NCBI GenBank assembly: GCA_001543005.1
Contig: LFLB01000022.1
Location: 243,956-307,955, forward strand
Reading direction: 5' to 3'
Origin: Candidatus Spongiihabitans thiooxidans
Lineage (GTDB): Bacteria > Pseudomonadota > Gammaproteobacteria > Arenicellales > Poriferihabitantaceae
DNA: 64,000 nt
Shown here: piece after piece, positions 1 through 64,000 of the stretch
How positions within the stretch are numbered: position 1 is the first letter of the stretch
How the letters are laid out: each line of letters opens with the position of its first letter
The notes under the pieces: generated by a model
Databases searched by the model: none
Told to the model about the DNA's origin: nothing
Seen by the model: the letters and a program-made list of their open reading frames with translations, nothing else
Position numbers and translations under genes: made by a program

Positions 1-564
1 AACACGAACATGGCGCACCCGTCCATTAGCAACCTCAATCCCCTTCACTTGGTGGCGTGTGAAAATAGTGCCGCCCTTGCGCCGCACGTCATCAGCGAGA
101 AGATTCACCAATCGCCAAGACTGGACAGTGGCATCTGGAACGGAGAACGCTCTTAGCACGTTCCTGCTAATCGCTGGCTCTTCAGCCATGACCTGATCCG
201 GGTCCAACTCTTCCACAGGAATGTGTGCGTTTTGACATCCTGTAACAAACTTGTCGGCGAAATCGGGGGGGTCACCAGCAAGGGAGATAAAAAGCCCCCC
301 GGTCTGCTCCACAGCTTCAGGCGCCAAGTCGGCGACGATAAGGCGTTCTCGCATGCATTGCGCAGCATATTCGGTATCACTGACAGCGTAACGCGCACCA
401 CTTTGCAACATGCCATGGAAACGACTGCTGGTGCCACAGCCCAAGTCACCGAATTCAACCAGAGTCACATCAAACCGACGCAAGATCAGATCACGGGCGA
501 CGCCACACCCGGTCGCGCCGCCGCCTATTACTACCACCCGGGCGTTAGAGTTAATGGGCGGCAT
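1..564 (-). CDS. FAD-dependent glycerol-3-phosphate dehydrogenase-like oxidoreductase (GlpA/GlpD family), N-terminal 188 aa; the gene runs off the left edge
   Basis: Absent from the ORF track because it has no stop in the window. Hand translation of the minus strand from the ATG at 564 gives MPPINSNARVVVIGGGATGCGVARDLILRRFDVTLVEFGDLGCGTSSRFHGMLQSGARYAVSDTEYAAQCMRERLIV..., and the frame stays open to position 1. It shows a GxGxxG dinucleotide-binding fold followed by a GTSSR...H.G.RYA signature as in GlpA/GlpD. It overlaps the stop of the upstream permease by 14 nt. Confidence 0.65.
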   Translation of the reverse strand, partial: MPPINSNARVVVIGGGATGCGVARDLILRRFDVTLVEFGDLGCGTSSRFHGMLQSGARYAVSDTEYAAQCMRERLIVADLAPEAVEQTGGLFISLAGDPPDFADKFVTGCQNAHIPVEELDPDQVMAEEPAISRNVLRAFSVPDATVQSWRLVNLLADDVRRKGGTIFTRHQVKGIEVANGRVRHVRV

Positions 565-2560
565 CCAGACCGAGCTCCGATTTATGCTTTTGCACCCATG
601 CATTGATCAGGCGACCCGCCACGATAGCGATAAATGCGACACAAATCCCAGCAGTAACGCCGCGCCCGGGATCGACTTTCGACAACGCGATGAGCGTTTC
701 CTGACCAAGATCACGGGTACCGACCAGTGCCGTGATAATCAACATGCTAAGACCCATCATCAGAGTCTGATTTACCCCAAGCATGATGTCCGGGAGTGCC
801 AGCGGTAGTTGTACCCGTCTCAGAATTTGCATGCGGGTACACCCCATTGCGCGGGCGGCTTCTATCAAATGCGGGGCGACCTGCCGGATACCGTGATCGG
901 TGTAGCGAATCGCCGGTACTATCGCGTACATGACCACCGCAACCATGGCTGAGAACTCACCTACGCCGAACAACATGATAACGGGAATTAGATAAACAAA
1001 GGATGGCAATGTCTGCAATGTATCGATAATCACCTGCACAATATTATGAATGCGCTCATTCCCGGCGGAAATCACACCGATGGGAATACCGACAATGCTG
1101 GCGAGAAATACACAAACTCCGACAAGGTATGCCGAGATCATGGCTTTTTCCCACAACCCGACGATGGCAATAAACGAAATTAGCACAGTACAAAGGATAG
1201 CAAGGCGCAATCGTCCCAAATGATAGCCAACTGCGGAAATAAAAAGGACAGTTCCAAGCCAGGGCAAAGACAACATGAAACTCTTGGACGGTTTCAGAAG
1301 ATAGATGAAAAAGAACCGCCGGAAGCCGTCGATATAGTCGTACAGATTGATATTGATCCAATCAATGATATTGTCCCAGAACTTACCCGTGCTGAACGTC
1401 CAGGAATCGGGAACCCGAGAAATTACCGGAACCCAGTGTCCGATGATGGTTGTGCCGATGACAATAGCAACAATTATGGTCAACAACGCGTATTTTTTGC
1501 TAAACGACGGCGCGGTATTCCGATGCACTGGTCTGCGCGCCGCGAATTGCTGACTGATTCGATCCAGCACAACGGCAACTAGCGTAATTGCAATACCCGC
1601 CTCAGCACCCTGCCCGATGCGAAGGGCTTTCAGCGCCTGCCATACGTCAAAACCCAGACCACCGGCACCGATAAGCGAAGCAATAATAACCATGTTCAGT
1701 GTCAGCATGATTACTTGGTTGACACCCACCATTAGCCGAGGCCGAATCGACGGGAGCATAACTTTCCACATGAGCTGCCGGGCCGAACTCCCCGCTATGC
1801 GGCCAAACTCCACAGTTTCGCCACTCACTTGGGCCAAGGATATCCTGGTCACACGAGCCATCGGCGGCATGGCATAAATCAAAGTGACCACCATGGCGGC
1901 AGCCGGGCCATAACCAAACAACATCAACACAGGCACTAGATAGGCGAACACCGGCATAGTTTGCATAAAATCAAATGCTGGCATCAGAACTCTGTCCATG
2001 ACCACCCATTTGAACGCGGCAATGCCCAGCAGCAGGCCGGTAATAATACCGATCAATACAGCTACGATAATTGAGGCAAGGGTCAGCATGGTGCTTTCCC
2101 ACAGACCGACAAACGCGACATACAAAAAAGAAATAACAACAAAAACTGTTAAGCGCCGATCGCCCAGTGATGCAGCCAGCAACACAATGCCGATGGTTAT
2201 ACCGAGCCATGACAGAGGCGGGATATGCAACAACGCGTCATGTGCACCTTCAACCGTGAAACCGGTTACCAGCAGGCCTCTGAGAAACAGTACTGGGACA
2301 TTAAGTAGAGATCCAATAGCGCGAGTAAATTCCTTGAAGGTAAAAAGTCCGAGGTCAGCTTCATTGACCAGCCACTTGATTTTAACTGAGAGAGAATCTC
2401 CCAATGGGATGACCCATGTGCCTGGATAGTCGTTCGCCCAAGGTAGTGCCAACCACTGGAACTTAATCAAAATGACCGCGAGAATGGCTACAAAGATTAA
2501 AGCAATGCTTGGCTTTATGCGCGGCGGGGAAATCGCATGTATCAATTTCGTTTCGGTCAT
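551..2560 (-). CDS. ABC transporter permease, fused double-domain, glycine betaine/proline (ProW/OpuAB) type
   Basis: 669-aa polytopic membrane protein with two repeated permease halves, each carrying an EAA-like loop (e.g. EFGRIAGSSARQLMWKVMLP and IEAARAMGCTRMQILRRVQLP). It sits in an operon with a betaine-type binding protein. Confidence 0.8.
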   Translation of the reverse strand: MTETKLIHAISPPRIKPSIALIFVAILAVILIKFQWLALPWANDYPGTWVIPLGDSLSVKIKWLVNEADLGLFTFKEFTRAIGSLLNVPVLFLRGLLVTGFTVEGAHDALLHIPPLSWLGITIGIVLLAASLGDRRLTVFVVISFLYVAFVGLWESTMLTLASIIVAVLIGIITGLLLGIAAFKWVVMDRVLMPAFDFMQTMPVFAYLVPVLMLFGYGPAAAMVVTLIYAMPPMARVTRISLAQVSGETVEFGRIAGSSARQLMWKVMLPSIRPRLMVGVNQVIMLTLNMVIIASLIGAGGLGFDVWQALKALRIGQGAEAGIAITLVAVVLDRISQQFAARRPVHRNTAPSFSKKYALLTIIVAIVIGTTIIGHWVPVISRVPDSWTFSTGKFWDNIIDWININLYDYIDGFRRFFFIYLLKPSKSFMLSLPWLGTVLFISAVGYHLGRLRLAILCTVLISFIAIVGLWEKAMISAYLVGVCVFLASIVGIPIGVISAGNERIHNIVQVIIDTLQTLPSFVYLIPVIMLFGVGEFSAMVAVVMYAIVPAIRYTDHGIRQVAPHLIEAARAMGCTRMQILRRVQLPLALPDIMLGVNQTLMMGLSMLIITALVGTRDLGQETLIALSKVDPGRGVTAGICVAFIAIVAGRLINAWVQKHKSELGLDAAH

Positions 2561-2693
2561 GGACGCTATGTTGAATGAAGTAGAGAAACGTCCTTAAGTT
2601 GTTATCCATATTTGTACAATCAACATAGCTACGAAAGACTGTGACCGGTACCGAGCCTCGATCACAGTTTGTTACGCTTGTCGGGGAGAATAT

Positions 2694-3665
2694 CTATTCG
2701 AGCCAAGATTTCCATGTGCTCTCGTTGTCGGCAATCCACTTTTGTGCAACCGCTTTGGTATCCATACCTTCAACATCGGATTGGAACACCAACTCACCAG
2801 CAGTCTTTGCATCCAGCGTGAATTTGCGCCAAACGTCGTAGGCTTTTGGCCAGATCTTTTCGCCACCGGCCCACGCAGCCTTCCACATATGCCCGTTTGG
2901 CCGGCCACAGTCGTGGGTCATGCTGGAATTCACTCCCCAAGATGGATCGTCGTAACAGGCATCATCATATTCCGGCCATTTTACAAACTCGCCCGGATAC
3001 AATGCTGGAATCCAGTAGGGCTCCCATGACCATGCGATAATTGGTTGTTTTCGCTTGATTGCCGCTACCAAATCAGCAGAAAGAGCCCCATCGCTGCCAG
3101 CATTAATGACTTCGAAGTCAAGATCCAGCGCTGCGATCCGCTCCGGGTCGGTACCGCCCCATTCAAGCGGCCCGCTCAGGAAGCGTGCTTTGGGCTCGGT
3201 CTCAACCACCGAAAGAGCATTGACACAATCAGGTTCCAACAAGGCTTTCCAGTCAGGCAACCCCGGGCAATAATCTTTCACATACAGCGGATACCACCAG
3301 TCTTCGTTAACAGCGATACCGATATTTCCCATGTTAAGAACATTGCCAGATGAAAACGCTTCATCAAGAACTGCTTTGGCCGTTGTATCCCATCCAGGGG
3401 AAGCAATGTGAAGATCGCCCGCACCAACGCCAGTGAATTGGCCGATGTAATCAGCGGGCGTATATTCAACATTGTAGCCGAGTTTCTTAATCAGTTCTCC
3501 GTAGATAAACATGATGATGTTATCACCAGAGTAGCCCATCATAACGATTTTTACGGGGTCTTTTGATTCCGGGACATCGGCTTTGGCCACCGTCATCCCA
3601 GTGACGCCAAACGCCAGCCCCCAGATGATGGTGCGGATTAAGATTTTTCGAATAATTTTTAGCAT
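2694..3665 (-). CDS. ABC transporter substrate-binding protein, glycine betaine/choline (OpuAC/ProX-like) family
   Basis: The track ORF is 2694..3764. I place the start at the internal ATG 3665 (MLKIIRKILIRTIIWGLAFGVTGMTVAKA, a signal peptide) preceded by GGAGA. The mature part is rich in W/Y residues, typical of quaternary-amine binding proteins. Confidence 0.7.
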   Translation of the reverse strand: MLKIIRKILIRTIIWGLAFGVTGMTVAKADVPESKDPVKIVMMGYSGDNIIMFIYGELIKKLGYNVEYTPADYIGQFTGVGAGDLHIASPGWDTTAKAVLDEAFSSGNVLNMGNIGIAVNEDWWYPLYVKDYCPGLPDWKALLEPDCVNALSVVETEPKARFLSGPLEWGGTDPERIAALDLDFEVINAGSDGALSADLVAAIKRKQPIIAWSWEPYWIPALYPGEFVKWPEYDDACYDDPSWGVNSSMTHDCGRPNGHMWKAAWAGGEKIWPKAYDVWRKFTLDAKTAGELVFQSDVEGMDTKAVAQKWIADNESTWKSWLE

Positions 3666-3835
3666 TTCTATCTCCAGAGTATTTGTTGATATGTAAAAAT
3701 GGCTTGTAAAGCCAGTTTTTCCAAAGGCACGGACCACTATAACGGATATAACGCTAAATATCAATCATAAAAACTATCGTTTATGATTGATATTTGTTAA
3801 TGCAGAATTTTATTACTCATGCTATATAAGGTCTT

Positions 3836-4663
3836 ATGATGATGAAAAATCGAAATCCATCGACTCGCCGCGCCACCATTCAACGACAACTCCGTTTGGA
3901 TGGCACGGTTAGCGTTGAGTCCCTTGCAAGAGAACTGGATGTGTCTGTCGCCACCATCCGACGTGACCTGACGCTCCTGAATGACGAAGGATCGATCCAG
4001 CGGACACATGGCGGGGCAATAGCCACTGTAACACGCGGTGCCGACCAGGCTTTTGCATTACGTGAACAAATCGACCGTGACGGGAAACGCTTGATCGCCT
4101 GTGGTGCCATCGAGTTAATCGAGCCCGACCAGACTCTATTCATGAACGACGGGTCAACATTGCTGGCATTGGCGCGAGACCTGGTAGCATCAGGGATGAC
4201 GTTGACCGTGGCCACCCCAGGCATCAATATCGCAACCGCCTTGTCGGAAAATCCTGGCATCAACACCTATCTTGCCGGCGGTCTGGTCAGGCACAAAACT
4301 CTGGGGACGACCGGTGATTTCGTCGAGCATATGTTGTCCACCATCAACGCCGATATAGCATTCCTTGCTACCGAAGGCTTGTCCGTAGATGAAGGATTGA
4401 CTTATTCCTATGAAGCCGACGCAAAAATTGCCCGTATCATGCATGCGAAAGCGACCCGAACCGTGGTTCTGGCAACGGAGCGCAAACTTGGGCAGCGTGA
4501 CCGTATAACAGCTTTTCCGATATCCGGGATTGATGTGCTGATCACTGATTGCCGCCACGATAGCCAAGTTCAGGCATTCCGAAATCTGGGTGTTTCGGTG
4601 GTGGTGGTGACAAACAAAGAGCCCATCAAAAACAACTTTCAGATGGTGCCTGCACAAATGTAG
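3836..4663 (+). CDS. DeoR/GlpR-family transcriptional regulator
   Basis: N-terminal wHTH (VSVESLARELDVSVATIRRDLTLLNDEGSIQRTHGGA) plus a DeoR C-terminal sensor domain. It is divergent from the transporter operon. Confidence 0.85.
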   Translation: MMMKNRNPSTRRATIQRQLRLDGTVSVESLARELDVSVATIRRDLTLLNDEGSIQRTHGGAIATVTRGADQAFALREQIDRDGKRLIACGAIELIEPDQTLFMNDGSTLLALARDLVASGMTLTVATPGINIATALSENPGINTYLAGGLVRHKTLGTTGDFVEHMLSTINADIAFLATEGLSVDEGLTYSYEADAKIARIMHAKATRTVVLATERKLGQRDRITAFPISGIDVLITDCRHDSQVQAFRNLGVSVVVVTNKEPIKNNFQMVPAQM

Positions 4664-4683
4664 CGCACACAGGTAAAACCAAA

Positions 4684-5769
4684 ATGACAAGAGCAAGGCA
4701 CGACAACGTCGATACGGCCGACACAAGGGTAAAACTTTCATGCCACAATATCTGGAAGGTATTCGGCAGCAATGCCGAACAGTTCATGGCCCAACATGAC
4801 AACTCTCCTACACAACAGGATTTGCACCAAGCTGGACTCATAGCCGCTGTACGCAATGCCACGATAAAGATTGAGGAAGGCGAGATCTTCGTCATCATGG
4901 GATTATCCGGTTCTGGCAAGTCCACGCTAATGCGCTGCTTTTCAAGGCTGATTGAATCGACTATCGGAAGCGTACTGTTTGATGGACAAAATCTACAGGC
5001 TATGTCAGACGCGGAACTGAATGAAATCAGACGCCATAAGATGGGTATGGTGTTCCAGCATTTTGCCCTGCTACCACATCTGACTGTTATAGGAAATGTT
5101 GCGTTTCCGCTGGAAATACAGGGCGCCGACAAACATTCGCGTGAACAGCGTGCACTGGAAATGATCGAGCTGGTAGGACTCCAGGGGCGCGAGAACTATT
5201 ACCCGCAAGAGCTGTCGGGTGGGCAGCAACAGCGCGTGGGCATCGCTCGTTCATTAGCGGTGGAGCCTGACATCTGGTTTCTTGATGAACCCTTTTCTGC
5301 CCTTGACCCACTGATACGACGTGAAATGCAGGATGAGTTCATGCGCCTGCAAAGTGTACTTCACAAAACCATCATCTTTATCACTCATGATTTTGACGAG
5401 GCAATCAAACTCGCGGATCGTATAGCCATCATGAAGGACGGAGAGATTGTTCAGATTGACACACCTGAGAAATTGGTGCTTGCTCCTGCGACAGACTACG
5501 TCAAAGAATTCACCATAGGAATTTCCCGCTCCAAGGTGCTGTCAGTAAAATCAATCATGGCAATCGCAATGCCCGGGGAAAGCGACCGCACATCCCTATC
5601 AGTAGCGGAACATGCGAAGATTGACGACATTGCGCCCACGGTCATCGACAGCGGCGGCGATGCCCTAGTGGTGAATACTAACGGTCAGCCGACCGGAATA
5701 TTGACTCGGCAGGCTGTCATCGACGTGCTGATAAACAGAAGAGAGTCCAAGCACAGCACTTTGCCATGA
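4684..5769 (+). CDS. ABC transporter ATP-binding protein, ProV/OpuAA type with a C-terminal CBS-like region
   Basis: Walker A GLSGSGKST, signature LSGGQQQRVGIAR, Walker B IWFLDEPFSALD, and an extended C-terminus as in ProV. Confidence 0.85.
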   Translation: MTRARHDNVDTADTRVKLSCHNIWKVFGSNAEQFMAQHDNSPTQQDLHQAGLIAAVRNATIKIEEGEIFVIMGLSGSGKSTLMRCFSRLIESTIGSVLFDGQNLQAMSDAELNEIRRHKMGMVFQHFALLPHLTVIGNVAFPLEIQGADKHSREQRALEMIELVGLQGRENYYPQELSGGQQQRVGIARSLAVEPDIWFLDEPFSALDPLIRREMQDEFMRLQSVLHKTIIFITHDFDEAIKLADRIAIMKDGEIVQIDTPEKLVLAPATDYVKEFTIGISRSKVLSVKSIMAIAMPGESDRTSLSVAEHAKIDDIAPTVIDSGGDALVVNTNGQPTGILTRQAVIDVLINRRESKHSTLP

Positions 5770-5899
5770 TACTTGCGATTGGAATAATTTGGTTTGAAAT
5801 TTTTTTACCGAACGACTGGCCCGCGTCACGATCGACAACCACTGGCTGTAAGTCCGCGGGTTCTTACTTATTTGCAACTAGCTTAATTTATAGTCAGGC

Positions 5900-7015
<1,116 letters not shown>

Positions 7016-7378
7016 CTAATCCACCCTGCAAGAATTCTAATTTTTCGTCCCGATAATTTACCGGGGTGTTTAATTACGTGGTCGGCAGCAAAGTCAAATA
7101 ATCCCATTCATTCCCCACAGGTTTTACATTATCAAAAGCCAACTTTAACATTTTAAATCGATATTTTCTACCCGTAGCCTCTTCTCCAATGTGAAATGAG
7201 TCTGAAATGGGCTGATTTCTGTTCATGATGGGGAATCAATACCCACATGAACAACACCCTTCCCCTTTTTGATCTGAGAAAAGAACAGGTTTGCGAGGGT
7301 GAAACGCGGAGCCGTTTAAAATACCGAATTTGGATACGGTTAGCTCGGTATCAAAAAAGCGGAATCCTGCAATCTATA

Positions 7379-7407
7379 TTGACTGAACACCACGATGCCA
7401 TTACACT
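7379..7407 (+). promoter_or_regulatory. Candidate sigma70-type promoter for the cas operon
   Basis: TTGACT (7379-7384), a 17-nt spacer, then TACACT (7402-7407), about 45 nt upstream of the cas9 ATG. Sequence match only. Confidence 0.3.
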
Positions 7408-7452
7408 GTTTGGCGGTTCAACTTTGAATTACTTAGTCGTCAGGAGAAAAAA

Positions 7453-10400
7453 ATGAAAATAATTTCACCCATTGCGATTGACATGGGGGCAAAGAATACG
7501 GGGGTTTATCTTAACCACTTTGAACAAGGGGAAGATCCAACCACCAGCGGCAATATAGCAGGAAAGACGATTGTTATCGACAGCAGTAAAATCACTTGGT
7601 CGCAGGCTGGTCGAACGCAAAAACGTCATCAAGTTAGGGGTAATAAACGCCGAAAACTTGCGAAACGATTAATAAAAGTAATTTTAAAATCGCACTATGA
7701 ACTTGACATAGAGGAAAAGCAATTAGAGTTTTTAATGGGATTGCTCAACCGACGAGGCTACAATCGCATTGAACTAACACCGGAGCAAGAAGAAGTTTTA
7801 AGTACCAAAGCGGTTACTGAGTTCTTCTTTCCGCGCCTTTTTACTGAGCCAAGCACTGGCGTTTCGCTTTTGGATGGGCTGTCCGATAGAGTTATTATTA
7901 AAAACAAGGATAACCAAGACTATTGGAAAAGTGTTTTAAAAGATGATGTTTTCTCTTTGTCTGGAAAACAAAACAAAGAGTTTAAGGACTACTTAGCCCT
8001 TCATGACAAGGGAAAGGATAAAGATGAAATAGCAGATCTTTCCAAAGCGTTCACTGCAATCAAACAAGTTATTGGAAAGCAAATAGAAAATTATGATAGC
8101 GGTCATTTGCACCGCAGAGACTACTTGGAAAACATCAAGAAAGATGTACAAAATGAATTACTTAAATCTTTGCTGAGCGGCGATTTAACTGCCGAAAAAT
8201 TGTCCTTCCTGATTGGAAATGTTAGCAATCTGCAACTCAGAGTTTTACGAAAATATTTTAACGATTATGGTATGCAGTCAGGCGACAAGTGGGCACCAGA
8301 CAAACTGCACGAATTCTTTTTTAAGTGGGTAAGAAGTTGGCATTGTAAGCAGGATGATGAAAGAACGAACCAAAGGACTCTATTGGCTCGGAAGGGAAAG
8401 GACATTCTCGAAGTGTTCACCACATCTAACCCCGAGCTAAGCATCCCGCCATATGAAGACCAAAACAATCGGCGACCGCCGAAGGATATGACCTTGCGAT
8501 TAAAACCAAAAGGTTTAGATAATAAATTATCCAACTGGGAAAGTATTACTCGGTCATTGGTTAAGAGTTATTGTATGCCCCAAACCGAAAAAAATATTAT
8601 AGAACCTGTATGTATTCAAAAAAACCTGAAGGATAATGTGCGCCCGCAAAAGATAAAGGGCGAGGTCCAAGACACTGAACAAAGGCAAATACTAGCGGAT
8701 ACACTGCATCGTATTTTAGATCGAACCATTAAATTAGATCCTTACAAGTTGCGGTGGCTTAGTGAGGGGAGCAAAACCGATGAAGCGCAAAAAGCAAAGG
8801 AAGTATTGAACAGGCATAGCGAAAACAAAGCCGACGCTATTATCGATTTTGCAAAAGAATATTACGATGAAGTGGATATTGCGAAACAGGGTTTGTGGTC
8901 GGATAGTGAACAGAGTTTGTTTTTTAGATGTAATACCAATCCGCCTCATAAAAACAAGATTCAGCATAACCTTATTAGTCATATTTTGGGCGAAAATTTA
9001 AATGAACAAAGATTAAGCTACTTTGTGGATGACTGCTGGAATGAAAAAATAGGACGTTTAACCATTAAGGGCATTGCTAAAAAAACGGAAGAAGAACGCA
9101 AAAAATACGGCAACCGTTTTAAACATTTGGTGCAAAGACAAGTTTGGTTAAATAAACAAGGTGACAGGGAATTAGATAACGAAAGAAAGCATGGTGTTAA
9201 TGGCAAAGTTATTTTAGAAGTTCATGAAAAGTGTTTAAAAGCAACTGATAAAATTGCCGAATATTTTACGCACAATGATAGAAAGAAAAAGATTTATGCC
9301 AATGTTTTCAGCATGGCGCAACTTTACAATATTTTAGAAACCAATATTCGGGGATTTAGTAAAACTGATAATTGGAACACGATTGAAAACGCATGGCGTT
9401 CACGGAAAGATGACGCGGATGAACAAGGCGAGTATATTGCCAATGCTGTCAGGCTAACGGCTGATAGCATTCGCCCGTTTGATGGCATGCTGGACAGGAT
9501 TATCAGTCGTCAAGCCTATGAAATAGCTGGTATGAAAATCCAACAAATTGGAAACTTAAAGATTGATACAAATGATACTTTGTTTGTGCCTATTTTTATG
9601 GAGCAAAACCGTTTTTCATTTGAACAAAGTTTGCATGAAATAAAGGGCTTAAAAAATGTTAAAAAGAAAGCTAAAGAAAGAGTAGAAAAAGGCTTAAAGA
9701 AACAAAAAACACAATGGCAAAATAAAGACGATAGAATTAAGAAAAATAAATATTGTCCTTACACTGGCGGGATTATTGGCAAAGGTGAAATTGATCATAT
9801 AATTCCACAAAGTGAATCCAAAAAGCGCGGTGATGTGGTGTTTAACTCCGAGGCAAATTTAATTTATTGCTCTGGAACCGGCAACCATACAAAAGGCAAT
9901 GTTAGATGGACATTTGAGCAATTACACCCTAACTATTTAAACGAAGTTTTTGCAGGTGAAACCAACATAAAACAAACCATTATTGATTTTGTAAATGGTT
10001 TGGATGAAAACGATCCGATTAGTTTTCATAATTTAGAGGGAAAAGAGCAAAATTATTTACGCCACGCCCTATTTATTTCAGATTTAGACAGTAAAACTTT
10101 TCCAATCCTCAACACCCGATATAAAACTTTTGTCAATGGAACGCAAGGCTATCTTGGTAAGAAAATCCGAAAATTGTTGCAAGATAAATACCCAAATGTA
10201 GAGATAAAAACCTATCAAATACCAGCTCAAGAAGTCAGCCAATTACGAAAAGTTTTGGGTAGTCTTGACAAAACCTCTAAAAAACAAGATATACAAAGTG
10301 CTTTTTCACATGTGGTGGATGCTTCATTGGTGTTAGCCACTGCTTTGCAAAACCCTAAAATAGCCGAGGAATTGCAATCCACTAATGTAACTGAACTCAG

Positions 10401-12126
10401 TGAACAAGGGCAGTGGTTAAAAGCTTTATTGCCCACTCATGCAGATGTCCAACACATTGAACGCAAGCCAAAATATCGCAAAAACTTATCCTCTACGCAA
10501 ATTTTTAAAGAGGGTTTGTATGGCGAGCGGTTTATGCCGATTTTGTTAGACAATGAAAAACTGTATTATGGTTTTTCTTTGGACAATTGCCATGAAATTG
10601 AACCATTAAAACAACCAAAAAATCACAGCAAAGACTTTGACAAAAAAGTACTGACAGTCAAAGAAAAACAATTAGTAGCACATAATAAATATTTTGATTT
10701 ACTGAAAGAATTTTTATACACAGGTTCGAGCAGAAGGAAAAATAAAAAACCAGTTACTGATAGCATGCAAGATAATCAGGACAAATATTCATACTTATCC
10801 ATTGATACAATAAAGGCACTCAATCATCTGCAAAAGTGCGCCAAAGAGGTTTGCGATACCCGGGCAACAGAACAAGCAAAAAAATTGGAGAAACTTCGTT
10901 ATAGCGTGGAAAAGAAAAACATTAAAAACGTTTTACTGCAAGGACGAGGCAGACGCACTTTTATCAAACAATTAGACGATAAAAAATTTAAAGTATCAAA
11001 GTTAACACTACCTGCAAAAAAAGATTGGGAGCGATTAATAAACCACCCAATAATTGATTATCAAGGCAATAAGGTAACATTAAAAGAATGCTTTGACAAA
11101 CCAGAACAAGTGGAAATTGATAATCCAAAAATGGTTAATTTTTGGCAAGATTTATCGCAAGAAAGCGGTTTTAAAATTGAATATTTAAAAGATAATTTAC
11201 TTAAGAAAAATGACAAAGGAGAATTTTATAAACAATTGGGCATTATTCCAAAAGGTGTTTTTGACCAAAAAATCAAAACAATGAAGTTGTTAAAACCACT
11301 TGCAAATAGTGCATTACTCGAACAATCTTTTGGTGTTGAATTTAAAACAATGACTGATTTAATCCCTCAAGAAAGCTGGGATAAGTTATTTGAAGAATTT
11401 TTCCACACTAACAAAATTAAAAATAACAACTTCCATAAACAAGTCAGAAAAGATTACTCTTTGCCTGAGGTTTCTGCACCGTCTGGAGGGTTTAGAATTC
11501 AGCGCAAGAATTCACTAACAAATGAAACAATTTACCAAGTGAGCGCGATTGCTGACGGCGGATATGCATGTGGTTTCGCCAAGAAAAAAGACGGTAGCAT
11601 TGATATGAGTAAGAATGGAGTTACATTTAATCCTGCCTTAAAAGCGAGCCGTAGGACCGCCTATATTGGCAAGTCTGGAAAACCATATATTCATAAAGAA
11701 TCGGATAGTACTGAGGTGGAGTCATTCGGGAGTTCCCGAGAGGTTGCACTTAGTTCCGAAAGTGTATTGAAATGCCGCCTGACTTTGGCGGAAGCGAGCA
11801 GAATTGATGTTGCGATTACCATTTCTAACGATATATTCAAGAAAATAATAGAATTTTCAAGCGAGGATATTGATGTTTCTCAACCACCACCCGATTTTTC
11901 TATAAAATTTACGAAAAGCAATGGTGGAAGAGAAGAACATGACAAATTTAAAGAATTTTTGAATGCCATGAACATACCAACTCCGCGGGAGGCTGGAAAC
12001 CCACAGAGGTGGGCGTATAAGTTTGAGGTCCAAGCATCGCAAGATACGGTTGTTTTGTCATACAGAACATCCATGACAGCAGAATTAAAAACAGCTTACC
12101 TGAATGGCACGCTAGTAAATGATTAG
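7453..12126 (+). CDS. cas9: Cas9, type II-B (large Francisella/Legionella-like form)
   Basis: 1557 aa. RuvC-I PIAIDMGAKNTGV (D10); Arg-rich bridge helix RTQKRHQVRGNKRRKLAKRL; RuvC-II FVPIFMEQNRF (E717); HNH GEIDHIIPQS...NSEANLIYCS...GNHTKGN (D781-H782); RuvC-III SHVVDA (H953/D956). The N-terminus closely resembles what I recall of F. novicida Cas9 (MNFKILPIAIDLGVKNTGV...). RBS AGGAGA lies 7 nt upstream. It is followed by cas1-cas2-cas4 and an array. Confidence 0.95.
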   Translation: MKIISPIAIDMGAKNTGVYLNHFEQGEDPTTSGNIAGKTIVIDSSKITWSQAGRTQKRHQVRGNKRRKLAKRLIKVILKSHYELDIEEKQLEFLMGLLNRRGYNRIELTPEQEEVLSTKAVTEFFFPRLFTEPSTGVSLLDGLSDRVIIKNKDNQDYWKSVLKDDVFSLSGKQNKEFKDYLALHDKGKDKDEIADLSKAFTAIKQVIGKQIENYDSGHLHRRDYLENIKKDVQNELLKSLLSGDLTAEKLSFLIGNVSNLQLRVLRKYFNDYGMQSGDKWAPDKLHEFFFKWVRSWHCKQDDERTNQRTLLARKGKDILEVFTTSNPELSIPPYEDQNNRRPPKDMTLRLKPKGLDNKLSNWESITRSLVKSYCMPQTEKNIIEPVCIQKNLKDNVRPQKIKGEVQDTEQRQILADTLHRILDRTIKLDPYKLRWLSEGSKTDEAQKAKEVLNRHSENKADAIIDFAKEYYDEVDIAKQGLWSDSEQSLFFRCNTNPPHKNKIQHNLISHILGENLNEQRLSYFVDDCWNEKIGRLTIKGIAKKTEEERKKYGNRFKHLVQRQVWLNKQGDRELDNERKHGVNGKVILEVHEKCLKATDKIAEYFTHNDRKKKIYANVFSMAQLYNILETNIRGFSKTDNWNTIENAWRSRKDDADEQGEYIANAVRLTADSIRPFDGMLDRIISRQAYEIAGMKIQQIGNLKIDTNDTLFVPIFMEQNRFSFEQSLHEIKGLKNVKKKAKERVEKGLKKQKTQWQNKDDRIKKNKYCPYTGGIIGKGEIDHIIPQSESKKRGDVVFNSEANLIYCSGTGNHTKGNVRWTFEQLHPNYLNEVFAGETNIKQTIIDFVNGLDENDPISFHNLEGKEQNYLRHALFISDLDSKTFPILNTRYKTFVNGTQGYLGKKIRKLLQDKYPNVEIKTYQIPAQEVSQLRKVLGSLDKTSKKQDIQSAFSHVVDASLVLATALQNPKIAEELQSTNVTELSEQGQWLKALLPTHADVQHIERKPKYRKNLSSTQIFKEGLYGERFMPILLDNEKLYYGFSLDNCHEIEPLKQPKNHSKDFDKKVLTVKEKQLVAHNKYFDLLKEFLYTGSSRRKNKKPVTDSMQDNQDKYSYLSIDTIKALNHLQKCAKEVCDTRATEQAKKLEKLRYSVEKKNIKNVLLQGRGRRTFIKQLDDKKFKVSKLTLPAKKDWERLINHPIIDYQGNKVTLKECFDKPEQVEIDNPKMVNFWQDLSQESGFKIEYLKDNLLKKNDKGEFYKQLGIIPKGVFDQKIKTMKLLKPLANSALLEQSFGVEFKTMTDLIPQESWDKLFEEFFHTNKIKNNNFHKQVRKDYSLPEVSAPSGGFRIQRKNSLTNETIYQVSAIADGGYACGFAKKKDGSIDMSKNGVTFNPALKASRRTAYIGKSGKPYIHKESDSTEVESFGSSREVALSSESVLKCRLTLAEASRIDVAITISNDIFKKIIEFSSEDIDVSQPPPDFSIKFTKSNGGREEHDKFKEFLNAMNIPTPREAGNPQRWAYKFEVQASQDTVVLSYRTSMTAELKTAYLNGTLVND

Positions 12127-12853
12127 TGCCATCAACCCCAACCGCCAAAAAGCCCTGTTCCTTGCTAAAAAACAACTCCCTGAATTGGTATGCGATGCGG
12201 TGAACTTGGAGGGAGTGAACTTTACCCTGCCAGAGATACAAACCTTGCTGGACGGGATAACAGTGGGCGGGCATAGTTTGCAGGATGAGACGATTGCGCT
12301 TAATCAGGCCAATGCCTGGCGGTTTTTGTTTGATTGTGTTGAGCAAGACAGGTTTGCTCTTTCCAAAGATTTTGTTTGCGAATTGCACGGGATTCTTGCC
12401 CAGAAAGAAGCGCTGACCTGGGGTGTTTTCAGGGACGGCGGCGTAACCATTGCTGGCACCAATCATATCCCGCCGAGAGCGGACAAATTACCGACCTTGT
12501 GGCAACAGTTGACGGGAAAACATCATCCCGCCTTGCTACAATCAGAGATGCGCCAATCTAAGATAGACATCGAAAAAATAGACATCGAACAAATTTATAC
12601 CTGCGCTATTAGTTTATTTTTGCAAATGGCAAGGATGCAGTTTTTTTACGATACTAACAAACGCCTTGGGCGACTGATGATGAACGGCATTTTATTGGTA
12701 AACGGACTGCCCGCCATTAATCTGCCCGCTAAAAAACAGCTTGCATTTAATCAACTGATGCTGGATTTTTACGCCAGCGACGATGAGCAGCCAATGCAGC
12801 TTTTTATGCGTGCTTGTTTAGAGAGAAAAATTCTAGAAATAATGTCGGAATAA
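12119..12853 (+). CDS. Fic/Doc-fold-like protein with a degenerate catalytic motif, embedded in the cas operon
   Basis: 244 aa. Its ATG overlaps the cas9 stop by 8 nt, and its stop lies 5 nt before the cas1 ATG. Fic-like landmarks are NLEGVNFTLPEIQTLLDG and ELHGIL...GVFRDGGVTIAGTNHIPP. At the HxFx(D/E)GNGRxxR position it has QFFYDTNKRLGR (aa 174-185, nt 12638-12673). Confidence 0.75.
   Translation: MISAINPNRQKALFLAKKQLPELVCDAVNLEGVNFTLPEIQTLLDGITVGGHSLQDETIALNQANAWRFLFDCVEQDRFALSKDFVCELHGILAQKEALTWGVFRDGGVTIAGTNHIPPRADKLPTLWQQLTGKHHPALLQSEMRQSKIDIEKIDIEQIYTCAISLFLQMARMQFFYDTNKRLGRLMMNGILLVNGLPAINLPAKKQLAFNQLMLDFYASDDEQPMQLFMRACLERKILEIMSE
12563..12592. repeat. 15-bp x 2 in-frame tandem duplication inside the Fic/Doc-like ORF
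   Basis: atagacatcgaaaaa / atagacatcgaacaa (1 mismatch), encoding KIDIE-KIDIE. Confidence 0.9.
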
Positions 12854-12858
12854 ACTTC

Positions 12859-13845
12859 ATGCACGCCCACATAACGCTTACCGAATACGGCCAATTCATC
12901 GGTATAAAGAGTGAGTGTCTAACGGTAAAAGAGAACGGCACGGTCAAGGAATATCCGCTTAATCGCCTAAAAAGCATTCAGATCGCCAAGCAAGGCATCA
13001 GTTTTTCCTCGGATGTTATTATTGCTTGCGCTAATCGCGGCATTAAATTCTTCTTGTCTGATTTCAAGAATGAAATTATCTCTTGTCTTTCAGGCACACA
13101 GCAACACGCTGTTGTGCGCGTTCGGCAAAAGCAGTTCACATTTGTAAACAGCCCAAGCACGGCCATATTATCAGCCATTGTCATTGAGGGGAAAATCAAG
13201 AACCAACGCGCAACTCTGCTTTATTTTAAAAAATACCATCAAGACAAAGCCGCGATAATAGAAAAAACCGCCGAGCAATTAAAAACAATCTTACGACAGA
13301 TAAAAACCAAAGACTGGCAGAAATATGATCGCTGGCGAGATATTTTATTGGGGTTGGAAGGGCAAGCGGCCGCTCAATATTGGCAGTGTCTGGTTGAGAC
13401 AAATCTGATGCCGGATGATTTTAAGGGCAGGGTGGGCAGGCAAGCGCAGGATATTGGCAACAGGAGCTTAAATTACGGTTACGCCATCCTCACATCTTAT
13501 GTTTGGAATGCCTTGATCAATGCGGGCTTGGAGCCTTACGCCGGGTTTTTTCATGTCCAAAGAGCAGGCAAGCCGTCTTTGGTGCTTGATATGATGGAGG
13601 AATATCGCGCTTGGGCAGTGGATCGAAATATCATCAAGCACAGAGGTGTTTTGCGGGACAAAAACGAACTTACACCAATCATTAAAAAACAAATCATCAC
13701 CGATATTCATAAAACATTTTCCACTAAATATCATTATCACAAACGAAAAATACGATTGGAAAGTATTTTGCAAAGACAAATTTATCACTTGGCAGGCACA
13801 TTCGCGGGTGACAGGAAATACAAAAGCTATTGGTTCAGATGGTGA
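12859..13845 (+). CDS. cas1: Cas1 integrase
   Basis: The track ORF is 12814..13845. I prefer the ATG at 12859 (MHAHITLTEYGQFIG...). Cas1 landmarks: LLGLEGQAAAQYW, NRSLNYGYAIL, GFFHVQRAGKPSLVLDMMEEYR. Confidence 0.9.
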   Translation: MHAHITLTEYGQFIGIKSECLTVKENGTVKEYPLNRLKSIQIAKQGISFSSDVIIACANRGIKFFLSDFKNEIISCLSGTQQHAVVRVRQKQFTFVNSPSTAILSAIVIEGKIKNQRATLLYFKKYHQDKAAIIEKTAEQLKTILRQIKTKDWQKYDRWRDILLGLEGQAAAQYWQCLVETNLMPDDFKGRVGRQAQDIGNRSLNYGYAILTSYVWNALINAGLEPYAGFFHVQRAGKPSLVLDMMEEYRAWAVDRNIIKHRGVLRDKNELTPIIKKQIITDIHKTFSTKYHYHKRKIRLESILQRQIYHLAGTFAGDRKYKSYWFRW

Positions 13846-13849
13846 AGCC

Positions 13850-14158
13850 GTGGCGCAAGTAAAATTATACAATGAGGTTTTAGTAAGTTACGACATAGCC
13901 GATACCGGGCAGCGCACAAAACTGTTTAATAAACTGAAAGACATTAGCCTGACTTCAATACAAAAATCAGTATTTTGGGGGCATTTAAACAGGGCGGAAG
14001 AAACCAGCGTTAAATATTTATTGAAAACTTATTGCGCTAAAACGGATAAAGCCTTCATTGCCCGAGTCAAATTATCCGAACAAATCCAGCAGAACAACAG
14101 CGTGGGTTATGAGAAACAGGATTTCCCCCAATATTCCACAAGCTACCATGTCATATAG
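13850..14158 (+). CDS. cas2: Cas2
   Basis: The frame of track ORF 13646..14158 overlaps cas1 upstream. The Cas2 core LVSYDIADTGQRTKLFNKLKDISLTSIQKSVFWGHL begins just after cas1 ends. The most plausible start is the GTG at 13850, but this is uncertain. Confidence 0.75.
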   Translation: MAQVKLYNEVLVSYDIADTGQRTKLFNKLKDISLTSIQKSVFWGHLNRAEETSVKYLLKTYCAKTDKAFIARVKLSEQIQQNNSVGYEKQDFPQYSTSYHVI

Positions 14159-14726
14159 CTTGCCCATTAGTTTGCTCAGGCAATATTGTTTTTGTCCAAG
14201 AATTCCGTATTTTCAAGAATTGCTAAAACTCAATCCGCCCAAACCAGTGTGGGTCAAACAAGGCGAGGATTTGCACAAAGGCCAGGAAAAGATATTCAAA
14301 CACAGAACCTTAAAACGTTTTAACTTAGTGCAAGCCAAACAAGAATTCAATGTGTTTGTGAGCGCCGAAGAGTTGCAATTACACGGCATGGTGGATAGCC
14401 TGCTGAACAGCAACGAAGAAATCTACCCCATTGAATTCAAATTAAACGGGCACAAACCAGTCAAAGGGCAAATATTGCAACTCACCGCCTACGCTATGGT
14501 CGCGGAATACCAATACAACTTGCCTTGCAGACAGGGATTTATCCTTTTTGAAAATAAAGGCAAGACCCATCCGATAGTGTTCAAACTAAAGAACAAAGAA
14601 CAGGTGGTTATCATTCGGGACCAGATATTGAATGATTTAGAAAAATCCTATCTGCCGGATAGTCCGGCAACCCCAGCGCAATGCACGCAATGCGAATACT
14701 TAAATCATTGTAACGACAGAAGTTGA
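14148..14726 (+). CDS. cas4: Cas4 (RecB-like nuclease with Fe-S cysteines)
   Basis: The internal ATG at 14148 overlaps the cas2 stop. MSYSLPISLLRQYCFCPRIPYF (N-terminal Cys), IEFK (nuclease motif), and C-terminal CTQCEYLNHC. The presence of cas4 defines subtype II-B. Confidence 0.88.
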   Translation: MSYSLPISLLRQYCFCPRIPYFQELLKLNPPKPVWVKQGEDLHKGQEKIFKHRTLKRFNLVQAKQEFNVFVSAEELQLHGMVDSLLNSNEEIYPIEFKLNGHKPVKGQILQLTAYAMVAEYQYNLPCRQGFILFENKGKTHPIVFKLKNKEQVVIIRDQILNDLEKSYLPDSPATPAQCTQCEYLNHCNDRS

Positions 14727-14745
14727 TGTAGAGAAGTTGATGTAG
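14718..14745. repeat. 14-bp x 2 perfect tandem duplication spanning the cas4 stop codon
   Basis: agaagttgatgtag agaagttgatgtag. The cas4 TGA (14724-14726) lies in copy 1. Confidence 0.95.
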
Positions 14746-14765
14746 ATAGTAGCCTTGCTTTATAA

Positions 14766-14806
14766 CTAAAAAATCCCCCCATACTTAAAAAATATGGCGG
14801 GATTTT
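14766..14806. terminator. Bidirectional intrinsic terminator hairpin (cas operon end / tracrRNA end)
   Basis: Stem atccccccata (14773-14783) / tatggcgggat (14793-14803) with 1 mismatch and a 9-nt loop. It is followed by TTTT on the plus strand and by TTTTTT (complement of 14767-14772) on the minus strand. Confidence 0.6.
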
Positions 14807-14896
14807 GGTCAGATTTTACAACATGTCCAAGTTGATTCATCTTTATTTTAGATGATTTCAGTGCATCGCTTACTAGGTTATGATGTATCAGCACAG
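14766..14896 (-). ncRNA. tracrRNA: tracrRNA candidate
   Basis: Minus-strand 14891->14855 reads CUGAUACAUCAUAACCUAGUAAGCGAUGCACUGAAAU. It is collinear with the complement of the crRNA repeat over all 37 nt: 30 Watson-Crick pairs, 3 G-U pairs, and a 4-nt internal mismatch patch. Then come the hairpin CAUCU-AAAAUAA-AGAUG and a terminator with a U6 tail. The segment AUGCACUGAAAUCAUCUAAAAUAAAGAUGAA...GGAC resembles the F. novicida tracrRNA scaffold as I recall it (AAUGCUCUGUAAUCAUUUAAAAGUAUUUUGAACGGAC). The ends are approximate. Confidence 0.7.
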
Positions 14897-14902
14897 TGCG
14901 AA

Positions 14903-14931
14903 CTTATGACACAAATTTTCGCAAAATTCAA
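14903..14931 (-). promoter_or_regulatory. Candidate promoter for the tracrRNA
   Basis: On the minus strand: TTGAAT (14931-14926), a 17-nt spacer, then CATAAG (14908-14903). This places a start a few nt upstream of the anti-repeat. Sequence match only. Confidence 0.3.
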
Positions 14932-15016
14932 CGCTTTCCGGTATTTTTATGATTTTCGCAAAAACACCCAAAAAACACAGCAAGAAAAACAAGCCGAATC
15001 AGCATTCTAAAGCAGG

Positions 15017-17581
15017 CCGACACATCATAACCTAGTAAGCCAGCAACTGAAACCACACTGAGTGACTCACCTGATACGATCTCGCGAGCCGACACATCAT
15101 AACCTAGTAAGCCAGCAACTGAAACATGTTTATGTTAAATTTATGCAGGTCTATATTTTCCCGACACATCATAACCTAGTAAGCCAGCAACTGAAACCTG
15201 ACTAGATGACTGGCACCAACACCAACACCAGCCGACACATCATAACCTAGTAAGCCAGCAACTGAAACCTATCGGGCGTGGCGCATTTGTCCCGCTCCGG
15301 ATATCCGACACATCATAACCTAGTAAGCCAGCAACTGAAACGTCTTGACTCAAGTTGAGGAGCCTCCCACTTGCCCCGACACATCATAACCTAGTAAGCC
15401 AGCAACTGAAACGCCCACTGGCACACTGGCACACTGGCCCACTGGCCCGACACATCATAACCTAGTAAGCCAGCAACTGAAACCAATTTCCGCATTTGTA
15501 TTAATCTCAAGTGCGCGCCGACACATCATAACCTAGTAAGCCAGCAACTGAAACCAAAACTTCATGCGCTGCAAGTCCGAGGTGCGAGCCGACACATCAT
15601 AACCTAGTAAGCCAGCAACTGAAACATAGACAATCCCATAGTCTCAGCTATATAAGTATCCGACACATCATAACCTAGTAAGCCAGCAACTGAAACTCAG
15701 TCCCCGAATTCCTTGCTCGCTTGGCGGCGCCCGACACATCATAACCTAGTAAGCCAGCAACTGAAACCTCACATTAATTCAGCTGGCGCAGCAACATATT
15801 TCCGACACATCATAACCTAGTAAGCCAGCAACTGAAACAGAGTCGCGACACTGAACAGCAGTTGACATTCTCACCCGACACATCATAACCTAGTAAGCCA
15901 GCAACTGAAACAGGTCGGGATGATGGCTTTTGTCCAGCGGGACTTTGCCGACACATCATAACCTAGTAAGCCAGCAACTGAAACTGCAAAAATCGACTTT
16001 GATTAAGAGAGCCTTTTCTCCGACACATCATAACCTAGTAAGCCAGCAACTGAAACATCACAGTGACTTCGGTATGTGGCGCGTTGTATGCCGACACATC
16101 ATAACCTAGTAAGCCAGCAACTGAAACTTCCAATGGAGTGAGGAAAAAGGGCAGGAATAATCCGACACATCATAACCTAGTAAGCCAGCAACTGAAACGC
16201 ATAAACCGCCGCGAAAGATTCACTTTTTAAATCCCGACACATCATAACCTAGTAAGCCAGCAACTGAAACATTATATTCTACGTCGAATTCTGGCGTGTG
16301 AATGTCCGACACATCATAACCTAGTAAGCCAGCAACTGAAACCTCAATCTGAGTTCCATAACGCCAAATTGAAAATACCGACACATCATAACCTAGTAAG
16401 CCAGCAACTGAAACCCAGGGGATCGACGCCTTGCCGGTCGGCGGCGCCCAGCCCATTTTTTGCCGACACATCATAACCTAGTAAGCCAGCAACTGAAACA
16501 CAAGGCTCCATGCAACTCTATGGCCAAGCCTCAACCCGACACATCATAACCTAGTAAGCCAGCAACTGAAACCTGCGGCAAGCATTATACGCGCATACTC
16601 GCTATTGCCGCCGACACATCATAACCTAGTAAGCCAGCAACTGAAACTTATGGGAATCCCCATATACCAGTCTCCCGCTCACCGACACATCATAACCTAG
16701 TAAGCCAGCAACTGAAACAACTCATTGATTTTTATAGATTGTGTCATTTTTTGCCGACACATCATAACCTAGTAAGCCAGCAACTGAAACCAAGCTGGAC
16801 ATTGGTTTCTTCTGGATCAAAATCCGCCGACACATCATAACCTAGTAAGCCAGCAACTGAAACTGCGCGCCGCGGTAAATGCGACGGCGTGTTCTTGTCC
16901 GACACATCATAACCTAGTAAGCCAGCAACTGAAACGTTCGGCGTGTAATGCGAGTCCCACCAAGCATCGTCCGACACATCATAACCTAGTAAGCCAGCAA
17001 CTGAAACCCCATTGCTGCGCGGCGAGGATTAGTTTTTTTCCGCCGACACATCATAACCTAGTAAGCCAGCAACTGAAACCATTTTCATGCTATGCAATTA
17101 GATTTGCTCGACGCCGACACATCATAACCTAGTAAGCCAGCAACTGAAACTTTGGGTGTCTGCTCCCCGCCGCCACAACATAGCCGCCGACACATCATAA
17201 CCTAGTAAGCCAGCAACTGAAACAATCCCGTGGCGAGAATTTGCACAGCGGAATTAAACCGACACATCATAACCTAGTAAGCCAGCAACTGAAACCCGAC
17301 GCGGCAGCAGTAGAGTTACTAAATAATCGCCGACACATCATAACCTAGTAAGCCAGCAACTGAAACTCAAAATAGCCCCGGCGAATTTTCGGCGTCATGC
17401 CCCGACACATCATAACCTAGTAAGCCAGCAACTGAAACCAAGCGTTGAGAAGTTTCAATTCTGCAAGAATGCACCGACACATCATAACCTAGTAAGCCAG
17501 CAACTGAAACTTCGTAACAGCCTCTGTTTTTCATGCCCACATAACCGACACATCATAACCTAGTAAGCCAGCAACTGAAAC
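15017..17581 (-). CRISPR. CRISPR array, 36 repeats of 37 nt and 35 spacers (34-38 nt, one of 48 nt)
   Basis: The plus-strand repeat is ccgacacatcataacctagtaagccagcaactgaaac, identical in every one of the 36 copies I read (first 15017-15053, last 17545-17581). On the minus strand it begins GTTTCAGTTGCTG..., the same 5-prime repeat sequence I recall for the F. novicida II-B crRNA. Together with the tracrRNA strand, this indicates minus-strand transcription, antisense to the cas operon. Confidence 0.97.
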
Positions 17582-17733
17582 AGTTGAGGCGACGCTGGAC
17601 GCGGTCAGTTTCGCAATTTGATTGCGGTTGCGATTCAGCATATAGTCCACCGCAAGTTCGATATGCTCGGGTTTGATTTCGTTGAAGCGCTACAAGCCGC
17701 TAAAATCCAGCAGCGGATTATTATTTTCCATTT

Positions 17734-17759
17734 CAAGTTATTAAGGCAAGTTATTAAGG
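17734..17759. repeat. 13-bp x 2 perfect tandem duplication just upstream of gor
   Basis: caagttattaagg caagttattaagg, ending 8 nt before the gor ATG. Confidence 0.95.
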
Positions 17760-17767
17760 TGCGGTCA

Positions 17768-19117
17768 ATGTCTGAGAAGTTTGATTTTATCGTTATTGGC
17801 GGCGGAAGCGGGGGTATCGCATCTGCTCGGCGCGCGGCGCAATATGGTGCGAAAGTCTTGGTAATCGAATCCGGCCCTCTGGGGGGAACTTGCGTTAATG
17901 TGGGTTGTGTGCCGAAGAAAGTAATGTGGACAACCTCCCAAATAAATGAAACTCTGGATTTAGCGAAAGATTACGGCTTTCGCATTGAGCGACTGGGGTT
18001 TGACTGGTCGACGATCAAGCAATCAAGGGACGCTTACGTGTCCAGATTAAATGGTATTTATGGCCGTAATCTTGATGACTCCGGGGTCGCGCTGGTTCGT
18101 GGAAAAGCCAAATTTAGCGCTAGCCATCGCATTGCGGTGAATGGCACTGAATTCTATGCAGACCATATCCTTATCGCCACCGGGGGAGCGCCCAGCGTGC
18201 CAAATATGCCTGGCGCCGAACTCGGCATTACCAGCGACGGTTTCTTTAATCTGACACATCAGCCGAAAAAAATTCTGGTCATTGGCGCCGGTTACATCGC
18301 CACCGAATTGGCCGGCTTGATGCATGGGCTGGGCAGCGAAGTTTCCATGCTATTACGCAAGGACAAACTGCTCAGGACCTTTGATCGCGATGTGCATGAG
18401 ATGGTGATGACGCAAATGCAGCAAAGCGGTATTGAGATAATGACCAAAGTAACATTGCAATCGCTGGTAAAAGGAAACGATTCTCTGGGCTATCGTGATA
18501 ATGAAGGCAATGGCAAGGATGGATTTGATTGCATCATTTGGGCAATCGGACGGCATACTAACATTGCCAGTCTAAATCTGGAAGTCGCCGGCGTTGAAGT
18601 GGATGCGCGAGGGGACATACAGACCGATGAGTTTCAAAACAGCTCGGCGAAGGGGATCTATGCGGTGGGCGATGTCACTCACAGAGCCCAACTTACCCCG
18701 GTTGCCATCGCCGCCGGTCGAAAACTTGCAAACCGATTATTCGATAATCAGGCTGATGCAAGACTCGACTACGAGAATATCCCGACGGTTATTTTCTCCC
18801 ATCCGCCGGTCGGCAGCGTAGGTTTGTCGGAAGCCGACGCGCGCGCAAAATATGGTGATGATGAAATTAAAATATACAAGAATTTTTTCATCGACATGCA
18901 CTACGCCATAACCGAACACAAACCGCGCACACTGGTAAAACTCGTCGTCCACGGCGCGGACCAGCGCGTGGTCGGCTGTCATGTTGTCGGTCGCGGCGCC
19001 GATGAAATGATACAGGGCTTTGCCGTAGCGGTTAAAATGGGCGCAACCAAACAGGACTTTGACAATACGGTGGCGATTCATCCGACTGCCGCCGAAGAGT
19101 TGGTGACGTTAAGGTAA
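17768..19117 (+). CDS. gor: Glutathione-disulfide reductase
   Basis: The track ORF starts at 17618 inside the array flank. The real start is probably the ATG at 17768: [51 protein letters not shown] (FAD fold plus the redox-active CVNVGC). Confidence 0.9.
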
Positions 19118-19220
19118 TTGAAGGCGATGCCGGGTTGATGGTTGGCGGTTTCGTTTGTTATATTTTAAGGATAATTTTCGGTGCCGGGCATTTGCCTTGC
19201 AACAGCTTTTTGAAGGCACG

Positions 19221-21101
19221 CTATGCCGCTCTTTTCGTTTTTTTAAGGTGTACCAATAGTAGCGATATGGCAGCCGGCGTTACCCCTGGAATTCGGGCTG
19301 CTTGTCCAATTGTTTGCGGTCGGGTAGCACTCAGTTTTTGTTGCGCTTCGGCGGACAGTCCGCGCGCATTTGCATAGTCGATATCGTCCGGGATCGCCAG
19401 GTTATCGCTGTTCTTCTGGCGTTCGATTTCCGCAACCTGACGTTCGATGTAGCCGCTGTATCTGGCTTGTATTTCGAGTTGTCGAATACTTTGTTGGTCT
19501 TGCAGCGGCGCATCGAGTTGGGCTAACTCAACCAGGTCTTGATAATTCACTTCTGGTCGTCGTAACAAATCCATCAAATTGGCCTCCCTTTGCAAGGGTT
19601 GACCCAGTATTTTTTCAATCGTCGCCGCATCTGTTTTATCCGGGTGAACCCAGGTTTTTTCCAATCGGGTTTTTTCTTTATCGATGTTGTCGCGTTTTTT
19701 GTTGAATGTCGAAATTCGCCGGTCATCCACAAGTCCAAGTTCATGGCCTTTGTCGGTCAACCTTAAATCTGCATTATCTTCTCGAAGCTGCAACCGATAT
19801 TCGGCGCGGGATGTGAACATCCTGTAAGGTTCCGCTGCGCCTCGGGTAATCAGGTCATCAATCATGACACCGATATAAGCCTCGTTTCTAGCCGGGCACC
19901 ATGGTTGGCGTTGCTTGATTTTCAAAGCCGCATTCAATCCGGCGATTAACCCCTGCCCGGCGGCTTCCTCATAGCCGGTAGTGCCATTTATTTGCCCTGC
20001 GAAAAACAACCCGTGGATACATTTGGTCTCCAATGAGATTTTTAATCCTCGTGGGTCAAAAAAGTCATACTCAATGGCATAGCCTGGTCGGGTTACCATT
20101 GCATTTTCGAATCCCTTTATAGATCGTACGAAATCAAGCTGAACATCAAACGGCAAGCTGGTTGAAATGCCATTGGGATAAACTTCGGTGGTGTTCAGTC
20201 CCTCGGGCTCGATAAAAATTTGATGGCTGTTTTGATCGGCAAATCGCACCACCTTGTCTTCGATTGAGGGACAATAACGCGGGCCCACGCCTTCGATGGC
20301 ACCGCCATAGAGCGGTGAACGATCCAGGGCGTTGATTATAATGTCATGGGTTTTGGTATTGGTGTGAGTGATATGACAGGAAACCTGGCGAGGGTGTTGA
20401 GAAACATCCCCAAGAAATGAAAATACCGGAACCGGATCGTCACCAGGCTGTTTATCCAGACAAGTATAGTCGATTGTTTTGCCATCTATACGAGGAGGTG
20501 TTCCGGTTTTAAGACGACCAACATTCAGGGGTAACTCTCGCAAGCGATCGGCCAATGCTAACGAAGGCGGATCACCAACCCGGCCGCCTTTTGAATTTTC
20601 CATCCCAACATGAATTTTTCCATTTAGAAAAGTCCCGGTAGTCAAGACCACGGTGGGCGATTCAAATTCAATGCCCAGTTGAGTTCGCACGCCTTTTATC
20701 TGCGCCCCTTCTACGATCAAATCATCCACCGATTGTTGAAACACGGTTAAGTTTTGCTGATGTTCCACGGCCCTGCGAATGGCCATTTTATATAACGCCC
20801 GGTCTGCCTGCGCCCGAGTGGCCTGAACCGCTGGCCCCTTGCGGGAATTTAATATTCTGAAGTGGATGCCGGCCTCATCAATTGCGCTGGCCATGACGCC
20901 GCCCAGAGCATCAATTTCCTTGACGATATGGCCCTTGCCGATTCCACCGATGGCCGGGTTACAGGACATTTGCCCTATGGTTTCAATATTATGGGTAACC
21001 AATAAAGTATTGCACCGCATCCGCGCCGAGGCCAGCGCGGCTTCTACACCGGCGTGACCGCCGCCGATGACAATGACCTCAAAAGATTCCGGGTATTTCA
21101 T
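19221..21101 (-). CDS. mnmG: tRNA uridine 5-carboxymethylaminomethyl modification enzyme MnmG (GidA)
   Basis: 626 aa: [22 protein letters not shown]...[14 protein letters not shown], the typical MnmG sequence. Confidence 0.95.
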
Positions 21102-21143
21102 GAAAAAACGCGGGGCTAAATAATCGTGTTTCGTTGCGGTCGG

Positions 21144-22202
21144 CTATTGAAAATAATAGTCGTATTTCCGATGAATTTCATCCATGAGATTCGAGGCTTG
21201 GCCATACGATAGTCCGCTGTTTTCCGGAATCACGATGCTGACATAAAATGTCTCGCCGAATTTTTTTTTCAACGTTTGCAATATCTGGTGCATTTGCTGC
21301 TCCTCGACGATTTTTCGTTCCGACTGGCCCGGCTGTTTTATTTTATATTGCACGCCGGCAGCGGATTTTTGTATCCATATTTTTGCAACTTGTTTCCCCG
21401 CAGTGTTTCTTGCCGGCCTGATTAAGTCGTGAAATTTGGCTTCCAGGGATTGGTACTCGTCTTGCAGCGACTTGAATTGCCGCACCGAAGTCGCCGCTTG
21501 TGTTTGCAACGCTACATTCTCGACCTTGCGCCGCTTAATCAACTCGGTAAGTGCCAATATTTCCTCGTTGGCTATGCCATATTTTTGTTCAATATTTTCG
21601 CTCAAGGTTCTCAATTCTGTCATTGCCTGAGTTAACGTTTCTTTTTGAGACCGGGTTTGTTGTAGTTCAAGTTCAGACTGTTGTCGTTGAGTCTCGGACT
21701 GTACAAGTTCAGACCGGGATTGCTGAAGATATAGTTTGACTTCAGCAAGCTGGGCGGAAACCGTATCAAGTTTTTCACTCAGCGATTGATTGGCGCTGGT
21801 CAGGCTGGAAATCTGTTCACTGGATTCCAGTTTCAGCGTTGAAAATTGTTCACTCAAATTTTCGATTTGTAGGCTCAATGCCTGCTCACTTTTAACCAAT
21901 GTGCTGATTTCCAACCGTGCGGATTCTTGCTGTTGCTCAAGCAACGTGTTGGCTTGTTCAAATTGTATTGAACGCTTAGCTAAATCTTGATTTGCCAATA
22001 AGGTCGCGTCCTTTGCGGTAATGGTGGATAACAACTCTCGGTCCAGGTCAAAATTGCGTACCATAATAACCACTAACGCCATTAAGAAAATCATCACGAT
22101 CACGGTCATAATGTCGGTAAAAGACGGCCATATGCTGTCGTCACTGATGCCTCTGGCACCGTGATCTATTCGAAGATCAATAAAACCTTGAGTTTCTGAC
22201 AC
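21144..22202 (-). CDS. ExbD/TolR/MotB-like single-pass membrane protein with a long (~200 aa) coiled-coil insert
   Basis: The N-terminal TM has an Asp at its cytoplasmic edge (SIWPSFTDIMTVIVMIFLMALVVIMV), as in ExbD/TolR/MotB plug subunits. Residues ~60-260 are heptad-like and Q/E/L/S-rich. The C-terminus FYVSIVIPENSGLSYGQASNLMDEI resembles the ExbD periplasmic domain. It lies 17 nt downstream of the MotA/ExbB-like gene. Confidence 0.55.
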   Translation of the reverse strand: MSETQGFIDLRIDHGARGISDDSIWPSFTDIMTVIVMIFLMALVVIMVRNFDLDRELLSTITAKDATLLANQDLAKRSIQFEQANTLLEQQQESARLEISTLVKSEQALSLQIENLSEQFSTLKLESSEQISSLTSANQSLSEKLDTVSAQLAEVKLYLQQSRSELVQSETQRQQSELELQQTRSQKETLTQAMTELRTLSENIEQKYGIANEEILALTELIKRRKVENVALQTQAATSVRQFKSLQDEYQSLEAKFHDLIRPARNTAGKQVAKIWIQKSAAGVQYKIKQPGQSERKIVEEQQMHQILQTLKKKFGETFYVSIVIPENSGLSYGQASNLMDEIHRKYDYYFQ

Positions 22203-22219
22203 CAGGCTAATTATCCGGG

Positions 22220-23194
22220 TTAATCGTCATCGGAGCGCAATCGAAAACCGCGTTGCAGGATGGTTATCACTTCTTTCATGCTCTCATAATTTTGGTTGGC
22301 GGCTTGTTGTTGTCGTTCTGCAATTTCACGAATCAGTGCCATCAGCTCCTGGTTTTCGTTAGCGCTCTCATCCAGGTGCGGTAGTACCCCCTTATCCACA
22401 TAATCTCTGACCAAGGGGTCCTGGCTGAACTGTAGATGTGGCATTAATGTTGTGGCAGTAACTTCTTCAATTTTGCTGATCAAAAAAGTCTGGGTATCGG
22501 TCAACTTGATATAAAAATAACCGAAGAACAAGTAGGCAATAATCGCAGTCATTGTTGTTGAAAGTGCTGTTGACATACCGTAAATCATGGTACTCAACCC
22601 GGAAACCTGGGCAGCTTCTCGACTACCTAGCAAGCTCCCCGCCTGGCCACCGCTTTGTAGAATATCGGAAGCGCCCAACAATGAAATTGAAAGCGAAATA
22701 ATGGTCCCGAATACCCCGGTAAGAATTAAAATATTATGGACAAATTTCAAGAAACTATTTCGACTTGATTCAGCAGCAATCAAAGTCGCGGCCAGGGCGT
22801 TTTGATTAATATTAGCTCGGCGTTGATTCAGCGATTTAATGGTCAGGAATCGTTGCGCCATCATATATTCCTGCCGTATCCCACTCAGAGGCTCCGCATT
22901 ATTTTTTACATTAGTTTTGAAACGATTGATGGCTTGCTCTTGATTACGATACTCGAAAAACCGCTTGATCAGTTCGGCCAAACCACAGATAAATAGCAAT
23001 ACTATGCCGCCATTGATTGCCCATCCGACGGTATTTACCTGATTAGCAATATAGATCTGATAGATGATATGACGTTGCCAGACAATCACCACTGCGAGCA
23101 ATGAAAATACTATCATCATTTGCAGAAGGATATTTCGAGTGTAGTTATACATTGGATTTTTTGTAGTCATTTTAATTTTCAAAGTAACGGACAA
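22220..23194 (-). CDS. MotA/TolQ/ExbB-family proton-channel-like membrane protein
   Basis: 324 aa with N-terminal TM helices, a cytoplasmic loop, then LILTGVFGTIISLSISLLG and GLSTMIYGMSTALSTTMTAIIAYLFFGYF. These resemble the conserved C-terminal TM pair of MotA/ExbB. Fold-level call only. Confidence 0.55.
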   Translation of the reverse strand: MSVTLKIKMTTKNPMYNYTRNILLQMMIVFSLLAVVIVWQRHIIYQIYIANQVNTVGWAINGGIVLLFICGLAELIKRFFEYRNQEQAINRFKTNVKNNAEPLSGIRQEYMMAQRFLTIKSLNQRRANINQNALAATLIAAESSRNSFLKFVHNILILTGVFGTIISLSISLLGASDILQSGGQAGSLLGSREAAQVSGLSTMIYGMSTALSTTMTAIIAYLFFGYFYIKLTDTQTFLISKIEEVTATTLMPHLQFSQDPLVRDYVDKGVLPHLDESANENQELMALIREIAERQQQAANQNYESMKEVITILQRGFRLRSDDD

Positions 23195-23273
23195 AGAACG
23201 AATCTATACCGACCGATATTATCAGTATCTTGTGAATTTATATAGATTAGTTTGTATGGTTGGCCCGACTGCG

Positions 23274-24704
23274 TTATTTGCCAATGCAAAATGAGCTGAA
23301 AATCATGCCCAGCAAATCATCGCTGGTGACTTCTCCGGTAATTTCTCCCAATGCTTTTTGACAAGCGCTCAAGTCATCCGCCAGTAACTCGCCTGCACGG
23401 TAGTTGGATTGCTGTACCAATCCATTGTGCAAATAGTCTTCGGCGCGCTGCAATGCATCGACATGTCGCGCCCTTGCAAGGAACTGGCTATCGTCGGTCT
23501 GGCGAAAACCGGCAATTAGTTTTATTTTTTCTTTTAATACCAACAAACCTTCACCAGTAAGCGCTGAGATATAAATTTCATTTTCCAGGGCCACATTTTC
23601 TGATGACTGTGCCATTCGTTGGGTTAAATCAATTTTATTCCTAACCAGAAGGACTGGAACTGATTGGTGCTGTCCTCCTAATAGCGTTTCCAGTAATGAC
23701 GCGGCCTGAACATCATCGGTATTGGTGTCATCGACCACCAATATAATCAAATCAGCTTGTTGCTGGGCCTGCAACGCGCGGCGCACGCCCTCGGCCTCGA
23801 TTTCATTGGTGGTTTCGCGGATGCCCGCAGTATCGATAACCGCTATCGGCAACCCGTCGATCTCGATTATTTGATCGAGTACATCGCGTGTGGTTCCGGG
23901 GATAGTGCTGACGATAGCCCGGTCTTGATTGGAAAGTGCATTTAACAAACTGGATTTCCCGGCGTTAGGCAAGCCGGTTAAAACAACTTTGAGGCCATCG
24001 CGCAGAAGCCTGCCCTGCTTCACCAATCCCCTCAGAGACTTGAACAGCAAACTTAAATTTTCAAGCTGTTCCACCACTTTACCGTCTGCCAAAAAATCAA
24101 TCTCTTCGTCGGGGAAATCGAGTGCTGCTTCGACGAAAATCCTGAGCTGGGTGATAGCCGCGGCCAATTCATTAACTTTTTCGGAAAAACCGCCTTGCAA
24201 TGACTTCAGCGCAGAACGCGCAGCCGACTCCGTGCTACTTTCAATTAAATCGGCCACCGCTTCGGCCTGAGTCAGGTCAAGGCGGCCATTTAAAAATGCG
24301 CGTTCGCTAAACTCGCCCGGACGAGCCAATCTGGCGCCCAGTTGCAAACATCGCCTTACCAGCATTTGCATAACAACTGGACTGCCATGCCCTTGCAGTT
24401 CCAGCACATTTTCGCCGGTATAGCTGTTGGGCGCCGCAAAGAAAAGTGCGATACCGCTGTCGATAGCCGAATTGTCGCTATCCATGAAGTCGGCATAAGT
24501 AGCGAAACGAGGTTTTGGACATTGACCAACCAGATTCCTGGCCATCGCAGGTACGCCGCTGCCCGATAGCCGAACGATGCTTATCCCGCCCTTGCCCGGT
24601 GGCGTCGCAACAGCAACGATATTATCGGAACTGTGTAATACCTCAGATTCTGATTCGCGATCAGTTGCTCTGGTATTTTTTGGAGATGTAGTATTGCTGT
24701 GCAA
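23274..24704 (-). CDS. mnmE: tRNA modification GTPase MnmE (TrmE)
   Basis: DNIVAVATPPGKGGISIVRLSG, G1 GLPNAGKSSLLNAL, and the C-terminal FCIGK motif. The start overlaps the yidC end by 44 nt if the ATG at 24704 is used. Confidence 0.92.
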   Translation of the reverse strand: MHSNTTSPKNTRATDRESESEVLHSSDNIVAVATPPGKGGISIVRLSGSGVPAMARNLVGQCPKPRFATYADFMDSDNSAIDSGIALFFAAPNSYTGENVLELQGHGSPVVMQMLVRRCLQLGARLARPGEFSERAFLNGRLDLTQAEAVADLIESSTESAARSALKSLQGGFSEKVNELAAAITQLRIFVEAALDFPDEEIDFLADGKVVEQLENLSLLFKSLRGLVKQGRLLRDGLKVVLTGLPNAGKSSLLNALSNQDRAIVSTIPGTTRDVLDQIIEIDGLPIAVIDTAGIRETTNEIEAEGVRRALQAQQQADLIILVVDDTNTDDVQAASLLETLLGGQHQSVPVLLVRNKIDLTQRMAQSSENVALENEIYISALTGEGLLVLKEKIKLIAGFRQTDDSQFLARARHVDALQRAEDYLHNGLVQQSNYRAGELLADDLSACQKALGEITGEVTSDDLLGMIFSSFCIGK

Positions 24705-26349
24705 TGGAAAGCAGGTTATTCACAACCCAGTACAGAACCAGCCCGGCGGGAAACCACAAGAAGAAAATAGTGAATACAAATGGCAATGCCATCATAATTT
24801 TCTTCTGAATCGGATCAACCGGCGCCGGGTTCAGAAAATGTTGCGCAATCATTGATGCGCCCATAATAATTGGTAGTACGAAATAGGGGTCGGGCACTGA
24901 CAGGTCATTCAGCCAAAACATGAAGTCGGCTTGCCGCAATTCCACGCTTTCCAACAACACCCAATACAGCGAGATAAAAACCGGAATCTGAACCAGAACT
25001 GGCAAACATCCGCCAGCAGGATTCACTTTTTCAGATTTATACAGCTTCATCATTTCCTGCTGGAATTTTGCTTTATCGTCGGTATAACGTTCTTTCAAAG
25101 TCGCCATTCGCGGTTGCAGCTTTTTCATCTTCGCCATGGACTTATAACTAGCGGCGGATAGCGGATAAAATATCGCCTTGACCAAAACAGTGAGCAGAAT
25201 AATCGACCAACCCCAGTTTTTCACCAGGCCATGAATTTTAGTCAGCAGCCAAAACAGCGGACTCGCAATAGGTGTTAGCCAACCATAGTCGACCGTCAAT
25301 TTCAGCGCTTTCGCATTTTGTTCATCCAGACGGGCCTGCTCCTTGGGGCCGACGAATAGCACGGTATTGACTGCGCCTGTGCCCCATGCTGGAATGGTGA
25401 CTGGCTGGGTTGTTTTATAACCAATGCGAAATTGCGGCTTGGCGGTATTGTCGCTAACACCGGAATAGAATTGGTAATTCTCTGAGCCGATAGGCAACCA
25501 GGCGGCAACGAAATAGTGTTGCAACATGGCAACCCAACCCTCCGGGGTAGTCACATTCAGGACACCTTCGCGTATTTCGTCATAGTCAATTTTTTCGTAC
25601 TTCTCTTGTTCAGTGTAAATTGCGGCACCATTGTAACTCGGTAATCGGCCCAGAAAACCCAATGAGCCTTCCTGCACAATCTCAGTTTGCTTTAATTGCC
25701 CGTACGCAAACCCCACCCACGGTTGATCGCTATTGTTGGTGATTCTAAAATCCACCTCGATACGGTAGCTGTCACGCTTAAAGTTAAATATTTTTTCGTA
25801 GACAACGCCGTCCGCCGCAGTCCAGCTTAATTTCACATCAATCCCAGATTTCTCGTTGGCGGCATCGCCGAGTTGATACTCAAACTGAGTCGCAGAAAAC
25901 AAGACATTGTGGTTTGGATATTCGCGGTCATTTCCGATCAATCCACTTTGTGCAACGAACAAATCCGGGTCATCCCGGTGCATTAAGACAAACGGTTCAT
26001 CGGGTGTACTAACACTGACCGGATGCTTGAGTAATTCCACCCTGATCAGATCCCCGCCCTGGGTATCTATCTGGGCATTGATCAAATCTGTAGTGACATT
26101 AATGATTCTTCCACGACTCGACACTTCTGCAACGACCGACTCGACCACATCGGTATTATCCTGAGCGGCTGCCACTTCCGGGGCGTCTGGCACATCTTCG
26201 CTAAGATTGGCGTTCGTTCCATTTCTGGCAACCGGGCTATCGATACCTGGATTTACCTGTCGTTCACTTTGGAACTCTACCCAGGATTGCCAGATTACCA
26301 CCAGCACTAAACCCAGTGCAGCAAATAGCATCATTCGTTGAAATTGCAT
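24661..26349 (-). CDS. yidC: Membrane protein insertase YidC
   Basis: 562 aa with a large periplasmic domain followed by a conserved C-terminal 5-TM core (GWSIILLTVLVKAIFYPLS...NPAGGCLPVLVQIPVFISLY). Confidence 0.95.
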   Translation of the reverse strand: MQFQRMMLFAALGLVLVVIWQSWVEFQSERQVNPGIDSPVARNGTNANLSEDVPDAPEVAAAQDNTDVVESVVAEVSSRGRIINVTTDLINAQIDTQGGDLIRVELLKHPVSVSTPDEPFVLMHRDDPDLFVAQSGLIGNDREYPNHNVLFSATQFEYQLGDAANEKSGIDVKLSWTAADGVVYEKIFNFKRDSYRIEVDFRITNNSDQPWVGFAYGQLKQTEIVQEGSLGFLGRLPSYNGAAIYTEQEKYEKIDYDEIREGVLNVTTPEGWVAMLQHYFVAAWLPIGSENYQFYSGVSDNTAKPQFRIGYKTTQPVTIPAWGTGAVNTVLFVGPKEQARLDEQNAKALKLTVDYGWLTPIASPLFWLLTKIHGLVKNWGWSIILLTVLVKAIFYPLSAASYKSMAKMKKLQPRMATLKERYTDDKAKFQQEMMKLYKSEKVNPAGGCLPVLVQIPVFISLYWVLLESVELRQADFMFWLNDLSVPDPYFVLPIIMGASMIAQHFLNPAPVDPIQKKIMMALPFVFTIFFLWFPAGLVLYWVVNNLLSIAQQYYISKKYQSN

Positions 26350-26384
26350 TAATTTATTTTTGTTATGGGTTTTGTTGAAGTTGC

Positions 26385-26410
26385 CAGTTGAATTTACCAG
26401 TTGAATTTAC
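26385..26410. repeat. 13-bp x 2 perfect tandem duplication upstream of yidC
   Basis: cagttgaatttac cagttgaatttac (followed by cag). Confidence 0.95.
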
Positions 26411-26468
26411 CAGACGTGCATTATCGCAAAAAACGGCCTGTTGCTTTTTGGTTTATTGCTCTTTTTGT

Positions 26469-26687
26469 CTATTCAGGGTTCGGAACCGGGTCATAGCCAC
26501 CTTCATTCCAGGGGTGACAACGACCGATTCGTTTGATCGCCAACCAGCCACCTCGTATCGAACCGTGTTTTTCAATTGCCTCCACGGCGTAGCTTGAACA
26601 TCCAGGGTAGAAGCGGCAGTTCCGCCCAATGAAAGGGCTAATGATAACCTTATAGATTTTAATGATAGCAATCAGTAATTTTCGCAT
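26469..26687 (-). CDS. yidD: Membrane protein insertion efficiency factor YidD
   Basis: 72 aa: [34 protein letters not shown]...RIGRCHPW. Confidence 0.92.
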
Positions 26688-27061
26688 TTTTCACTTGCTC
26701 TGTGCCACAACGTATCCAACTCCACCCGAAGCAGTTGATTGGCCTGTTCTGCACACCCCGCCTTGGTCACCACAACCAAATCGATTGCGGGCAGCTCGAC
26801 CAGATGCAACCGGAAAGATTCCCTGATTTGTCGTTTAATCCGATTACGTTGTACCGCTTTTTTACTCACTCGCCTGGATACGGTCAGCCCCATCCTCGGA
26901 TAATCAAACGTATTTCTGGCGACATGAATATTAAAATATTTTCCGTAGATCGATTTTCGGTGATTGAAAACCGCGCTGAACTGGGCGCTATTCAGAAGTC
27001 TGCACTGGCGTCCAAGACCCGTCGCCGTTTGCGGCCTGCCGCCACTTGCGACCTCAGTCAA
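26672..27061 (-). CDS. rnpA: Ribonuclease P protein component
   Basis: 129 aa: [27 protein letters not shown] (RNR motif). It lies between rpmH and yidD. Confidence 0.92.
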
Positions 27062-27067
27062 CCTGGC

Positions 27068-27202
27068 TTATGCACTCAATCGAGTGCGTCCCTTAGCACG
27101 ACGGGCATTGATGATCGCGCGTCCACCGCGGGTACGCATACGCTCACGAAAACCGTGGGTTCTTTTGCGTTTGATTTCACTTGGTTGGAATGTACGTTTC
27201 AT
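27068..27202 (-). CDS. rpmH: 50S ribosomal protein L34
   Basis: Below the track length cut-off. Hand translation gives [44 protein letters not shown] (44 aa). Confidence 0.97.
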
Positions 27203-27500
27203 GGCATTAATTCGAAGACCGTAAAGGGCAACGGAATCTAACCCCTTTGGCGAGAAAATTCAAGCAATATATCAGTCCGCCAGATATGCGCTCGGGTTGA
27301 TTTTATTCAATTTATAATACGATGGCACTGCCATTCGACACCAAAGGGCTTAGCCGTAAAACATCCGTTCAGGTTATTATCGAAAACCAGCCAAAGCGCA
27401 ATGCGGTAGACCTATACAGAGCGGGGCGTTTATATCTTCTATACTCCCCACGATGTCAGTGCCCGCCTCGCATCGCCAGAGAAGGCAGCATTTCGCCTTT

Positions 27501-29882
27501 TTATTTGCTCGCATGAATCTTCTCTCCCATGCGTTCAAGCACCGCTTGCACTCGTCTCTGTGTCATGCCATTTTCCATGAACTCTTTCACATCGTTGATT
27601 GCGTTTCTCTTGATTTGTAGCCGACGATAATGCTCATGCTTCTCTACCACATCCTCCTGTTTCAAAATCTCCAGAAGACCGTAACACTGTTCTATGCCCG
27701 TCGTTTTGCCGGTCTTCCAATCATCCTCTAAGATAGTGCGGACGCGCAAGCGCCCGTGGATCCAGAAACGGCTGAGAACTGTCTCCAGATTTTTGCGGAT
27801 GTCTTCTTTGGTGATTTCCACCGAGCCGATTTTATTCAAAACCAACTTGGCTGTCTCGCTACTCGTACAATTTTCAAACCGGGAATCGTTCGGTAGCTCA
27901 AGGCTTCCAGAAAATTTGCAATTAACAAACCGCAAATCACTCTGAGTGCTTCCTTTTGTCAGAGAAAAATCGACAAAACTGGAATCTCGGATTTCCCAGC
28001 CGTTCAGATAAATTTCGCCGAGTGCTCCCCGCACATGAAGGTTCGCGACGCGCTTCGCGCTCCCATCCCCTAGCAGGGAGAGAATAGTGTCGCCGCGCTC
28101 TCTTCGGCTCTCACCGCCCCTGCTGCGGGAAATCACTGTTTTGGCGATAATGTGGAAAAGAAAACTTTTCAGCGAATGCTCAATACCTCTGCCAACGCAA
28201 GCCTTGTGCAAGCCGACAACTTTATCCACATTCTGCATGTCAAGAGCATGCGCCACCCGCTCGCTCAGATGCCCGCTACCATCAGCCTCGGCTTCAATGA
28301 GCACTCTTAAATCTTTGTTTCTCTTGCATTCTTCTTGAAAACTTTGATTTGATTTGCCCATAATAAATCTGCGAATGTGAGATGCTTGCAGGTAGTGACG
28401 CAGAAAATCAATTTTGAAAAGAAACTTACCGGGACGATTATTAATCTCTTCAAGGAAGGCATGATCGGCTATCTTGTCAATATCCTCCGGTTGAATTTCG
28501 CACTTGGGGTCAGTGGCAATGTCATTCAACTCGAACTCGCTTGAAGTAATCGCAATGTTTTCGAACACTTCGTGCATAGTTTCTGCTTCGGTTTGGGTTT
28601 GTTGCCGTTTGTTTTCCCGTCGCAGGATTTGCAGAAAAAACTCCCGGGTAGAATTTTGCTGTGTAGTTTTGTCCGTCATAACAACATAATCGTCGCCGCC
28701 TTTCTCAACCTGATCGGCAATCATCATGGCGCAAGCGGGCAAGTTGAAAAAAGAATATTCATTCGCGTCGTCGCCCTGAGATTTTCGCAAATCGCTGTAA
28801 AACTTCTTCGCCTTTTGAGTAAAATCATTGCTGTTCTCCTTGCCGGAGAAATACTGGTCAAAGTATTTGGAAACGTTCTTAGAATCAAACGGCTTAAGAC
28901 GGAATAGTTTGTGCTCTTTCGCTACCGATTCGTCAATTTCCCGATTCCAGAAGGAAGGCCTGGTTGTCAGCATAATTCTGGTGTTGCTGTCCTTGGCGAT
29001 GCTGGCCAACCAGTTGAAGTTTTCTTGAGGTACAAGCGGCACTACCCCGCTTGATTTTGCTAATTCGTCAAACCCGTCAAAAATGAAAGCGAAATAACCC
29101 AGTTGTATAATTCTGGCAAACTCTTCGCTTCGACGCAAAGGGAATTCCGCTTCGCCGGCTTTCATCGTTAGTAACGAGATCAAGATATCGCCGAGATTAG
29201 TCGCACTGTGTGCTCTTTCGCTCAATTCCCGCCAGTTCGTTTGCCCTGTGAGTAAAAGGGGGACAACACGCGATTTTTTCCACTGATCCGCCAATTCCGA
29301 CGCGATTTTTGCCGCCAATGTTGTTTTGCCGACTCCGGCATCGGCTTTTATTACCACAACACTTTCACCGGTTCCTTTGCCGGAGAGCATGTTCGAGAAA
29401 TTTTGTAGCGACCAAGTAGCACCACGTTCCTCCTCCACTTGCGGTTCCACATAATGTTCCGCCTGAAGATTCTCTATCCGCTTCTTATCTTCCTCAATGT
29501 ACCCTGAGAATATATGCTGAATTTTCTTCCACATTAAATCCTCAAAAATATAGATACGGCCTTCATCTTCCAACCGCTTAAGCACATTGCGCCCGGACAT
29601 GCTTTCTGGAATGACGATGAAGCAGTTCTCCTTAGTGAAAATGCTTCTTGCACCAAGGACAGCGTCCTCAACATTTCGAATATCCTCATCGAGACACCCT
29701 GTCAAGAGATAGACAAACCAGTGGGTATGCTCGGTGATTCCAGCTCGAATGTGAGCTTCAAAAACCCGACACCGTTGCTGATGAAGCCCGAAGTCCTGAG
29801 CGTCTTTCTTCTCCACATCGTGATAGCCGAGAAACTCCAAATCAGTTTCTATCAGTGGGCCTGATTTTCCAGTTTTTTCCAT
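27501..29882 (-). CDS. NACHT-domain STAND NTPase (bacterial NLR-like), N- and C-terminal domains unassigned
   Basis: The track ORF is 27501..29918. I prefer the ATG at 29882, preceded by AAGGAGG. Walker A VVVIKADAGVGKTTLAAK, Walker B YFAFIFDGFDELA, sensor IMLTTRPSFW. A ~170-aa N-terminal domain has no motif I can name. The C-terminal ~370 aa include a possible pentapeptide-like stretch (LRFVNCKFSGSLELPNDSRFENC). Confidence 0.8.
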   Translation of the reverse strand: MEKTGKSGPLIETDLEFLGYHDVEKKDAQDFGLHQQRCRVFEAHIRAGITEHTHWFVYLLTGCLDEDIRNVEDAVLGARSIFTKENCFIVIPESMSGRNVLKRLEDEGRIYIFEDLMWKKIQHIFSGYIEEDKKRIENLQAEHYVEPQVEEERGATWSLQNFSNMLSGKGTGESVVVIKADAGVGKTTLAAKIASELADQWKKSRVVPLLLTGQTNWRELSERAHSATNLGDILISLLTMKAGEAEFPLRRSEEFARIIQLGYFAFIFDGFDELAKSSGVVPLVPQENFNWLASIAKDSNTRIMLTTRPSFWNREIDESVAKEHKLFRLKPFDSKNVSKYFDQYFSGKENSNDFTQKAKKFYSDLRKSQGDDANEYSFFNLPACAMMIADQVEKGGDDYVVMTDKTTQQNSTREFFLQILRRENKRQQTQTEAETMHEVFENIAITSSEFELNDIATDPKCEIQPEDIDKIADHAFLEEINNRPGKFLFKIDFLRHYLQASHIRRFIMGKSNQSFQEECKRNKDLRVLIEAEADGSGHLSERVAHALDMQNVDKVVGLHKACVGRGIEHSLKSFLFHIIAKTVISRSRGGESRRERGDTILSLLGDGSAKRVANLHVRGALGEIYLNGWEIRDSSFVDFSLTKGSTQSDLRFVNCKFSGSLELPNDSRFENCTSSETAKLVLNKIGSVEITKEDIRKNLETVLSRFWIHGRLRVRTILEDDWKTGKTTGIEQCYGLLEILKQEDVVEKHEHYRRLQIKRNAINDVKEFMENGMTQRRVQAVLERMGEKIHASK

Positions 29883-30170
29883 GATTCCTCCTTTGCAGAT
29901 TTTGTTTGGAAACTTCACATCATGCCAAAATATGTGGGGAAATCACGCTCTACAATGGGGTGGTTACACTTTTATTCCCGCATTAGATATGTCATCGGCT
30001 CGCTAAGTCGCCACCTTTTATATTTAAGTTAGAGAGATTAGTTTGTCGCGTCAAACTTAAGATCGCCCGAAATAAATATTTTTCCCACGGACACTTAACG
30101 GGGATACTTCGACCCATAGTTAAAGGAATTATTGTAGAATTTACCCCTTACAAATTTTTTTCTTATCATC

Positions 30171-30560
30171 ATGTCATTGGTATCCGATTTTACTGATTCC
30201 GAGCTGCATAACATTCGTGAGATGCTGACGCAACGATATAAAAAGGATGTGGAGATTGAGCTTGCCGATTGCGAACTGGTGCTGGATAAAAAATCCGAAG
30301 AGGTCACCCATTGTCCAACGGTATTCTGGCACGAAAGAGGCGCCAATTTTGTAGTGTTCAAGGTTGGGTTGTTTCAGTATCGGACGCAATTTTTTTACAC
30401 GCCGCACGAGCAATATGGCACCGGGATTGACCAATACAATGACTTGGACGAGTGTGTCGCTGCGGCACTGCAAACCCAGGCCGATCACGAGCGTGAACGG
30501 CAGGGCGTGGATTCCGGCAGTGCTGGCGAATCGCTGAAGCCTGATGAGACTGCGAAATAA
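30171..30560 (+). CDS. Hypothetical protein, 129 aa, co-transcribed with pfp
   Basis: The ORF stop overlaps the pfp ATG by 1 nt (TAATG). No recognisable motif. Confidence 0.5.
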   Translation: MSLVSDFTDSELHNIREMLTQRYKKDVEIELADCELVLDKKSEEVTHCPTVFWHERGANFVVFKVGLFQYRTQFFYTPHEQYGTGIDQYNDLDECVAAALQTQADHERERQGVDSGSAGESLKPDETAK

Positions 30561-31825
30561 TGAAACCAAAAAAGAACATTTTTTACGCGCAGTCAGGCGG
30601 TGTCACGGCGGTAATCAACACCAGTGCCGCTGGCGTAATTGAAACCGCTCGCAAGAATAAAAATCGCATTGGCAAAGTCTATGCCGGACGCAATGGCATC
30701 ATCGGCGCATTGACCGAAGACCTTATCGACACCTCGCGCGAAAGCGCCGCCGCCATCCGCAAATTACGCCATACGCCGGCCGGCGCATTCGGATCATGTC
30801 GTTATAAACTCAAAAGCGTAGAGGAAAATCGCCGCCAATACGAAAGGTTGATCGACGTATTCGAAGCCCACAACATCGGTTATTTTTTCTATAACGGTGG
30901 CGGCGATTCGGCGGATACCTGCCTGAAAATTTCGCAGCTTTCAAAAACCTTGAACTACCCAATCCAGGCGATACACATCCCCAAAACCGTGGACAACGAT
31001 CTGCCCATAACCGACAACTGCCCGGGCTTCGGCTCGGTTGCAAAATACATTGCCGTATCCACCCGTGAAGCCAGTTTTGATGTCGCCTCCATGGCAAAAA
31101 CATCGACCAAGGTATTTGTTTTAGAAGTCATGGGGCGTCATGCTGGCTGGATTGCGGCGGCTGGTGGCATGGCTTCGGACAGCAAAACTGAAATCCCGAT
31201 CATCGTCCTGTTTCCTGAAATATCGTTTAATCGAAAGAAATTTATGGCCGTGGTTAAACAAAAAGTGGCCGAATTTGGTTATGCGTCGGTGGTGGTTTCG
31301 GAAGGCGTTTGCAACCGCAATGGGCGATTTCTTTCCGACCAAGGTTTGGTTGACGCCTTCGGCCACGCGCAGTTAGGTGGCGTCGCGCCGGTTGTGGCCA
31401 ATATGGTCAAACAAGATTTGGGTTACAAATTTCATTGGGCGGTGGCGGATTATATGCAACGCTCGGCGCGGCATATCGCCTCGAAAACCGATGTGGAGCA
31501 AGCATACGCGGTCGGCAAAGCCGCGGTGAAAATGGCGCTCGCCGGCGATAACGCGGTGATGCCGACCATCGTGCGCCTCAGCGACAAGCCATACCGATGG
31601 AAAATCGGCAGGGCCAGTCTCGGCCGCGTTGCCAATGTGGAAAAAATGATGCCGCGAAGTTTTATCACCGAAGATGGATTTGGAATTACACAGAAATGCC
31701 GCAATTACCTTGCCCCATTGATGATGGGGGAAGATTACCCGCCGTATAAAAATGGATTGCCGGATTATGTTCGGTTGAAGAATGTGACGGTGAAGAAAAA
31801 ACTGAAAACCGAATTTAAATTATGA
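30560..31825 (+). CDS. pfp: Pyrophosphate-dependent 6-phosphofructokinase (PPi-PFK) type
   Basis: 421 aa: FYAQSGGVTAVINTSAAG, IPKTVDNDL, VMGRHAGWIA. The length and the absence of the ATP-PFK GGDG motif context suggest the PPi-dependent clade, and an H+-PPase gene is nearby. Confidence 0.75.
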   Translation: MKPKKNIFYAQSGGVTAVINTSAAGVIETARKNKNRIGKVYAGRNGIIGALTEDLIDTSRESAAAIRKLRHTPAGAFGSCRYKLKSVEENRRQYERLIDVFEAHNIGYFFYNGGGDSADTCLKISQLSKTLNYPIQAIHIPKTVDNDLPITDNCPGFGSVAKYIAVSTREASFDVASMAKTSTKVFVLEVMGRHAGWIAAAGGMASDSKTEIPIIVLFPEISFNRKKFMAVVKQKVAEFGYASVVVSEGVCNRNGRFLSDQGLVDAFGHAQLGGVAPVVANMVKQDLGYKFHWAVADYMQRSARHIASKTDVEQAYAVGKAAVKMALAGDNAVMPTIVRLSDKPYRWKIGRASLGRVANVEKMMPRSFITEDGFGITQKCRNYLAPLMMGEDYPPYKNGLPDYVRLKNVTVKKKLKTEFKL

Positions 31826-32010
31826 CGATCGACAAGGCGCGAAAATTACTCAAGGTGCAAGTCGATTTCGGCGGCTCGTATAACCGTCACTCGGCACAAC
31901 TAATCCTCGCCGAAGTCGTGCGCGAACATGGTCGGAAAGCGGCGGATGATTTGATTGTGGAGCTGGCGTTGAATCGAGTTTTTGATTTTGTGGTTGGGGG
32001 TGATAAATAG
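31822..32010 (+). CDS. Small hypothetical protein, 62 aa
   Basis: ATGA overlap with the pfp stop suggests translational coupling. No motif. Confidence 0.4.
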   Translation: MTIDKARKLLKVQVDFGGSYNRHSAQLILAEVVREHGRKAADDLIVELALNRVFDFVVGGDK

Positions 32011-32148
32011 AATAAGGGCTCTTGGGTTTATTTTTAGTTCAAGTAAATTTTCGAGAATCTCCTCAATACTTTTTCTCCTTGCGTCTTCATGAGCCAATCA
32101 AAACCTGTTAATTCCAACGAAGTGCGGGCAGTGAAAAACCAATCTGAT

Positions 32149-32778
32149 TCAATGGTCCCCGTTATGTGATTTAACTCGTTTTCGGAGCATTTCCTGAAGT
32201 TCTTCGATTGACAAAAGATTCTCTCCTGAATGAAGCATCCTGTGGCAATTTGAGCAAACCAGCGCGATCTCATTTGCTTTTGTTTTTCTTGTTCCTTTCA
32301 TCTCAGAAACAGGGACGGTGTGGTGGGCTTCTATAAAGCCTGCGCCTAATTCACCATACGTATCCAAAAAAGAAAAATTACAAACATCACATATAACTTC
32401 ATCAAGCCTCTGTTCTTTTACTTTTTTTCCAATGCTTGTGTCTCTTTCTAAATGTCTATGCAGCTTGTATTTTTCTTTTCCTTCTGGGTATTTTGATTCA
32501 ATAACTTCAGATTGTATTTTACTTTTTTCTCTATCCAGAATTTTATATCCGCGGCGGATAAAATAATTCTTTGCTTCGCTTGCAATAAAATCATGTGGCG
32601 ACCACTCCTTGCCATCAAGATACTTGTTTGCCGTTGATATTACATATTTTGGTGGATATTTTTTTCTGTCAATTAACAAATCATATCTGACCGACTTTCT
32701 TGAGTTCGGCACGCCCTGCCTGTTAATCTCTTCAACAGCTTGTTGAATGTGGCTGTGCTGTAACCCCTTCGGTATCAT
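32149..32778 (-). CDS. HNH endonuclease with an N-terminal putative DNA-recognition domain (McrA/type IV restriction-like)
   Basis: C-terminal CDVCNFSF...GFIEAHHTVPVSE...ALVCSNCHRMLH (a CxxC...HH...CxxCH zinc HNH). The N-terminal ~100 aa include RKKYPPKYVISTANKY. The surroundings are markedly AT-rich. Confidence 0.8.
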   Translation of the reverse strand: MIPKGLQHSHIQQAVEEINRQGVPNSRKSVRYDLLIDRKKYPPKYVISTANKYLDGKEWSPHDFIASEAKNYFIRRGYKILDREKSKIQSEVIESKYPEGKEKYKLHRHLERDTSIGKKVKEQRLDEVICDVCNFSFLDTYGELGAGFIEAHHTVPVSEMKGTRKTKANEIALVCSNCHRMLHSGENLLSIEELQEMLRKRVKSHNGDH

Positions 32779-32826
32779 ATTTGACTCTGCTTCATAATAA
32801 CAATCAGTTTTAAGGCGACCCGAAAC

Positions 32827-34857
<2,031 letters not shown>

Positions 34858-34953
34858 TAAATGCGCTCCGAAGAAAAACGTTAATCTGTAAAAAAATTGA
34901 CCGCGAACTATATCCGTGATGGGTCTGGATATCAAATGGGGTCGATCGACTGT

Positions 34954-35904
34954 CTATTTCGAAGACTTCCGCGCTCGGGGATGTGCTTTGTCATAGACCT
35001 TGGCAAGATGTTGAAAATCCAGATGGGTGTATATTTGTGTGCTGCCGATATCTGAGTGTCCCAGCATTTCCTGCACCGCGCGCAAATCGCCGCTGGATTG
35101 GAGAACGTGACTGGCGAATGAGTGGCGCAACATATGCGGATGCAGTCTGCGACCAAGCCCTTTTGCTTTTGCCCATTGGTTTAGCCGATATTGAATGCCT
35201 CGCACACTCAACCTTGTTCCATTTTGATTTACAAACAATGCATTTTCCGGCTGCGCATTATTTTGCGGCGGCATATTAGTGCACGGCTTTAGCAACTCGT
35301 GCCGTCTTGTCAACCAGGCTGTTAGCGCGGCAACGGCTTTGCGACCCACCAGGACTATCCTTTGTTTGTTGCCCTTGCCGACAACGATAATTTGGTTTTG
35401 TTGAAAGTCGATGGATGTGTCATTAAGAGAAGCCAGTTCGGACAATCGCAACCCTGAAGAATAAAATAGTTCAAGCATGGCATGATCGCGCAAGGACAAA
35501 ATGGAACTATCGTGTTGCTCAAGCAGCTCACTGAGTTCATCAACGCTTAGCGTCTGCGGCAATTTTTTCGGATATTTTGGGGCCGCTATCCCTGCAAATG
35601 GATTAACCACCACGCCGCCTTGCTTTAACTGGAATCGATAGAACGCCCGGCATGCTGAGAGCATACGCTGTATGCTGCGCCCGGATAATCCGTGCTGGTG
35701 TAGTTTTGCTGGAAAAAATCGCGCTTGCCGGATTGATAACAATGACCAATCCGAAATTTCCTTCTCCTTGGCAAATTCAATTAGCTGCCGCAAATCACGC
35801 CGATAAGCATGGATTGTGTTCACCGATAGTCTTCTTTCGCGCTCGAGGGCATTCAGGAATTGCTTGACTTGACCTTGCAGCCCGGAATCTTGCGAACGCG
35901 GCAT
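34954..35904 (-). CDS. xerC: Tyrosine recombinase XerC
   Basis: 316 aa with the C-terminal catalytic region HPHMLRHSFASHVL...LGHSDIGSTQIYTH, in dapF-DUF484-xerC synteny. Confidence 0.9.
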   Translation of the reverse strand: MPRSQDSGLQGQVKQFLNALERERRLSVNTIHAYRRDLRQLIEFAKEKEISDWSLLSIRQARFFPAKLHQHGLSGRSIQRMLSACRAFYRFQLKQGGVVVNPFAGIAAPKYPKKLPQTLSVDELSELLEQHDSSILSLRDHAMLELFYSSGLRLSELASLNDTSIDFQQNQIIVVGKGNKQRIVLVGRKAVAALTAWLTRRHELLKPCTNMPPQNNAQPENALFVNQNGTRLSVRGIQYRLNQWAKAKGLGRRLHPHMLRHSFASHVLQSSGDLRAVQEMLGHSDIGSTQIYTHLDFQHLAKVYDKAHPRARKSSK

Positions 35905-35907
35905 GGG

Positions 35908-36576
35908 TTATTTGCCGCCCTGAAAATAGCCGCCTGCCAAAAGACCCAATCGGTCAAGAAACATAACCCCGATCCTCGGTTGAAAGCGCGCTTCTGAAGT
36001 TGAACCAAGCACCATAACGCCCTTAATTTCATCTGAAAAAATTAACGGGACAAATGCACAGGATTTAATTGCCTTGAAGTTCTCATTGAACAACGCTTCA
36101 AGTAAATGACTTGAAACCCGGTCATCACAGATACTGCTTTGATGGACTACCCGTTGCCTGACATCGTCGTACTTGGGATGACCGCAGGCGCCCTCCTCAT
36201 TATTCAACAGGATCGCCACATCGTTAATATTGAATTGTCGCTTTACAAGTGCGATGACTGTTTTAACCGCGTCTTTTCTATTTTGCCGACCGCTGAGCAG
36301 ACCAATAGCCATCTCCAGCAAGTCAGACTCCAACCGCTGATTGGTTTTTGCGCTATCAACGATTAAATCAATCTTGGTTTGCTGTTGATTTTCCCGGTCT
36401 TTCCAAACCTTGAGCTGCCTTTCATAAAATGGCGCGGCGCCCCCTTTTTTATCGCGGGCATCGCCAAAATCCAAATAGCGCAACAACTCCTGATTTTCCT
36501 CGAAGAAAGACGGATGTTGCTTTAAATAATCGATTACTTCCTGGGTTTTGATCATTATCTGATTGTCAGACATCAT
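35908..36576 (-). CDS. DUF484 (YigA-like, GAF-like) protein
   Basis: 222 aa: VIDYLKQHPSFFEENQELL at the N-terminus. It occupies the conserved position between dapF and xerC. Confidence 0.8.
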   Translation of the reverse strand: MMSDNQIMIKTQEVIDYLKQHPSFFEENQELLRYLDFGDARDKKGGAAPFYERQLKVWKDRENQQQTKIDLIVDSAKTNQRLESDLLEMAIGLLSGRQNRKDAVKTVIALVKRQFNINDVAILLNNEEGACGHPKYDDVRQRVVHQSSICDDRVSSHLLEALFNENFKAIKSCAFVPLIFSDEIKGVMVLGSTSEARFQPRIGVMFLDRLGLLAGGYFQGGK

Positions 36577-36888
36577 GTTTATTTGAGAAATTGTTTTGTG
36601 TTAGCGACTGATTATACCCTGCAACGGTTATACAAAAACCCAATGGCGTTATTTCCCAGCGTTGGCGTGCGTTTTACTGGATTGTGCGTAAGGCGGTTTA
36701 GCGTTAGCAAAAAATGTTTTTCATCTAGCATGGCGGTGGGACGGTGTTCTTCTTTTCTCGTCATTCTTGAAGTCTTTTATCGGGAATCCAGCAATGCAGG
36801 GTGGGGTTGCAACGGTGCTGAAATCGGGACTACCAATAATTTTCGTGTCTGTATGAGGAGGGTTGCCCCCCTGCATTGTCCGAATATA

Positions 36889-37728
36889 TTAGATTTCTAT
36901 ACTTCCTTCGTAAACCGTATGCACCGTGCCGGTTAGATAAACCTGGGATTCTGCTCCCAGCCAATCAACCCAGGCACTGCCACCGGGTAATACAACTTCA
37001 ACCCGGGAATCGAGCAAGCCGCTGCGGATGCCGGACACCACGGCAGCACATGCACCACTTCCGCATCCCAAAGTTTCTCCGGCACCGCGCTCATAGACTC
37101 GAAGTTTTATTTCCCGGCTTGAAATTATCTGCCTGAACCCAATGTTGGCCCGCTCCGGGAACAGATGATGGCTCTCCAACAACGGCCCAAGGGTCTGAAC
37201 ATCTGCATTTTCGACGCTATCCACCTGAATGACACAGTGCGGGTTCCCCAGGGATAGCGCGCTAAATTCCACCTCCCCGAACTCGGTAGTGGCGTGGTAA
37301 CTCGGCAATTGCTCGGCAACCGTCAATGGTATTTTTTCTGGCGCAAATTCCGGTACGCCCATGGCCACGGTAACGGTATCATTCTGATTCAGGTGTAACT
37401 GTAATGTGGTGGTTTTTGTCTGCACCTCGATAGTTGCCTCATCTGATAATCCCTGGTCATGTAAATATCGGGCAAAACATCGCGCGCCATTGCCACATTG
37501 CCCAACCTCGCTGCCATCGCTATTGAATATTCTCAATCGATACCCACTTTTATTGATACGCTTGCCGCCTAACGGTTGTGCAACCAAAATCTGATCGCAA
37601 CCAATTCCAACATGACGATCCGCGATATGCCTGGCAATCGTCTGTGTCATTTCGATACGCTCAGTAACACCATTAAGCATCACAAAATCATTGCCGAGGG
37701 ACTGCATTTTGGTAAATCTGTATTTCAT
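36889..37728 (-). CDS. dapF: Diaminopimelate epimerase
   Basis: 279 aa: FTKMQSLGNDFVMLN, NSDGSEVGQCGNGARCFARY, ERGAGETLGCGSGACAA (both catalytic Cys motifs). Confidence 0.95.
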   Translation of the reverse strand: MKYRFTKMQSLGNDFVMLNGVTERIEMTQTIARHIADRHVGIGCDQILVAQPLGGKRINKSGYRLRIFNSDGSEVGQCGNGARCFARYLHDQGLSDEATIEVQTKTTTLQLHLNQNDTVTVAMGVPEFAPEKIPLTVAEQLPSYHATTEFGEVEFSALSLGNPHCVIQVDSVENADVQTLGPLLESHHLFPERANIGFRQIISSREIKLRVYERGAGETLGCGSGACAAVVSGIRSGLLDSRVEVVLPGGSAWVDWLGAESQVYLTGTVHTVYEGSIEI

Positions 37729-37749
37729 AATTTTTGTTTAGATTAACTT

Positions 37750-38073
37750 ATGATACAACCTATAATCATACGTTGTGCCATACTGAATAAACCCACACCA
37801 AATACACCTGCTAAAACCGTTCCAGTGAATCACCGACTAAAACCACTTTTTGAATACGTTAAGTCTATGCCGTTTTTACCGAGACAAATTCTCGGTATAT
37901 TACTACTGCTGGGTGGACTATTTTGGTTTTTACCCATACTCGGTTTGTGGATGATACCACTGGGGTTGTTGATATTATCTATCGACTTCCAATGGGCGCG
38001 CCGTGGCTACCTTTCGATCATTTCCTGGTTACGAAAATGGCGTGATCACCGACAACGGAAAAAAGTGGATTAA
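37750..38073 (+). CDS. Small two-TM membrane protein (PGPGW-family-like)
   Basis: LGILLLLGGLFWFLPILGLWMIPLGLLILSIDFQWARR. The true start is possibly at the internal Met (MPFLPRQ). Confidence 0.45.
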   Translation: MIQPIIIRCAILNKPTPNTPAKTVPVNHRLKPLFEYVKSMPFLPRQILGILLLLGGLFWFLPILGLWMIPLGLLILSIDFQWARRGYLSIISWLRKWRDHRQRKKVD

Positions 38074-38095
38074 GTGTGACCAGTCCGTCAATAGC

Positions 38096-39628
38096 CTATC
38101 CACCAATAGCTTGGGCTCTTCGTTTTACCAGTGACATTCCTTTTAACATATTCAACGCTTCTCGAAGTTGACGATCTTTTTTAGTCCGCTCTGACAGTTG
38201 AATTTTCTCCTCATCCTCTGGATCGTCTTCGGATTCACCATTTTCCAAATGCCCAGCTAAATCAGATTCGCTGATTCGCTTTTCTTTATCTTGGATGGCT
38301 TCATCATCGGCTTTGGCATCCTGCGTCGCTCTCGACTTCTGTTCCAGACTCAGTTCTACCTCGGCTTTGGCGTCCTGCGTCGCCCTACCTCCTGCATCCA
38401 TGCAGTCGTCCCCCTTCCTTGGGGTCGTACCTCCTCCATCCCTGGGGTCGTCGGCTGAAAAATCCGCCTGTTCAACCGTGATATCTGGAACAACTCCTTT
38501 AGCTTGAATGGATCGGTTCGACGGAGTGTAGTACCTCGCTGTTGTGAGTTTTAGCGCACCACCATTATTCATGGGTATAACCGTTTGCACCGACCCTTTC
38601 CCAAATGTTTTTGTCCCCATTATGATTGCACGCTGATGGTCTTGCAGGGCGCCGGCAACAATTTCCGAGGCCGACGCAGACCCGCCGTTTACCAATACCA
38701 CCATAGGCGCATCATCAATCACATCATCGGGACGCGCCACAAAACTTTGACCTGGGGTTGTGGTTCTACCTCGGGTAGAAACGATCTCGCCCTCGACGAT
38801 AAACATATCGCTTACTTGTACCGCGCCCATGAATACCCCGCCGGGATTGTTACGCAGGTCCAGCACCAACCCATTTAAACCTCCTTTGCTTAATTCGTTT
38901 AATTGTTTTATTTTTAAGCGCAAACTTTGTGCCGTCCCGCTTTGAAAGCTGGATAGTCTGACATAGCCAAAACCGTCCTCTAGAATCTCGCCCCGGACGC
39001 TGTTTATTTTGATGAGCGCACGCACCAGTTTAATGTCCAAACGATCATTTACGCTCTCCCGAAAAATTGTGAGCTTGATTTTAGATCCCGGCTCACCTCG
39101 CATTTTGTCCACCACATCTTTCAAGCTCAGGCCATGCACTGAGACATCATCGATCATCAATATTAGATCGCCAGGCTTAACTCCGGCATCAAATGCGGGG
39201 GTGCCGTCGATGGGTGTGACGACTTTAATTAACCCGTCTTCCATGGTCACTTCGATGCCAAGTCCACCAAATTTACCATCCGCAGCGATTTTAATCTGCT
39301 CGAAGTCCTTGGGCTCTAAAAACATGGAATGGGGATCCAATCCGGCCAACATGCCCTGAATCGCATCGCGCAAAAGCGTGGCATCATCGACCTCATCGAC
39401 ATACTCGCTCTTAATCCTGCCAAATACTTCTGAAAAAAGCTGAAGGTCTTCCAGAGGCAGAGAACTCAGTGCCTGCGTTTGAGTTTGTGCTTGGGTTTGT
39501 TCTTGAGCTTGCTGCTGGGATTGTCCTTGGATGGACAACAGCGAAGTCGCGCCCGCTGCAAAAATCAGCAACGACAAAAACCCGATTCTATGTTTCTGCT
39601 TTATAGCTTGCGCTTTTATATCTTTCAC
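38096..39628 (-). CDS. ctpA: Carboxy-terminal processing peptidase (S41A, CtpA/Prc family)
   Basis: PDZ region GLGIEVTMEDGLIKVVTPIDGTPAFDAGVKPGDLI; catalytic VLVNGGSASASEIVAGAL and TFGKGSVQ. It carries an acidic repeat-containing insert near the C-terminus. Confidence 0.88.
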   Translation of the reverse strand: MKDIKAQAIKQKHRIGFLSLLIFAAGATSLLSIQGQSQQQAQEQTQAQTQTQALSSLPLEDLQLFSEVFGRIKSEYVDEVDDATLLRDAIQGMLAGLDPHSMFLEPKDFEQIKIAADGKFGGLGIEVTMEDGLIKVVTPIDGTPAFDAGVKPGDLILMIDDVSVHGLSLKDVVDKMRGEPGSKIKLTIFRESVNDRLDIKLVRALIKINSVRGEILEDGFGYVRLSSFQSGTAQSLRLKIKQLNELSKGGLNGLVLDLRNNPGGVFMGAVQVSDMFIVEGEIVSTRGRTTTPGQSFVARPDDVIDDAPMVVLVNGGSASASEIVAGALQDHQRAIIMGTKTFGKGSVQTVIPMNNGGALKLTTARYYTPSNRSIQAKGVVPDITVEQADFSADDPRDGGGTTPRKGDDCMDAGGRATQDAKAEVELSLEQKSRATQDAKADDEAIQDKEKRISESDLAGHLENGESEDDPEDEEKIQLSERTKKDRQLREALNMLKGMSLVKRRAQAIGG

Positions 39629-39989
39629 TATTTCACCTTACATTTACGCGGCAATAACCACGCTGCATTATCAAACAAATCTGAAGAAAACTCCGATTGA
39701 TTCAGAGCGTCCTCAGAGTTTCCTAATGAGCACAAGGATGTGCGAGCAAAATCGCCCTTTTGAATTTTCTTGCTCAGATAACGCTAGGATAGCATTATTC
39801 AGCGCTTCTTTAACCGGCTTGTATTGGTTACAGTATACCCATTTGGACTGGCACTAAAATCCTTATGCTATCGGGCTGGTGTATAATTGGCTTTTTAGAT
39901 AGCGACATTCATACCCCCACTGCTCAAACTGTCTCCGCATCTGACCGCACTAGGGGAGAATTCCCGGAATTTTTCAATTTGATTTTAAA

Positions 39990-40409
39990 ATGTATATCGA
40001 ATTTATAACCGAGTACTGGTATTTATTTGCCACGCTCTTTGTCATCATCTTGTTACTGAGTTTTGATCAGGGCGCACGCGGTGTGGGCGGCTCCAAATTA
40101 GTTACGCCTACACAACTACCTCAACTGCAATCGCGTGGAAACGTGGTAATAGTAGATGTCAATGAAGCGGATAAATTCAAGCATGGGCACATTTCCCATG
40201 CCATAAATTTACCCTTTGGACGTTTCGGCGATTCCATCGGAAAATTAAAGAAACACAAGAACAAATCCATCGTTCTTACCTGCGATACCGGCACTAATTC
40301 CAGGAAGGCGGTTGCTATTTTAAAAAACAATGAATTTTCTGATATCTATGTGCTTTCCGGTGGTTTGGCGGCTTGGAGAAAAGATAACTTGCCGTTGGTG
40401 AAAAGCTAA
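39990..40409 (+). CDS. Rhodanese-domain membrane-anchored protein
   Basis: 139 aa with an N-terminal TM, then VVIVDVNEADKFKHGHISHAINLP and the active-site loop LTCDTGTNSRKA. Confidence 0.8.
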   Translation: MYIEFITEYWYLFATLFVIILLLSFDQGARGVGGSKLVTPTQLPQLQSRGNVVIVDVNEADKFKHGHISHAINLPFGRFGDSIGKLKKHKNKSIVLTCDTGTNSRKAVAILKNNEFSDIYVLSGGLAAWRKDNLPLVKS

Positions 40410-40606
40410 CCTTCAAATATTTTTGACAAATCAACAACTTAGTCAACTATGGCCAAAAACGAAACCGAGACAAAAACCGGGGCAAAAACCGGGTCAGCCT
40501 CTACTGCTCAAGCTATTGCTATATTCGACACAAAAAAAGTATCCCTTGAAGAATTAAATAATTTGATTACCAAGGGTGGATTCAGTGCCTTCCTATTGAT
40601 CCCGCA

Positions 40607-41629
40607 ATGCTGCCTGAGCGCGTAACCGTTATCGGAGCAGGTTCATGGGGTACGGCGTTGGCGATTCTGCTGTGCAACAATATCGATCGAGTTTTATTAT
40701 GGGGACGGAATACCGAAGCCATGGAGAATATGGCAAAACAGCGCTCCAATACCCGATATTTGCCTGACATTGCGTTTCCCCAGAACCTCGAAATCCAATC
40801 TGATTTTCAACACATCGTTACTGGTGACCTTTGTTTCGTCGTAGTGGTCCCAAGTCATGGTTTCCGGCAGACGCTGGAAAATCTTAAAAACCATATTATC
40901 AACCAAGGATTTCGGTTAGATGACGCTACGGTAATTTGGGGCACAAAAGGATTCGACACTGCGACCGGGTGCCTGTTAAGCGTGGTAGCCGATGAAGTGC
41001 TGGGTCATGCGGTTGGTTGTGGCGTCATTTCCGGACCAAGCTTTGCCACAGAGACGGCGAATTCCCTGCCAACTGCATTAACGTTGGCCAGCACATCCAA
41101 TGCGAATGCCGAAAACATGGCAAGTTGGTTTCGCACACCAACCACGAAAATGTATTTTAGCGATGACATGGTGGGCGTACAGCTCGGAGGCGCAATAAAA
41201 AACGTGATGGCAATTGCCGCCGGGATAAGTGATGGTCTAGGCTATGGCGCAAACGCCAGGGCCGCACTGATTACCCGAGGATTATCGGAACTCACCCGAC
41301 TGGGATTGGCCCTTGGTGGCAAAGCAGAGACATTTATGGGACTCACCGGGGTTGGAGATTTGATATTGACCTGTACCGATGACCAGTCCCGAAACCGCCG
41401 ATTTGGATTGAGTCTCGGTGCCGGGAAATTAAAAGCCGAAGCAATCGCCGGGATTGGACAAGAAATTGAGGGCATCAATACGGTACGGGAATTGTTTGAA
41501 ATCAGCAAAAATCTTGATGTGGACATGCCGATCACCGAGCAAGTCTACAAAATTATTCATCAAAATAATGATCCCGCAACTGCGGTGCAGTTATTGCTGC
41601 AACGAAACCCGAAAGCAGAATCGGATTGA
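40607..41629 (+). CDS. gpsA: NAD(P)H-dependent glycerol-3-phosphate dehydrogenase
   Basis: VTVIGAGSWGTALAILL, GPSFATE, NVMAIAAGISDGLGYGANARAALITRGLSE. Confidence 0.93.
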   Translation: MLPERVTVIGAGSWGTALAILLCNNIDRVLLWGRNTEAMENMAKQRSNTRYLPDIAFPQNLEIQSDFQHIVTGDLCFVVVVPSHGFRQTLENLKNHIINQGFRLDDATVIWGTKGFDTATGCLLSVVADEVLGHAVGCGVISGPSFATETANSLPTALTLASTSNANAENMASWFRTPTTKMYFSDDMVGVQLGGAIKNVMAIAAGISDGLGYGANARAALITRGLSELTRLGLALGGKAETFMGLTGVGDLILTCTDDQSRNRRFGLSLGAGKLKAEAIAGIGQEIEGINTVRELFEISKNLDVDMPITEQVYKIIHQNNDPATAVQLLLQRNPKAESD

Positions 41630-41658
41630 CCGGAATCCGATTGACCGGAATCTGATGA
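41618..41658. repeat. 15-bp x ~2.7 tandem repeat spanning the gpsA stop codon
   Basis: gaatcggattgaccg gaatccgattgaccg gaatctgatga. The gpsA TGA (41627-41629) lies in copy 1. Confidence 0.9.
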
Positions 41659-41662
41659 CACT

Positions 41663-42148
41663 TTACGGTTTGCTTGCCGTGCCAGCACCATTATTCCCCA
41701 AAAATCCGTGTTGACGCCATGCTTCATACACCACAATCGCAACGCTATTCGATAGATTCAGGCTTCGACTGTCTTTTTGCATGGGAATCGTCAGTCGGTT
41801 TTCAACTGCAACTTGCTCTCGAATTTCCTGAGGTAGCCCGCGGGTTTCCGACCCGAATAGAAGAACATCCCCGGGTTGGTAATTGAAGTCGCTGTAATGC
41901 CGCTGATTCTTGGTAGAAATCGACAGCAATCGGCCGCTGGCTTGTTGATGGAACTGGTGCCAGTTTTCCCAGGATTTAACCTCGCTATACTGATGGTAAT
42001 CCAGGCCTGCCCTGCGTAATTGTTTTTCGTTCATACTGAACCCCAAAGGCCCAATAAGGTTTAACTGACAACCGATATTCGCGCAAAGGCGAATTATATT
42101 TCCAGTGTTAGGGGGAATCTCAGGCTGATACAGCGCGATGGAGAACAT
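41663..42148 (-). CDS. trmL: tRNA (cytidine/uridine-2'-O)-methyltransferase TrmL (SpoU family)
   Basis: 161 aa: IALYQPEIPPNTGNIIRLCANIG...LLFGSETRGLP...SLNLSNSVAIVVYEAWRQ. Confidence 0.88.
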   Translation of the reverse strand: MFSIALYQPEIPPNTGNIIRLCANIGCQLNLIGPLGFSMNEKQLRRAGLDYHQYSEVKSWENWHQFHQQASGRLLSISTKNQRHYSDFNYQPGDVLLFGSETRGLPQEIREQVAVENRLTIPMQKDSRSLNLSNSVAIVVYEAWRQHGFLGNNGAGTASKP

Positions 42149-42562
42149 TCAAAAAGGCTTTACCACTGCTAATATGATAATCCCTGCAAGGAGCAGTACC
42201 GGCAGCTCATTCATCCAACGATAAAAAACCGGGCTATGGGAATTGGCATCCTTTCTAAATGCAACCAATGCTTTATAGCACCACAGGTGATGAGCGATGA
42301 CCAACACCACGAGCAATAACTTTATATTGAGCCAGTTTCCGGAAAAACCATAACCCAGCCATAGCCAAAATCCAAATACAATGGTCAGAATCGCGCCCGG
42401 GGTCATAATCCCAAAAAACAGTTTTCGCTCCATCACTTTAAACCTGTTGATACTGGTTTGGTCGCCGGCCTGAGCATGGTAGACAAAAAGTCTGGGCAAA
42501 TAAAATAGCCCGGCAAACCAGGTCACCATGAAAATAATGTGAAAAGTCTTGATCCAGAGCAT
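42149..42562 (-). CDS. hemJ: Protoporphyrinogen IX oxidase HemJ-type membrane protein
   Basis: 137 aa: MLWIKTFHIIFMVTWFAGLFYLPRLFVYH, the typical HemJ N-terminus. Confidence 0.8.
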   Translation of the reverse strand: MLWIKTFHIIFMVTWFAGLFYLPRLFVYHAQAGDQTSINRFKVMERKLFFGIMTPGAILTIVFGFWLWLGYGFSGNWLNIKLLLVVLVIAHHLWCYKALVAFRKDANSHSPVFYRWMNELPVLLLAGIIILAVVKPF

Positions 42563-42719
42563 AAGGATGGCAGCAAATGATTATACCGGGAATTCTAGCA
42601 GGCTTTGCTGGATTTAATTTCCCGGGCAATTAGTAAAGTTGCCAGTATGCCTTACGCATAAAAAAAAGGACGTTCGGAGAGAACGTCCTGAGTGATAAAC
42701 ACCAATGGAGGATAAAACT

Positions 42720-43007
42720 TTATGCGACTCGTCGAAAATCCGTGGATGTATCAGGTTGGCGGGTCGGTTGTGCTGCCAGTTGTGTCAATGTGCCTCGGGT
42801 ACGAACCAATTCATGAATCTGATAACGTTCGACACCGATATCGCGAAGCAGTCTGTCGGGCAGGGTATTCAAATGACGAATTGCTTTTTTGCGTTCAATC
42901 AAAGCCTGGATCCGGTGAAACGTCCGAATCACTTGAGACAATAGTCCCCGACCGAATTCGCCGTGTACAACCTTTGAGTTGTCTTTCATATTTACAGTAT
43001 TTTTCAT
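42720..43007 (-). CDS. DUF1127 domain protein
   Basis: 95 aa with RHLNTLPDRLLRDIGVERYQI (DUF1127 signature L..L.D..L.DIG..R). It is divergent from a LysR gene. Confidence 0.7.
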   Translation of the reverse strand: MKNTVNMKDNSKVVHGEFGRGLLSQVIRTFHRIQALIERKKAIRHLNTLPDRLLRDIGVERYQIHELVRTRGTLTQLAAQPTRQPDTSTDFRRVA

Positions 43008-43283
43008 ATTCGCCTCCTAATTGACTAAGAACATGATGATGGTTAATAATGTGAGGGCACCGACGCACGCAACACCCACTTTGTTAAATAATTCGTTTGT
43101 CATTTCTTTACTCCCACTAAGTTGGTTGTTTAAATTAATTTCGCTATGTATTAGCAGATGGTCAGAATATAAGGGTAAAATTCCTTGCAAACAAACGAAA
43201 GTTTTTCATACAATACATGAATAATTACTCATGTACTAAATTCGTAATGTTAATCTATACATTAAATTAACTCAGGATTAAAT

Positions 43284-44213
43284 ATGGCAATTCGATTCCC
43301 GCCGATGGCAGCCCTGCGCGCTCTGGAAGCCGTCGCCCGACATTTAAGCTATACCCATGCGGCTGAGGAGCTATTTGTCACCCAAAGCGCCATTAGCCAC
43401 CAGATTAAACACATCGAAGATCTGTGGGAAATCAAGTTATTTGAGCGCCGTGGGCGGCGGATCGTGCTTACCGAAGCCGGCCACGCTCTGGTGCCCGTAG
43501 TACGTGATTTTATCCGCCGCATCACCGCAACCCTGGAAGAGATTACCGAAAAAGACGGCAGCTCGTCGGCCCTTCGAGTCACTCTGCTGCAATCTTTTGC
43601 CTTCAAATGGCTGGTACCGCGGCTCGGTCACTTCAACCATGAATATCCTGATATCGACGTGTGGATATCAACCTCAGATGAACTTGTCGTTTTCGATTCG
43701 GAAAAAGCTGATGTGGGTATCCGCCTCGGTTATGGGCGTTGGGGAAATCTCCATGAAGAACTGTTGCTTCAAGAATATGTTTTCCCGGTGTGCAGTCCGC
43801 ACTTCCTCGAACAATACGGTGTACCGGAAAACCCTGAAGATTTGTTAAACCTTCCTCTTTTACGCCGCAATGCCGTGGACATTTTGCAAAGGTGGCGTGA
43901 TTGGTTCAAGGATGCCGGTGTGGTGGTTAAAAAAATGCCCAAAGGCACGCAATTCCCTCAAACCAGTCTGGCGCTTCAGGCAGCCATTGACGATCAAGGG
44001 GTTGCCCTGGCTCGCAGCGCCCATGTCCTCGATGATGTTAAAGCGGGTCGTCTGGTGCGGCTGTTTCCGAAGGTTAAAAGCAAATCAAACGTATCCTATT
44101 TTTTCGTTTGCGTTCCGGGACGCGAAAACGAACCACAAATTGCAGCATTCAGAGATTGGCTCATGCGGGAAGCCGCACAATCAGAAAAAGAATTTGAGGA
44201 AATGTTAACCTGA
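43284..44213 (+). CDS. LysR-family transcriptional regulator (GcvA-like subgroup)
   Basis: The N-terminal HTH LRALEAVARHLSYTHAAEELFVTQSAISHQIKHIE plus a LysR substrate-binding domain. Confidence 0.88.
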   Translation: MAIRFPPMAALRALEAVARHLSYTHAAEELFVTQSAISHQIKHIEDLWEIKLFERRGRRIVLTEAGHALVPVVRDFIRRITATLEEITEKDGSSSALRVTLLQSFAFKWLVPRLGHFNHEYPDIDVWISTSDELVVFDSEKADVGIRLGYGRWGNLHEELLLQEYVFPVCSPHFLEQYGVPENPEDLLNLPLLRRNAVDILQRWRDWFKDAGVVVKKMPKGTQFPQTSLALQAAIDDQGVALARSAHVLDDVKAGRLVRLFPKVKSKSNVSYFFVCVPGRENEPQIAAFRDWLMREAAQSEKEFEEMLT

Positions 44214-44264
44214 GGCCAAACAGAAACCTGGCGTAAATTCATGGCTCAGTTGCATAAGGAGTTT

Positions 44265-45266
44265 TCAGGTAGCCGGCGTGAATTCATGAATCATGTGAAT
44301 AACCTCATCACTGTCCAGGCGAGACAAACAATGGCGGGGGCAATTACGTTTATCGCATACATCACATCCCGGTACACGAATAATACGATCCCGATGACCT
44401 AGCGGTCCCACTTTATTTTCGTCAGTGGGGCCGAATAAAGCAATGACCGGAGTTTGTTTTGCCTCGGCGACATGCATTGGAAAACTATCACCGGTGAGCA
44501 TTAAAGACGCTCGACTGGTGAGTTCAACGAACTCAAGTAAAGACTGCGCGCCGGCCATATTAACCGCACTTTGGCAATGCCCATCCTCAATACCTTGGTC
44601 AATGTGGATTTTTCGACCAGGCGCTCCGGTGAACACGACCTGATAGGTGTTGGATACTGCTTCACATACTTCCATATAATTTTTCAACGGCCAGTCTTTC
44701 GAAGGCCATCTTGAAAATGGACTGATAATGAGTATGGGTTTGTTTTCGAGGTTAATTTTCAACAACAACCGATCTACCGACAGTTTGTCGTCGTTGCCAA
44801 CGGCAAACTCCATGGTCGTGTCCCTGGTCGGGATTCCAACGACCTGCAGGAGTTGATCCATTTCCTTTATTGCGTGTAAATTTTTATTCCTGAACCCTTT
44901 TAACCCCCACCAGTTTCCCTTAACAAATTTATTTTCGGCTTTCGCGCCATAAAGAAAAAACACCGACTTGGCCAGTCCCTGCAAATCAATAGCGAGATCA
45001 AAATTGTGTTGACGAACCTCAGACATCAGCCGCATCATTTGTTTTATTGCCCACACCGGTTTTTTGCGCCAGTTCTTCTTGATGCCATCACGATCAATCA
45101 GCATGAACTCGTCAACCCAGGGGCTGTGTCGATAAATATCGGCTGAAGTATTGGCGGTTAACAAAAACAATTTGCTGTTCGGGTAGTGTTTTTTAATCGC
45201 CCGGATATGGCCACTGGCGTGAAGCACATCGCCCAGGGAAGTTTGTTTTATCACTAAAATATTCAT
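44265..45266 (-). CDS. Glycosyltransferase family 9 (LPS heptosyltransferase-like)
   Basis: MNILVIKQTSLGDVLHASGHIRAIKKHYP...; C-terminal LMLTGDSFPMHVA and ALFGPT. Confidence 0.8.
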   Translation of the reverse strand: MNILVIKQTSLGDVLHASGHIRAIKKHYPNSKLFLLTANTSADIYRHSPWVDEFMLIDRDGIKKNWRKKPVWAIKQMMRLMSEVRQHNFDLAIDLQGLAKSVFFLYGAKAENKFVKGNWWGLKGFRNKNLHAIKEMDQLLQVVGIPTRDTTMEFAVGNDDKLSVDRLLLKINLENKPILIISPFSRWPSKDWPLKNYMEVCEAVSNTYQVVFTGAPGRKIHIDQGIEDGHCQSAVNMAGAQSLLEFVELTSRASLMLTGDSFPMHVAEAKQTPVIALFGPTDENKVGPLGHRDRIIRVPGCDVCDKRNCPRHCLSRLDSDEVIHMIHEFTPAT

Positions 45267-45293
45267 GCCGTGACGAAAATATCGCCTGAGTCA

Positions 45294-46262
45294 CTATTTG
45301 TAAAGATCAGGCTTTTCATCCGGCTGGGTTCGAAACCAGCGAAAAGTCCACATGTACTGTTCCGGGGCATCAAGTATTAGTTTCTCCATTGCCTGATGCA
45401 TATTTGTCGCATCGGCGACATAATTACCCGCGGGAAAATTTTCCAGTGGTGGGCATATTGTAGTCCGGTATCGGCCAGTTTCCGGCATCAGTCTGCATAT
45501 ACTCGGGATAACCACCGCATCGGTAATTTTGGCCAACCGGCTGACGATGTTTAAAGTTGAGCGTTGTTGCCCAAAAAATGGCGCAAATACGGCGTGCTTC
45601 CCATCTCCAAAATCTTCGTCTGGAATAAAGTAGCAAAGTTTGCCGTTGTTCATACCCTCGATAATTCCGCGCAAGCCCTGATCGCGCATCAAAACAAGCA
45701 CCTTTTTATAGCGTGTTCGTGAGCGATACAGAAACCAGTTAAGCACCGGGTTGCGATCACGTTTCATCATGGCAACCAAATCTATGTCAGCCAACACTAA
45801 ACGCCAACCCATATCCAAAGTAGTGGTGTGATAGGTAACAAGAACTATTTTTTGCGTTTTCGGTAATGCCTTTAAATTCTCAAATCCAACCACGTCCGAA
45901 TATTTTTCAACTCGCCGGATCGATCCCATCATCGCCAAACCCATGTCCACCAACCCCCGGCCATAGCAACGAAAATGATCTTTAACCATTTGTTGCCGCT
46001 GGATTTCCGAGAGATTAGGGAAACACAATCGAATATTAACTTCGGCAATTCGGCGGCGCTTGGAATTATACCGATGCATTTGATCACCAACAAATGCGCC
46101 GAGCTTCATAGTCCATTTTCTTGGCAGCCACATGACCAGCCATAAAAATGCCAACATCAACCATGTCCCCCAGTATTTCGGTTTCAAAAACAGGGGTTGA
46201 AACCGTATCGTCGGGGCGTAGGAATGGGTCTGCTTAGTGGGCATGGGAAATATGGGTGCCAT
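45294..46262 (-). CDS. Lipid A biosynthesis (Kdo)2-lipid IVA acyltransferase family (LpxL/HtrB-like)
   Basis: 322 aa with an N-terminal TM, the HxxxxD-family context (VTYHTTTLDMG), and FIPDEDFG... as in LpxL/M proteins. Confidence 0.7.
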   Translation of the reverse strand: MAPIFPMPTKQTHSYAPTIRFQPLFLKPKYWGTWLMLAFLWLVMWLPRKWTMKLGAFVGDQMHRYNSKRRRIAEVNIRLCFPNLSEIQRQQMVKDHFRCYGRGLVDMGLAMMGSIRRVEKYSDVVGFENLKALPKTQKIVLVTYHTTTLDMGWRLVLADIDLVAMMKRDRNPVLNWFLYRSRTRYKKVLVLMRDQGLRGIIEGMNNGKLCYFIPDEDFGDGKHAVFAPFFGQQRSTLNIVSRLAKITDAVVIPSICRLMPETGRYRTTICPPLENFPAGNYVADATNMHQAMEKLILDAPEQYMWTFRWFRTQPDEKPDLYK

Positions 46263-46342
46263 TCAAAATTATAAGCCAAAACTATAAGCCTGTTCTGGTA
46301 GTGACGCAAACTCGAAACCCGAAAGTAAGGGGTTATGATATA

Positions 46343-47011
46343 TCAGATTACAAACCCTTGATATCTTTGATCCTGCGACCCAAGCCAGCATAGATCGTCC
46401 CAATTATCAATGTCCCGCAATTCAGCACAGTACGATACCGCGATACCCAGGCGTTGAAAATTTCCACAAATCCTGGTCAATACTTGACTACCTCCCCAAT
46501 CAACCCCGTCAAAAACCCCCTCCTCTAACCTGATGAGTCCCAATAAATAAAACCCGCCATCGCTGGCCGGACCGATGACATTATTTTTTTCTACCAGTGA
46601 TCGATGGACCTGAACCAATATTTCACTGGTTATCTGAGGCACGTCGCAGCCCATCACCACTGCGCCACCATACTGTTCGATACCATTTCGAAGAACGAAC
46701 AACAACCGCTGGCCCAGATCGCCTGAAATCTGGACCTCCAAATCCAGATCATTATTTCGCGCAAAATTTTGAAATAGCGGGCTATTAATGCTGGGCGAAA
46801 CAGTTAGAATCAATTTCCCAGGCCAGAACTGGCACACTTTATCTACTGATTGTTCCAGCATAAGCGTTGCCAACTGGGCAGACTGAATTTCGCTCAAATA
46901 GGGATGCATCCGGGTTTTTACCAACCCGGGAACCGGCACCTTGGCAAATAAGTACAGCGGTAGTTGGGTCTTAGCGATCATTTGCACGAGCATTTCCATA
47001 CAGGTCGGCAA
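46343..47011 (-). CDS. DUF2064/TIGR04282-like nucleotidyltransferase-fold protein
   Basis: LYLFAKVPVPGLVKTRM...GPASDGGFYLLGL, typical of DUF2064. The start is uncertain (internal Mets; overlaps the upstream gene). Confidence 0.6.
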   Translation of the reverse strand: MPTCMEMLVQMIAKTQLPLYLFAKVPVPGLVKTRMHPYLSEIQSAQLATLMLEQSVDKVCQFWPGKLILTVSPSINSPLFQNFARNNDLDLEVQISGDLGQRLLFVLRNGIEQYGGAVVMGCDVPQITSEILVQVHRSLVEKNNVIGPASDGGFYLLGLIRLEEGVFDGVDWGGSQVLTRICGNFQRLGIAVSYCAELRDIDNWDDLCWLGSQDQRYQGFVI

Positions 47012-47711
47012 GTCGATTGGCGTCCACCCCTATCCAAAACAGGAAACGCAACTTCCACATCAGTAAAATGGTCTCTAAAGCCCCTTTGTTTTGCCAGCGA
47101 CGGGCCGAGGTGACCACGGCTTTTTTTATCAGCCCGGGCCGGGAATATCGATTAAGCTTTTTACAGATTGCGATATCTTCCATTAACGCGATCTGCGGGT
47201 AACCTTCGCATTTATTGAATAAAGATGATGCAATAAACATCGCCTGATCGCCGGTGCCAATTCGACGTACTCGAGACCGAAGATTAACCATTCGTTCTAT
47301 TACCCGATAAATCAATCCTTTCGATTCCAAAGATATATCAAATCGACCCCAGGCATAACCGTTTTCAATAATCCGTCGAATCAACTTCATAGCGTCGTCA
47401 GGCAAGCGTGTATCGCAATGCAAAAAGACCAAAATATCGCCATTGGAAGATTTTGCCCCCAAATTCATTTGCGCGGCGCGGCCTGATTCATTGCTGGTAA
47501 CCAAACCAATCTTTGCGGCGTTGGGCGATGATTTCGGCAGGGCCTGCAAAGTGTTAGTCACTATGGCTCTGGAATCCGGTTGATCGCTGGCATCCACCAG
47601 AATCGCCTCATGGAATCCCTCTAACCACTGCAAGTGTTCAACCAACTTAATCACATTACTGCCCTCGTTATAAAGCGGAACAATGATTGAAATCAATACA
47701 GCGGCGCTCAT
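46971..47711 (-). CDS. Glycosyltransferase family 2
   Basis: ISIIVPLYNEGSNV...VDASDQPDS...FLHCDTRLP (GT-A DxD-type fold landmarks). Confidence 0.75.
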   Translation of the reverse strand: MSAAVLISIIVPLYNEGSNVIKLVEHLQWLEGFHEAILVDASDQPDSRAIVTNTLQALPKSSPNAAKIGLVTSNESGRAAQMNLGAKSSNGDILVFLHCDTRLPDDAMKLIRRIIENGYAWGRFDISLESKGLIYRVIERMVNLRSRVRRIGTGDQAMFIASSLFNKCEGYPQIALMEDIAICKKLNRYSRPGLIKKAVVTSARRWQNKGALETILLMWKLRFLFWIGVDANRLADLYGNARANDR

Positions 47712-47741
47712 TCAATGTGGGGGCAGGCAGATTAACCAGCC

Positions 47742-48965
47742 TCAAAAATCGGTATTGCGTTTTCTGTTTGCGGCAATACGAAGACGTAGCGCGTTCAATT
47801 TAATAAAGCCAGTGGCGTCCGATTGATCATAGGCGCCGGCGTCTTCCTCAAACGTCACAATTTTTTTGTCAAACAGTGAATCCGAAACCGATTGGCGGCC
47901 AAGCACATCGACATTGCCTTTGTATAACCGTATTTTAACTTCGCCGTTAACCGACTCCTGAGAGGCGTCAATCATTTTTTGCATCATCAATCGCTCCGGA
48001 CTAAACCAATATCCATTGTAAATCAATTTTGCATAGCGTGGCATGAGCTCGTCTTTCAAATGCGCCACTTCCCGATCCAGGGTCAGTGATTCCATGGCAC
48101 GGTGAGTTTTCAGCATAATGGTTCCGCCAGGGGTTTCGTAACAGCCTCTGTTTTTCATGCCCACATAACGGTTCTCCACAATATCGGCGCGCCCGATGCC
48201 GTGTTTGCACCCCAATGTATTGAGCGCGATCAAAACCCCAGCTGGGGTTAACGCCTTGCCATCGACTGTAGTGATGTCACCTCTGCTAAATCCAATAATT
48301 ACTTGTTCGGCTTTATCCGGTGCGTCCATGGGCGAAGTTGTCCAGCTCCATACCCGATCGTCCGGCGTCTGCCAAGGATCCTCTAACTCTCCGCCTTCAT
48401 GGGAAATGTGCAGTAAGTTGGCGTCGATGGAGTAAGGCGAACCGCCGTCTCTTTTCTTTTCCACTTCAATGCCGTGCGTTTCAGCATACGCCATCAATCT
48501 TTCCCGGGAAGTCAGATTCCATTCTCGCCAAGGCGCAATAATGCGAATATCGGGGTTTAATGCGTAGGCGGATAATTCAAAACGCACTTGGTCGTTGCCC
48601 TTGCCGGTTGCGCCATGGGCAATCGCGTCGGCACCGGTTTTGTGCGCGATTTCAACCAAATACTTTGCAATCAAAGGGCGGGCAATGGCGGTTCCCAGCA
48701 TATATTCACCTTCATACATAGTGTTTGCCCGAATCATCGGAAACACATAATCCCGGGCAAACTCTTCTTTTAAATCCTCGATAAAAATTTCCTTAATGCC
48801 GAACTTCTCGGCTTTTAGTCGGGCCGGTTCAAGGTCTTCCCCCTGACCAATATCCGCGGTGAAGGTCACCACTTCGCAGTTATATTGGTCCTGCAACCAT
48901 TTCATAATAATCGAAGTATCCAGCCCACCTGAATAGGCAAGCACCGTTTTACTTATCTCAGACAT
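47742..48965 (-). CDS. argG: Argininosuccinate synthase
   Basis: 407 aa: [44 protein letters not shown]. Confidence 0.97.
48135..48168 (-). other. Protospacer: exact chromosomal match to CRISPR spacer 35
   Basis: 48135-48168 (ttcgtaacagcctctgtttttcatgcccacataa) is identical in all 34 nt to spacer 17511-17544. It lies in the argG codons for [12 protein letters not shown]. Confidence 0.97.
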
Positions 48966-49008
48966 CTTGATTTGTATTATTGGTAGGAAAAGGGCAATTA
49001 TATCATTG

Positions 49009-49369
49009 CACCTGATACACGTTTATTTTAAAGGAAACGGCACGAGCCAAACTGAAAATACATAACTTGAATCCACGGTATCTTGTGCCCTATCTAAGAA
49101 TATTGTTAAAAAGGGGGCACCTAATACATGTTTATTTTAAAGGAAACGGCACGAGCCAAACTGAAAATACATAACTTGAATTCACGGTATCTTGTGCCCT
49201 ATCTAAGAATATTGTTAAAAAGGGGGCACCTAATACATGTTTATTTTAAAGGAAACGGCACGAGCCAAACTGAAAATACATAACTTGAATTCACGGTATC
49301 TTGTGCCCTATCTAAGAATATTGTTAAAAAGGGGGCACCTGATACATGTTTATTTTAAAGGAAACGGCA
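49009..49369. repeat. 109-bp tandem repeat, 3.3 copies, in the argG-argF divergent intergenic region
   Basis: Copies start at 49009, 49118, 49227 and 49336 (the last is partial, ~34 nt). Copies 2 and 3 are identical, and copy 1 differs at 3 positions. Each unit contains the imperfect inverted repeat ggcacgag...cttgtgcc, 35 nt apart. Confidence 0.95.
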
Positions 49370-49549
49370 TCGAGTATAGGCATGCTAAAAATCTTAAATA
49401 CATTGACGTTTATGCCCGATCTTAAGAAATATCATGAAAAAGGGTAGAAAATCATTGTCGTTTAAGTAAACTACACTGACAATAGGTGCCGGTTTATTGG
49501 CGTTTTTTGTTTACTTGCCAACAACAGGCCAGCAATAGAAATTACCGCC

Positions 49550-50473
49550 ATGTCGATTCGACACTTTTTAAGTTTGATGGATTTAACAACCGAAGAAATT
49601 CGGCTGATAATCTCACGCGCTATTGAATTGAAAGCCGAACTGCAAGCACAGACGTTTTCAACATTGATGCATAACCAGTCTGCGGTTTTGATTTTTGAGA
49701 AATCGTCCACCCGGACACGGGTGTCATTCGAAACCGGGGTCACCCAATTTAGCGGCAATTCAATTTTTCTTGCGCCTTCGGATTCCCATCTCGGCCGCGG
49801 TGAACCGATAGCAGATACTGCTCGAGTGCTATCCCGAATGGCAAGTCTAATTGTGATGCGAACCGGACCCCATGAACGCATTGAAAAGATGGCGCAGTAT
49901 GCAACCGTTCCGGTTATAAACGGCTTATCCGATTTTAATCATCCCTGCCAGTTGCTTGCCGACATTCAGACATTTACTGAACACCGTGGAGATATTCGAG
50001 GACGAAAAGTTGCCTGGATCGGCGACGGCAATAATGTATGTCACTCCTGGATGAATGCCGCTCGACAACTGGATTTTGAACTTCACATTGCGACCCCAAA
50101 GGATCATCGGCCAGACCAAAACTTGATTAAAGATTGCTCAAACAATATTGTGCTTACCGAAGACCCCAAAGTGGCAGCGAAAGATGCTGCCCTGGTGGTA
50201 ACCGACACTTGGTCGGGAATGGGTCATGAAAAAGAAAAGGAAGCACGAGAAAAAATATTTGAAGGCTATTGCGTGGATGAAAATTTGATGAGCGTTGCGG
50301 CGAAAGATGCCTTGTTTATGCATTGCCTGCCCGCTTATCGCGGTAGCGAAGTGACTGCCGGGGTCATTGACGGCGCGCAAAGTGTTATCTGGGATGAAGC
50401 GGAAAACCGGTTGCATGCACAAAAAGCATTAATAGAATTTTTGCTGACAAACAGCCAGAAGACACCTCAATGA
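49550..50473 (+). CDS. argF: Ornithine carbamoyltransferase
   Basis: 307 aa: FEKSSTRTRVSFE, HPCQLLAD, DTWSGMG, FMHCLPAYRGSEV. Confidence 0.93.
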   Translation: MSIRHFLSLMDLTTEEIRLIISRAIELKAELQAQTFSTLMHNQSAVLIFEKSSTRTRVSFETGVTQFSGNSIFLAPSDSHLGRGEPIADTARVLSRMASLIVMRTGPHERIEKMAQYATVPVINGLSDFNHPCQLLADIQTFTEHRGDIRGRKVAWIGDGNNVCHSWMNAARQLDFELHIATPKDHRPDQNLIKDCSNNIVLTEDPKVAAKDAALVVTDTWSGMGHEKEKEAREKIFEGYCVDENLMSVAAKDALFMHCLPAYRGSEVTAGVIDGAQSVIWDEAENRLHAQKALIEFLLTNSQKTPQ

Positions 50474-50492
50474 CTCCTGAGAAGCATTATCA

Positions 50493-51095
50493 ATGACGAA
50501 AGTTTTAATACTCTATTACACCCGCCACGGATCTATTTCTGAGCTGGCTAAACATGTTAGCCGGGGTGTTGAAAGCGTAAATCAGTGCCAGGCAGTCATG
50601 CGCACGGCGCCGGCGGTATCCACGGTATGCGAAGCAACGGCAAGTGAAATTCCTGAAAGCGGCGATATCTATGTGACCACAGATGATCTCGAAAACTGTG
50701 ATGGCCTGATTCTCGGCAGCCCAACACGGTTTGGAAGCATCGCTTCGCCGCTGAAATATTTTTTCGACCAAACCGCGCCGCAATGGTTAAACGGCACGCT
50801 GGCGGATAAACCCGCCGGGGTGTTTACCTCGTCATCAAGTATGCACGGCGGTCAAGAAAGCACCTTGTTAGCGATGATGCTACCGTTAATTCACCACGGC
50901 ATGGTAATGGTCGGTATCCCATATAGTGGGACGCCGCTGGCTCAAACCCAATCCGGCGGTAGCCCGTATGGCGCCAGCCATGTCGCCGGTGGCGACAACA
51001 TCAATCCGGTCTCGCAGGAGGAAAAAGTGCTGGCGGAAATCCTGGGTCGCCGAGTGGCGAATTGTGCTGCTGTTTTGTCCAATTGCCAGCTATAA
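50493..51095 (+). CDS. wrbA: NAD(P)H:quinone oxidoreductase, WrbA-type flavodoxin-like protein
   Basis: 200 aa: KVLILYYTRHGSI...LILGSPTRFGSIASPLKYFFDQT...GGQESTLL. Confidence 0.85.
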   Translation: MTKVLILYYTRHGSISELAKHVSRGVESVNQCQAVMRTAPAVSTVCEATASEIPESGDIYVTTDDLENCDGLILGSPTRFGSIASPLKYFFDQTAPQWLNGTLADKPAGVFTSSSSMHGGQESTLLAMMLPLIHHGMVMVGIPYSGTPLAQTQSGGSPYGASHVAGGDNINPVSQEEKVLAEILGRRVANCAAVLSNCQL

Positions 51096-51100
51096 CAGCG

Positions 51101-51799
51101 TCACATCAAGGTCTTGACAAAGGGAATGGTGATTTTTCGGTGCGCCTGGAGAGATCCACTGTCCAGTTTATCCAACAATGCAAACAAGGATTTGGTATCG
51201 CGTTGGTAACGCGACATGATGAACCGAATCACGCTGTCGTCCAGTGCAAAGCCGCGCTTGGCCGCTCTTAATTTTAACGCGGTTCGCTTTTCATCGTCAT
51301 CCAACGCATAAATATTAAAAGTGCCGCCACTGGATAATCGGGATTCAAGATCCTTTAATGTTATACCGATTGAACCCAGTGGGCTGGTTCCACTGACCAC
51401 GATAGCGCCCGCGCCATGCATGATTTTCTCGTACAGGGAAAAAATTTGATTTTGTCCTGACTCGGAACCCACAATTTGTTGTAGATCATCGATACAAACC
51501 AGCGTGTCTTTATGCACATCACTCAGTTTCTCAAGTCGCCCGCCATCTTGCCCACCATCTTGTTTAAGCGACACATATAAATTTTGCATACCCGATTTTC
51601 CTGCCGCCTGGCAACACGCATTGAGCAGATGGGTTTTACCACTGCCGCTTTCTCCCCACAGATACAATACCCGCTTGGCGCACACGCCGACGAGGAGATT
51701 TTTTAGTTGCTCTATTAAAGGCTGGTTTCGTTTGCTGTAAAAGCTCTCCAAACTGGTGTCATCTTCAATACTAATTGGAATAACGGTTTGTCGACTCAT
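51101..51799 (-). CDS. hda: DnaA regulatory inactivator Hda
   Basis: 232 aa: LYLWGESGSGKTHLLNA, and C-terminal KITIPFVKTLM, typical of Hda. Confidence 0.88.
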   Translation of the reverse strand: MSRQTVIPISIEDDTSLESFYSKRNQPLIEQLKNLLVGVCAKRVLYLWGESGSGKTHLLNACCQAAGKSGMQNLYVSLKQDGGQDGGRLEKLSDVHKDTLVCIDDLQQIVGSESGQNQIFSLYEKIMHGAGAIVVSGTSPLGSIGITLKDLESRLSSGGTFNIYALDDDEKRTALKLRAAKRGFALDDSVIRFIMSRYQRDTKSLFALLDKLDSGSLQAHRKITIPFVKTLM

Positions 51800-52350
51800 T
51801 TTTCGGAAACACCCTCAAATTCCTGACGAATGCCCCATAACCACACGTATTGAACCCCGCTGACAACCGTCGTGATCAATACGCCAAATATCAATACGTC
51901 CACGATTAGCGGGACTTGGACAATTGAAGATTTCTCTAACAGCACCGCAACCATCAATGAAATCTGAACAAAGGTATTTACCTTGCTACTATAGGTCGGG
52001 CGCATGGGAACATCAATCCCCATCACCACAAAAATAAAGTACCCTACGACGATCACCAAATCACGGAACATGACCACTATCAGCAACCAAAACGGGATGT
52101 CGCCCAGAATCGCCAGCATGATATAGGTGCTGGCAATCAGTAATTTATCCGCAACGGGATCAAGCACTGCCCCGAAATTTGAAACACAGTCAAATCGTTT
52201 GGCAATATAACCATCAAGACCATCGGTAATCCCGGCAGCAAGAAACAGCACTAAAGCCGTCTCATAATTTCCATTATGCAACAGCAAAACCAGAATAGGA
52301 CAAACCACGATTCGAGCCAGCGTCAATAGATTCGGGATTTGGGACAGCAA
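51796..52350 (-). CDS. CDP-alcohol phosphatidyltransferase family protein (PgsA-like)
   Basis: DGLDGYIAKRFDCVSNFGAVLDPVADKL matches D-G-x2-A-R-x8-G-x3-D-x3-D. Confidence 0.85.
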   Translation of the reverse strand: MLSQIPNLLTLARIVVCPILVLLLHNGNYETALVLFLAAGITDGLDGYIAKRFDCVSNFGAVLDPVADKLLIASTYIMLAILGDIPFWLLIVVMFRDLVIVVGYFIFVVMGIDVPMRPTYSSKVNTFVQISLMVAVLLEKSSIVQVPLIVDVLIFGVLITTVVSGVQYVWLWGIRQEFEGVSEK

Positions 52351-52589
52351 ATTTTATTTCCTGTTTGGTTAAACAATTAGATGAAGCGTCCTCATGCCCA
52401 CTACAACATTTTGATGCAAAAGCGAACACTCACATAATCGCCGATTGTACGACCCTTTTGAAGGAAATCCACCAGCAAATCTTAAACGGGTTATTTTAGC
52501 GATTTGGGTTATTGGATGTTGCTCTGATAACGCTGGAATGGCATTATTCAGAACTTCCCATATTTATTCATACTCGTCCGCACTCGCCC

Positions 52590-53639
52590 ATGCGCCGCCA
52601 AACCAAATCCAATGAATCGCTGAGCTATCGCGAAAGCGGCGTCAGTATAGACGCGGGTAATGAACTGGTAGAAAGAATCAGGCACGTAGCACAGGAGACA
52701 TTTCGCCCCGGCGTGTTACAGGGACTAGGCGGGTTTGGCGCATTGTTTGAGATTCCCACCCAACATTATAAAAACCCGGTTCTGGTATCCGCTACCGATG
52801 GTGTCGGCACCAAGCTGAAACTTGCCTCCATGCTGAATCGCCACGACACCATTGGCATCGACCTGGTGGCGATGTGCGTTAATGACATCATCGTCTGCGG
52901 CGCCGAACCATTGTATTTTCTCGACTATTATGCCACCGGGAAACTGCAGCCTGAGCAGACGGAAACCGTAGTTCGAGGCATTGCCCAAGGCTGTCTGCAA
53001 GCGGGCTGCGCACTCACTGGCGGTGAAACCGCCGAGATGCCGGGAATGTATCAATCCGGCGACTATGACCTCGCCGGCTTCGCAGTCGGCATCGTTGAAA
53101 AAGATAAAATAATGACACCAGAGCGGGTAAAAGCCGGAGATCTGATTCTAGGTTTGGCATCGACCGGGCTCCATTCCAACGGCTATTCGCTAGTCCGAAA
53201 AATCGTTGAGGTTACCCATACCGATTTAGCTCAACCATTCGAAGATACCAGTTTGGGGGAAAAATTATTGACGCCGACACGAATCTATGTGAAATCGATC
53301 CTGACCCTGCTCGAGTCGGTCCGAGTAACCGCAATATGTCATATTACCGGCGGCGGTATCCTGGAGAATCTGCCCAGAGTGCTCCCCCAAGGGATGAGTG
53401 CGAAAATATCCAAATCTTCCTGGCGCCTGCCAGCGCTGTTTCAATGGCTGCAGGATAAAGGCAAAATCGAAGAAATAGAAATGCACCGCACATTTAATTG
53501 CGGCATCGGTATGGTGATATGCGTCGACCCCAAAGACGCGGACGCAGCCATAGCCAGCCTTGAAAAATCCGGTGAACAGGTTCGCGCCCTTGGAGAAATA
53601 AGTGCATCCGAGCACACCGAAGTTGTATGGCACCATTAA
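52590..53639 (+). CDS. purM: Phosphoribosylformylglycinamidine cyclo-ligase
   Basis: The track ORF starts at 52512. The likely start is the ATG at 52590 ([25 protein letters not shown]...). Motifs: [14 protein letters not shown] and DYYATGKL. Confidence 0.93.
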
Positions 53640-53642
53640 GTG

Positions 53643-53682
53643 GTGCGATAAATGCCAATAATCGTGCGATAAATGCCAATAA
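53643..53682. repeat. 19-bp direct repeat x 2 (period 21) immediately after the purM stop
   Basis: gtgcgataaatgccaataa tc gtgcgataaatgccaataa. Confidence 0.9.
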
Positions 53683-53688
53683 ATACTT

Positions 53689-54300
53689 GTGCGAATCATT
53701 AAACTAGTGGCGCTCATTTCCGGTGGCGGCACCAATCTTCAGTCCATCATAGACCACATCAACGAGGGCAACCTTGATGCCAAAATCGACCTGGTAATCA
53801 GTGATCGGGAACAGGCTTATGGACTAGTGCGCGCCCGGGATGCCGGTATTGCCGGGCTTGTCATTCGGCCTGGGGCTTATGCCTCCAAAGTCGAATATGA
53901 ACATGCTCTGGCGAAAGCCGTGGCCAATTATGATCCTGACTTGGTGATACTTGCGGGATGGATGCGTATTCTTGGCAGAAAATTTGTGCAACAATTCCAA
54001 GGGCGATTGGTGAATATTCACCCGTCTTTGCTGCCCAATCACAAAGGCCTGAATACCCATCAACGTGTTATCGACGCTGGCGATAAGACCCACGGCGCAA
54101 CAGTACACTTTGTCACCGCGCAACTTGATGACGGCCCGACAATCATACAGGCACAGGTTACGGTTGATGCCAATGACGATGCCGCCACGCTGCAACAAAA
54201 AGTCTTGCACGAAGAGCATAAAATTTATCCCAAGGCCATACAGTGGATCGCCGAGGGAAAAGTCAATTTTGCCCACCTGATAAAAACGCCCGCCCCATGA
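53689..54300 (+). CDS. purN: Phosphoribosylglycinamide formyltransferase
   Basis: LISGGGTNLQSII, VILAGWMRIL, VNIHPSLLPNHKGLNTHQR. Confidence 0.93.
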   Translation: MRIIKLVALISGGGTNLQSIIDHINEGNLDAKIDLVISDREQAYGLVRARDAGIAGLVIRPGAYASKVEYEHALAKAVANYDPDLVILAGWMRILGRKFVQQFQGRLVNIHPSLLPNHKGLNTHQRVIDAGDKTHGATVHFVTAQLDDGPTIIQAQVTVDANDDAATLQQKVLHEEHKIYPKAIQWIAEGKVNFAHLIKTPAP

Positions 54301-55067
54301 GCATGAATACGATTCGGCTAAATTTAACAGCCATTAAATCCAAAGCGGCGTTAGCTGTTTGCGGTCTGATGCTGTTTGCCCACAGCGCCCCAGCTCAGGT
54401 CATGTCTCAGGTCATGCCTCAGGTCATATCGCGGGCGGTAGACATCAAAAGCCAAACACTGCGCTATTCGATTAAATATGGAAAATATAATGCGGGTGAG
54501 TTGGAAATTGTCATTGAGCGTAGTCAACAACAAATCAAAACCACTGCCATTAGTCACTTGAGTATCCCCGCCAGAATGTTTATTGCTGATTTGACGGCGG
54601 AAAACTGGTTCGACATTGAACGCGAAAAAGCCTATCTGGTGAGCGGGCATACGCTCTCCCGTGACCGTAAAACCGTCGAGCGCAGCTTTGCCATTGATCG
54701 AAAACAAGGACTCATCAAACTGCAACCGGGCGAACAGGTTATCCCAATAAATATAAAAAAGATTTTCGAGTCGACCGCCTTCCCGATTACCTTGATAACC
54801 AGCGACATTGAATCCATCCAAGGGCAAACAGTCCTGGAAATCAGCCCCAAACGCATCAGGGAATACGTCTATTTAGCGCCCGAACAACAAACTCTGACGC
54901 TCAACGGCAGACGATTTGAAACCTGGAAAGTGACGCGCCAAAAACTGGGCGATGCCACGCGCACGGTAACCCTGTGGCTGGATAAAAATAATCAACAAAT
55001 TCCAGTGAAAATCATTACCACAAAGAAAAACAAGGACACGGTTATGACTTTATTGCCTGAAGCCTGA
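54297..55067 (+). CDS. DUF3108-like secreted/outer-membrane protein
   Basis: The internal ATG at 54297 forms an ATGA overlap with the purN stop. It has a signal peptide (MSMNTIRLNLTAIKSKAALAVCGLMLFAHSAPA) and occupies the conserved position after purN. Confidence 0.6.
   Translation: MSMNTIRLNLTAIKSKAALAVCGLMLFAHSAPAQVMSQVMPQVISRAVDIKSQTLRYSIKYGKYNAGELEIVIERSQQQIKTTAISHLSIPARMFIADLTAENWFDIEREKAYLVSGHTLSRDRKTVERSFAIDRKQGLIKLQPGEQVIPINIKKIFESTAFPITLITSDIESIQGQTVLEISPKRIREYVYLAPEQQTLTLNGRRFETWKVTRQKLGDATRTVTLWLDKNNQQIPVKIITTKKNKDTVMTLLPEA
54394..54428. repeat. 12-bp x ~2.9 in-frame tandem repeat inside the DUF3108-like gene
   Basis: ctcaggtcatgt ctcaggtcatgc ctcaggtcata, encoding SQVM-SQVM-PQVI right after the signal peptide. 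Confidence 0.9.
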
Positions 55068-55195
55068 GAATCCAGGCTTTATGGCCCCACTATAATCATG
55101 CCTGCATTGAACCTTGAAAATTATCCAGAATGCACCATCTTTGTGCGCTTATCCCGGGCAAAACAACACAAACATAATTCACGCAAAAATAATTC

Positions 55196-56170
55196 ATGGT
55201 TGCTGCGCTTACCCTATCCAATCTAAAAAAAACCTATGGCGATGGTCAGGTCGCACTAAAAGGCATTAGTATGACCGTTGAACAAGGCGATTTTTTTGCG
55301 TTGCTTGGCAAAAACGGCGCCGGCAAATCCACCGCCATTGGCATCATTTCATCTCTGGTCAACAAATCCGCAGGTTCGGTACAGGTTTTTGACGCGGATA
55401 TAGATGTCGATTTTGCCAGGGCAAAATCATACATCGGCATCGTGCCTCAGGAAATCAACTGCAGTGTTTTCGAAACCGCCGACCAAATCGTTATGAACCA
55501 GGCCGGGTATTATGGCATAGGCCGTAAAATCGCCAGGCAGCGCACCGACCATTATCTCAGTCAATTGGGTCTGTCAGAGAAAAAGGATGTACCCACAAAA
55601 TCATTATCTGGTGGCATGAAACGACGATTGATGATCGCTCGAGCACTGGTCAACGAACCCAAGCTATTGATTCTGGATGAACCCACTGCGGGTGTTGACA
55701 TTGAAACCAGGCGATCAATGTGGGACTACCTCGTAGAAATAAATAAGAAAGGCACAACAATTATTTTGACCACTCATTATCTTGAAGAAGCGGAAAGTCT
55801 GTGCCGTAACATCGCAATTATCGAAAGCGGCGAACTGATAGAAAACACCAGCACCAAAACCCTTCTTGCACAACTCAAACAAGAGACCTACGTACTTGAC
55901 CTGGCCGATCCAATAGACAAATTGCCCGATCGGCTGGCTCGGTCCGACGCACAAAGCTGGACCTTAAAAAATGATATGACTCTGGAAGTTGTGGTACCAA
56001 AGTCTCTGGGCATTAATTCATTCTTCGAAACCCTGACCAACAACAACATTCGGGTGCAAAGTATGCGCAACAAAACCAATCGATTGGAGCAGTTGTTCCT
56101 GGAAATGACCGACCACGTATCAAAATCCAACGGCATAAAGCCCAACGACAGGGGGAACAACGCCCGATGA
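55196..56170 (+). CDS. ABC transporter ATP-binding protein (ABC-2/YadG type)
   Basis: Walker A GKNGAGKST, signature LSGGMKRRLMIARAL, Walker B LLILDEPTAGVD. Confidence 0.88.
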   Translation: MVAALTLSNLKKTYGDGQVALKGISMTVEQGDFFALLGKNGAGKSTAIGIISSLVNKSAGSVQVFDADIDVDFARAKSYIGIVPQEINCSVFETADQIVMNQAGYYGIGRKIARQRTDHYLSQLGLSEKKDVPTKSLSGGMKRRLMIARALVNEPKLLILDEPTAGVDIETRRSMWDYLVEINKKGTTIILTTHYLEEAESLCRNIAIIESGELIENTSTKTLLAQLKQETYVLDLADPIDKLPDRLARSDAQSWTLKNDMTLEVVVPKSLGINSFFETLTNNNIRVQSMRNKTNRLEQLFLEMTDHVSKSNGIKPNDRGNNAR

Positions 56171-56940
56171 GCTGGCAAGAGAATTGCATCGCATTTATGA
56201 CCATTCTGCGTAAAGAGGTCACACGCTTCATGCGTATCTGGCAACAAGCGATCCTGCCTCCGGTAATAACCACCTCACTGTACTTCATAATTTTCGGAAA
56301 TCTTATCGGTCCCCGAATTGGCGATATGGGCGGCCATCCGTATATGGATTTTATCGTTCCTGGATTAATTTTGATGTCGGTGATTACCAATGCCTACGCC
56401 AACGTATCGTCATCTTTTTTCAGCGCAAAATTTCAGCGCTCCATCGAGGAACTACAGGTTTCTCCCGCCCCAAACAGCGTCATACTGCTTGGCTATGTAG
56501 GTGGCGGCGTGGCACGCGGCCTTGTGGTCGGAATAGTCGTCACCGCTGTCTCACTATTTTTTAGCAAACTGTCCGTGCACAGCCTGCCAACAATGGTGAG
56601 TATTGTTATCTTGACTGCGGTACTATTTTCTCTGGCCGGTTTCCTGAACGGTGTATTCGCCCAGAAGTTCGACGATGTAACCATCATCCCGAACTTCGTC
56701 CTTACTCCACTCACCTATCTTGGCGGCATTTTTTATTCCATCAAATTACTCCCCGATTTCTGGCAAGCTGTATCCTATATCAACCCCATCCTTTATATGA
56801 TCAATGCTTTTCGCTACGGCTTCCTCGGCATTTCCGACATTAATCTCGGCTTGTCTTTCATTATCATTCTGGGGTTTATCGTGCTCCTGTTCGTGATTAA
56901 CCTCCGATTACTCAAATCTGGATTTGGAATAAGGCAGTAA
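56167..56940 (+). CDS. ABC-2 type transporter permease (YadH-like)
   Basis: 257 aa with 6 predicted TM helices; 4-nt overlap with the ATPase gene. Confidence 0.82.
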   Translation: MSWQENCIAFMTILRKEVTRFMRIWQQAILPPVITTSLYFIIFGNLIGPRIGDMGGHPYMDFIVPGLILMSVITNAYANVSSSFFSAKFQRSIEELQVSPAPNSVILLGYVGGGVARGLVVGIVVTAVSLFFSKLSVHSLPTMVSIVILTAVLFSLAGFLNGVFAQKFDDVTIIPNFVLTPLTYLGGIFYSIKLLPDFWQAVSYINPILYMINAFRYGFLGISDINLGLSFIIILGFIVLLFVINLRLLKSGFGIRQ

Positions 56941-57005
56941 TCAGGTGAGCGGGACCCGGCAGACGTATGGCGCCCTTATCGGCTAACTTAACGAATGGCC
57001 ATTGA

Positions 57006-57929
57006 CTATTCAGAAGGCACATAAGCGGAGGCTTCCTTGAATATCCAATTCCGCACTGCCACAATATCCGGCCATTGGGCCTTGGCGCGAGTAGAAACGA
57101 AATAATAAGAAAATTCGAGGGGGAAGGTGAGTTCAAAGGGTTTAATTAATCGACCACTCATGAGGTCATCACTGACCGACACACTGCCGACCAAAGCCAC
57201 GCCCTGACCATCCAGCGCCGCCTGGATCAGCAACTCCTGCTGGTAAAATATCGAGCCGTGGCTTGAATCTACCTCGCTGGCACCTGCCGCCATTAACCAC
57301 ATTTTCCAATCCGGCCAACCCGCACCCAGGTCAAGATTGCCGGTGCCATAATGCAACAGATGATAATGTTTTAAATCCGACGGATGCTTCAGAGGATACT
57401 CGCTTATCAAACTTTGGCTACACACCGGAAAAATTTCCTCGCAAAACAACAGGTCGACCTGCATATCTGGATAATTACCGCCGCCAAAACGTATGCCAAT
57501 ATCGATATCACTATGGGCCAAATCCACTACCTCCATGGTGTTATCAATTCTGATATCGATGTCAGGGTGTTTATCCCTTAACAACCCAAGCCTGGGAACA
57601 AGCCACTTGCTTGCAAAAGAAGGCGCGACGCTAATGGTAATCGGACGATTCAGATTCATGGATTTGACATCACTCACGGCCGTGCCTATTCGGTTAAATC
57701 CATCCTGTAGTCCGGGCAACAGACTCTGACCCGCGTCGGTTAACCGGATGCGTCGATGCATACGTCTGAACAAGGGGATGCCAAGAAAGTCCTCCAACAA
57801 TTTAACCTGCTGACTAATCGCACCAGGCGTCACGAAAAGCTCTTCGGATGCTTTTGAAAAACTCAGATGGCGGGCCGCGGATTCAAACGCCCACAGTGCC
57901 TTTAATGGCGGAATTCGATCTGATTTCAC
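57006..57929 (-). CDS. LysR-family transcriptional regulator (GcvA-like subgroup)
   Basis: LKALWAFESAARHLSFSKASEELFVTPGAISQQVKLLE plus a LysR effector domain. It is a paralogue of the regulator at 43284..44213. Confidence 0.88.
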   Translation of the reverse strand: MKSDRIPPLKALWAFESAARHLSFSKASEELFVTPGAISQQVKLLEDFLGIPLFRRMHRRIRLTDAGQSLLPGLQDGFNRIGTAVSDVKSMNLNRPITISVAPSFASKWLVPRLGLLRDKHPDIDIRIDNTMEVVDLAHSDIDIGIRFGGGNYPDMQVDLLFCEEIFPVCSQSLISEYPLKHPSDLKHYHLLHYGTGNLDLGAGWPDWKMWLMAAGASEVDSSHGSIFYQQELLIQAALDGQGVALVGSVSVSDDLMSGRLIKPFELTFPLEFSYYFVSTRAKAQWPDIVAVRNWIFKEASAYVPSE

Positions 57930-58030
57930 ATTAGTTTATCTAAATAGAAATGTTAATTTTTATCGTTTGAATTCGACTTTTTTAAAGACTACTCTGGCTG
58001 AACCTTAACCACTTACAGAGATTTAATGCA

Positions 58031-58564
58031 ATGAAACTATCACAAAGACACGGTATATACCAGATAGACCAGACCAATGACATGGCATCATTCAAACGAC
58101 GTTTACAACGTCAAAGCGTTGGATTCGGAATGCTGACCAACTTGAGTGGCGTTTCTCCAGACCATGGAGAATTTGACCACCGCGTTATTGAACACTACAC
58201 CAACCGGAGTCACCGGATTCGCTCAAGAGCATTCCGCCAGTTTTTCGGGAAGCTGATCGGCGAGGCAAGTCTGAAGATTACCGCATTGGCCGGGCAAGCA
58301 TGGGCGAGTTTTCGTAGCCGGCAACAGGAACGAAAAGAAATTCACAAATTGTTAACTTTGTCAGACCGCTATCTTGATGACATTGGTCTGGATCGCTCCG
58401 GCGTGGAATTACTGCTACAAAATAACGGCGGTGCGGATGAATTGATCAGGACCCGTCAAAGCGTAAAATTGAGCAACGATAGTCGTCTGCGACTGGTCGA
58501 AAACGCGAAACCGAATCCTCGTGCCTGCAATACTTTTGGCGATGATATGGATCGAGCCGCTTAG
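58031..58564 (+). CDS. DUF1127 domain-containing protein (177 aa, extended N-terminus)
   Basis: KEIHKLLTLSDRYLDDIGLDRSGVE matches the DUF1127 signature. It is divergent from a LysR gene. Confidence 0.6.
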   Translation: MKLSQRHGIYQIDQTNDMASFKRRLQRQSVGFGMLTNLSGVSPDHGEFDHRVIEHYTNRSHRIRSRAFRQFFGKLIGEASLKITALAGQAWASFRSRQQERKEIHKLLTLSDRYLDDIGLDRSGVELLLQNNGGADELIRTRQSVKLSNDSRLRLVENAKPNPRACNTFGDDMDRAA

Positions 58565-58633
58565 GCGTATGAATAAACTAACCGCCGGTTGCGGCTGTAA
58601 TTGGAGCTAGTTCGCGCCATAGGTACAACTGGT

Positions 58634-59479
58634 TCAATCTCCCGCTGCTTCCGAAAAAGTTTCTGGAACGAAGTTTTGGTCGCCGAGTGGCGGACGCACA
58701 TAATTTTTTTCAATCGGCGGGCGTATATCAAGTTCTACTTTTTTGGGCGTGAGATCGTCGTAGTCGATCAGGCTTAATAAGTGTGTAATACAGTTTATTC
58801 TGGCGACTTTCTTGTTATCAGAATTCACAACATACCAGGGGGCTTGTTTGATATCCGTATGCGCAAACATAAAATCCTTGGCCTTGGAGTATTCCACCCA
58901 TCGTTTTCTTGACTCCAGATCCATCGGACTGAGTTTCCAGCGTTTTGTTGGTTTTATGGCTCTATCCTGGAACCTCCTTTCCTGCTCTTCGTCGCTGACG
59001 GAAAACCAGTATTTGATTAATTTCACTCCAGATCTGACCAGCATGCGCTCGAATTCCGGACAACTCCGCATGAATTCCTCATACTCTTCGTCGTCACAAA
59101 AACCCATTACCCTTTCCACACCCCCGCGGTTGTACCAACTACGATCCAGAATAACCATTTCGCCGGCAGCCGGAAGATGAGCGGCATATCGTTGAAAATA
59201 CCACTGAGTTTTCTCTCTTTCCGTGGGCGCAGGCAACGCCACCACGCTACAAATTCTGGGGTTAAGGGATTCAGTAATTCGCTTAATGGTGCCCCCCTTT
59301 CCCGCCGCATCCCGGCCTTCAAAGATAATCACCACCTTCAATCCTTTGTGCTTTATCCACTCTTGTAATTTAATGAGTTCAACCTGCAACCTTCCCAGCT
59401 CTTTTTCGTATTTTGCATTAAAGGCTTTTTTCTGTTTTTTCCTGGCTTTTATTTCTTCGGTAGTTTCAACATTTGACAT
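58634..59479 (-). CDS. ppk2: Polyphosphate kinase 2 family protein
   Basis: The likely start is the ATG at 59479 (MSNVETTEE). VVIIFEGRDAAGKGGTIKRITE (P-loop), DRSWYNR, and PMDLESRKRW. Confidence 0.88.
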   Translation of the reverse strand: MSNVETTEEIKARKKQKKAFNAKYEKELGRLQVELIKLQEWIKHKGLKVVIIFEGRDAAGKGGTIKRITESLNPRICSVVALPAPTEREKTQWYFQRYAAHLPAAGEMVILDRSWYNRGGVERVMGFCDDEEYEEFMRSCPEFERMLVRSGVKLIKYWFSVSDEEQERRFQDRAIKPTKRWKLSPMDLESRKRWVEYSKAKDFMFAHTDIKQAPWYVVNSDNKKVARINCITHLLSLIDYDDLTPKKVELDIRPPIEKNYVRPPLGDQNFVPETFSEAAGD

Positions 59480-59739
59480 GATATTTCCTCTTAAAATTAA
59501 TGGGTGCAAAATTGAAGTTTCGAGCCGCCTGATTGATCAGGTTTAGTTTACCGAATTATGGCACAATTTTGCAATATCATCATGTGGACATCGGCAGTAA
59601 CATCGGCTGGCATCGACATTCTTATATTATACTTGTCAAATGATAGTTCATTATGGCATTATAATATTCAACGATTTCCATCAGACGTTCTGACAAATTA
59701 GTTGTAGGCAGTCCATCGGTTTAATTTCTGGAGAAACTT

Positions 59740-60840
59740 ATGTGGGGTTTTGAAAATCCTGTGCGAATTTATTTTGGCATCGGCGCATTTGATTCTGTCG
59801 GTGAACTCATCAATGGGCGCCCCTATTGTCTGGCGACCTACGACCAACCCTATTTCCTCGAATTGGGGGCAAAATTGGCGAGCCAAGCGGGCAAGCCCGA
59901 AGCCGTTATCAACAACATTACGCCAAATCCCGACTTTTTGACCTTGGCGGACTCCTGCCAAATGTTTGCACAGGCGGTCACTGACGATACGGTCATTATT
60001 GCGCTTGGAGGCGGCTCGGTTATCGATACGGCCAAGGTATTGGCGTCCAGCAACCAAGGTTTTTCGCCGGTGCGACGGTTTCTTGAAACGGGCGAAGGCG
60101 AGGATCGCTTGACCGCTTATCCGATCATAGCCGTGCCGACTACGGCCGGGACCGGCAGTGAAGTAACCCGTTGGGCCACGGTATGGGATGTGGAGGCGCA
60201 AAAGAAATACTCGTTGGCGCGCTACGCCCTTTATCCACAGCAGGCGGTCATCGACCCGGCGCTGACGCTCGGAGTACCAAAGGATCTGACCATCAGCACC
60301 GCGCTGGACGCATTGTCCCATGCGCTTGAAAGTATATGGAACCACAACAGCAATCCAGTTTCCGCCAATCACGCGGTATTCGCGGCAACGGAAATGATCG
60401 CGGCCCTGCCACTGCTTGTCGATGACCTTAAAAATGTTGCGCTCAGGGCGCGGGTCGCAAACGCTTGCCTGTTTGCCGGGTTGGCCTTTTCCAATACCAA
60501 AACGGCGCTGGCGCATTCAGTCTCCTATCCGATCACCCTTAAATACAGCATTCCCCATGGCTTGGCCTGCTCCTTCAGCCTGCCAATGGTCCTGGCCAGT
60601 GTGATCGGCGAAAACGCGGAGTGCGATCGAAATCTTCGCCGGATTTTTGGCGACGATCTCGAGTCCGCCACAGTAGAACTGGAAAATTTCCTTCACAATT
60701 TGGGTATTTCCACCAAAGCATCGAGTTATGGCGTTCAAAGCGACGAATGGCAAGAACTTCTGACCACGGCCCTCGCCGGCGAGCGCGGGCGCAACTTCAT
60801 CGGCACACCCGAGCGGGTGCTGGAAAAATTCACTTCGTAG
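59740..60840 (+). CDS. Iron-containing (group III) alcohol dehydrogenase, possibly a phosphonoacetaldehyde reductase-like enzyme
   Basis: ALGGGSVIDTAK, VPTTAGTGSEVT, and His-rich metal-site motifs (LSHALES, ALAHSVSYP). It lies directly upstream of phnDCEE. Confidence 0.7.
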   Translation: MWGFENPVRIYFGIGAFDSVGELINGRPYCLATYDQPYFLELGAKLASQAGKPEAVINNITPNPDFLTLADSCQMFAQAVTDDTVIIALGGGSVIDTAKVLASSNQGFSPVRRFLETGEGEDRLTAYPIIAVPTTAGTGSEVTRWATVWDVEAQKKYSLARYALYPQQAVIDPALTLGVPKDLTISTALDALSHALESIWNHNSNPVSANHAVFAATEMIAALPLLVDDLKNVALRARVANACLFAGLAFSNTKTALAHSVSYPITLKYSIPHGLACSFSLPMVLASVIGENAECDRNLRRIFGDDLESATVELENFLHNLGISTKASSYGVQSDEWQELLTTALAGERGRNFIGTPERVLEKFTS

Positions 60841-60945
60841 GCGTAATTTTATAGTTTGGGGAAATGAATCACACAATCCTACCGCCTAATCCAACCGAAA
60901 AGGGCAGAATCACGCAAGCAACACTAAATCACCGGAGAAAGAGAA

Positions 60946-61905
60946 ATGCAAACGAAACTTCTAATATCATCACTTCCTGTTACTCAGCCAAGAAAAAAAT
61001 TGATTGCTGGCATCGCCACAGCGATCTCGCTCAGCATTGGTCTTGCCGTAAATTCAGTCGCCTTGGCGGCCCCATGTGAAAACCCCGATACACTGACATT
61101 TGCCATTATCCCGACGGAAGAGACGGTGGCCGAGCTTCAACTATATAAACCGGTAACCGACCGGATGGTGGAGCTGACCGGTAAAAAAATTGAATTCTTC
61201 ATGCCGACATCTTACGCTTCGGTGGTCGAAGGATTGTTGAGCGAGTTTGTCGATGTTGCGGTTCTGGGGCCCTATTCCTATGTGATCGCTAACAGCAAGG
61301 ACGAAAATATTGAGGTTTTCGCAACCTATGCCAAAAAGCCCGGCTATCTTCAGGAAGAAGGACCTGGTTACAAAGGGGTGCTGATTTCCAAAAAAGGTTC
61401 TGGTCTAAAAACAATAGAAGATCTTAAAGGCAAACTTATTGGCCTTACCGACCCCGGGAGTACGTCCGGGAACCTGGTTCCGCGCGTGGTTTTCTCTAAA
61501 GTCATCGGCATGGATATCGACGACTATTTTAAAAAGACTGTGTACACCGGGTCGCACGAACTTTCCACCGTTGCTGTTCATCAGGGCAAAGTTGACGCCG
61601 CTTTCGTCGCTTCCCATCGGTTTGACAACGTCGTCACTAAAGGCGACGTGAAATTGGAGGACTTCAATATAATCTGGTCTTCGCCGACCATTCCACAAGA
61701 TCCGTTTGTCTATCGCAGTCCACTTTGCGAGGACATCAAGGCCAATATCCGCGAGACTTTCCTTGGCCTGAAAGACGAGCCCGATGCAAAAACGTTTCTT
61801 GAAAACGTTAAGTCGAACACATTCGTCACCATGACTTCAGCGGATTATGATGTGATTCGTGATTTGAAAAAGGCCAAGGATGCGCGCAAGAAATCAGGCG
61901 GCTAA
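60946..61905 (+). CDS. phnD: Phosphonate/phosphite ABC transporter substrate-binding protein
   Basis: A signal peptide, then LTFAIIPTEE...GPYSYV...DPGSTSGNLVPR, typical of PhnD. Confidence 0.85.
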   Translation: MQTKLLISSLPVTQPRKKLIAGIATAISLSIGLAVNSVALAAPCENPDTLTFAIIPTEETVAELQLYKPVTDRMVELTGKKIEFFMPTSYASVVEGLLSEFVDVAVLGPYSYVIANSKDENIEVFATYAKKPGYLQEEGPGYKGVLISKKGSGLKTIEDLKGKLIGLTDPGSTSGNLVPRVVFSKVIGMDIDDYFKKTVYTGSHELSTVAVHQGKVDAAFVASHRFDNVVTKGDVKLEDFNIIWSSPTIPQDPFVYRSPLCEDIKANIRETFLGLKDEPDAKTFLENVKSNTFVTMTSADYDVIRDLKKAKDARKKSGG

Positions 61906-61927
61906 ACCGGCGCGTTTCAGAGAACAG

Positions 61928-61957
61928 GCGTTGCAGACGGATATTCGTCTGCAACGC
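61928..61957 (+). terminator. Perfect 12-bp stem hairpin after phnD (attenuator/terminator-like, no U-tract)
   Basis: gcgttgcagacg-gatatt-cgtctgcaacgc. No T-run follows, so it is probably only a partial terminator or an mRNA-stabilising element within the operon. Confidence 0.4.
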
Positions 61958-62036
61958 ATCTCATAGGCAACCGCTCATAAATTGACCAACATGCCAGTCC
62001 AATTGTCTCGCCGATTACCTGAAAAGAGACCAGAAA

Positions 62037-62789
62037 ATGGCCATTCTTGAAGTCAGCGATCTGAGGGCTAAATACAGTTCAAAGGGCCCGGAAATACTGA
62101 AAGGAATTAGTTTTCAGGTCGAAGAAGATGATTTTTTCGCCATCATCGGCCCCAGCGGAGCGGGAAAATCAACCCTGATTCGCTGTATTAACCGCCTGCT
62201 TGAGCCGGTTTCTGGAACCATCAAACTGCATGATGTCGATGTATTAAAACTTGGCAACAGGGAATTGCGCCGCCTGCGCCGTCATATCGGCATGATTTTT
62301 CAGGAGTTCAATCTGATTAACCGCTTGTCCGTTATGGACAACGTTCTGACCGGGCGGCTTGGATACGTTGGCTCGTTGCGAAGTATTTTCAGGGTGTTCA
62401 GCAATAAAGACATTCAGCGTGCCCTTGAATTGCTGGAGCGGGTGGGGTTGCAGGATCATGTCGGCAAACGCGCCGATGAGCTTTCCGGCGGACAGCGTCA
62501 ACGCGTCGGCATTGCCCGCGCACTGATGCAGGAGCCCAATCTGTTGTTGCTTGATGAGCCGACGTCCGCGCTCGATCCAAAAATTTCAAGGGAAGTCATG
62601 GATCTGATTAAAACCATTGCGACAGAACTCAAGATTCCCGTGTTATGCAATATACACAATGTCCAGCTTGCCAAAGAATATTGCAACAAGATCATTGGCT
62701 TGCAGGACGGCAATAAAATGTTTGATGGACCAACAGAAGTCCTCAACCAGGCGAATCTGGAGGAAATTTACGAGATGGAAATCCTTTAA
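62037..62789 (+). CDS. phnC: Phosphonate ABC transporter ATP-binding protein
   Basis: GPSGAGKSTLIRCINRL, LSGGQRQRVGIARAL, LLLLDEPTSALD. Confidence 0.9.
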   Translation: MAILEVSDLRAKYSSKGPEILKGISFQVEEDDFFAIIGPSGAGKSTLIRCINRLLEPVSGTIKLHDVDVLKLGNRELRRLRRHIGMIFQEFNLINRLSVMDNVLTGRLGYVGSLRSIFRVFSNKDIQRALELLERVGLQDHVGKRADELSGGQRQRVGIARALMQEPNLLLLDEPTSALDPKISREVMDLIKTIATELKIPVLCNIHNVQLAKEYCNKIIGLQDGNKMFDGPTEVLNQANLEEIYEMEIL

Positions 62790-62801
62790 CGGAAACACAC
62801 G

Positions 62802-63620
62802 ATGCCAAACGAGACACCGGCGACAACAGTGGACGATATCGTTAGATCCCGTAAAAAGAAGCAGCGAATCCAGTTTGGATTTTACCTGTTTTTGCTCGGT
62901 TTAATCGTGTGGAGCATTAAAGCGACCGTCATCGATGACACGGACTGGGATCGAATCGGCTCGCTGGCGGATATCGGTAAATCCATATCGCATTTCATTG
63001 GCATCGATTTTTCCCTGATCCCAAGTCTGTTGGGGCCGACCATTGAGACCTTTATGATCGCCTGTATCGGCACGTTGCTAGGCTTTATCATTTGTATTCC
63101 GGCGATCTGGTTTGGCGCATTGAACGTAACGCCGTTCAAATCAGTGACCTATCCGATGGCGCGTGCGGCCATGACCATCAGTCGATCAATTCATGAAATC
63201 GTCTGGGCGTTGATTTTTGTCTCCGCCGTTGGACTCGGAGCATTTGCCGGCATTCTCGCCATTGCGGCCCGTTCTCTGGGATTTATTGCAAAAATGTCAG
63301 CCGAGGCGGTCGAGAACATCGATCCCAGACCGGTTGAAGCGATCCGGGCGGTGGGCGGCAATAATCTGCAGGTGATGCTGTACGGAATTTTGCCCCAGGT
63401 TTTGCCGATTATTTTGGGGATTGTTATCTTTGAATGGGAAATCAATATCCGGCGTTCGGCGGTTCTTGGCCTGGTCGGCGCCGGCGGCTTGGGGTTGGTT
63501 TTTTTCCGGCAGATGCACACCTTCAACTACCCCGGGGTGACCACAGTCATCGTCGCCATCTTTGGGTTGGTTCTGATTGGCGAGGTGGCGTCCCACTATT
63601 CCCGAAAAGCACTGATTTAA
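62802..63620 (+). CDS. phnE: Phosphonate ABC transporter permease
   Basis: 272 aa: EAIRAVGGNNLQVMLYGILPQVLP (EAA loop), typical of PhnE. Confidence 0.88.
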   Translation: MPNETPATTVDDIVRSRKKKQRIQFGFYLFLLGLIVWSIKATVIDDTDWDRIGSLADIGKSISHFIGIDFSLIPSLLGPTIETFMIACIGTLLGFIICIPAIWFGALNVTPFKSVTYPMARAAMTISRSIHEIVWALIFVSAVGLGAFAGILAIAARSLGFIAKMSAEAVENIDPRPVEAIRAVGGNNLQVMLYGILPQVLPIILGIVIFEWEINIRRSAVLGLVGAGGLGLVFFRQMHTFNYPGVTTVIVAIFGLVLIGEVASHYSRKALI

Positions 63621-63648
63621 AGTACCGATTTGAGCCGGAAAAAATGGA

Positions 63649-64000
63649 ATGAACAAGTCTGACCCACTGCGAAGTTATTCAATACAAGGGGACAATGTTG
63701 ACCGTGAATGGCGCCGTTTCAAATACCCGCAAACCCTGGTCAAATATGGTGTGCTGTTAAGCGTTTTGGTGTTCTTCACCTATTCGGTGCATTATCTGAA
63801 CATCCCGCTGGACAGGATCATGGGAATGTTTGGGCGCCTTGGGGATGTTCTGGCCAACCGTTATTATCCGCCCGACCTGGGGTATATCGCCAATCAGGAG
63901 TATCTGGACGCGATTGTCGAGACCATACAAATGGCTTATTTGGGGGCGCTGTTTGGATTGCTGTTTTCAATCGTGCTCGGCTGGTTTTCGGCCCACAATG
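63649..64000 (+). CDS. phnE: Second phosphonate ABC transporter permease, N-terminal part; runs off the right edge
   Basis: Absent from the track (no stop in the window). Hand translation from the ATG at 63649 gives MNKSDPLRSYSIQGDNVDREWRRFKYPQTLVKYGVLLSVLVFF...IVETIQMAYLGALFGLLFSIVLGWFSAHN. Confidence 0.75.
   Translation, partial: MNKSDPLRSYSIQGDNVDREWRRFKYPQTLVKYGVLLSVLVFFTYSVHYLNIPLDRIMGMFGRLGDVLANRYYPPDLGYIANQEYLDAIVETIQMAYLGALFGLLFSIVLGWFSAHN

Follow-up and report, generated by a model that had tools for sequence, protein, structure and literature searches.

Type II CRISPR-Cas systems are regarded as having a small and fixed set of genes, namely cas9, cas1 and cas2, plus csn2 or cas4. 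In the window (the whole stretch of 64,000 nucleotides of DNA that was analyzed), an additional open reading frame encoding 244 amino acids lies between cas9 and cas1, which raises the question of what this gene encodes and why it resides in a cas operon. The features of the locus are given below, with positions numbered along the window.

7453 to 12126, forward strand: cas9, type II-B, Csx12-type, 1557 amino acids (TIGR03031, 501.8 bits with a cut-off of 399.4; Pfam Csx12, 431.5 bits)
12119 to 12853, forward strand: the additional gene, here termed the Q-Fic gene or fic (Gln-type Fic), 244 amino acids (Pfam Fic, AF2, Foldseek, dN/dS)
12859 to 13845, forward strand: cas1, 328 amino acids (TIGR00287, 193.9 bits)
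13808 to 14158, forward strand: cas2, start uncertain (Pfam CRISPR_Cas2, 38.9 bits; the L001 gene call matches 116 amino acids)
14148 to 14726, forward strand: cas4 (TIGR00372, 98 bits; gene call of 192 amino acids)
14868 to 14886, reverse strand: anti-repeat, candidate tracrRNA pairing segment (19 of 19 nt to repeat positions 6–24, reverse-complement, E = 6e-6)
15017 to 17581, no strand assigned: CRISPR array of 36 identical 37-nt repeats and 35 spacers

The Q-Fic gene is a genuine member of a type II-B locus

With its Csx12-type cas9, cas1, cas2, cas4, array and anti-repeat, the locus corresponds to the definition of type II-B. The ATG of the Q-Fic gene (12119) is located inside the end of cas9, giving an 8-nt overlap with the cas9 stop codon (12124–12126), while its own stop codon (12851–12853) is separated by a 5-nt gap from the ATG of cas1 at 12859, which is read in a different frame. 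The open reading frame, the overlap, the gap and the position of the active-site motif had been located previously by a model that was given the DNA alone (the sequence-only reading), and all of these coordinates held when they were rechecked. Promoter and terminator consensus sites occurred around the gene at background frequency, with none prominent at its borders, a result that speaks neither for nor against a promoter or terminator of its own. Since the protein scored above the gathering cut-off of the Pfam Fic profile (PF02661, 35.2 bits versus 24), had 1569 homologues, and showed a dN/dS of about 0.03–0.15, that is, purifying selection similar to that acting on Cas1 and Cas4, the open reading frame is a genuine gene and not a chance one. 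A peculiarity of the window's copy is a short repeat that is visible in the sequence:

12560 to 12589, forward strand: in-frame tandem duplication of 15 nt (KIDIE-KIDIE), located in a loop of Q-Fic

This duplication was missing from the closest homologues and fell in the lowest-confidence block of the structural model (pLDDT 65).

Q-Fic has a class II-like Fic fold with glutamine in place of the catalytic histidine

The sequence-only reading had proposed a Fic/Doc-like fold, and the profile and structure searches confirmed that the fold is that of a Fic protein. The Fic domain was the sole domain detected in Q-Fic by Pfam. When the AF2 model (pLDDT 92.8) was submitted to Foldseek, the top matches were to FICD/HYPE (E = 1e-9), with TM scores of 0.72–0.77, a range that covers FICD, BT_2513 and CdFic, and the 47 PDB matches at E ≤ 1e-3 were Fic proteins without exception. 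Furthermore, a PDB profile search retrieved FICD at E = 5.5e-16, and Doc was absent from its matches. Three segments could be aligned to their counterparts in FICD.

12197 to 12214, forward strand: inhibitory-helix motif A27-V-N-L-E31-G32, of class II type, aligned to TVAIEGN of FICD
12419 to 12475, forward strand: flap-equivalent segment W101-GVFRDGGVTIAGTNHI-PP119, aligned to GRFRTTQVLVG-HHIPP of FICD
12638 to 12673, forward strand: active-site loop Q174-F-F-Y-D178-T-N180-K181-R182-L-G-R185, aligned to H363-PFIDGNGRTS-R374 of FICD

The canonical motif of AMPylating Fic proteins is HxFx(D/E)GNGRxxR, which includes the catalytic His (PMC5651007). Q-Fic retains the F, D, N, R and final R of this motif, but has Gln in place of His and Lys181 where the second Gly would be. 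Alignment to FICD with HMMER put Gln174 opposite the catalytic His of HPFIDGNGRTSR, and this alignment, together with the homologues, upheld the earlier assignment of a Gln to the catalytic-His position within a Doc-like D-x-N-K-R core. In a comparison of 45 sequences, residues F175, F176, D178, N180, K181, R182, G184 and R185 of the loop were invariant, and Q174 was conserved in at least 90%. The inhibitory helix departs from the class II motif (S/T)xxxE(G/N) in having Ala for Ser/Thr, while its Glu and Gly are conserved without exception (E31 in all 45 sequences), and AVNLEG was present in 10 of the 10 other cas-linked copies. By analogy with FICD, E31 and R185 probably form a salt bridge. 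The flap, which is the target-docking region of Fic proteins, corresponds in Q-Fic to a segment modelled as coil (pLDDT 82–90), in which F104, R105, I111, G113, P118 and P119 were invariant.

Q-Fic belongs to a large family of mostly stand-alone genes

The His-to-Gln change had previously been described as degenerate, a label that is misleading because the Gln is conserved across a large Fic clade. Of 120 close homologues, 116 carried it, as did almost all of the 150 best representatives among 4529 hits, and it is thus the normal state of the family. Judged by this conservation, Q-x-F/Y-x-D-x-N-K-R-x-x-R is a hallmark of a large class II-like Fic clade and not a product of local decay; its members have also kept E31 of the inhibitory helix, R185 at the end of the motif and the segment equivalent to the flap. 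To our knowledge, no structure, target or activity has been described for this Gln-type family of thousands of members.

In the genome collection, 430 relatives were found. Among the 80 best genome loci, six were cas-linked, and II-B cas genes were absent within 10 kb of the other 74. The family therefore consists mostly of stand-alone single genes with no fixed partner. No recurrent partner or antitoxin gene was revealed either by clustering of open reading frames within 3 kb at the 80 loci or by Pfam and PADLOC searches of 133 immediate neighbours; the 133 neighbours of stand-alone copies fell into 139 Pfam families, each found at most six times, and a Fic-resolvase pair was restricted to Piscirickettsia plasmids. 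Cas genes of other types were also considered as neighbours, and the large open reading frames flanking copies L008–L012 turned out to be metabolic (GCV_T/DUF1989, M20 peptidase).

Members of the family were found at variable chromosomal sites, on plasmids (489 of them) and in one cassette array, that of a Vibrio, where the relative adjoins toxin-antitoxin cassettes. In Acinetobacter, a relative is fused to a zeta toxin. Phages were considered as the main habitat, since PHROG 11900 matched well, but this was rejected because relatives occurred in few viral sequences: only four phage records, at 23–30% identity, and six of 2.9 million viral contigs. The neighbours of stand-alone copies were mostly housekeeping genes rather than defence islands and PADLOC matches were weak, both of which count against the model favoured below.

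In a phylogenetic tree of Fic sequences, one clade held all cas-linked copies, and some intact and constrained stand-alone copies were nested within it. Two stand-alone copies (L002 and L005) are still followed by the 5-nt spacer together with the initial 15 nt of cas1, and syntenic stand-alone copies in Poriferihabitaceae showed a dN/dS of 0.12–0.15. In the case of a cas-derived stand-alone copy, the purifying selection may predate the loss of its cas genes.

The fic gene is kept with the adaptation genes while cas9 is exchanged

Eleven distinct loci, from symbionts of sponges and of Bathymodiolus, had the gene order cas9-fic-cas1-cas2-cas4, and among them identity fell to 73% for Cas1 and to 25–33% for Cas9. 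At its junctions in these operons, fic either overlapped its neighbour (ATGA or TAATG) or was separated from it by a short gap, and the distance to the cas1 ATG was 0–14 nt. This recurrence, together with the start/stop overlaps, substantiates the earlier view that the gene is a part of the operon and not a one-off insertion. The context recurs in the 11 II-B loci, but most of the 80 best loci are without II-B cas genes nearby. Thus, two properties by which a Cas accessory gene may be recognized gave different answers, as Q-Fic has a recurrent conserved position in diverged cas operons, but its family does not reside predominantly beside cas genes.

The distribution of fic among II-B loci was sharply divided. 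The gene was present in every locus found with a Cas1 at least 75% identical to that of the window and absent from 77 of 77 loci with a Cas1 of at most 58% identity; within the former subclade, no presence/absence variation was seen among the loci found. Two pairs of loci were informative about its inheritance: between L084 and L085, identities were 95% for Fic, 99% for Cas1 and 33% for Cas9, and between L176 and L007 they were 95, 97 and 31%, respectively. As far as these sequence comparisons go, Fic identities track Cas1 and not Cas9, and the block has been kept while cas9 was swapped. In all, fic has stayed with cas1-cas2-cas4 across at least three cas9 replacements. Synonymous sites were saturated between lineages, yet fic was kept in 11 of 11 loci.

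One may ask whether the gene is simply a passenger, that is, a mobile single-gene cassette that landed between cas9 and cas1 and persists by linkage and co-expression, doing nothing for immunity. The family indeed acts as a mobile cassette, as judged from the plasmid-borne copies, the copy in a cassette array and the variability of its chromosomal sites. However, retention in all 11 loci despite the saturation of synonymous sites, a dN/dS of about 0.1, and start/stop overlaps kept in each lineage argue against this idea. If the gene were useless, moreover, its presence in so compact an operon would be expected to vary, which was not seen among the loci found. We consider it improbable. The constancy of fic in the II-B subclade and its tight coupling to cas1 exceed what is expected of an independent passenger; they fit a dedicated Cas accessory just as well, and so count against the autonomous module favoured below.

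Such an accessory would have Cas1-Cas2-Cas4, or a host factor on which they depend, as the target of its binding or modification, and would control spacer acquisition (cf. Csn2 of type II-A), with little use outside the operon. This is a possibility to be weighed seriously, although we find it doubtful. It accords with (i) the presence of fic throughout the subclade defined by Cas1 and its absence from more distant loci, (ii) its passage with cas1-cas2-cas4 through the cas9 replacements, with identities congruent with those of Cas1, (iii) its close spacing to the cas1 ATG, and (iv) a dN/dS resembling that of Cas1 and Cas4. Against it stand the overwhelmingly stand-alone nature of the family, with no cas genes nearby, and the stand-alone copies that are nested in the cas-linked clade and still intact and constrained. 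Furthermore, adjacency alone would give co-segregation with cas1 if the conserved fic/cas1 sequence served as a flank for homologous recombination. It appears unlikely that the locus represents a new II-B variant with Q-Fic as a genuine fifth Cas protein, one that works with Cas1-Cas2-Cas4 (e.g. through modification or gating of the integrase complex or of a host factor) and controls acquisition, with a Gln-type active site of novel Fic-fold chemistry.

The sequence-only reading had also raised the possibility that Q-Fic modifies or regulates Cas9, or is a brake through which a self-targeting spacer is tolerated. Spacer 35 (17511–17544) is indeed identical over 34 of 34 nt to argG at 48135–48168. 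Specific recognition of Cas9 is unlikely, however, because near-identical Fic proteins (95%) occur with Cas9s that are only 31–33% identical to each other, and the role of a specific Cas9 modifier is disfavoured, as the fic-cas1-cas2-cas4 block occurs with Cas9s of about 30% identity. Moreover, fic is fixed across the subclade, whereas the self-targeting spacer was seen here, in the one locus examined for it, and the self-match may not be cleavable, depending on the PAM of this Cas9. Apart from the spacer itself, nothing spoke for a brake, and we regard this role as very improbable. The other suggestions of that reading, an accessory to adaptation or an abortive-infection back-up, are still candidates.

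In literature searches, including full-text look-ups, no Fic gene was found to have been described between cas9 and cas1, in agreement with the sequence-only reading, which was aware of no Fic/Doc accessory in type II systems. A "Fic gene" is mentioned beside the array of a B. thermophilus symbiont (PMC9789115). The related assembly L084 has a separate SoFic-like gene downstream of its array, and the mentioned gene is probably this SoFic-like gene.

A tentative model for the role of Q-Fic

The explanation that we favour, and propose tentatively, is that Q-Fic is a self-contained, self-inhibited Fic module that was captured once into the adaptation-side block of the operon. One Q-Fic lineage entered a II-B operon between its cas9 and cas1 genes, and in sponge and Bathymodiolus mussel symbionts it has since been inherited within a fic-cas1-cas2-cas4 block while cas9 was exchanged. 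That a single Fic-domain gene can act in defence has a precedent in SoFic (PMC12249575). The protein would be co-produced with the Cas proteins from one transcript and probably kept closed by a Glu31–Arg185 lock, as in FICD. Its Doc-like N-K-R loop probably binds a phosphate-bearing ligand, and the flap-equivalent segment probably docks a conserved cellular protein. Q-Fic is probably independent of Cas proteins, because stand-alone copies, one of them derived from a cas operon, stay intact; its activity would then be self-contained, that of a toxin-like or growth-arresting effector, or of a sensor. Within the operon, it may act as a companion of the adaptation genes, either as a second line of defence or by slowing growth during the acquisition or execution of immunity. 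A toxin-like transferase activity is uncertain, because Fic and Doc enzymes rely on a general base, a role that Gln cannot fill. The chemistry may be non-canonical (other than AMP or phosphate transfer), or the protein may be confined to binding.

That one II-B branch has a fixed fifth gene, which has accompanied the acquisition genes through exchanges of cas9, points to an unstudied function in or alongside adaptation. Conversely, the cas operon offers a concrete biological context for the large Gln-type Fic family. Both the possible role in or alongside adaptation and the Gln-type chemistry are directly testable in a small and compact operon.

Comparison with known systems

The closest relatives by sequence and structure are the class II proteins FICD/HYPE, CdFic and BT_2513, with which Q-Fic has in common the core fold, an N-terminal helix with the Glu-Gly of the inhibitory motif, the Arg that closes the active-site motif and a flap-like segment with PP at its end. 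It differs from FICD in having Gln for His, Lys for the second Gly and Ala for Ser/Thr of the inhibitory motif, and in lacking TPR or other extra domains; the identity to FICD is 18–21%.

With Doc, the EF-Tu kinase of Phd-Doc, Q-Fic shares the D-x-N-K-R loop, in which Lys replaces the second Gly. Doc keeps the His, has about half the size of Q-Fic and requires a separate antitoxin; in contrast to Doc and class I Fic modules, no adjacent antitoxin was found for the Q-Fic family at the 80 genome loci, and the neighbours here are cas9 and cas1. Identity with Doc was rejected, since TIGR01550 gave a weak local match (residues 155–196, 14.9 bits versus a cut-off of 38.65), Gln occupies the His position of HxFx(D/N)(A/G)NKR, and no Doc appeared in the Foldseek or profile matches. 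The Doc-type affinity proposed previously therefore holds for the D-x-N-K-R core, whereas the protein as a whole is nearest to class II FICD/HYPE in both sequence and fold.

SoFic is a single-gene Fic-domain anti-phage system of class II for which abortive infection through AMPylation has been reported (PMC12249575). Q-Fic resembles it in being a single-gene, class II-like Fic protein linked to a defence locus; nevertheless, the two are not the same, as Q-Fic has neither Fic_N nor a SoFic-like C-terminal domain, carries Gln for His, and gave a weak, partial match to PADLOC SoFic (29 bits, E = 1.6e-7).

As for the operon, the window's locus agrees with the canonical II-B loci, such as those of Francisella and Legionella, in the set and order of its cas genes (cas9-cas1-cas2-cas4), in a 37-nt repeat that ends with ACTGAAAC, and in the location of an anti-repeat between cas4 and the array. 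It differs by the additional gene between cas9 and cas1, found only in the subclade whose Cas1 shares at least 75% identity with that of the window. Csn2 of type II-A has an unrelated fold and is without a large stand-alone family, but, like Q-Fic, it is the product of a non-nuclease gene that is fixed, within a single type II subtype, on the side of the adaptation genes.

Layout of the locus

The fic gene (its Gln-type product is called Q-Fic here) lies between cas9 and cas1 of a type II-B operon, with the following features in the window.

7453-12126: cas9, upstream of fic, 1557 aa; TIGR03031 501.8 bits (cut-off 399.4) and Pfam Csx12
12119-12853, + strand: Q-Fic ORF, 244 aa
12859 (ATG of cas1): cas1, cas2 and cas4, downstream of fic
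14868-14886: perfect 19-nt anti-repeat between cas4 and the array
15017-17581: CRISPR array, 36 identical 37-nt repeats
47742-48965, - strand: argG (argininosuccinate synthase)

The fic ATG and the cas9 stop overlap by 8 nt and 5 nt separate the fic stop from the cas1 ATG, so the ORF, overlap and gap had all been placed correctly in the sequence-only reading. The anti-repeat is likely the pairing segment of a tracrRNA. Since the reverse complement of the array repeat begins with GTTTCAGTTGC, which we take to resemble the FnCas9 crRNA repeat, the array is perhaps read on the - strand. Its last spacer, number 35 (17511-17544), is identical over 34/34 nt to argG (48135-48168); if the - strand is indeed read, this spacer would be leader-proximal (newest) and the 3' flank of its protospacer would be ACC, the + strand flank being CGG. 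Spacer 20 (16415-16462) is 48 nt long, against 34-38 nt for the remaining 34. Between argG and an ornithine/aspartate carbamoyltransferase gene lies a 109-nt unit repeated 3.4 times in tandem with 98% matches (49008-49374). A 69-aa ORF (7247-7456), present as a gene call in the source contig, overlaps the cas9 ATG by 4 nt; it had no Pfam match, and no counterpart was called upstream of cas9 in two related loci (L175 and L176).

Fold and active-site motif

The proposed Fic fold was borne out by profile, sequence and structure comparisons. Pfam Fic matched the ORF with 35.2 bits (cut-off 24), and a phmmer search of PDB sequences with the window protein found FICD (E 6e-6). The family profile, run against the same sequences, retrieved FICD (5.5e-16), then C. 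elegans FIC-1 and C. difficile Fic (CdFic); Doc was absent from its matches. An AlphaFold2 model built from 45 homologues had a mean pLDDT of 92.8, and its best Foldseek matches in PDB were FICD (TM 0.72-0.77), BT_2513 and CdFic, all class II Fic proteins, i.e., of the type with an N-terminal inhibitory helix. At the residue level, Q174-FFYDTNKRLG-R185 aligned onto FICD HPFIDGNGRTSR, A27-VNLE31-G onto the FICD inhibitory helix TVAIEGN, and W101...PP119 onto the flap-equivalent segment GRFRTTQVLVG-HHIPP. Compared with FICD, Q-Fic carries Gln for His and Lys for the second Gly, whereas there is no change at the inhibitory Glu, the metal-binding Asp, the Asn or either Arg. Lys at the second-Gly position is common to Q-Fic and Doc; in Doc it is associated with the chemistry of a kinase, not of an AMPylase. 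Membership in the Doc family was rejected, as the TIGR01550 match was local and reached 14.9 bits against a cut-off of 38.65. An in-frame 15-nt tandem duplication within fic (KIDIE-KIDIE, 12560-12589) falls in a low-confidence loop of the model and is missing in the closest homologues.

Gln is a trait of the family

The motif had been called degenerate. Gln does stand at the His position, but decay is not the explanation, since Q-[FY]-F-x-[DN]-x-N-K-R-x-G-R is found in 116/120 best homologues (55-93% identical). In the 45-sequence alignment E31, F104, R105, F175, F176, D178, N180, K181, R182, G184 and R185 are invariant, and Q174 is conserved at ≥90%. An exhaustive search of 1.84 billion cluster representatives with the profile yielded 4529 matches at E ≤ 1e-3, of which 173 reached E ≤ 1e-30. 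In the top 150, Gln starts the loop in nearly all where the loop could be located, and none has His there. Judged from these sequences, Gln is a family trait, and such strong conservation of the motif speaks for a ligand- or target-binding site that has been retained, not for a dead relic. No solved structure from the Gln-type clade was found with the profile in PDB, and neither an NCBIfam model covering it nor, in the literature searched, a publication on it was found.

The cas-linked lineage and exchange of cas9

The order cas9-fic-cas1-cas2-cas4 occurs in 11 distinct loci, so homologues recur at this position and the window does not hold a one-off insertion.

Cas-linked loci
First group: the window (L001)
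Second group: L175, L004, L087, L176, L007 (near-duplicate L040), including MAGs labelled Ca. Spongiihabitans and Halioglobus
Third group: L015, L086, L033, L084, L085, including Bathymodiolus symbionts (Ca. Thiodubiliella, B. thermophilus symbiont)

Among 80 II-B loci from a metagenome scan with Cas1 as the seed, Fic was directly upstream of cas1 in 3/3 loci with Cas1 ≥75% identical to that of the window and absent from all 77 with Cas1 ≤58% identical. In every lineage the cas9 stop and fic overlap as ATGA or TAATG, and 0-14 nt separate fic from the cas1 ATG. AVNLEG and QFF[YH]DxNKRxGR are kept in 10/10 other cas-linked copies, and fic is under purifying selection, with dN/dS of 0.03-0.15 (Cas1 0.05-0.12 and Cas4 0.04-0.15 for the same pairs). 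In L015 (Ca. Thiodubiliella, 5483-9998), cas9 matches in several pieces, the longest ORF beside fic being 663 aa, which reflects either a disrupted gene or assembly frameshifts; fic, cas1, cas2 and cas4 are all intact.

The identities of Fic, Cas1 and Cas9 were compared all-against-all.

Protein identities in pairs of cas-linked loci
L084 and L085: Fic 95%, Cas1 99%, Cas9 33%
L176 and L007: Fic 95%, Cas1 97%, Cas9 31%
Window and L175: Fic 95%, Cas1 93%, Cas9 63%

Between L084/L085, L176/L007 and window/L175/L004, Cas9 is 31-33% or 61-63% identical, and fic, cas1, cas2 and cas4 are at 93-99%; the Cas9 of L004 resembles that of the window closely (89%) over no more than its first 74 residues. 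Both Cas9 types, with about 30% identity between them, are found in sponge as well as mussel symbionts (L176 and L085 share 59%), which implies at least three cas9 replacements during which fic-cas1-cas2-cas4 remained linked. These replacements make a specific Fic-Cas9 partnership unlikely; the earlier suggestion of a Cas9 modifier is disfavoured, and a brake on Cas9 or on autoimmunity is highly improbable. The same linkage would speak for Q-Fic as a dedicated adaptation accessory. However, it is only mild evidence for function, because adjacency would give the same pattern if the conserved fic/cas1 sequence served as a recombination flank.

Stand-alone copies

A neighbour-joining tree places all cas-linked copies in one clade, inside which stand-alone copies from sponge symbionts are nested. 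Three of these (L002, L005 and L006, 90-91% identical) run on past the Fic stop through the 5-nt spacer into cas1, of which the first 15 nt remain. The match to the cas-linked loci is exact as far as there, after which similarity is abruptly lost; by this signature they are cas-operon remnants with fic as the sole intact survivor. In several Poriferihabitaceae, stand-alone fic occupies a conserved site (GCV_T, fic, 333-aa gene, M20 peptidase) with dN/dS of 0.12-0.15. At this site L178 carries a five-gene insert (1434-5968) between the GCV_T-type gene and fic, namely an AAA_15/AAA_21 ATPase, a 181-aa gene, an N6/N4 DNA methyltransferase, a DUF6996-DUF6997 gene and a 176-aa gene; in L177 no genes were called there. 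The intact nested remnants and the constrained conserved-site copies argue that Q-Fic functions independently of neighbouring cas genes, which also weighs against the dedicated accessory, a reading that we regard as rather unlikely.

Among 430 relatives in the genome collection, 74/80 best loci lacked II-B cas genes in the surrounding 10 kb on either side. Pfam scanning of 133 immediate neighbours and flanking-ORF clustering gave 139 families, none recurring in more than six loci; they include GrpE, RecA, RecJ and DsbD, and a few PIN and AAA_14/DUF4143 genes. Relatives are present on 489 plasmids, adjoin a resolvase on Piscirickettsia plasmids and, on a Vibrio megaplasmid, belong to a cassette array that also holds toxin-antitoxin cassettes. 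In Acinetobacter the relative forms the C-terminal half of a zeta-toxin fusion (loop QFTFEGEKRTAH), as on A. baumannii plasmid pD4 (L173, 2017-3747; 500 aa, N-terminal zeta-toxin P-loop domain, C-terminal Gln-type Fic-like domain); the matches listed suggest that this fusion is widespread on plasmids of Acinetobacter, a genus with 96 matching records in all. In L173 a 75-aa ORF abuts the start of the fusion gene in a toxin-antitoxin-like layout. Phage records and viral contigs rarely hold a relative, though the match to PHROG 11900 is good. Given the scattered neighbours, plasmids, cassette array and fusion, the family behaves like a single gene that is self-contained and moves horizontally. 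That Q-Fic is a passenger in the operon seems quite unlikely.

Proposed function

In Fic proteins, pairing of the inhibitory Glu with the last Arg prevents productive nucleotide binding, and in FICD this Glu also supports de-AMPylation (PMC6408439; motif and classes defined as in PMC5651007); the Fic flap docks its target as an extra beta-strand (PMC5651007). By analogy, we tentatively favor, at somewhat less than even chances, Q-Fic as an auto-inhibited module that would bind a phosphate-bearing ligand and a conserved cellular protein, with a toxin-like or regulatory activity, and that would serve as a back-up or growth brake expressed together with the acquisition genes. Canonical transfer appears doubtful because the catalytic His is missing; a binding-only role and new chemistry are equally possible.

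Comparison with known systems

The cas9-fic-cas1-cas2-cas4 arrangement is present in public genomes, and no description of it was found in the literature searched, in agreement with the sequence-only reading, which knew of no Fic accessory in type II CRISPR-Cas. A Fic gene beside a CRISPR array has been reported for the B. thermophilus symbiont (PMC9789115). The related locus L084, from the B. thermophilus symbiont, carries a different, SoFic-like gene (Fic_N, Fic and SoFic-like_C) downstream of its II-B array, together with two ThsB-type TIR genes (16011-19331), so this locus is adjoined by a second Fic as well as by a small defence cluster. The system of the window is a type II-B operon with a fifth, Fic-fold gene, drawn from a large uncharacterised clade of Gln-type Fic proteins.

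Follow-up and report, generated by a model that had tools for sequence, protein, structure and literature searches.

Why should a CRISPR array that lies beside an apparently intact cas9 carry a spacer identical to part of a gene of its own host? The question is posed by a 64-kb stretch of DNA (the window, meaning the whole stretch analysed, whose numbering is used throughout), in which one spacer of a type II-B array matches a segment of argG perfectly. At face value, a perfect self-match beside an intact Cas9 implies either an undiscovered II-B anti-CRISPR or the use of Cas9 in gene regulation, and self-targeting spacers have reportedly served as markers for anti-CRISPRs (Rauch, 2017; Watters, 2018). 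The evidence points instead to a tolerated fossil, which would make this genome a poor lead for anti-CRISPR hunting. We consider it fairly probable that the spacer is genuine and was taken from the lineage's own argG, that it occupies the cas-distal, older end of the array, and that it is tolerated since its target is not licensed for Cas9.

The self-match between spacer 35 and argG

The 34-mer TTCGTAACAGCCTCTGTTTTTCATGCCCACATAA occurs twice in the window, at 17511–17544 and 48135–48168, on the plus strand in both places and with 0 mismatches. No third copy was found in the window when as many as 3 mismatches were tolerated, and the number of matches expected from shuffled sequences was 0.00. 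The first-pass annotation had described the identity as 34/34 and as beyond chance in 64 kb, and both statements are borne out. The identity stretches to 35/35, yet base 17545 (C) is the opening base of the 37-nt repeat CCGACACATCATAACCTAGTAAGCCAGCAACTGAAAC and the spacer is therefore 34 nt long; the repeat of another locus in our comparison (L002) opens with the identical CCGACAC. The matching unit is spacer 35, read from the minus strand, and it does lie between repeats 35 and 36 (perfect repeats at 17474–17510 and 17545–17581) of an array with 36 identical 37-nt repeats and 35 spacers that spans 15017–17581. Its crRNA guide is the reverse complement of the plus strand, TTATGTGGGCATGAAAAACAGAGGCTGTTACGAA.

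The second copy falls, as had been stated, inside argG (argininosuccinate synthase, 47742–48965, minus strand), an intact 407-aa ORF in which two argininosuccinate-synthase Pfam domains are each covered over their full length. The matched codons specify (R) and 11 residues of a conserved segment. Neighbouring genes include an ornithine/aspartate carbamoyltransferase-family gene, hda, purM and LPS genes, and the OTCase-argG-GT2 synteny is also found in a relative (L031); the target is a host gene in housekeeping surroundings, rather than part of a prophage or mobile element. Spacer 35 thus combines full-length identity to a chromosomal site beyond the array with true repeats on either side, which is what defines self-targeting. 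Least probable of all the explanations weighed here is that spacer 35 is an assembly artefact: the assembly is of metagenome type, apparently the genome of a sponge symbiont, and independent Logan contigs break at both array edges, but what is inserted has the length of exactly one spacer, a typical one, with a perfect repeat on each side, which a chimera would not yield.

The type II-B locus and the polarity of its array

The locus reads cas9, fic, cas1, cas2, cas4, tracrRNA, array, and is a complete type II-B system. cas9 (7453–12126, plus strand) encodes a Csx12-type protein of 1557 aa that matches Pfam PF21069 (Csx12) with an E of 8e-129. Its RuvC and HNH motifs are intact, in agreement with the earlier reading: IAIDMG, FMEQN, IDHIIP...NSEANL and SHVVDA align with II-B Cas9 structures and with a 53% identical relative, the single one obtained when a genome collection was scanned for Cas9. 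The solved structures nearest to the window Cas9 are those of II-B Cas9s, including PsCas9 (the closest) and FnCas9. Within the cas operon follows a Fic/Doc-like gene (12119–12853, plus strand) with the motif QFFYDTNKRLGR, in which the catalytic His is changed to Gln; a 91% identical copy is present in two sister loci (L005 and L006) and none in L002. The adaptation genes occupy 12859–14726 on the plus strand (cas1 12859–13845, cas2 13808–14158, cas4 14109/14148–14726), with Pfam matches for Cas1, Cas2 and Cas4/PD-(D/E)XK and, as befits II-B, no csn2. Within the operon, the Fic/Doc-like protein travels with these adaptation genes.

Between cas4 and the array lies the predicted tracrRNA (14766–14898, minus strand), whose anti-repeat (14853–14898) is 80–85% complementary to the repeats. 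On the minus strand the anti-repeat is followed by two hairpins and then by a GC-rich hairpin with a U-tract, the presumed intrinsic terminator, and repeat and tracrRNA together are predicted to fold into an sgRNA-like structure (dG -77.7 kcal/mol, z -12.3). No Rfam family was detected in the locus or elsewhere in the window. The 37-nt repeats, the position of the tracrRNA and the predicted reading of the array opposite to the cas operon all agree with subtype II-B. Read on the minus strand, the repeat begins GTTTCAGTTGC / GTTTCAGTTGCTG, as does the F. novicida repeat. The F. novicida II-B array has been found by experiment to be transcribed opposite to its cas operon (PMC3737331). As the tracrRNA orientation (anti-repeat and terminator both on the minus strand), the repeat start and the F. 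novicida precedent agree, minus-strand transcription of the array, which had been proposed from the outset, appears to be right.

The two flanks of the array differ in kind. The cas-proximal flank (14899–15016) holds two TTTTCGCAAAA boxes and a degenerate repeat-like element, and is the putative integration leader as well as the region of the tracrRNA promoter; a pseudo-spacer in it has no partial target within the window. The distal flank (17582–17767) starts with an island junction (17582–17593) and consists, from 17593/17594 onwards, of native DNA upstream of gor, with a weak sigma-70-like site on the minus strand at 17749–17720.

The first-pass annotation took spacer 35 to be the newest unit of the array, provided that acquisition is polarised as in other systems. 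Comparison with other II-B loci points the other way. First, in a wastewater lineage (L007–L016; ten metagenome contigs with identical Cas4 and the same architecture), the spacer orders read from cas4 outward are ab-cdefghijklmn, ab-c, o-cdefgh, p-cdefghi (twice), q-cdefghijk and efgh, so that strain-specific spacers adjoin the cas-proximal flank and the common backbone is distal. Second, in a gut II-B lineage, the arrays of L020 and L025 differ in spacer 1 and agree in spacer 2, and the complete array of L020 has a degenerate terminal repeat at its distal end. The sister loci L005 and L006 likewise have in common a terminal spacer and a truncated or degenerate repeat distally (a score reached by 0/300 shuffles); they have no internal spacers in common, and hence give no direct polarity signal. 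The distal repeat of the window is perfect, unlike those of the sister arrays. Third, the cas-proximal flank with its two TTTTCGCAAAA boxes is kept in 6/6 lineages (the window, L002, L003, L005/6, L007 and L020), whereas their distal flanks are unrelated to one another. Two relatives at 92–94% nt identity (L029 and L030) have gor and no CRISPR locus, and their homology to the window starts at 17593/17594, 12 nt past the last repeat; there is therefore no CRISPR-borne leader on the distal side. A reading of the cas-proximal flank as the trailer end, prompted by its weak repeat-like sequence, was dropped, as this flank is conserved in all lineages examined and new spacers appear there.

Because the sister arrays gain spacers cas-proximally and the distal side is without a CRISPR leader, the argG spacer is, by analogy, most probably the oldest of the 35, with the acquisition end presumably at 15017 and the old end at 17581. 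This weighs against a recent autoimmune accident, in which a newest and possibly sub-clonal spacer would have been assembled before it was purged. Such an accident would suit the place of spacer 35 as the first unit in the direction of transcription, the window is probably a population assembly, and in most CRISPR types self-targeting spacers are enriched at the acquisition end (Stern et al., 2010). We nevertheless regard it as unlikely, given that the acquisition end is cas-proximal in two II-B lineages and that the conserved, leader-like flank is the cas-proximal one in all loci examined, the distal flank of the window being host DNA.

Which end acquires spacers cannot be told from the direction of transcription. 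Type II-C arrays gain theirs at the last repeat, on the transcription-downstream side (PMC12080349, PMC12638026), and a 2025 preprint proposes for II-B a type-I-like, Cas4-mediated integration with II-C-like directionality and Cas4-based NGG selection (10.1101/2025.06.12.659244). In II-B as in II-C, then, the end of the array that is upstream in transcription is not the acquisition end, and the newest spacer and the PAM side should therefore be assigned from the tracrRNA orientation and from sister arrays.

Origin of the spacer and licensing of its target

The argG genes of the two closest relatives are 91% and 87% identical to that of the window at the nucleotide level and have 3 and 4 differences in the 34 positions. 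As even these genes already differ, the donor would, on sequence comparison, be the lineage's own chromosome or that of a clonemate. A mobile argG homologue had been named earlier as one possible true donor, and a spacer drawn from such an element or from a related bacterium would match the host by accident. Large plasmids and one phage record do carry argG homologues, but these reach at most 79% identity, and searches of plasmids, phages and viral contigs gave no copy of the 34-mer. With nearest relatives that differ at 3–4 of 34 positions, the donor should be essentially conspecific, and we consider a foreign origin improbable.

With a crRNA transcribed from the minus strand, the guide has the sequence of the argG coding strand, which is the non-target (crRNA-identical) strand of the protospacer at 48135–48168. 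On the PAM side as read by Cas9, the flank (48132–48134, minus strand) is ACC and not NGG: the coding strand continues 3' of the protospacer as ACC CCT GGC (Thr-Pro-Gly), with ACC as the Thr codon of a conserved CYETPGG motif, and the two closest relatives have the same ACC codon in their argG. No Thr codon fits NGG; the site has therefore never had one, which excludes an escape mutation in the host. On the other side, the flank (48169–48171, plus strand) reads CGG, which would supply an NGG PAM for a spacer inserted the other way round. This suggests reversed insertion, as a single case in which an NGG at a given position has a chance of about 1/16 to 1/18 (about 6%).

Every characterised II-B Cas9 has an NGG PAM. 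For PsCas9 this was established by experiment, for FnCas9 NGG is stated in the same papers, and the active Legionella II-B system also uses NGG, written 5'-CCN. Searches with the spacers of the window array returned chance-level matches only among GenBank phages, and no protospacer was found for its 34 other spacers in phage and plasmid searches. Likewise, 132 spacers (window, L003 and L002) had no match in plasmids, those of L002 and L003 had none in phages, and five protospacer scans of viral contigs (four with IUPAC patterns of two spacers each, for 8 window spacers in all, and one for the duplicate spacer of L002) gave 0 matches. The sister loci L005 and L006 were more informative. Two of their spacers, different from each other, match overlapping sites in a phage cytosine-methyltransferase (dcm) gene at 31–33/36 positions (Salmonella phage S9-5 and Klebsiella phage BUCT711), and both protospacers have TGG on the canonical 3' side; one of the two is the terminal spacer that these loci have in common. 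A third, weaker match (spacer B31) has NGG on neither side. Compared with the window, L005/6 has 90% identical Cas1, 88% identical Cas4 and 84% identical Cas2, and the block fic-cas1-cas2-cas4-tracrRNA-leader is 86.5% identical at the nucleotide level over 2.9 kb, while Cas9 is merely 25% identical. An adaptation module that can be exchanged between such different Cas9s suggests, by analogy, a common PAM.

From the characterised II-B Cas9s we infer that the window Cas9 would need NGG as they do, and that the argG site would be neither bound nor cut. A non-permissive PAM, the first of the explanations listed in the first-pass annotation, is accordingly the one that we favour, the flank being ACC. 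The rival view is that argG is licensed through an unusual, non-NGG PAM, with survival owed to an anti-CRISPR elsewhere, to silencing or to the Fic/Doc-like protein. Consistent with it, the PAM-interacting domain of the window Cas9 is divergent and has an insertion of about 80 aa; a search with this domain gave only five distant relatives and no close one, and the PAM-reading arginines of PsCas9 (R1316 and R1369) are not transferable to it, as just the wedge motif aligns. The Fic-fold gene, moreover, is predicted to be co-transcribed with the cas genes and is kept in the sister locus. Against a licensed target stand the NGG of all characterised II-B Cas9s, together with an adaptation module held in common with an NGG-selecting sister locus, the intact state of the cas genes, the tracrRNA and every repeat, and the position of the argG spacer as the oldest, which means that 34 spacers were added later and that the system stayed adaptive. 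The Fic motif is without its catalytic His, no anti-CRISPR-like or prophage genes were seen in the annotated parts of the window, and no acr or aca genes were noticed among the scanned ORFs of its 64 kb. Nothing in these data calls for the anti-CRISPR, silencing or Fic-like control that had been considered, and we give a licensed target little chance; its bolder form, in which a non-NGG PAM licenses argG and a perfect, highly transcribed self-guide is restrained or used by something new such as the Fic/Doc-like protein, has slightly less.

A non-cleaving role was also among the earlier suggestions, either as scaRNA-like transcriptional repression of argG or as RNA targeting by Cas9. F. novicida II-B Cas9 represses endogenous genes via scaRNA (cited in PMC6737040), and the degenerate repeat-like element in the cas-proximal flank could be read in the same light. 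The match itself is of another kind: scaRNA-type regulation uses about 11–15 nt beside a PAM in a promoter or 5' UTR, whereas spacer 35 matches at 34/34 positions in mid-gene with ACC on the PAM side. The guide would bind the template strand and, being identical to the argG coding strand, is of the same sense as the argG mRNA; it therefore cannot pair with the mRNA, which excludes regulation at the RNA level. We judge a regulatory role very improbable.

What remains the favoured account, an old self-spacer with an unlicensed target, can be set out as follows. Adaptation would often sample self DNA, and only unlicensed self-spacers would survive. In the case of argG, the captured protospacer would have been that of the opposite strand, which CGG flanks, and its insertion in reverse would have given a guide that faces a PAM-less site; being the oldest unit and next to the island junction, the spacer may go back to the time when the array was founded in this host. 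The argG spacer would then survive because its target has no PAM. In type II systems, self-sampling is described as frequent and as masked by target destruction, since licensed self-guides kill the cell (PMC4335292). In type II-C, apo-Cas9 boosts acquisition at array founding and raises the risk of autoimmunity (PMC12477760); a link between this founding state and the argG spacer is speculative and by analogy. More generally, the spacer at the far distal end could be a 'founder', captured from the cell's own DNA when the array arose (array neogenesis) once the island had arrived, and such founders could form a general signature of II-B and II-C arrays.

The argG spacer is thus most likely a harmless fossil, and probably without function. 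If confirmed, a self spacer inserted backwards would show, in a natural case, how harmless memories arise from errors of orientation. We regard the by-products of the analysis, namely the acquisition polarity of II-B, the swap of the cas9 cassette and the Fic-linked adaptation module, as more notable than the self-match.

Comparison with known systems

The argG self-match adds one more case to a phenomenon already known. Like the self-targeting spacers surveyed by Stern et al. (2010), it is a perfect match to a non-mobile chromosomal gene with an apparently intact cas locus nearby. Unlike those, it lacks the PAM expected of its subtype, its probable place in the array is the old end instead of the acquisition end, and neither system degradation nor an inhibitor needs to be invoked. 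With the NGG on the wrong side and Cas4 present, it resembles the flipped spacers of Cas4-dependent type I adaptation (Shiimori, 2018; Hu, 2021; Dhingra, 2022), although those are type I studies and the present one is a single II-B case, in which an NGG on that side has a chance of about 6%.

The locus as a whole resembles F. novicida II-B (Sampson, 2013; Ratner, 2019) in its subtype, in the 5' end of its repeat (GTTTCAGTTGCTG) and in its locus order. The F. novicida scaRNA has a short, partial complementarity beside a PAM in a 5' UTR, in contrast to the full-length crRNA match in mid-gene without NGG that is seen here. Type II-C loci differ from the window in that the latter has a Csx12-type Cas9 and Cas4, and repeat-internal promoters are a II-C feature. 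Nevertheless, as in II-C (Neisseria, Campylobacter), transcription of the array runs toward the cas genes, with spacer entry probably on the cas-proximal side (PMC12080349, PMC12638026, PMC12477760); further parallels with II-C are the -10-like hexamer in the repeats and, in sister arrays, the mutated 'extra' repeat at the distal end.

Apparent exchange of cas9 beside a conserved adaptation module

We compared the type II-B locus of the window (7453-15016) with that of L006 (3141-10886), one of two metagenome sister loci (L005 and L006). The block running from fic through cas1, cas2, cas4 and the tracrRNA to the leader is 86.5% identical at the nucleotide level, and the encoded proteins are similarly close, at 91% amino acid identity for Fic, 90% for Cas1, 84% for Cas2 and 88% for Cas4. 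Except for the first ~60 nt of the gene, however, the cas9 products are only ~25% identical. Judging from these alignments, the contrast looks like a swap of the cas9 cassette. The window cas9 is AT-rich, with a GC content of 35-37% as compared to ~47% in its surroundings. Relative to its closest Cas9, that of the related II-B locus L002, the protein also carries an insertion of ~80 amino acids (residues ~1220-1301, nt ~11110-11355), which immediately precedes the wedge and PAM-interacting region.

The Fic/Doc-like gene (12119-12853) overlaps the cas9 stop codon and lies upstream of cas1. Its motif is QFFYDTNKRLGR, in which the Doc-like DxNKR is present and the catalytic His is replaced by Gln. 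The gene is kept in L005 and L006 and missing from L002; it moves together with the adaptation module rather than with cas9.

L005 and L006 come from co-occurring strains in one metagenome (ERZ26167708), and their flanks and cas genes are identical. Their arrays, of 31 and 32 spacers, have none in common apart from a terminal fossil spacer, and spacer turnover between them is therefore complete. Duplicates and near-duplicates also occur within arrays: spacers 19 and 21 of L006 are identical, and spacers 43 and 56 of L002 differ by 1 base.

Array flanks and chromosomal setting

The cas-proximal flank, which separates the tracrRNA from the array (14899-15016), contains two TTTTCGCAAAA / TTTGCGAAAA boxes spaced ~30 nt apart. 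This pair is conserved across sponge, wastewater and gut II-B lineages (the window, L002, L003, L005/L006, L007 and L020). Downstream of the boxes is a conserved pseudo-spacer of ~26-28 nt, adjoining a minus-strand sequence, GTTTTTCTTGCTG / CTTTAGTTGCTG, that resembles the repeat. These elements could serve as the leader for spacer integration, as a binding site for a regulator or as a gene resembling scaRNA.

On the distal side, comparison with L029 and L030, two relatives of the window organism, places the end of the CRISPR-cas island 12 nt past the distal repeat (17582-17593). Both relatives (92-94% nucleotide identity) have gor and lack CRISPR; rplU-rpmA-obg occupies the region upstream of gor in its place, and L030 additionally has gidA-mnmE-yidC-rnpA. 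In the window, this latter gene cluster neighbors the array, which is ~1.6 kb from gidA and ~7 kb from yidC.

Among named organisms, the window is nearest to 'Candidatus Spongiihabitans sp.', a sponge symbiont. Its exact proteins are otherwise recorded only in an NCBI contig and in the Logan assembly of SRR2064712, and it therefore probably derives from a metagenome-assembled genome. Elsewhere in the window there are two possible defense genes, encoding an 805-aa NACHT-domain protein (27501-29918) and a 209-aa HNH endonuclease (32149-32778), as well as a XerC-like integrase (34954-35904) near dapF (36889-37728).

Unusual spacers and hexamers within the repeats

One window spacer (16415-16462) is 48 nt long, as opposed to the usual 34-36 nt, and two others (15198-15231 and 15413-15446) are of low complexity, made up of tandem CACCAACACCAACACCAG and CCAGTG[G/T]G motifs. 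Each repeat (for example 17474-17510, minus strand) carries, by eye, a -10-like hexamer, TATGAT, ~7 nt ahead of the spacer. The remaining II-B repeats in the comparison, also by eye, have like hexamers in the equivalent position (TAGGAT, TATAAT), which in the repeat of F. novicida is occupied by TAAACT. Such hexamers hint at promoters internal to the repeats. Repeat-internal promoters are a feature of type II-C systems, which the II-B repeats of the window resemble in this by-eye -10-like hexamer.

Follow-up and report, generated by a model that had tools for sequence, protein, structure and literature searches.

How can a bacterium keep, in a CRISPR-Cas system that looks functional, a spacer that is identical to part of one of its own housekeeping genes? 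This question is raised by a stretch of 64,000 nucleotides from Candidatus Spongiihabitans thiooxidans (referred to here as the window, with positions counted from its first letter), in which spacer 35 of a type II-B array matches argG. The reading developed below is that this self-match is tolerated for want of a protospacer-adjacent motif (PAM) on the side that Cas9 would read, which we consider likely. The features on which the argument relies are collected in Table 1.

Table 1. Features of the window, in order of position
Feature	Position	Strand	Remarks
cas9, Csx12 type, type II-B effector	7453-12126	+	1557 aa; TIGR03031, 501.8 bits (cutoff 399.4); PF21069 Csx12 also recorded
Fic/DOC-domain gene	12119-12853	+	PF02661, 35.2 bits (cutoff 24); 8-nt overlap with the cas9 stop
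cas1	12859-13845	+	NCBIfam match above cutoff
cas2	13808-14158	+	NCBIfam match above cutoff
cas4	14148-14726	+	NCBIfam match above cutoff
tracrRNA gene, predicted	14767-14905 (ends approximate)	-	anti-repeat, nexus-like hairpin, and terminator
Terminator hairpin	14773-14803	-	strong; followed by a U-tract
Nexus-like small hairpin	14838-14854	-	part of the predicted tracrRNA
Anti-repeat	14855-14891	-	no other repeat-like element lies outside the array; 7 mismatches when compared with the reverse-complemented repeat
Conserved non-coding block	14916-14965		50 nt, flanked by the tracrRNA gene and the first repeat; contains the motif ATTTTCGCAAAA twice
CRISPR array	15017-17581	- (crRNA strand)	36 identical 37-nt repeats, 35 spacers; + strand repeat CCGACACATCATAACCTAGTAAGCCAGCAACTGAAAC
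Spacer 35	17511-17544	-	cas-distal end of the array; sequence TTCGTAACAGCCTCTGTTTTTCATGCCCACATAA; predicted crRNA guide 5'-UUAUGUGGGCAUGAAAAACAGAGGCUGUUACGAA-3'
argG, argininosuccinate synthase	47742-48965	-	407 aa, intact; NF001770, 618.7 bits (cutoff 334), residues 2-402 covered
Functional PAM-side flank	48127-48134	-	ACCCCTGG in crRNA sense; positions 1-3 are ACC, and G is absent from positions 2 and 3
Protospacer	48135-48168	-	inside argG; equal to spacer 35 at 34/34
CGG	48169-48171	+	abuts the protospacer end at 48168, with no gap

Results

Identity of spacer 35 with argG

Spacer 35 and its protospacer do not differ by a single mismatch, and the protospacer is the sole other copy of the spacer in the window; a second match arose in none of 100 shuffles of the window. 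The identity of spacer and target is far above chance level. The match ends sharply at 48135, with C in the array against T in the genome, and at the opposite edge one extra C is held in common, which is the first base of the repeat. When the remaining 34 spacers were compared with the window, allowing up to 8 mismatches, no self-match was found. A local BLAST of all 104 spacers from this array and from that of a related locus (L001) against the retrieved loci returned the argG match and one duplicate pair within L001, and nothing more. Within the array, spacer 26 and the reverse complement of spacer 33 are alike at 21 of 35 positions, a marginal resemblance that was equalled in 9 of 200 shuffles.

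The target lies among core genes, namely LPS genes, a divergent ornithine carbamoyltransferase gene, hda, and purM. An incoming copy of argG on phage, plasmid, or sister-strain DNA could in principle have donated the spacer, and argG homologues are indeed known from large plasmids and from one phage record. However, the identity of these mobile copies to the region is only 68-79%, and an exact match of 34 nt that spans about 11 wobble positions requires DNA from the cell itself or from a near-identical strain. A foreign donor thus seems very improbable to us and, even if true, would replace the donor while leaving the same PAM logic in place.

The type II-B locus and its relatives

As judged from sequence, spacer 35 belongs to a complete type II-B CRISPR-Cas locus, for which the cas gene calls were converted from an identical Logan contig with an offset of 2548. 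The closest solved structure to the window Cas9 is that of PsCas9 (8UMF/9KO9; E ~1e-153), to which its RuvC D and HNH DH..N motifs align. The repeat has the length that is typical of type II-B (PMC3737331). The system looks functional on several grounds: the repeats are identical, the cas genes score above their cutoffs, the catalytic motifs align, and argG is of full length.

A Cas9 scan of a genome collection yielded one related locus, L001, whose Cas9 is 53% identical to that of the window; the Cas9 of a further locus, L005, is 61% identical. The Fic gene that stands between cas9 and cas1 in the window is absent in both. Exact look-ups of close Cas9 relatives recovered no array besides that of L001: L003 and L004 each carry a lone cas9, and the sequence of L005 ends within the first repeat. 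The duplicate pair in L001 comprises two independent spacers from one site that agree in their boundaries and their orientation, and capture in this family may accordingly be precise and directional.

Strand of the crRNAs

Cofolding of the anti-repeat with the minus-sense repeat gave -80.2 kcal/mol, with the tail hairpins and the terminator following. The 111 nt that follow the anti-repeat in plus-strand sense are unstructured (-7.0 kcal/mol) and lack a terminator, and a model of plus-strand crRNAs was rejected for these reasons. L001 and L005 have the same layout as the window, the anti-repeat covaries with the repeat in both of them, and the terminator of L001 has its U-tract solely on the strand opposite cas9. 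The predicted tracrRNA had no match in Rfam, and a search near its gene for a degenerate extra repeat of the scaRNA kind found none.

The minus-sense repeat of the window array begins with GUUUCAGUUGC, and we take the guide scaffold of FnCas9 to have this same start. By RNA-seq, the type II-B array of F. novicida runs opposite to the cas operon (PMC3737331). From the strand of the predicted tracrRNA, together with these F. novicida data, we infer that the minus strand likewise gives rise to the crRNAs of the window, against the direction of the cas operon.

Residues that read the PAM

PsCas9 reads GG through R1316 and R1369, with S1223 assisting (PMC11544209). The numbering of the PsCas9 chain equals the native numbering plus 22, and the three residues therefore appear as 1338, 1391, and 1245, respectively; in native numbering R1316 lies in the motif SGRRYIEIT, R1369 in GKPRSG, and S1223 in SISSG. 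We aligned 87 type II-B Cas9 C-termini with the PsCas9 fragment (88 sequences in total), and the counterparts in the window Cas9 are R1450 (within AEASRIDVAI), R1512 (within IPTPREAG), and S1344. The column of R1450 holds arginine in 85 of the 88 sequences and that of R1512 in 81 of the 88, while S1344 is matched by serine in 75 sequences. An hhalign comparison of the window-type with the PsCas9-type C-terminus (probability 99.7%, E 5e-26) also placed both arginines in register. The PAMs published for type II-B are NGG in all cases: FnCas9 recognizes NGG through R1585 and R1556 (PMC12231574), PsCas9 likewise uses NGG (PMC10482872), and NGG was derived from 15 protospacers for the Vibrionaceae systems (PMC6360697). 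A 2025 preprint on type II-B similarly speaks of 'short NGG' PAMs. Given the conserved PAM-reading residues and the published PAMs of the subtype, the window Cas9 probably requires G at PAM positions 2 and 3.

The C-terminal domain of the window Cas9 is a divergent, distinct variant that carries an insertion immediately after R1512. Two further C-terminal variants (three in all) occur among Cas9 proteins that share more than 55% identity with it, and in one of these alternatives, represented by P0015 and P0026, both arginines are lost. An altered or extended PAM is possible in view of this divergent C-terminus. If the enzyme were not bound to NGG, the ACC(CC) flank could be licensed and argG could be a true autoimmune target, with interference switched off by an anti-CRISPR, by repression, or by low crRNA levels, or with the genotype being transient. 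The divergence of the PAM-interacting region, the insertion, and the exchange of C-terminal variants among close relatives, two of which lack both arginines, all speak for such an explanation, but the window Cas9 itself has kept both GG-reading arginines and the assisting serine in register, the type II-B PAMs published so far are without exception NGG, and the cas genes, repeats, and tracrRNA are without sign of decay. On balance we consider this explanation unlikely. Its more specific form appears improbable: the window-type C-terminus would recognize ACC or a similar C-rich PAM, argG would be a licensed target, and some brake would have to act on type II-B interference. An undiscovered anti-CRISPR might play this part, or a regulator, for which the Fic protein of the operon is a conceivable candidate.

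The first-pass annotation had offered tolerated self-targeting as an explanation on condition that this Cas9 uses a G-rich PAM, and it had proposed both a comparison of PAM-interacting residues and a protospacer search for deriving the PAM. The condition gained support from the residues that align with the GG readers of PsCas9 and from the published NGG PAMs, but no confirmation came from protospacers, since no convincing protospacer was recovered from phage, plasmid, viral, or metagenome collections. BLAST of the whole window array against 50,697 phage records (GenBank) and 72,556 plasmid records (PLSDB) gave only short, weak, chance-level matches, and the 69 spacers of the L001 array had no match in the same GenBank phage and PLSDB plasmid collections. 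Eight scans of IMG/VR, in which IUPAC-merged spacer pairs (26/33, 32/34, 28/30, 21/27, 23/25, 16/31, 1/4, and 2/19) covered 16 of the window spacers, were likewise without a match, and a metagenome scan with spacer pair 34/31 found nothing. The repeat family pattern CCGACAC-N18-AGCAACTGAAAC occurred in JGI metagenome contigs as 7 single-copy chance matches, with no arrays.

Flanks of the protospacer

A Cas9 PAM is located 3' of the protospacer on the strand that is identical to the guide. For minus-strand crRNAs, the PAM position of the argG site therefore reads ACCCCTGG. The full context is ccaggggt / spacer / cggttctc on the plus strand and gagaaccg / TTATGTGG...ACGAA / acccctgg in the minus (crRNA) sense. 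The account of this site in the first-pass annotation has held up well: the two flanks it gave in crRNA orientation, gagaaccg and acccctgg, are exact, the functional side reads ACC where it had seen no NGG, and the CGG that it placed on the opposite, unusable side does adjoin 48168 on the plus strand. Its minus-strand crRNA is in agreement with the tracrRNA anatomy and with the covariation in L001 and L005, and its view that the crRNA is of the same sense as the argG mRNA, and so is unable to pair with that mRNA, accords with a guide that is in frame with the argG codons.

The nearest GG on the functional side occupies positions 7-8. The flanking nucleotides 48127-48134 code for T-P-G within a conserved ETPGG motif, and escape of the target through a PAM mutation was rejected as an explanation because these conserved PAM-side codons mean that AGG was never possible. 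On the other side, the CGG cannot act as a functional PAM because a plus-strand transcript of the array would resemble the anti-repeat rather than pair with it.

NGG stands at 5.8% of positions in the window (0.058). The CGG on the wrong side is a single event that would occur by accident about 1 in 17 times, and at that level it is suggestive rather than conclusive; the likelihood ratio of a flipped, PAM-ruled capture over a PAM-blind capture is roughly 16. A PAM-blind capture, through aberrant processing by Cas4 and Cas1-Cas2 or through a large slip, would also leave a spacer that is PAM-less and tolerated but unflipped, with the CGG there by coincidence. One event and an NGG frequency of this order leave room for coincidence, and non-canonical acquisitions are enriched among the chromosomal spacers that survive (PMC5059440). 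Such a capture, however, would have to produce a CGG exactly at the spacer end, as a PAM-ruled cut would leave it, while the GG on the functional side is at a distance that exceeds the documented slips of 1-3 nt (PMC5059440), and the identical boundaries and orientation of the L001 pair point to precise directional capture. We regard PAM-blind capture as rather unlikely.

Leader and age of the spacer

The non-coding block at 14916-14965 is common to the window, L001, and L005, whereas the cas-distal flank of the array is unconserved between the window and L001. On the minus strand and upstream of the anti-repeat, we read in this block a TTGAAT, a spacer of 17-18 nt, and a -10-like hexamer. It is probably the tracrRNA promoter and/or the leader. 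Type II-B arrays, like those of type II-C, have been argued to be transcribed towards the leader (2025 preprint).

The initial expectation had been that spacer 35 is the newest, on account of its position at the transcription-proximal end. The evidence leans towards a cas-proximal leader and an old spacer 35, a tentative polarity given that part of the conserved block probably serves as the promoter of the tracrRNA. With a cas-proximal leader, spacer 35 would be the oldest of the array and would have been kept through 34 later acquisitions, which would be a strong argument for its inertness. With a cas-distal leader, it would be the newest and occupy the usual place of self-derived spacers (PMC5059440). 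Either polarity is compatible with a flipped spacer.

Discussion

As to how the spacer came to lack a PAM, we favor, with moderate confidence, a capture at a canonical NGG followed by integration in reverse, which would have made the spacer PAM-less and for that reason tolerated. The donor would have been the argG of the cell itself or of a near-identical relative, and the prespacer would have been taken beside the CGG at 48169-48171 on the plus strand, which is a canonical NGG. Its entry into the array in reverse orientation, a reversal that we place at the integration step, would have produced what is called a 'flipped' spacer. The minus-strand crRNA would then face ACC, and neither binding nor cleavage by Cas9 would be licensed under an NGG PAM. 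This would account for argG and the CRISPR system both being intact, and the self-match would be a neutral passenger. Among the origins that the first-pass annotation had suggested, reversed integration agrees best with a CGG that touches the end of the spacer without a gap. It is possible that the flip reflects a lapse in Cas4-dependent end protection. A 2025 preprint has proposed that Cas4-Cas1-Cas2 selects and orients type II-B prespacers in a type I-like manner; on the strength of this proposal, the complex may normally fix spacer orientation in type II-B.

The event belongs to known kinds, flipped spacers and PAM-less self-targeting, and involves no new mechanism. Flipped spacers with the PAM complement at the far end have been documented and quantified in type I-F, where surviving chromosomal spacers are also enriched for non-canonical PAMs and depleted of canonical ones (PMC5059440). 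If the PAM is NGG, the present case resembles the flipped spacers of that study: the protospacer has no functional-side PAM, and a PAM or PAM complement adjoins its far end. The flipped spacers of the study are non-functional for interference. The comparison sets millions of type I-F events against one type II-B event, in a system with Cas9 and Cas4 and with a PAM deduced from residues and related enzymes.

Self-targeting spacers have also been surveyed across genomes as tolerated autoimmunity, and many of the surveyed cases reportedly have degraded cas loci or mutated targets. The likeness to that survey (Stern et al. 2010, cited in PMC5059440) lies in an exact match to a chromosomal housekeeping gene, a position at an array end, and, if the PAM is NGG, tolerance without a usable PAM. 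The window differs from such degraded or mutated cases in having an intact target as well as intact cas genes, repeats, and tracrRNA.

The nearest characterized systems are those of F. novicida (FnCas9) and Parasutterella secunda (PsCas9). With these systems the window shares a Csx12-type Cas9, the gene order cas1-cas2-cas4, 37-nt repeats, a tracrRNA gene located between cas4 and the array, a direction of array transcription that is predicted to oppose the operon, and the conserved GG-reading arginines. The window Cas9 is nevertheless distant from both, and only partial regions align with FnCas9 (E ~1e-56). In contrast to the two known systems, the window has its own C-terminal variant and a Fic gene in the operon, and it lacks a scaRNA-like extra repeat.

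The self-repression exerted by FnCas9 with its scaRNA offers a further parallel, since there too a type II-B guide matches a chromosomal gene, and the crRNA of spacer 35 might be imagined to regulate argG in the same style. Type II-B Cas9 does repress genes of its own cell without cutting them (PMC12231574). However, repression by scaRNA is directed at the 5' UTR and needs a PAM and only partial complementarity (about 11-14 bp), whereas spacer 35 offers complementarity at 34/34, an ACC flank with no NGG, and a mid-gene site within the coding region. In addition, its mRNA-sense guide pairs with the template DNA strand and cannot pair with the mRNA. In interference by dCas9, a guide that pairs with the template strand is in a weak orientation for blocking transcription. 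Regulation of argG by this spacer is hardly credible to us.

If the reading of a flipped, PAM-less spacer is true, the window would hold a natural case in which CRISPR autoimmunity was avoided by accident and a self-derived spacer survives through its backward insertion. It would also mean that adaptation in a Cas4-containing type II-B system errs in orientation as type I does, and it would bear on the type I-like integration that has been proposed for type II-B. The strain would be a poor lead in the hunt for anti-CRISPRs unless the deduction of an NGG PAM falls. As such, the argG spacer may serve as a tidy example in a little-studied subtype.

Results and discussion

The cas operon of the window contains a gene encoding a 244-aa Fic/DOC-domain protein between cas9 and cas1, unlike the related type II-B loci L001 and L005, in which cas1 lies directly 3' of cas9 without any intervening gene. 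As the Fic/DOC gene and cas9 share 8 nt at the cas9 stop codon, the two genes are probably co-transcribed. A non-coding block that separates the tracrRNA gene from the first repeat is kept in all three loci, despite Cas9 identity of only 53-61%. This block, in which ATTTTCGCAAAA occurs twice, may serve as the tracrRNA promoter or as the leader, or may combine the two roles.

The closest Cas9 relatives, which are 65-67% identical to the window Cas9, are encoded by lone cas9 genes in loci L003 and L004. No cas1, cas2, or cas4 was called around these genes, and no repeat belonging to the repeat family of the window array was found in either locus. In both, cas9 precedes a small ORF and a gene for a tyrosine recombinase, and the upstream glycine-betaine transporter genes are common to L003, L004, and the window. 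Among the Cas9 relatives P0001-P0028 (43-67% identical to the window Cas9), three distinct variants of the C-terminal, PAM-interacting region were identified: that of the window Cas9 itself, one resembling PsCas9, and the type of P0015 and P0026, which has neither of the GG-reading arginines. The coexistence of these variants within such a range of identity suggests domain swapping among the C-termini, and it is possible that the variants differ in their PAMs.

Table. Positions of features in the window and in related loci
Feature	Locus	Coordinates	Strand
Fic/DOC-domain gene	window	12119-12853	+
Non-coding block	window	14916-14965	
Non-coding block	L001	~16400-16455	
Non-coding block	L005	~16690-16745	
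Lone cas9	L003	10001-14659	
Lone cas9	L004	10001-14668	
Tandem repeat, 109-bp unit x 3.4, 98% identity	window	49008-49374	
Spacer 6	window	15413-15446	
Spacer 20	window	16415-16462	
Spacer 26	window	16864-16898	
Spacer 33	window	17367-17401	
Spacer 43	L001	19569-19603	
Spacer 56	L001	20504-20538	

Because the 109-bp tandem repeat is intergenic between the divergent argG (start 48965) and ornithine carbamoyltransferase gene (start 49550), it overlies the promoter region of both. An argG-like stretch occurs in an unannotated record of Pseudomonas phage Y5 (OQ572407.1, 45089-45251), with 79% identity over 163 nt to window 48041-48203.

Spacer 20 of the window array measures 48 nt, compared with 34-38 nt for the remaining window spacers, and spacer 6 has low complexity, being a run of CACTGG-like units. 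In L001, spacers 43 and 56 represent one 35-nt sequence with a single mismatch, alike in orientation and boundaries: one site was taken up two times. Spacer 26 of the window agrees end to end with the reverse complement of spacer 33 at 21 of 35 positions, a marginal likeness that was also attained in 9 of 200 shuffles. Should the relationship be genuine, this would constitute a second case of a single site taken up in both orientations.
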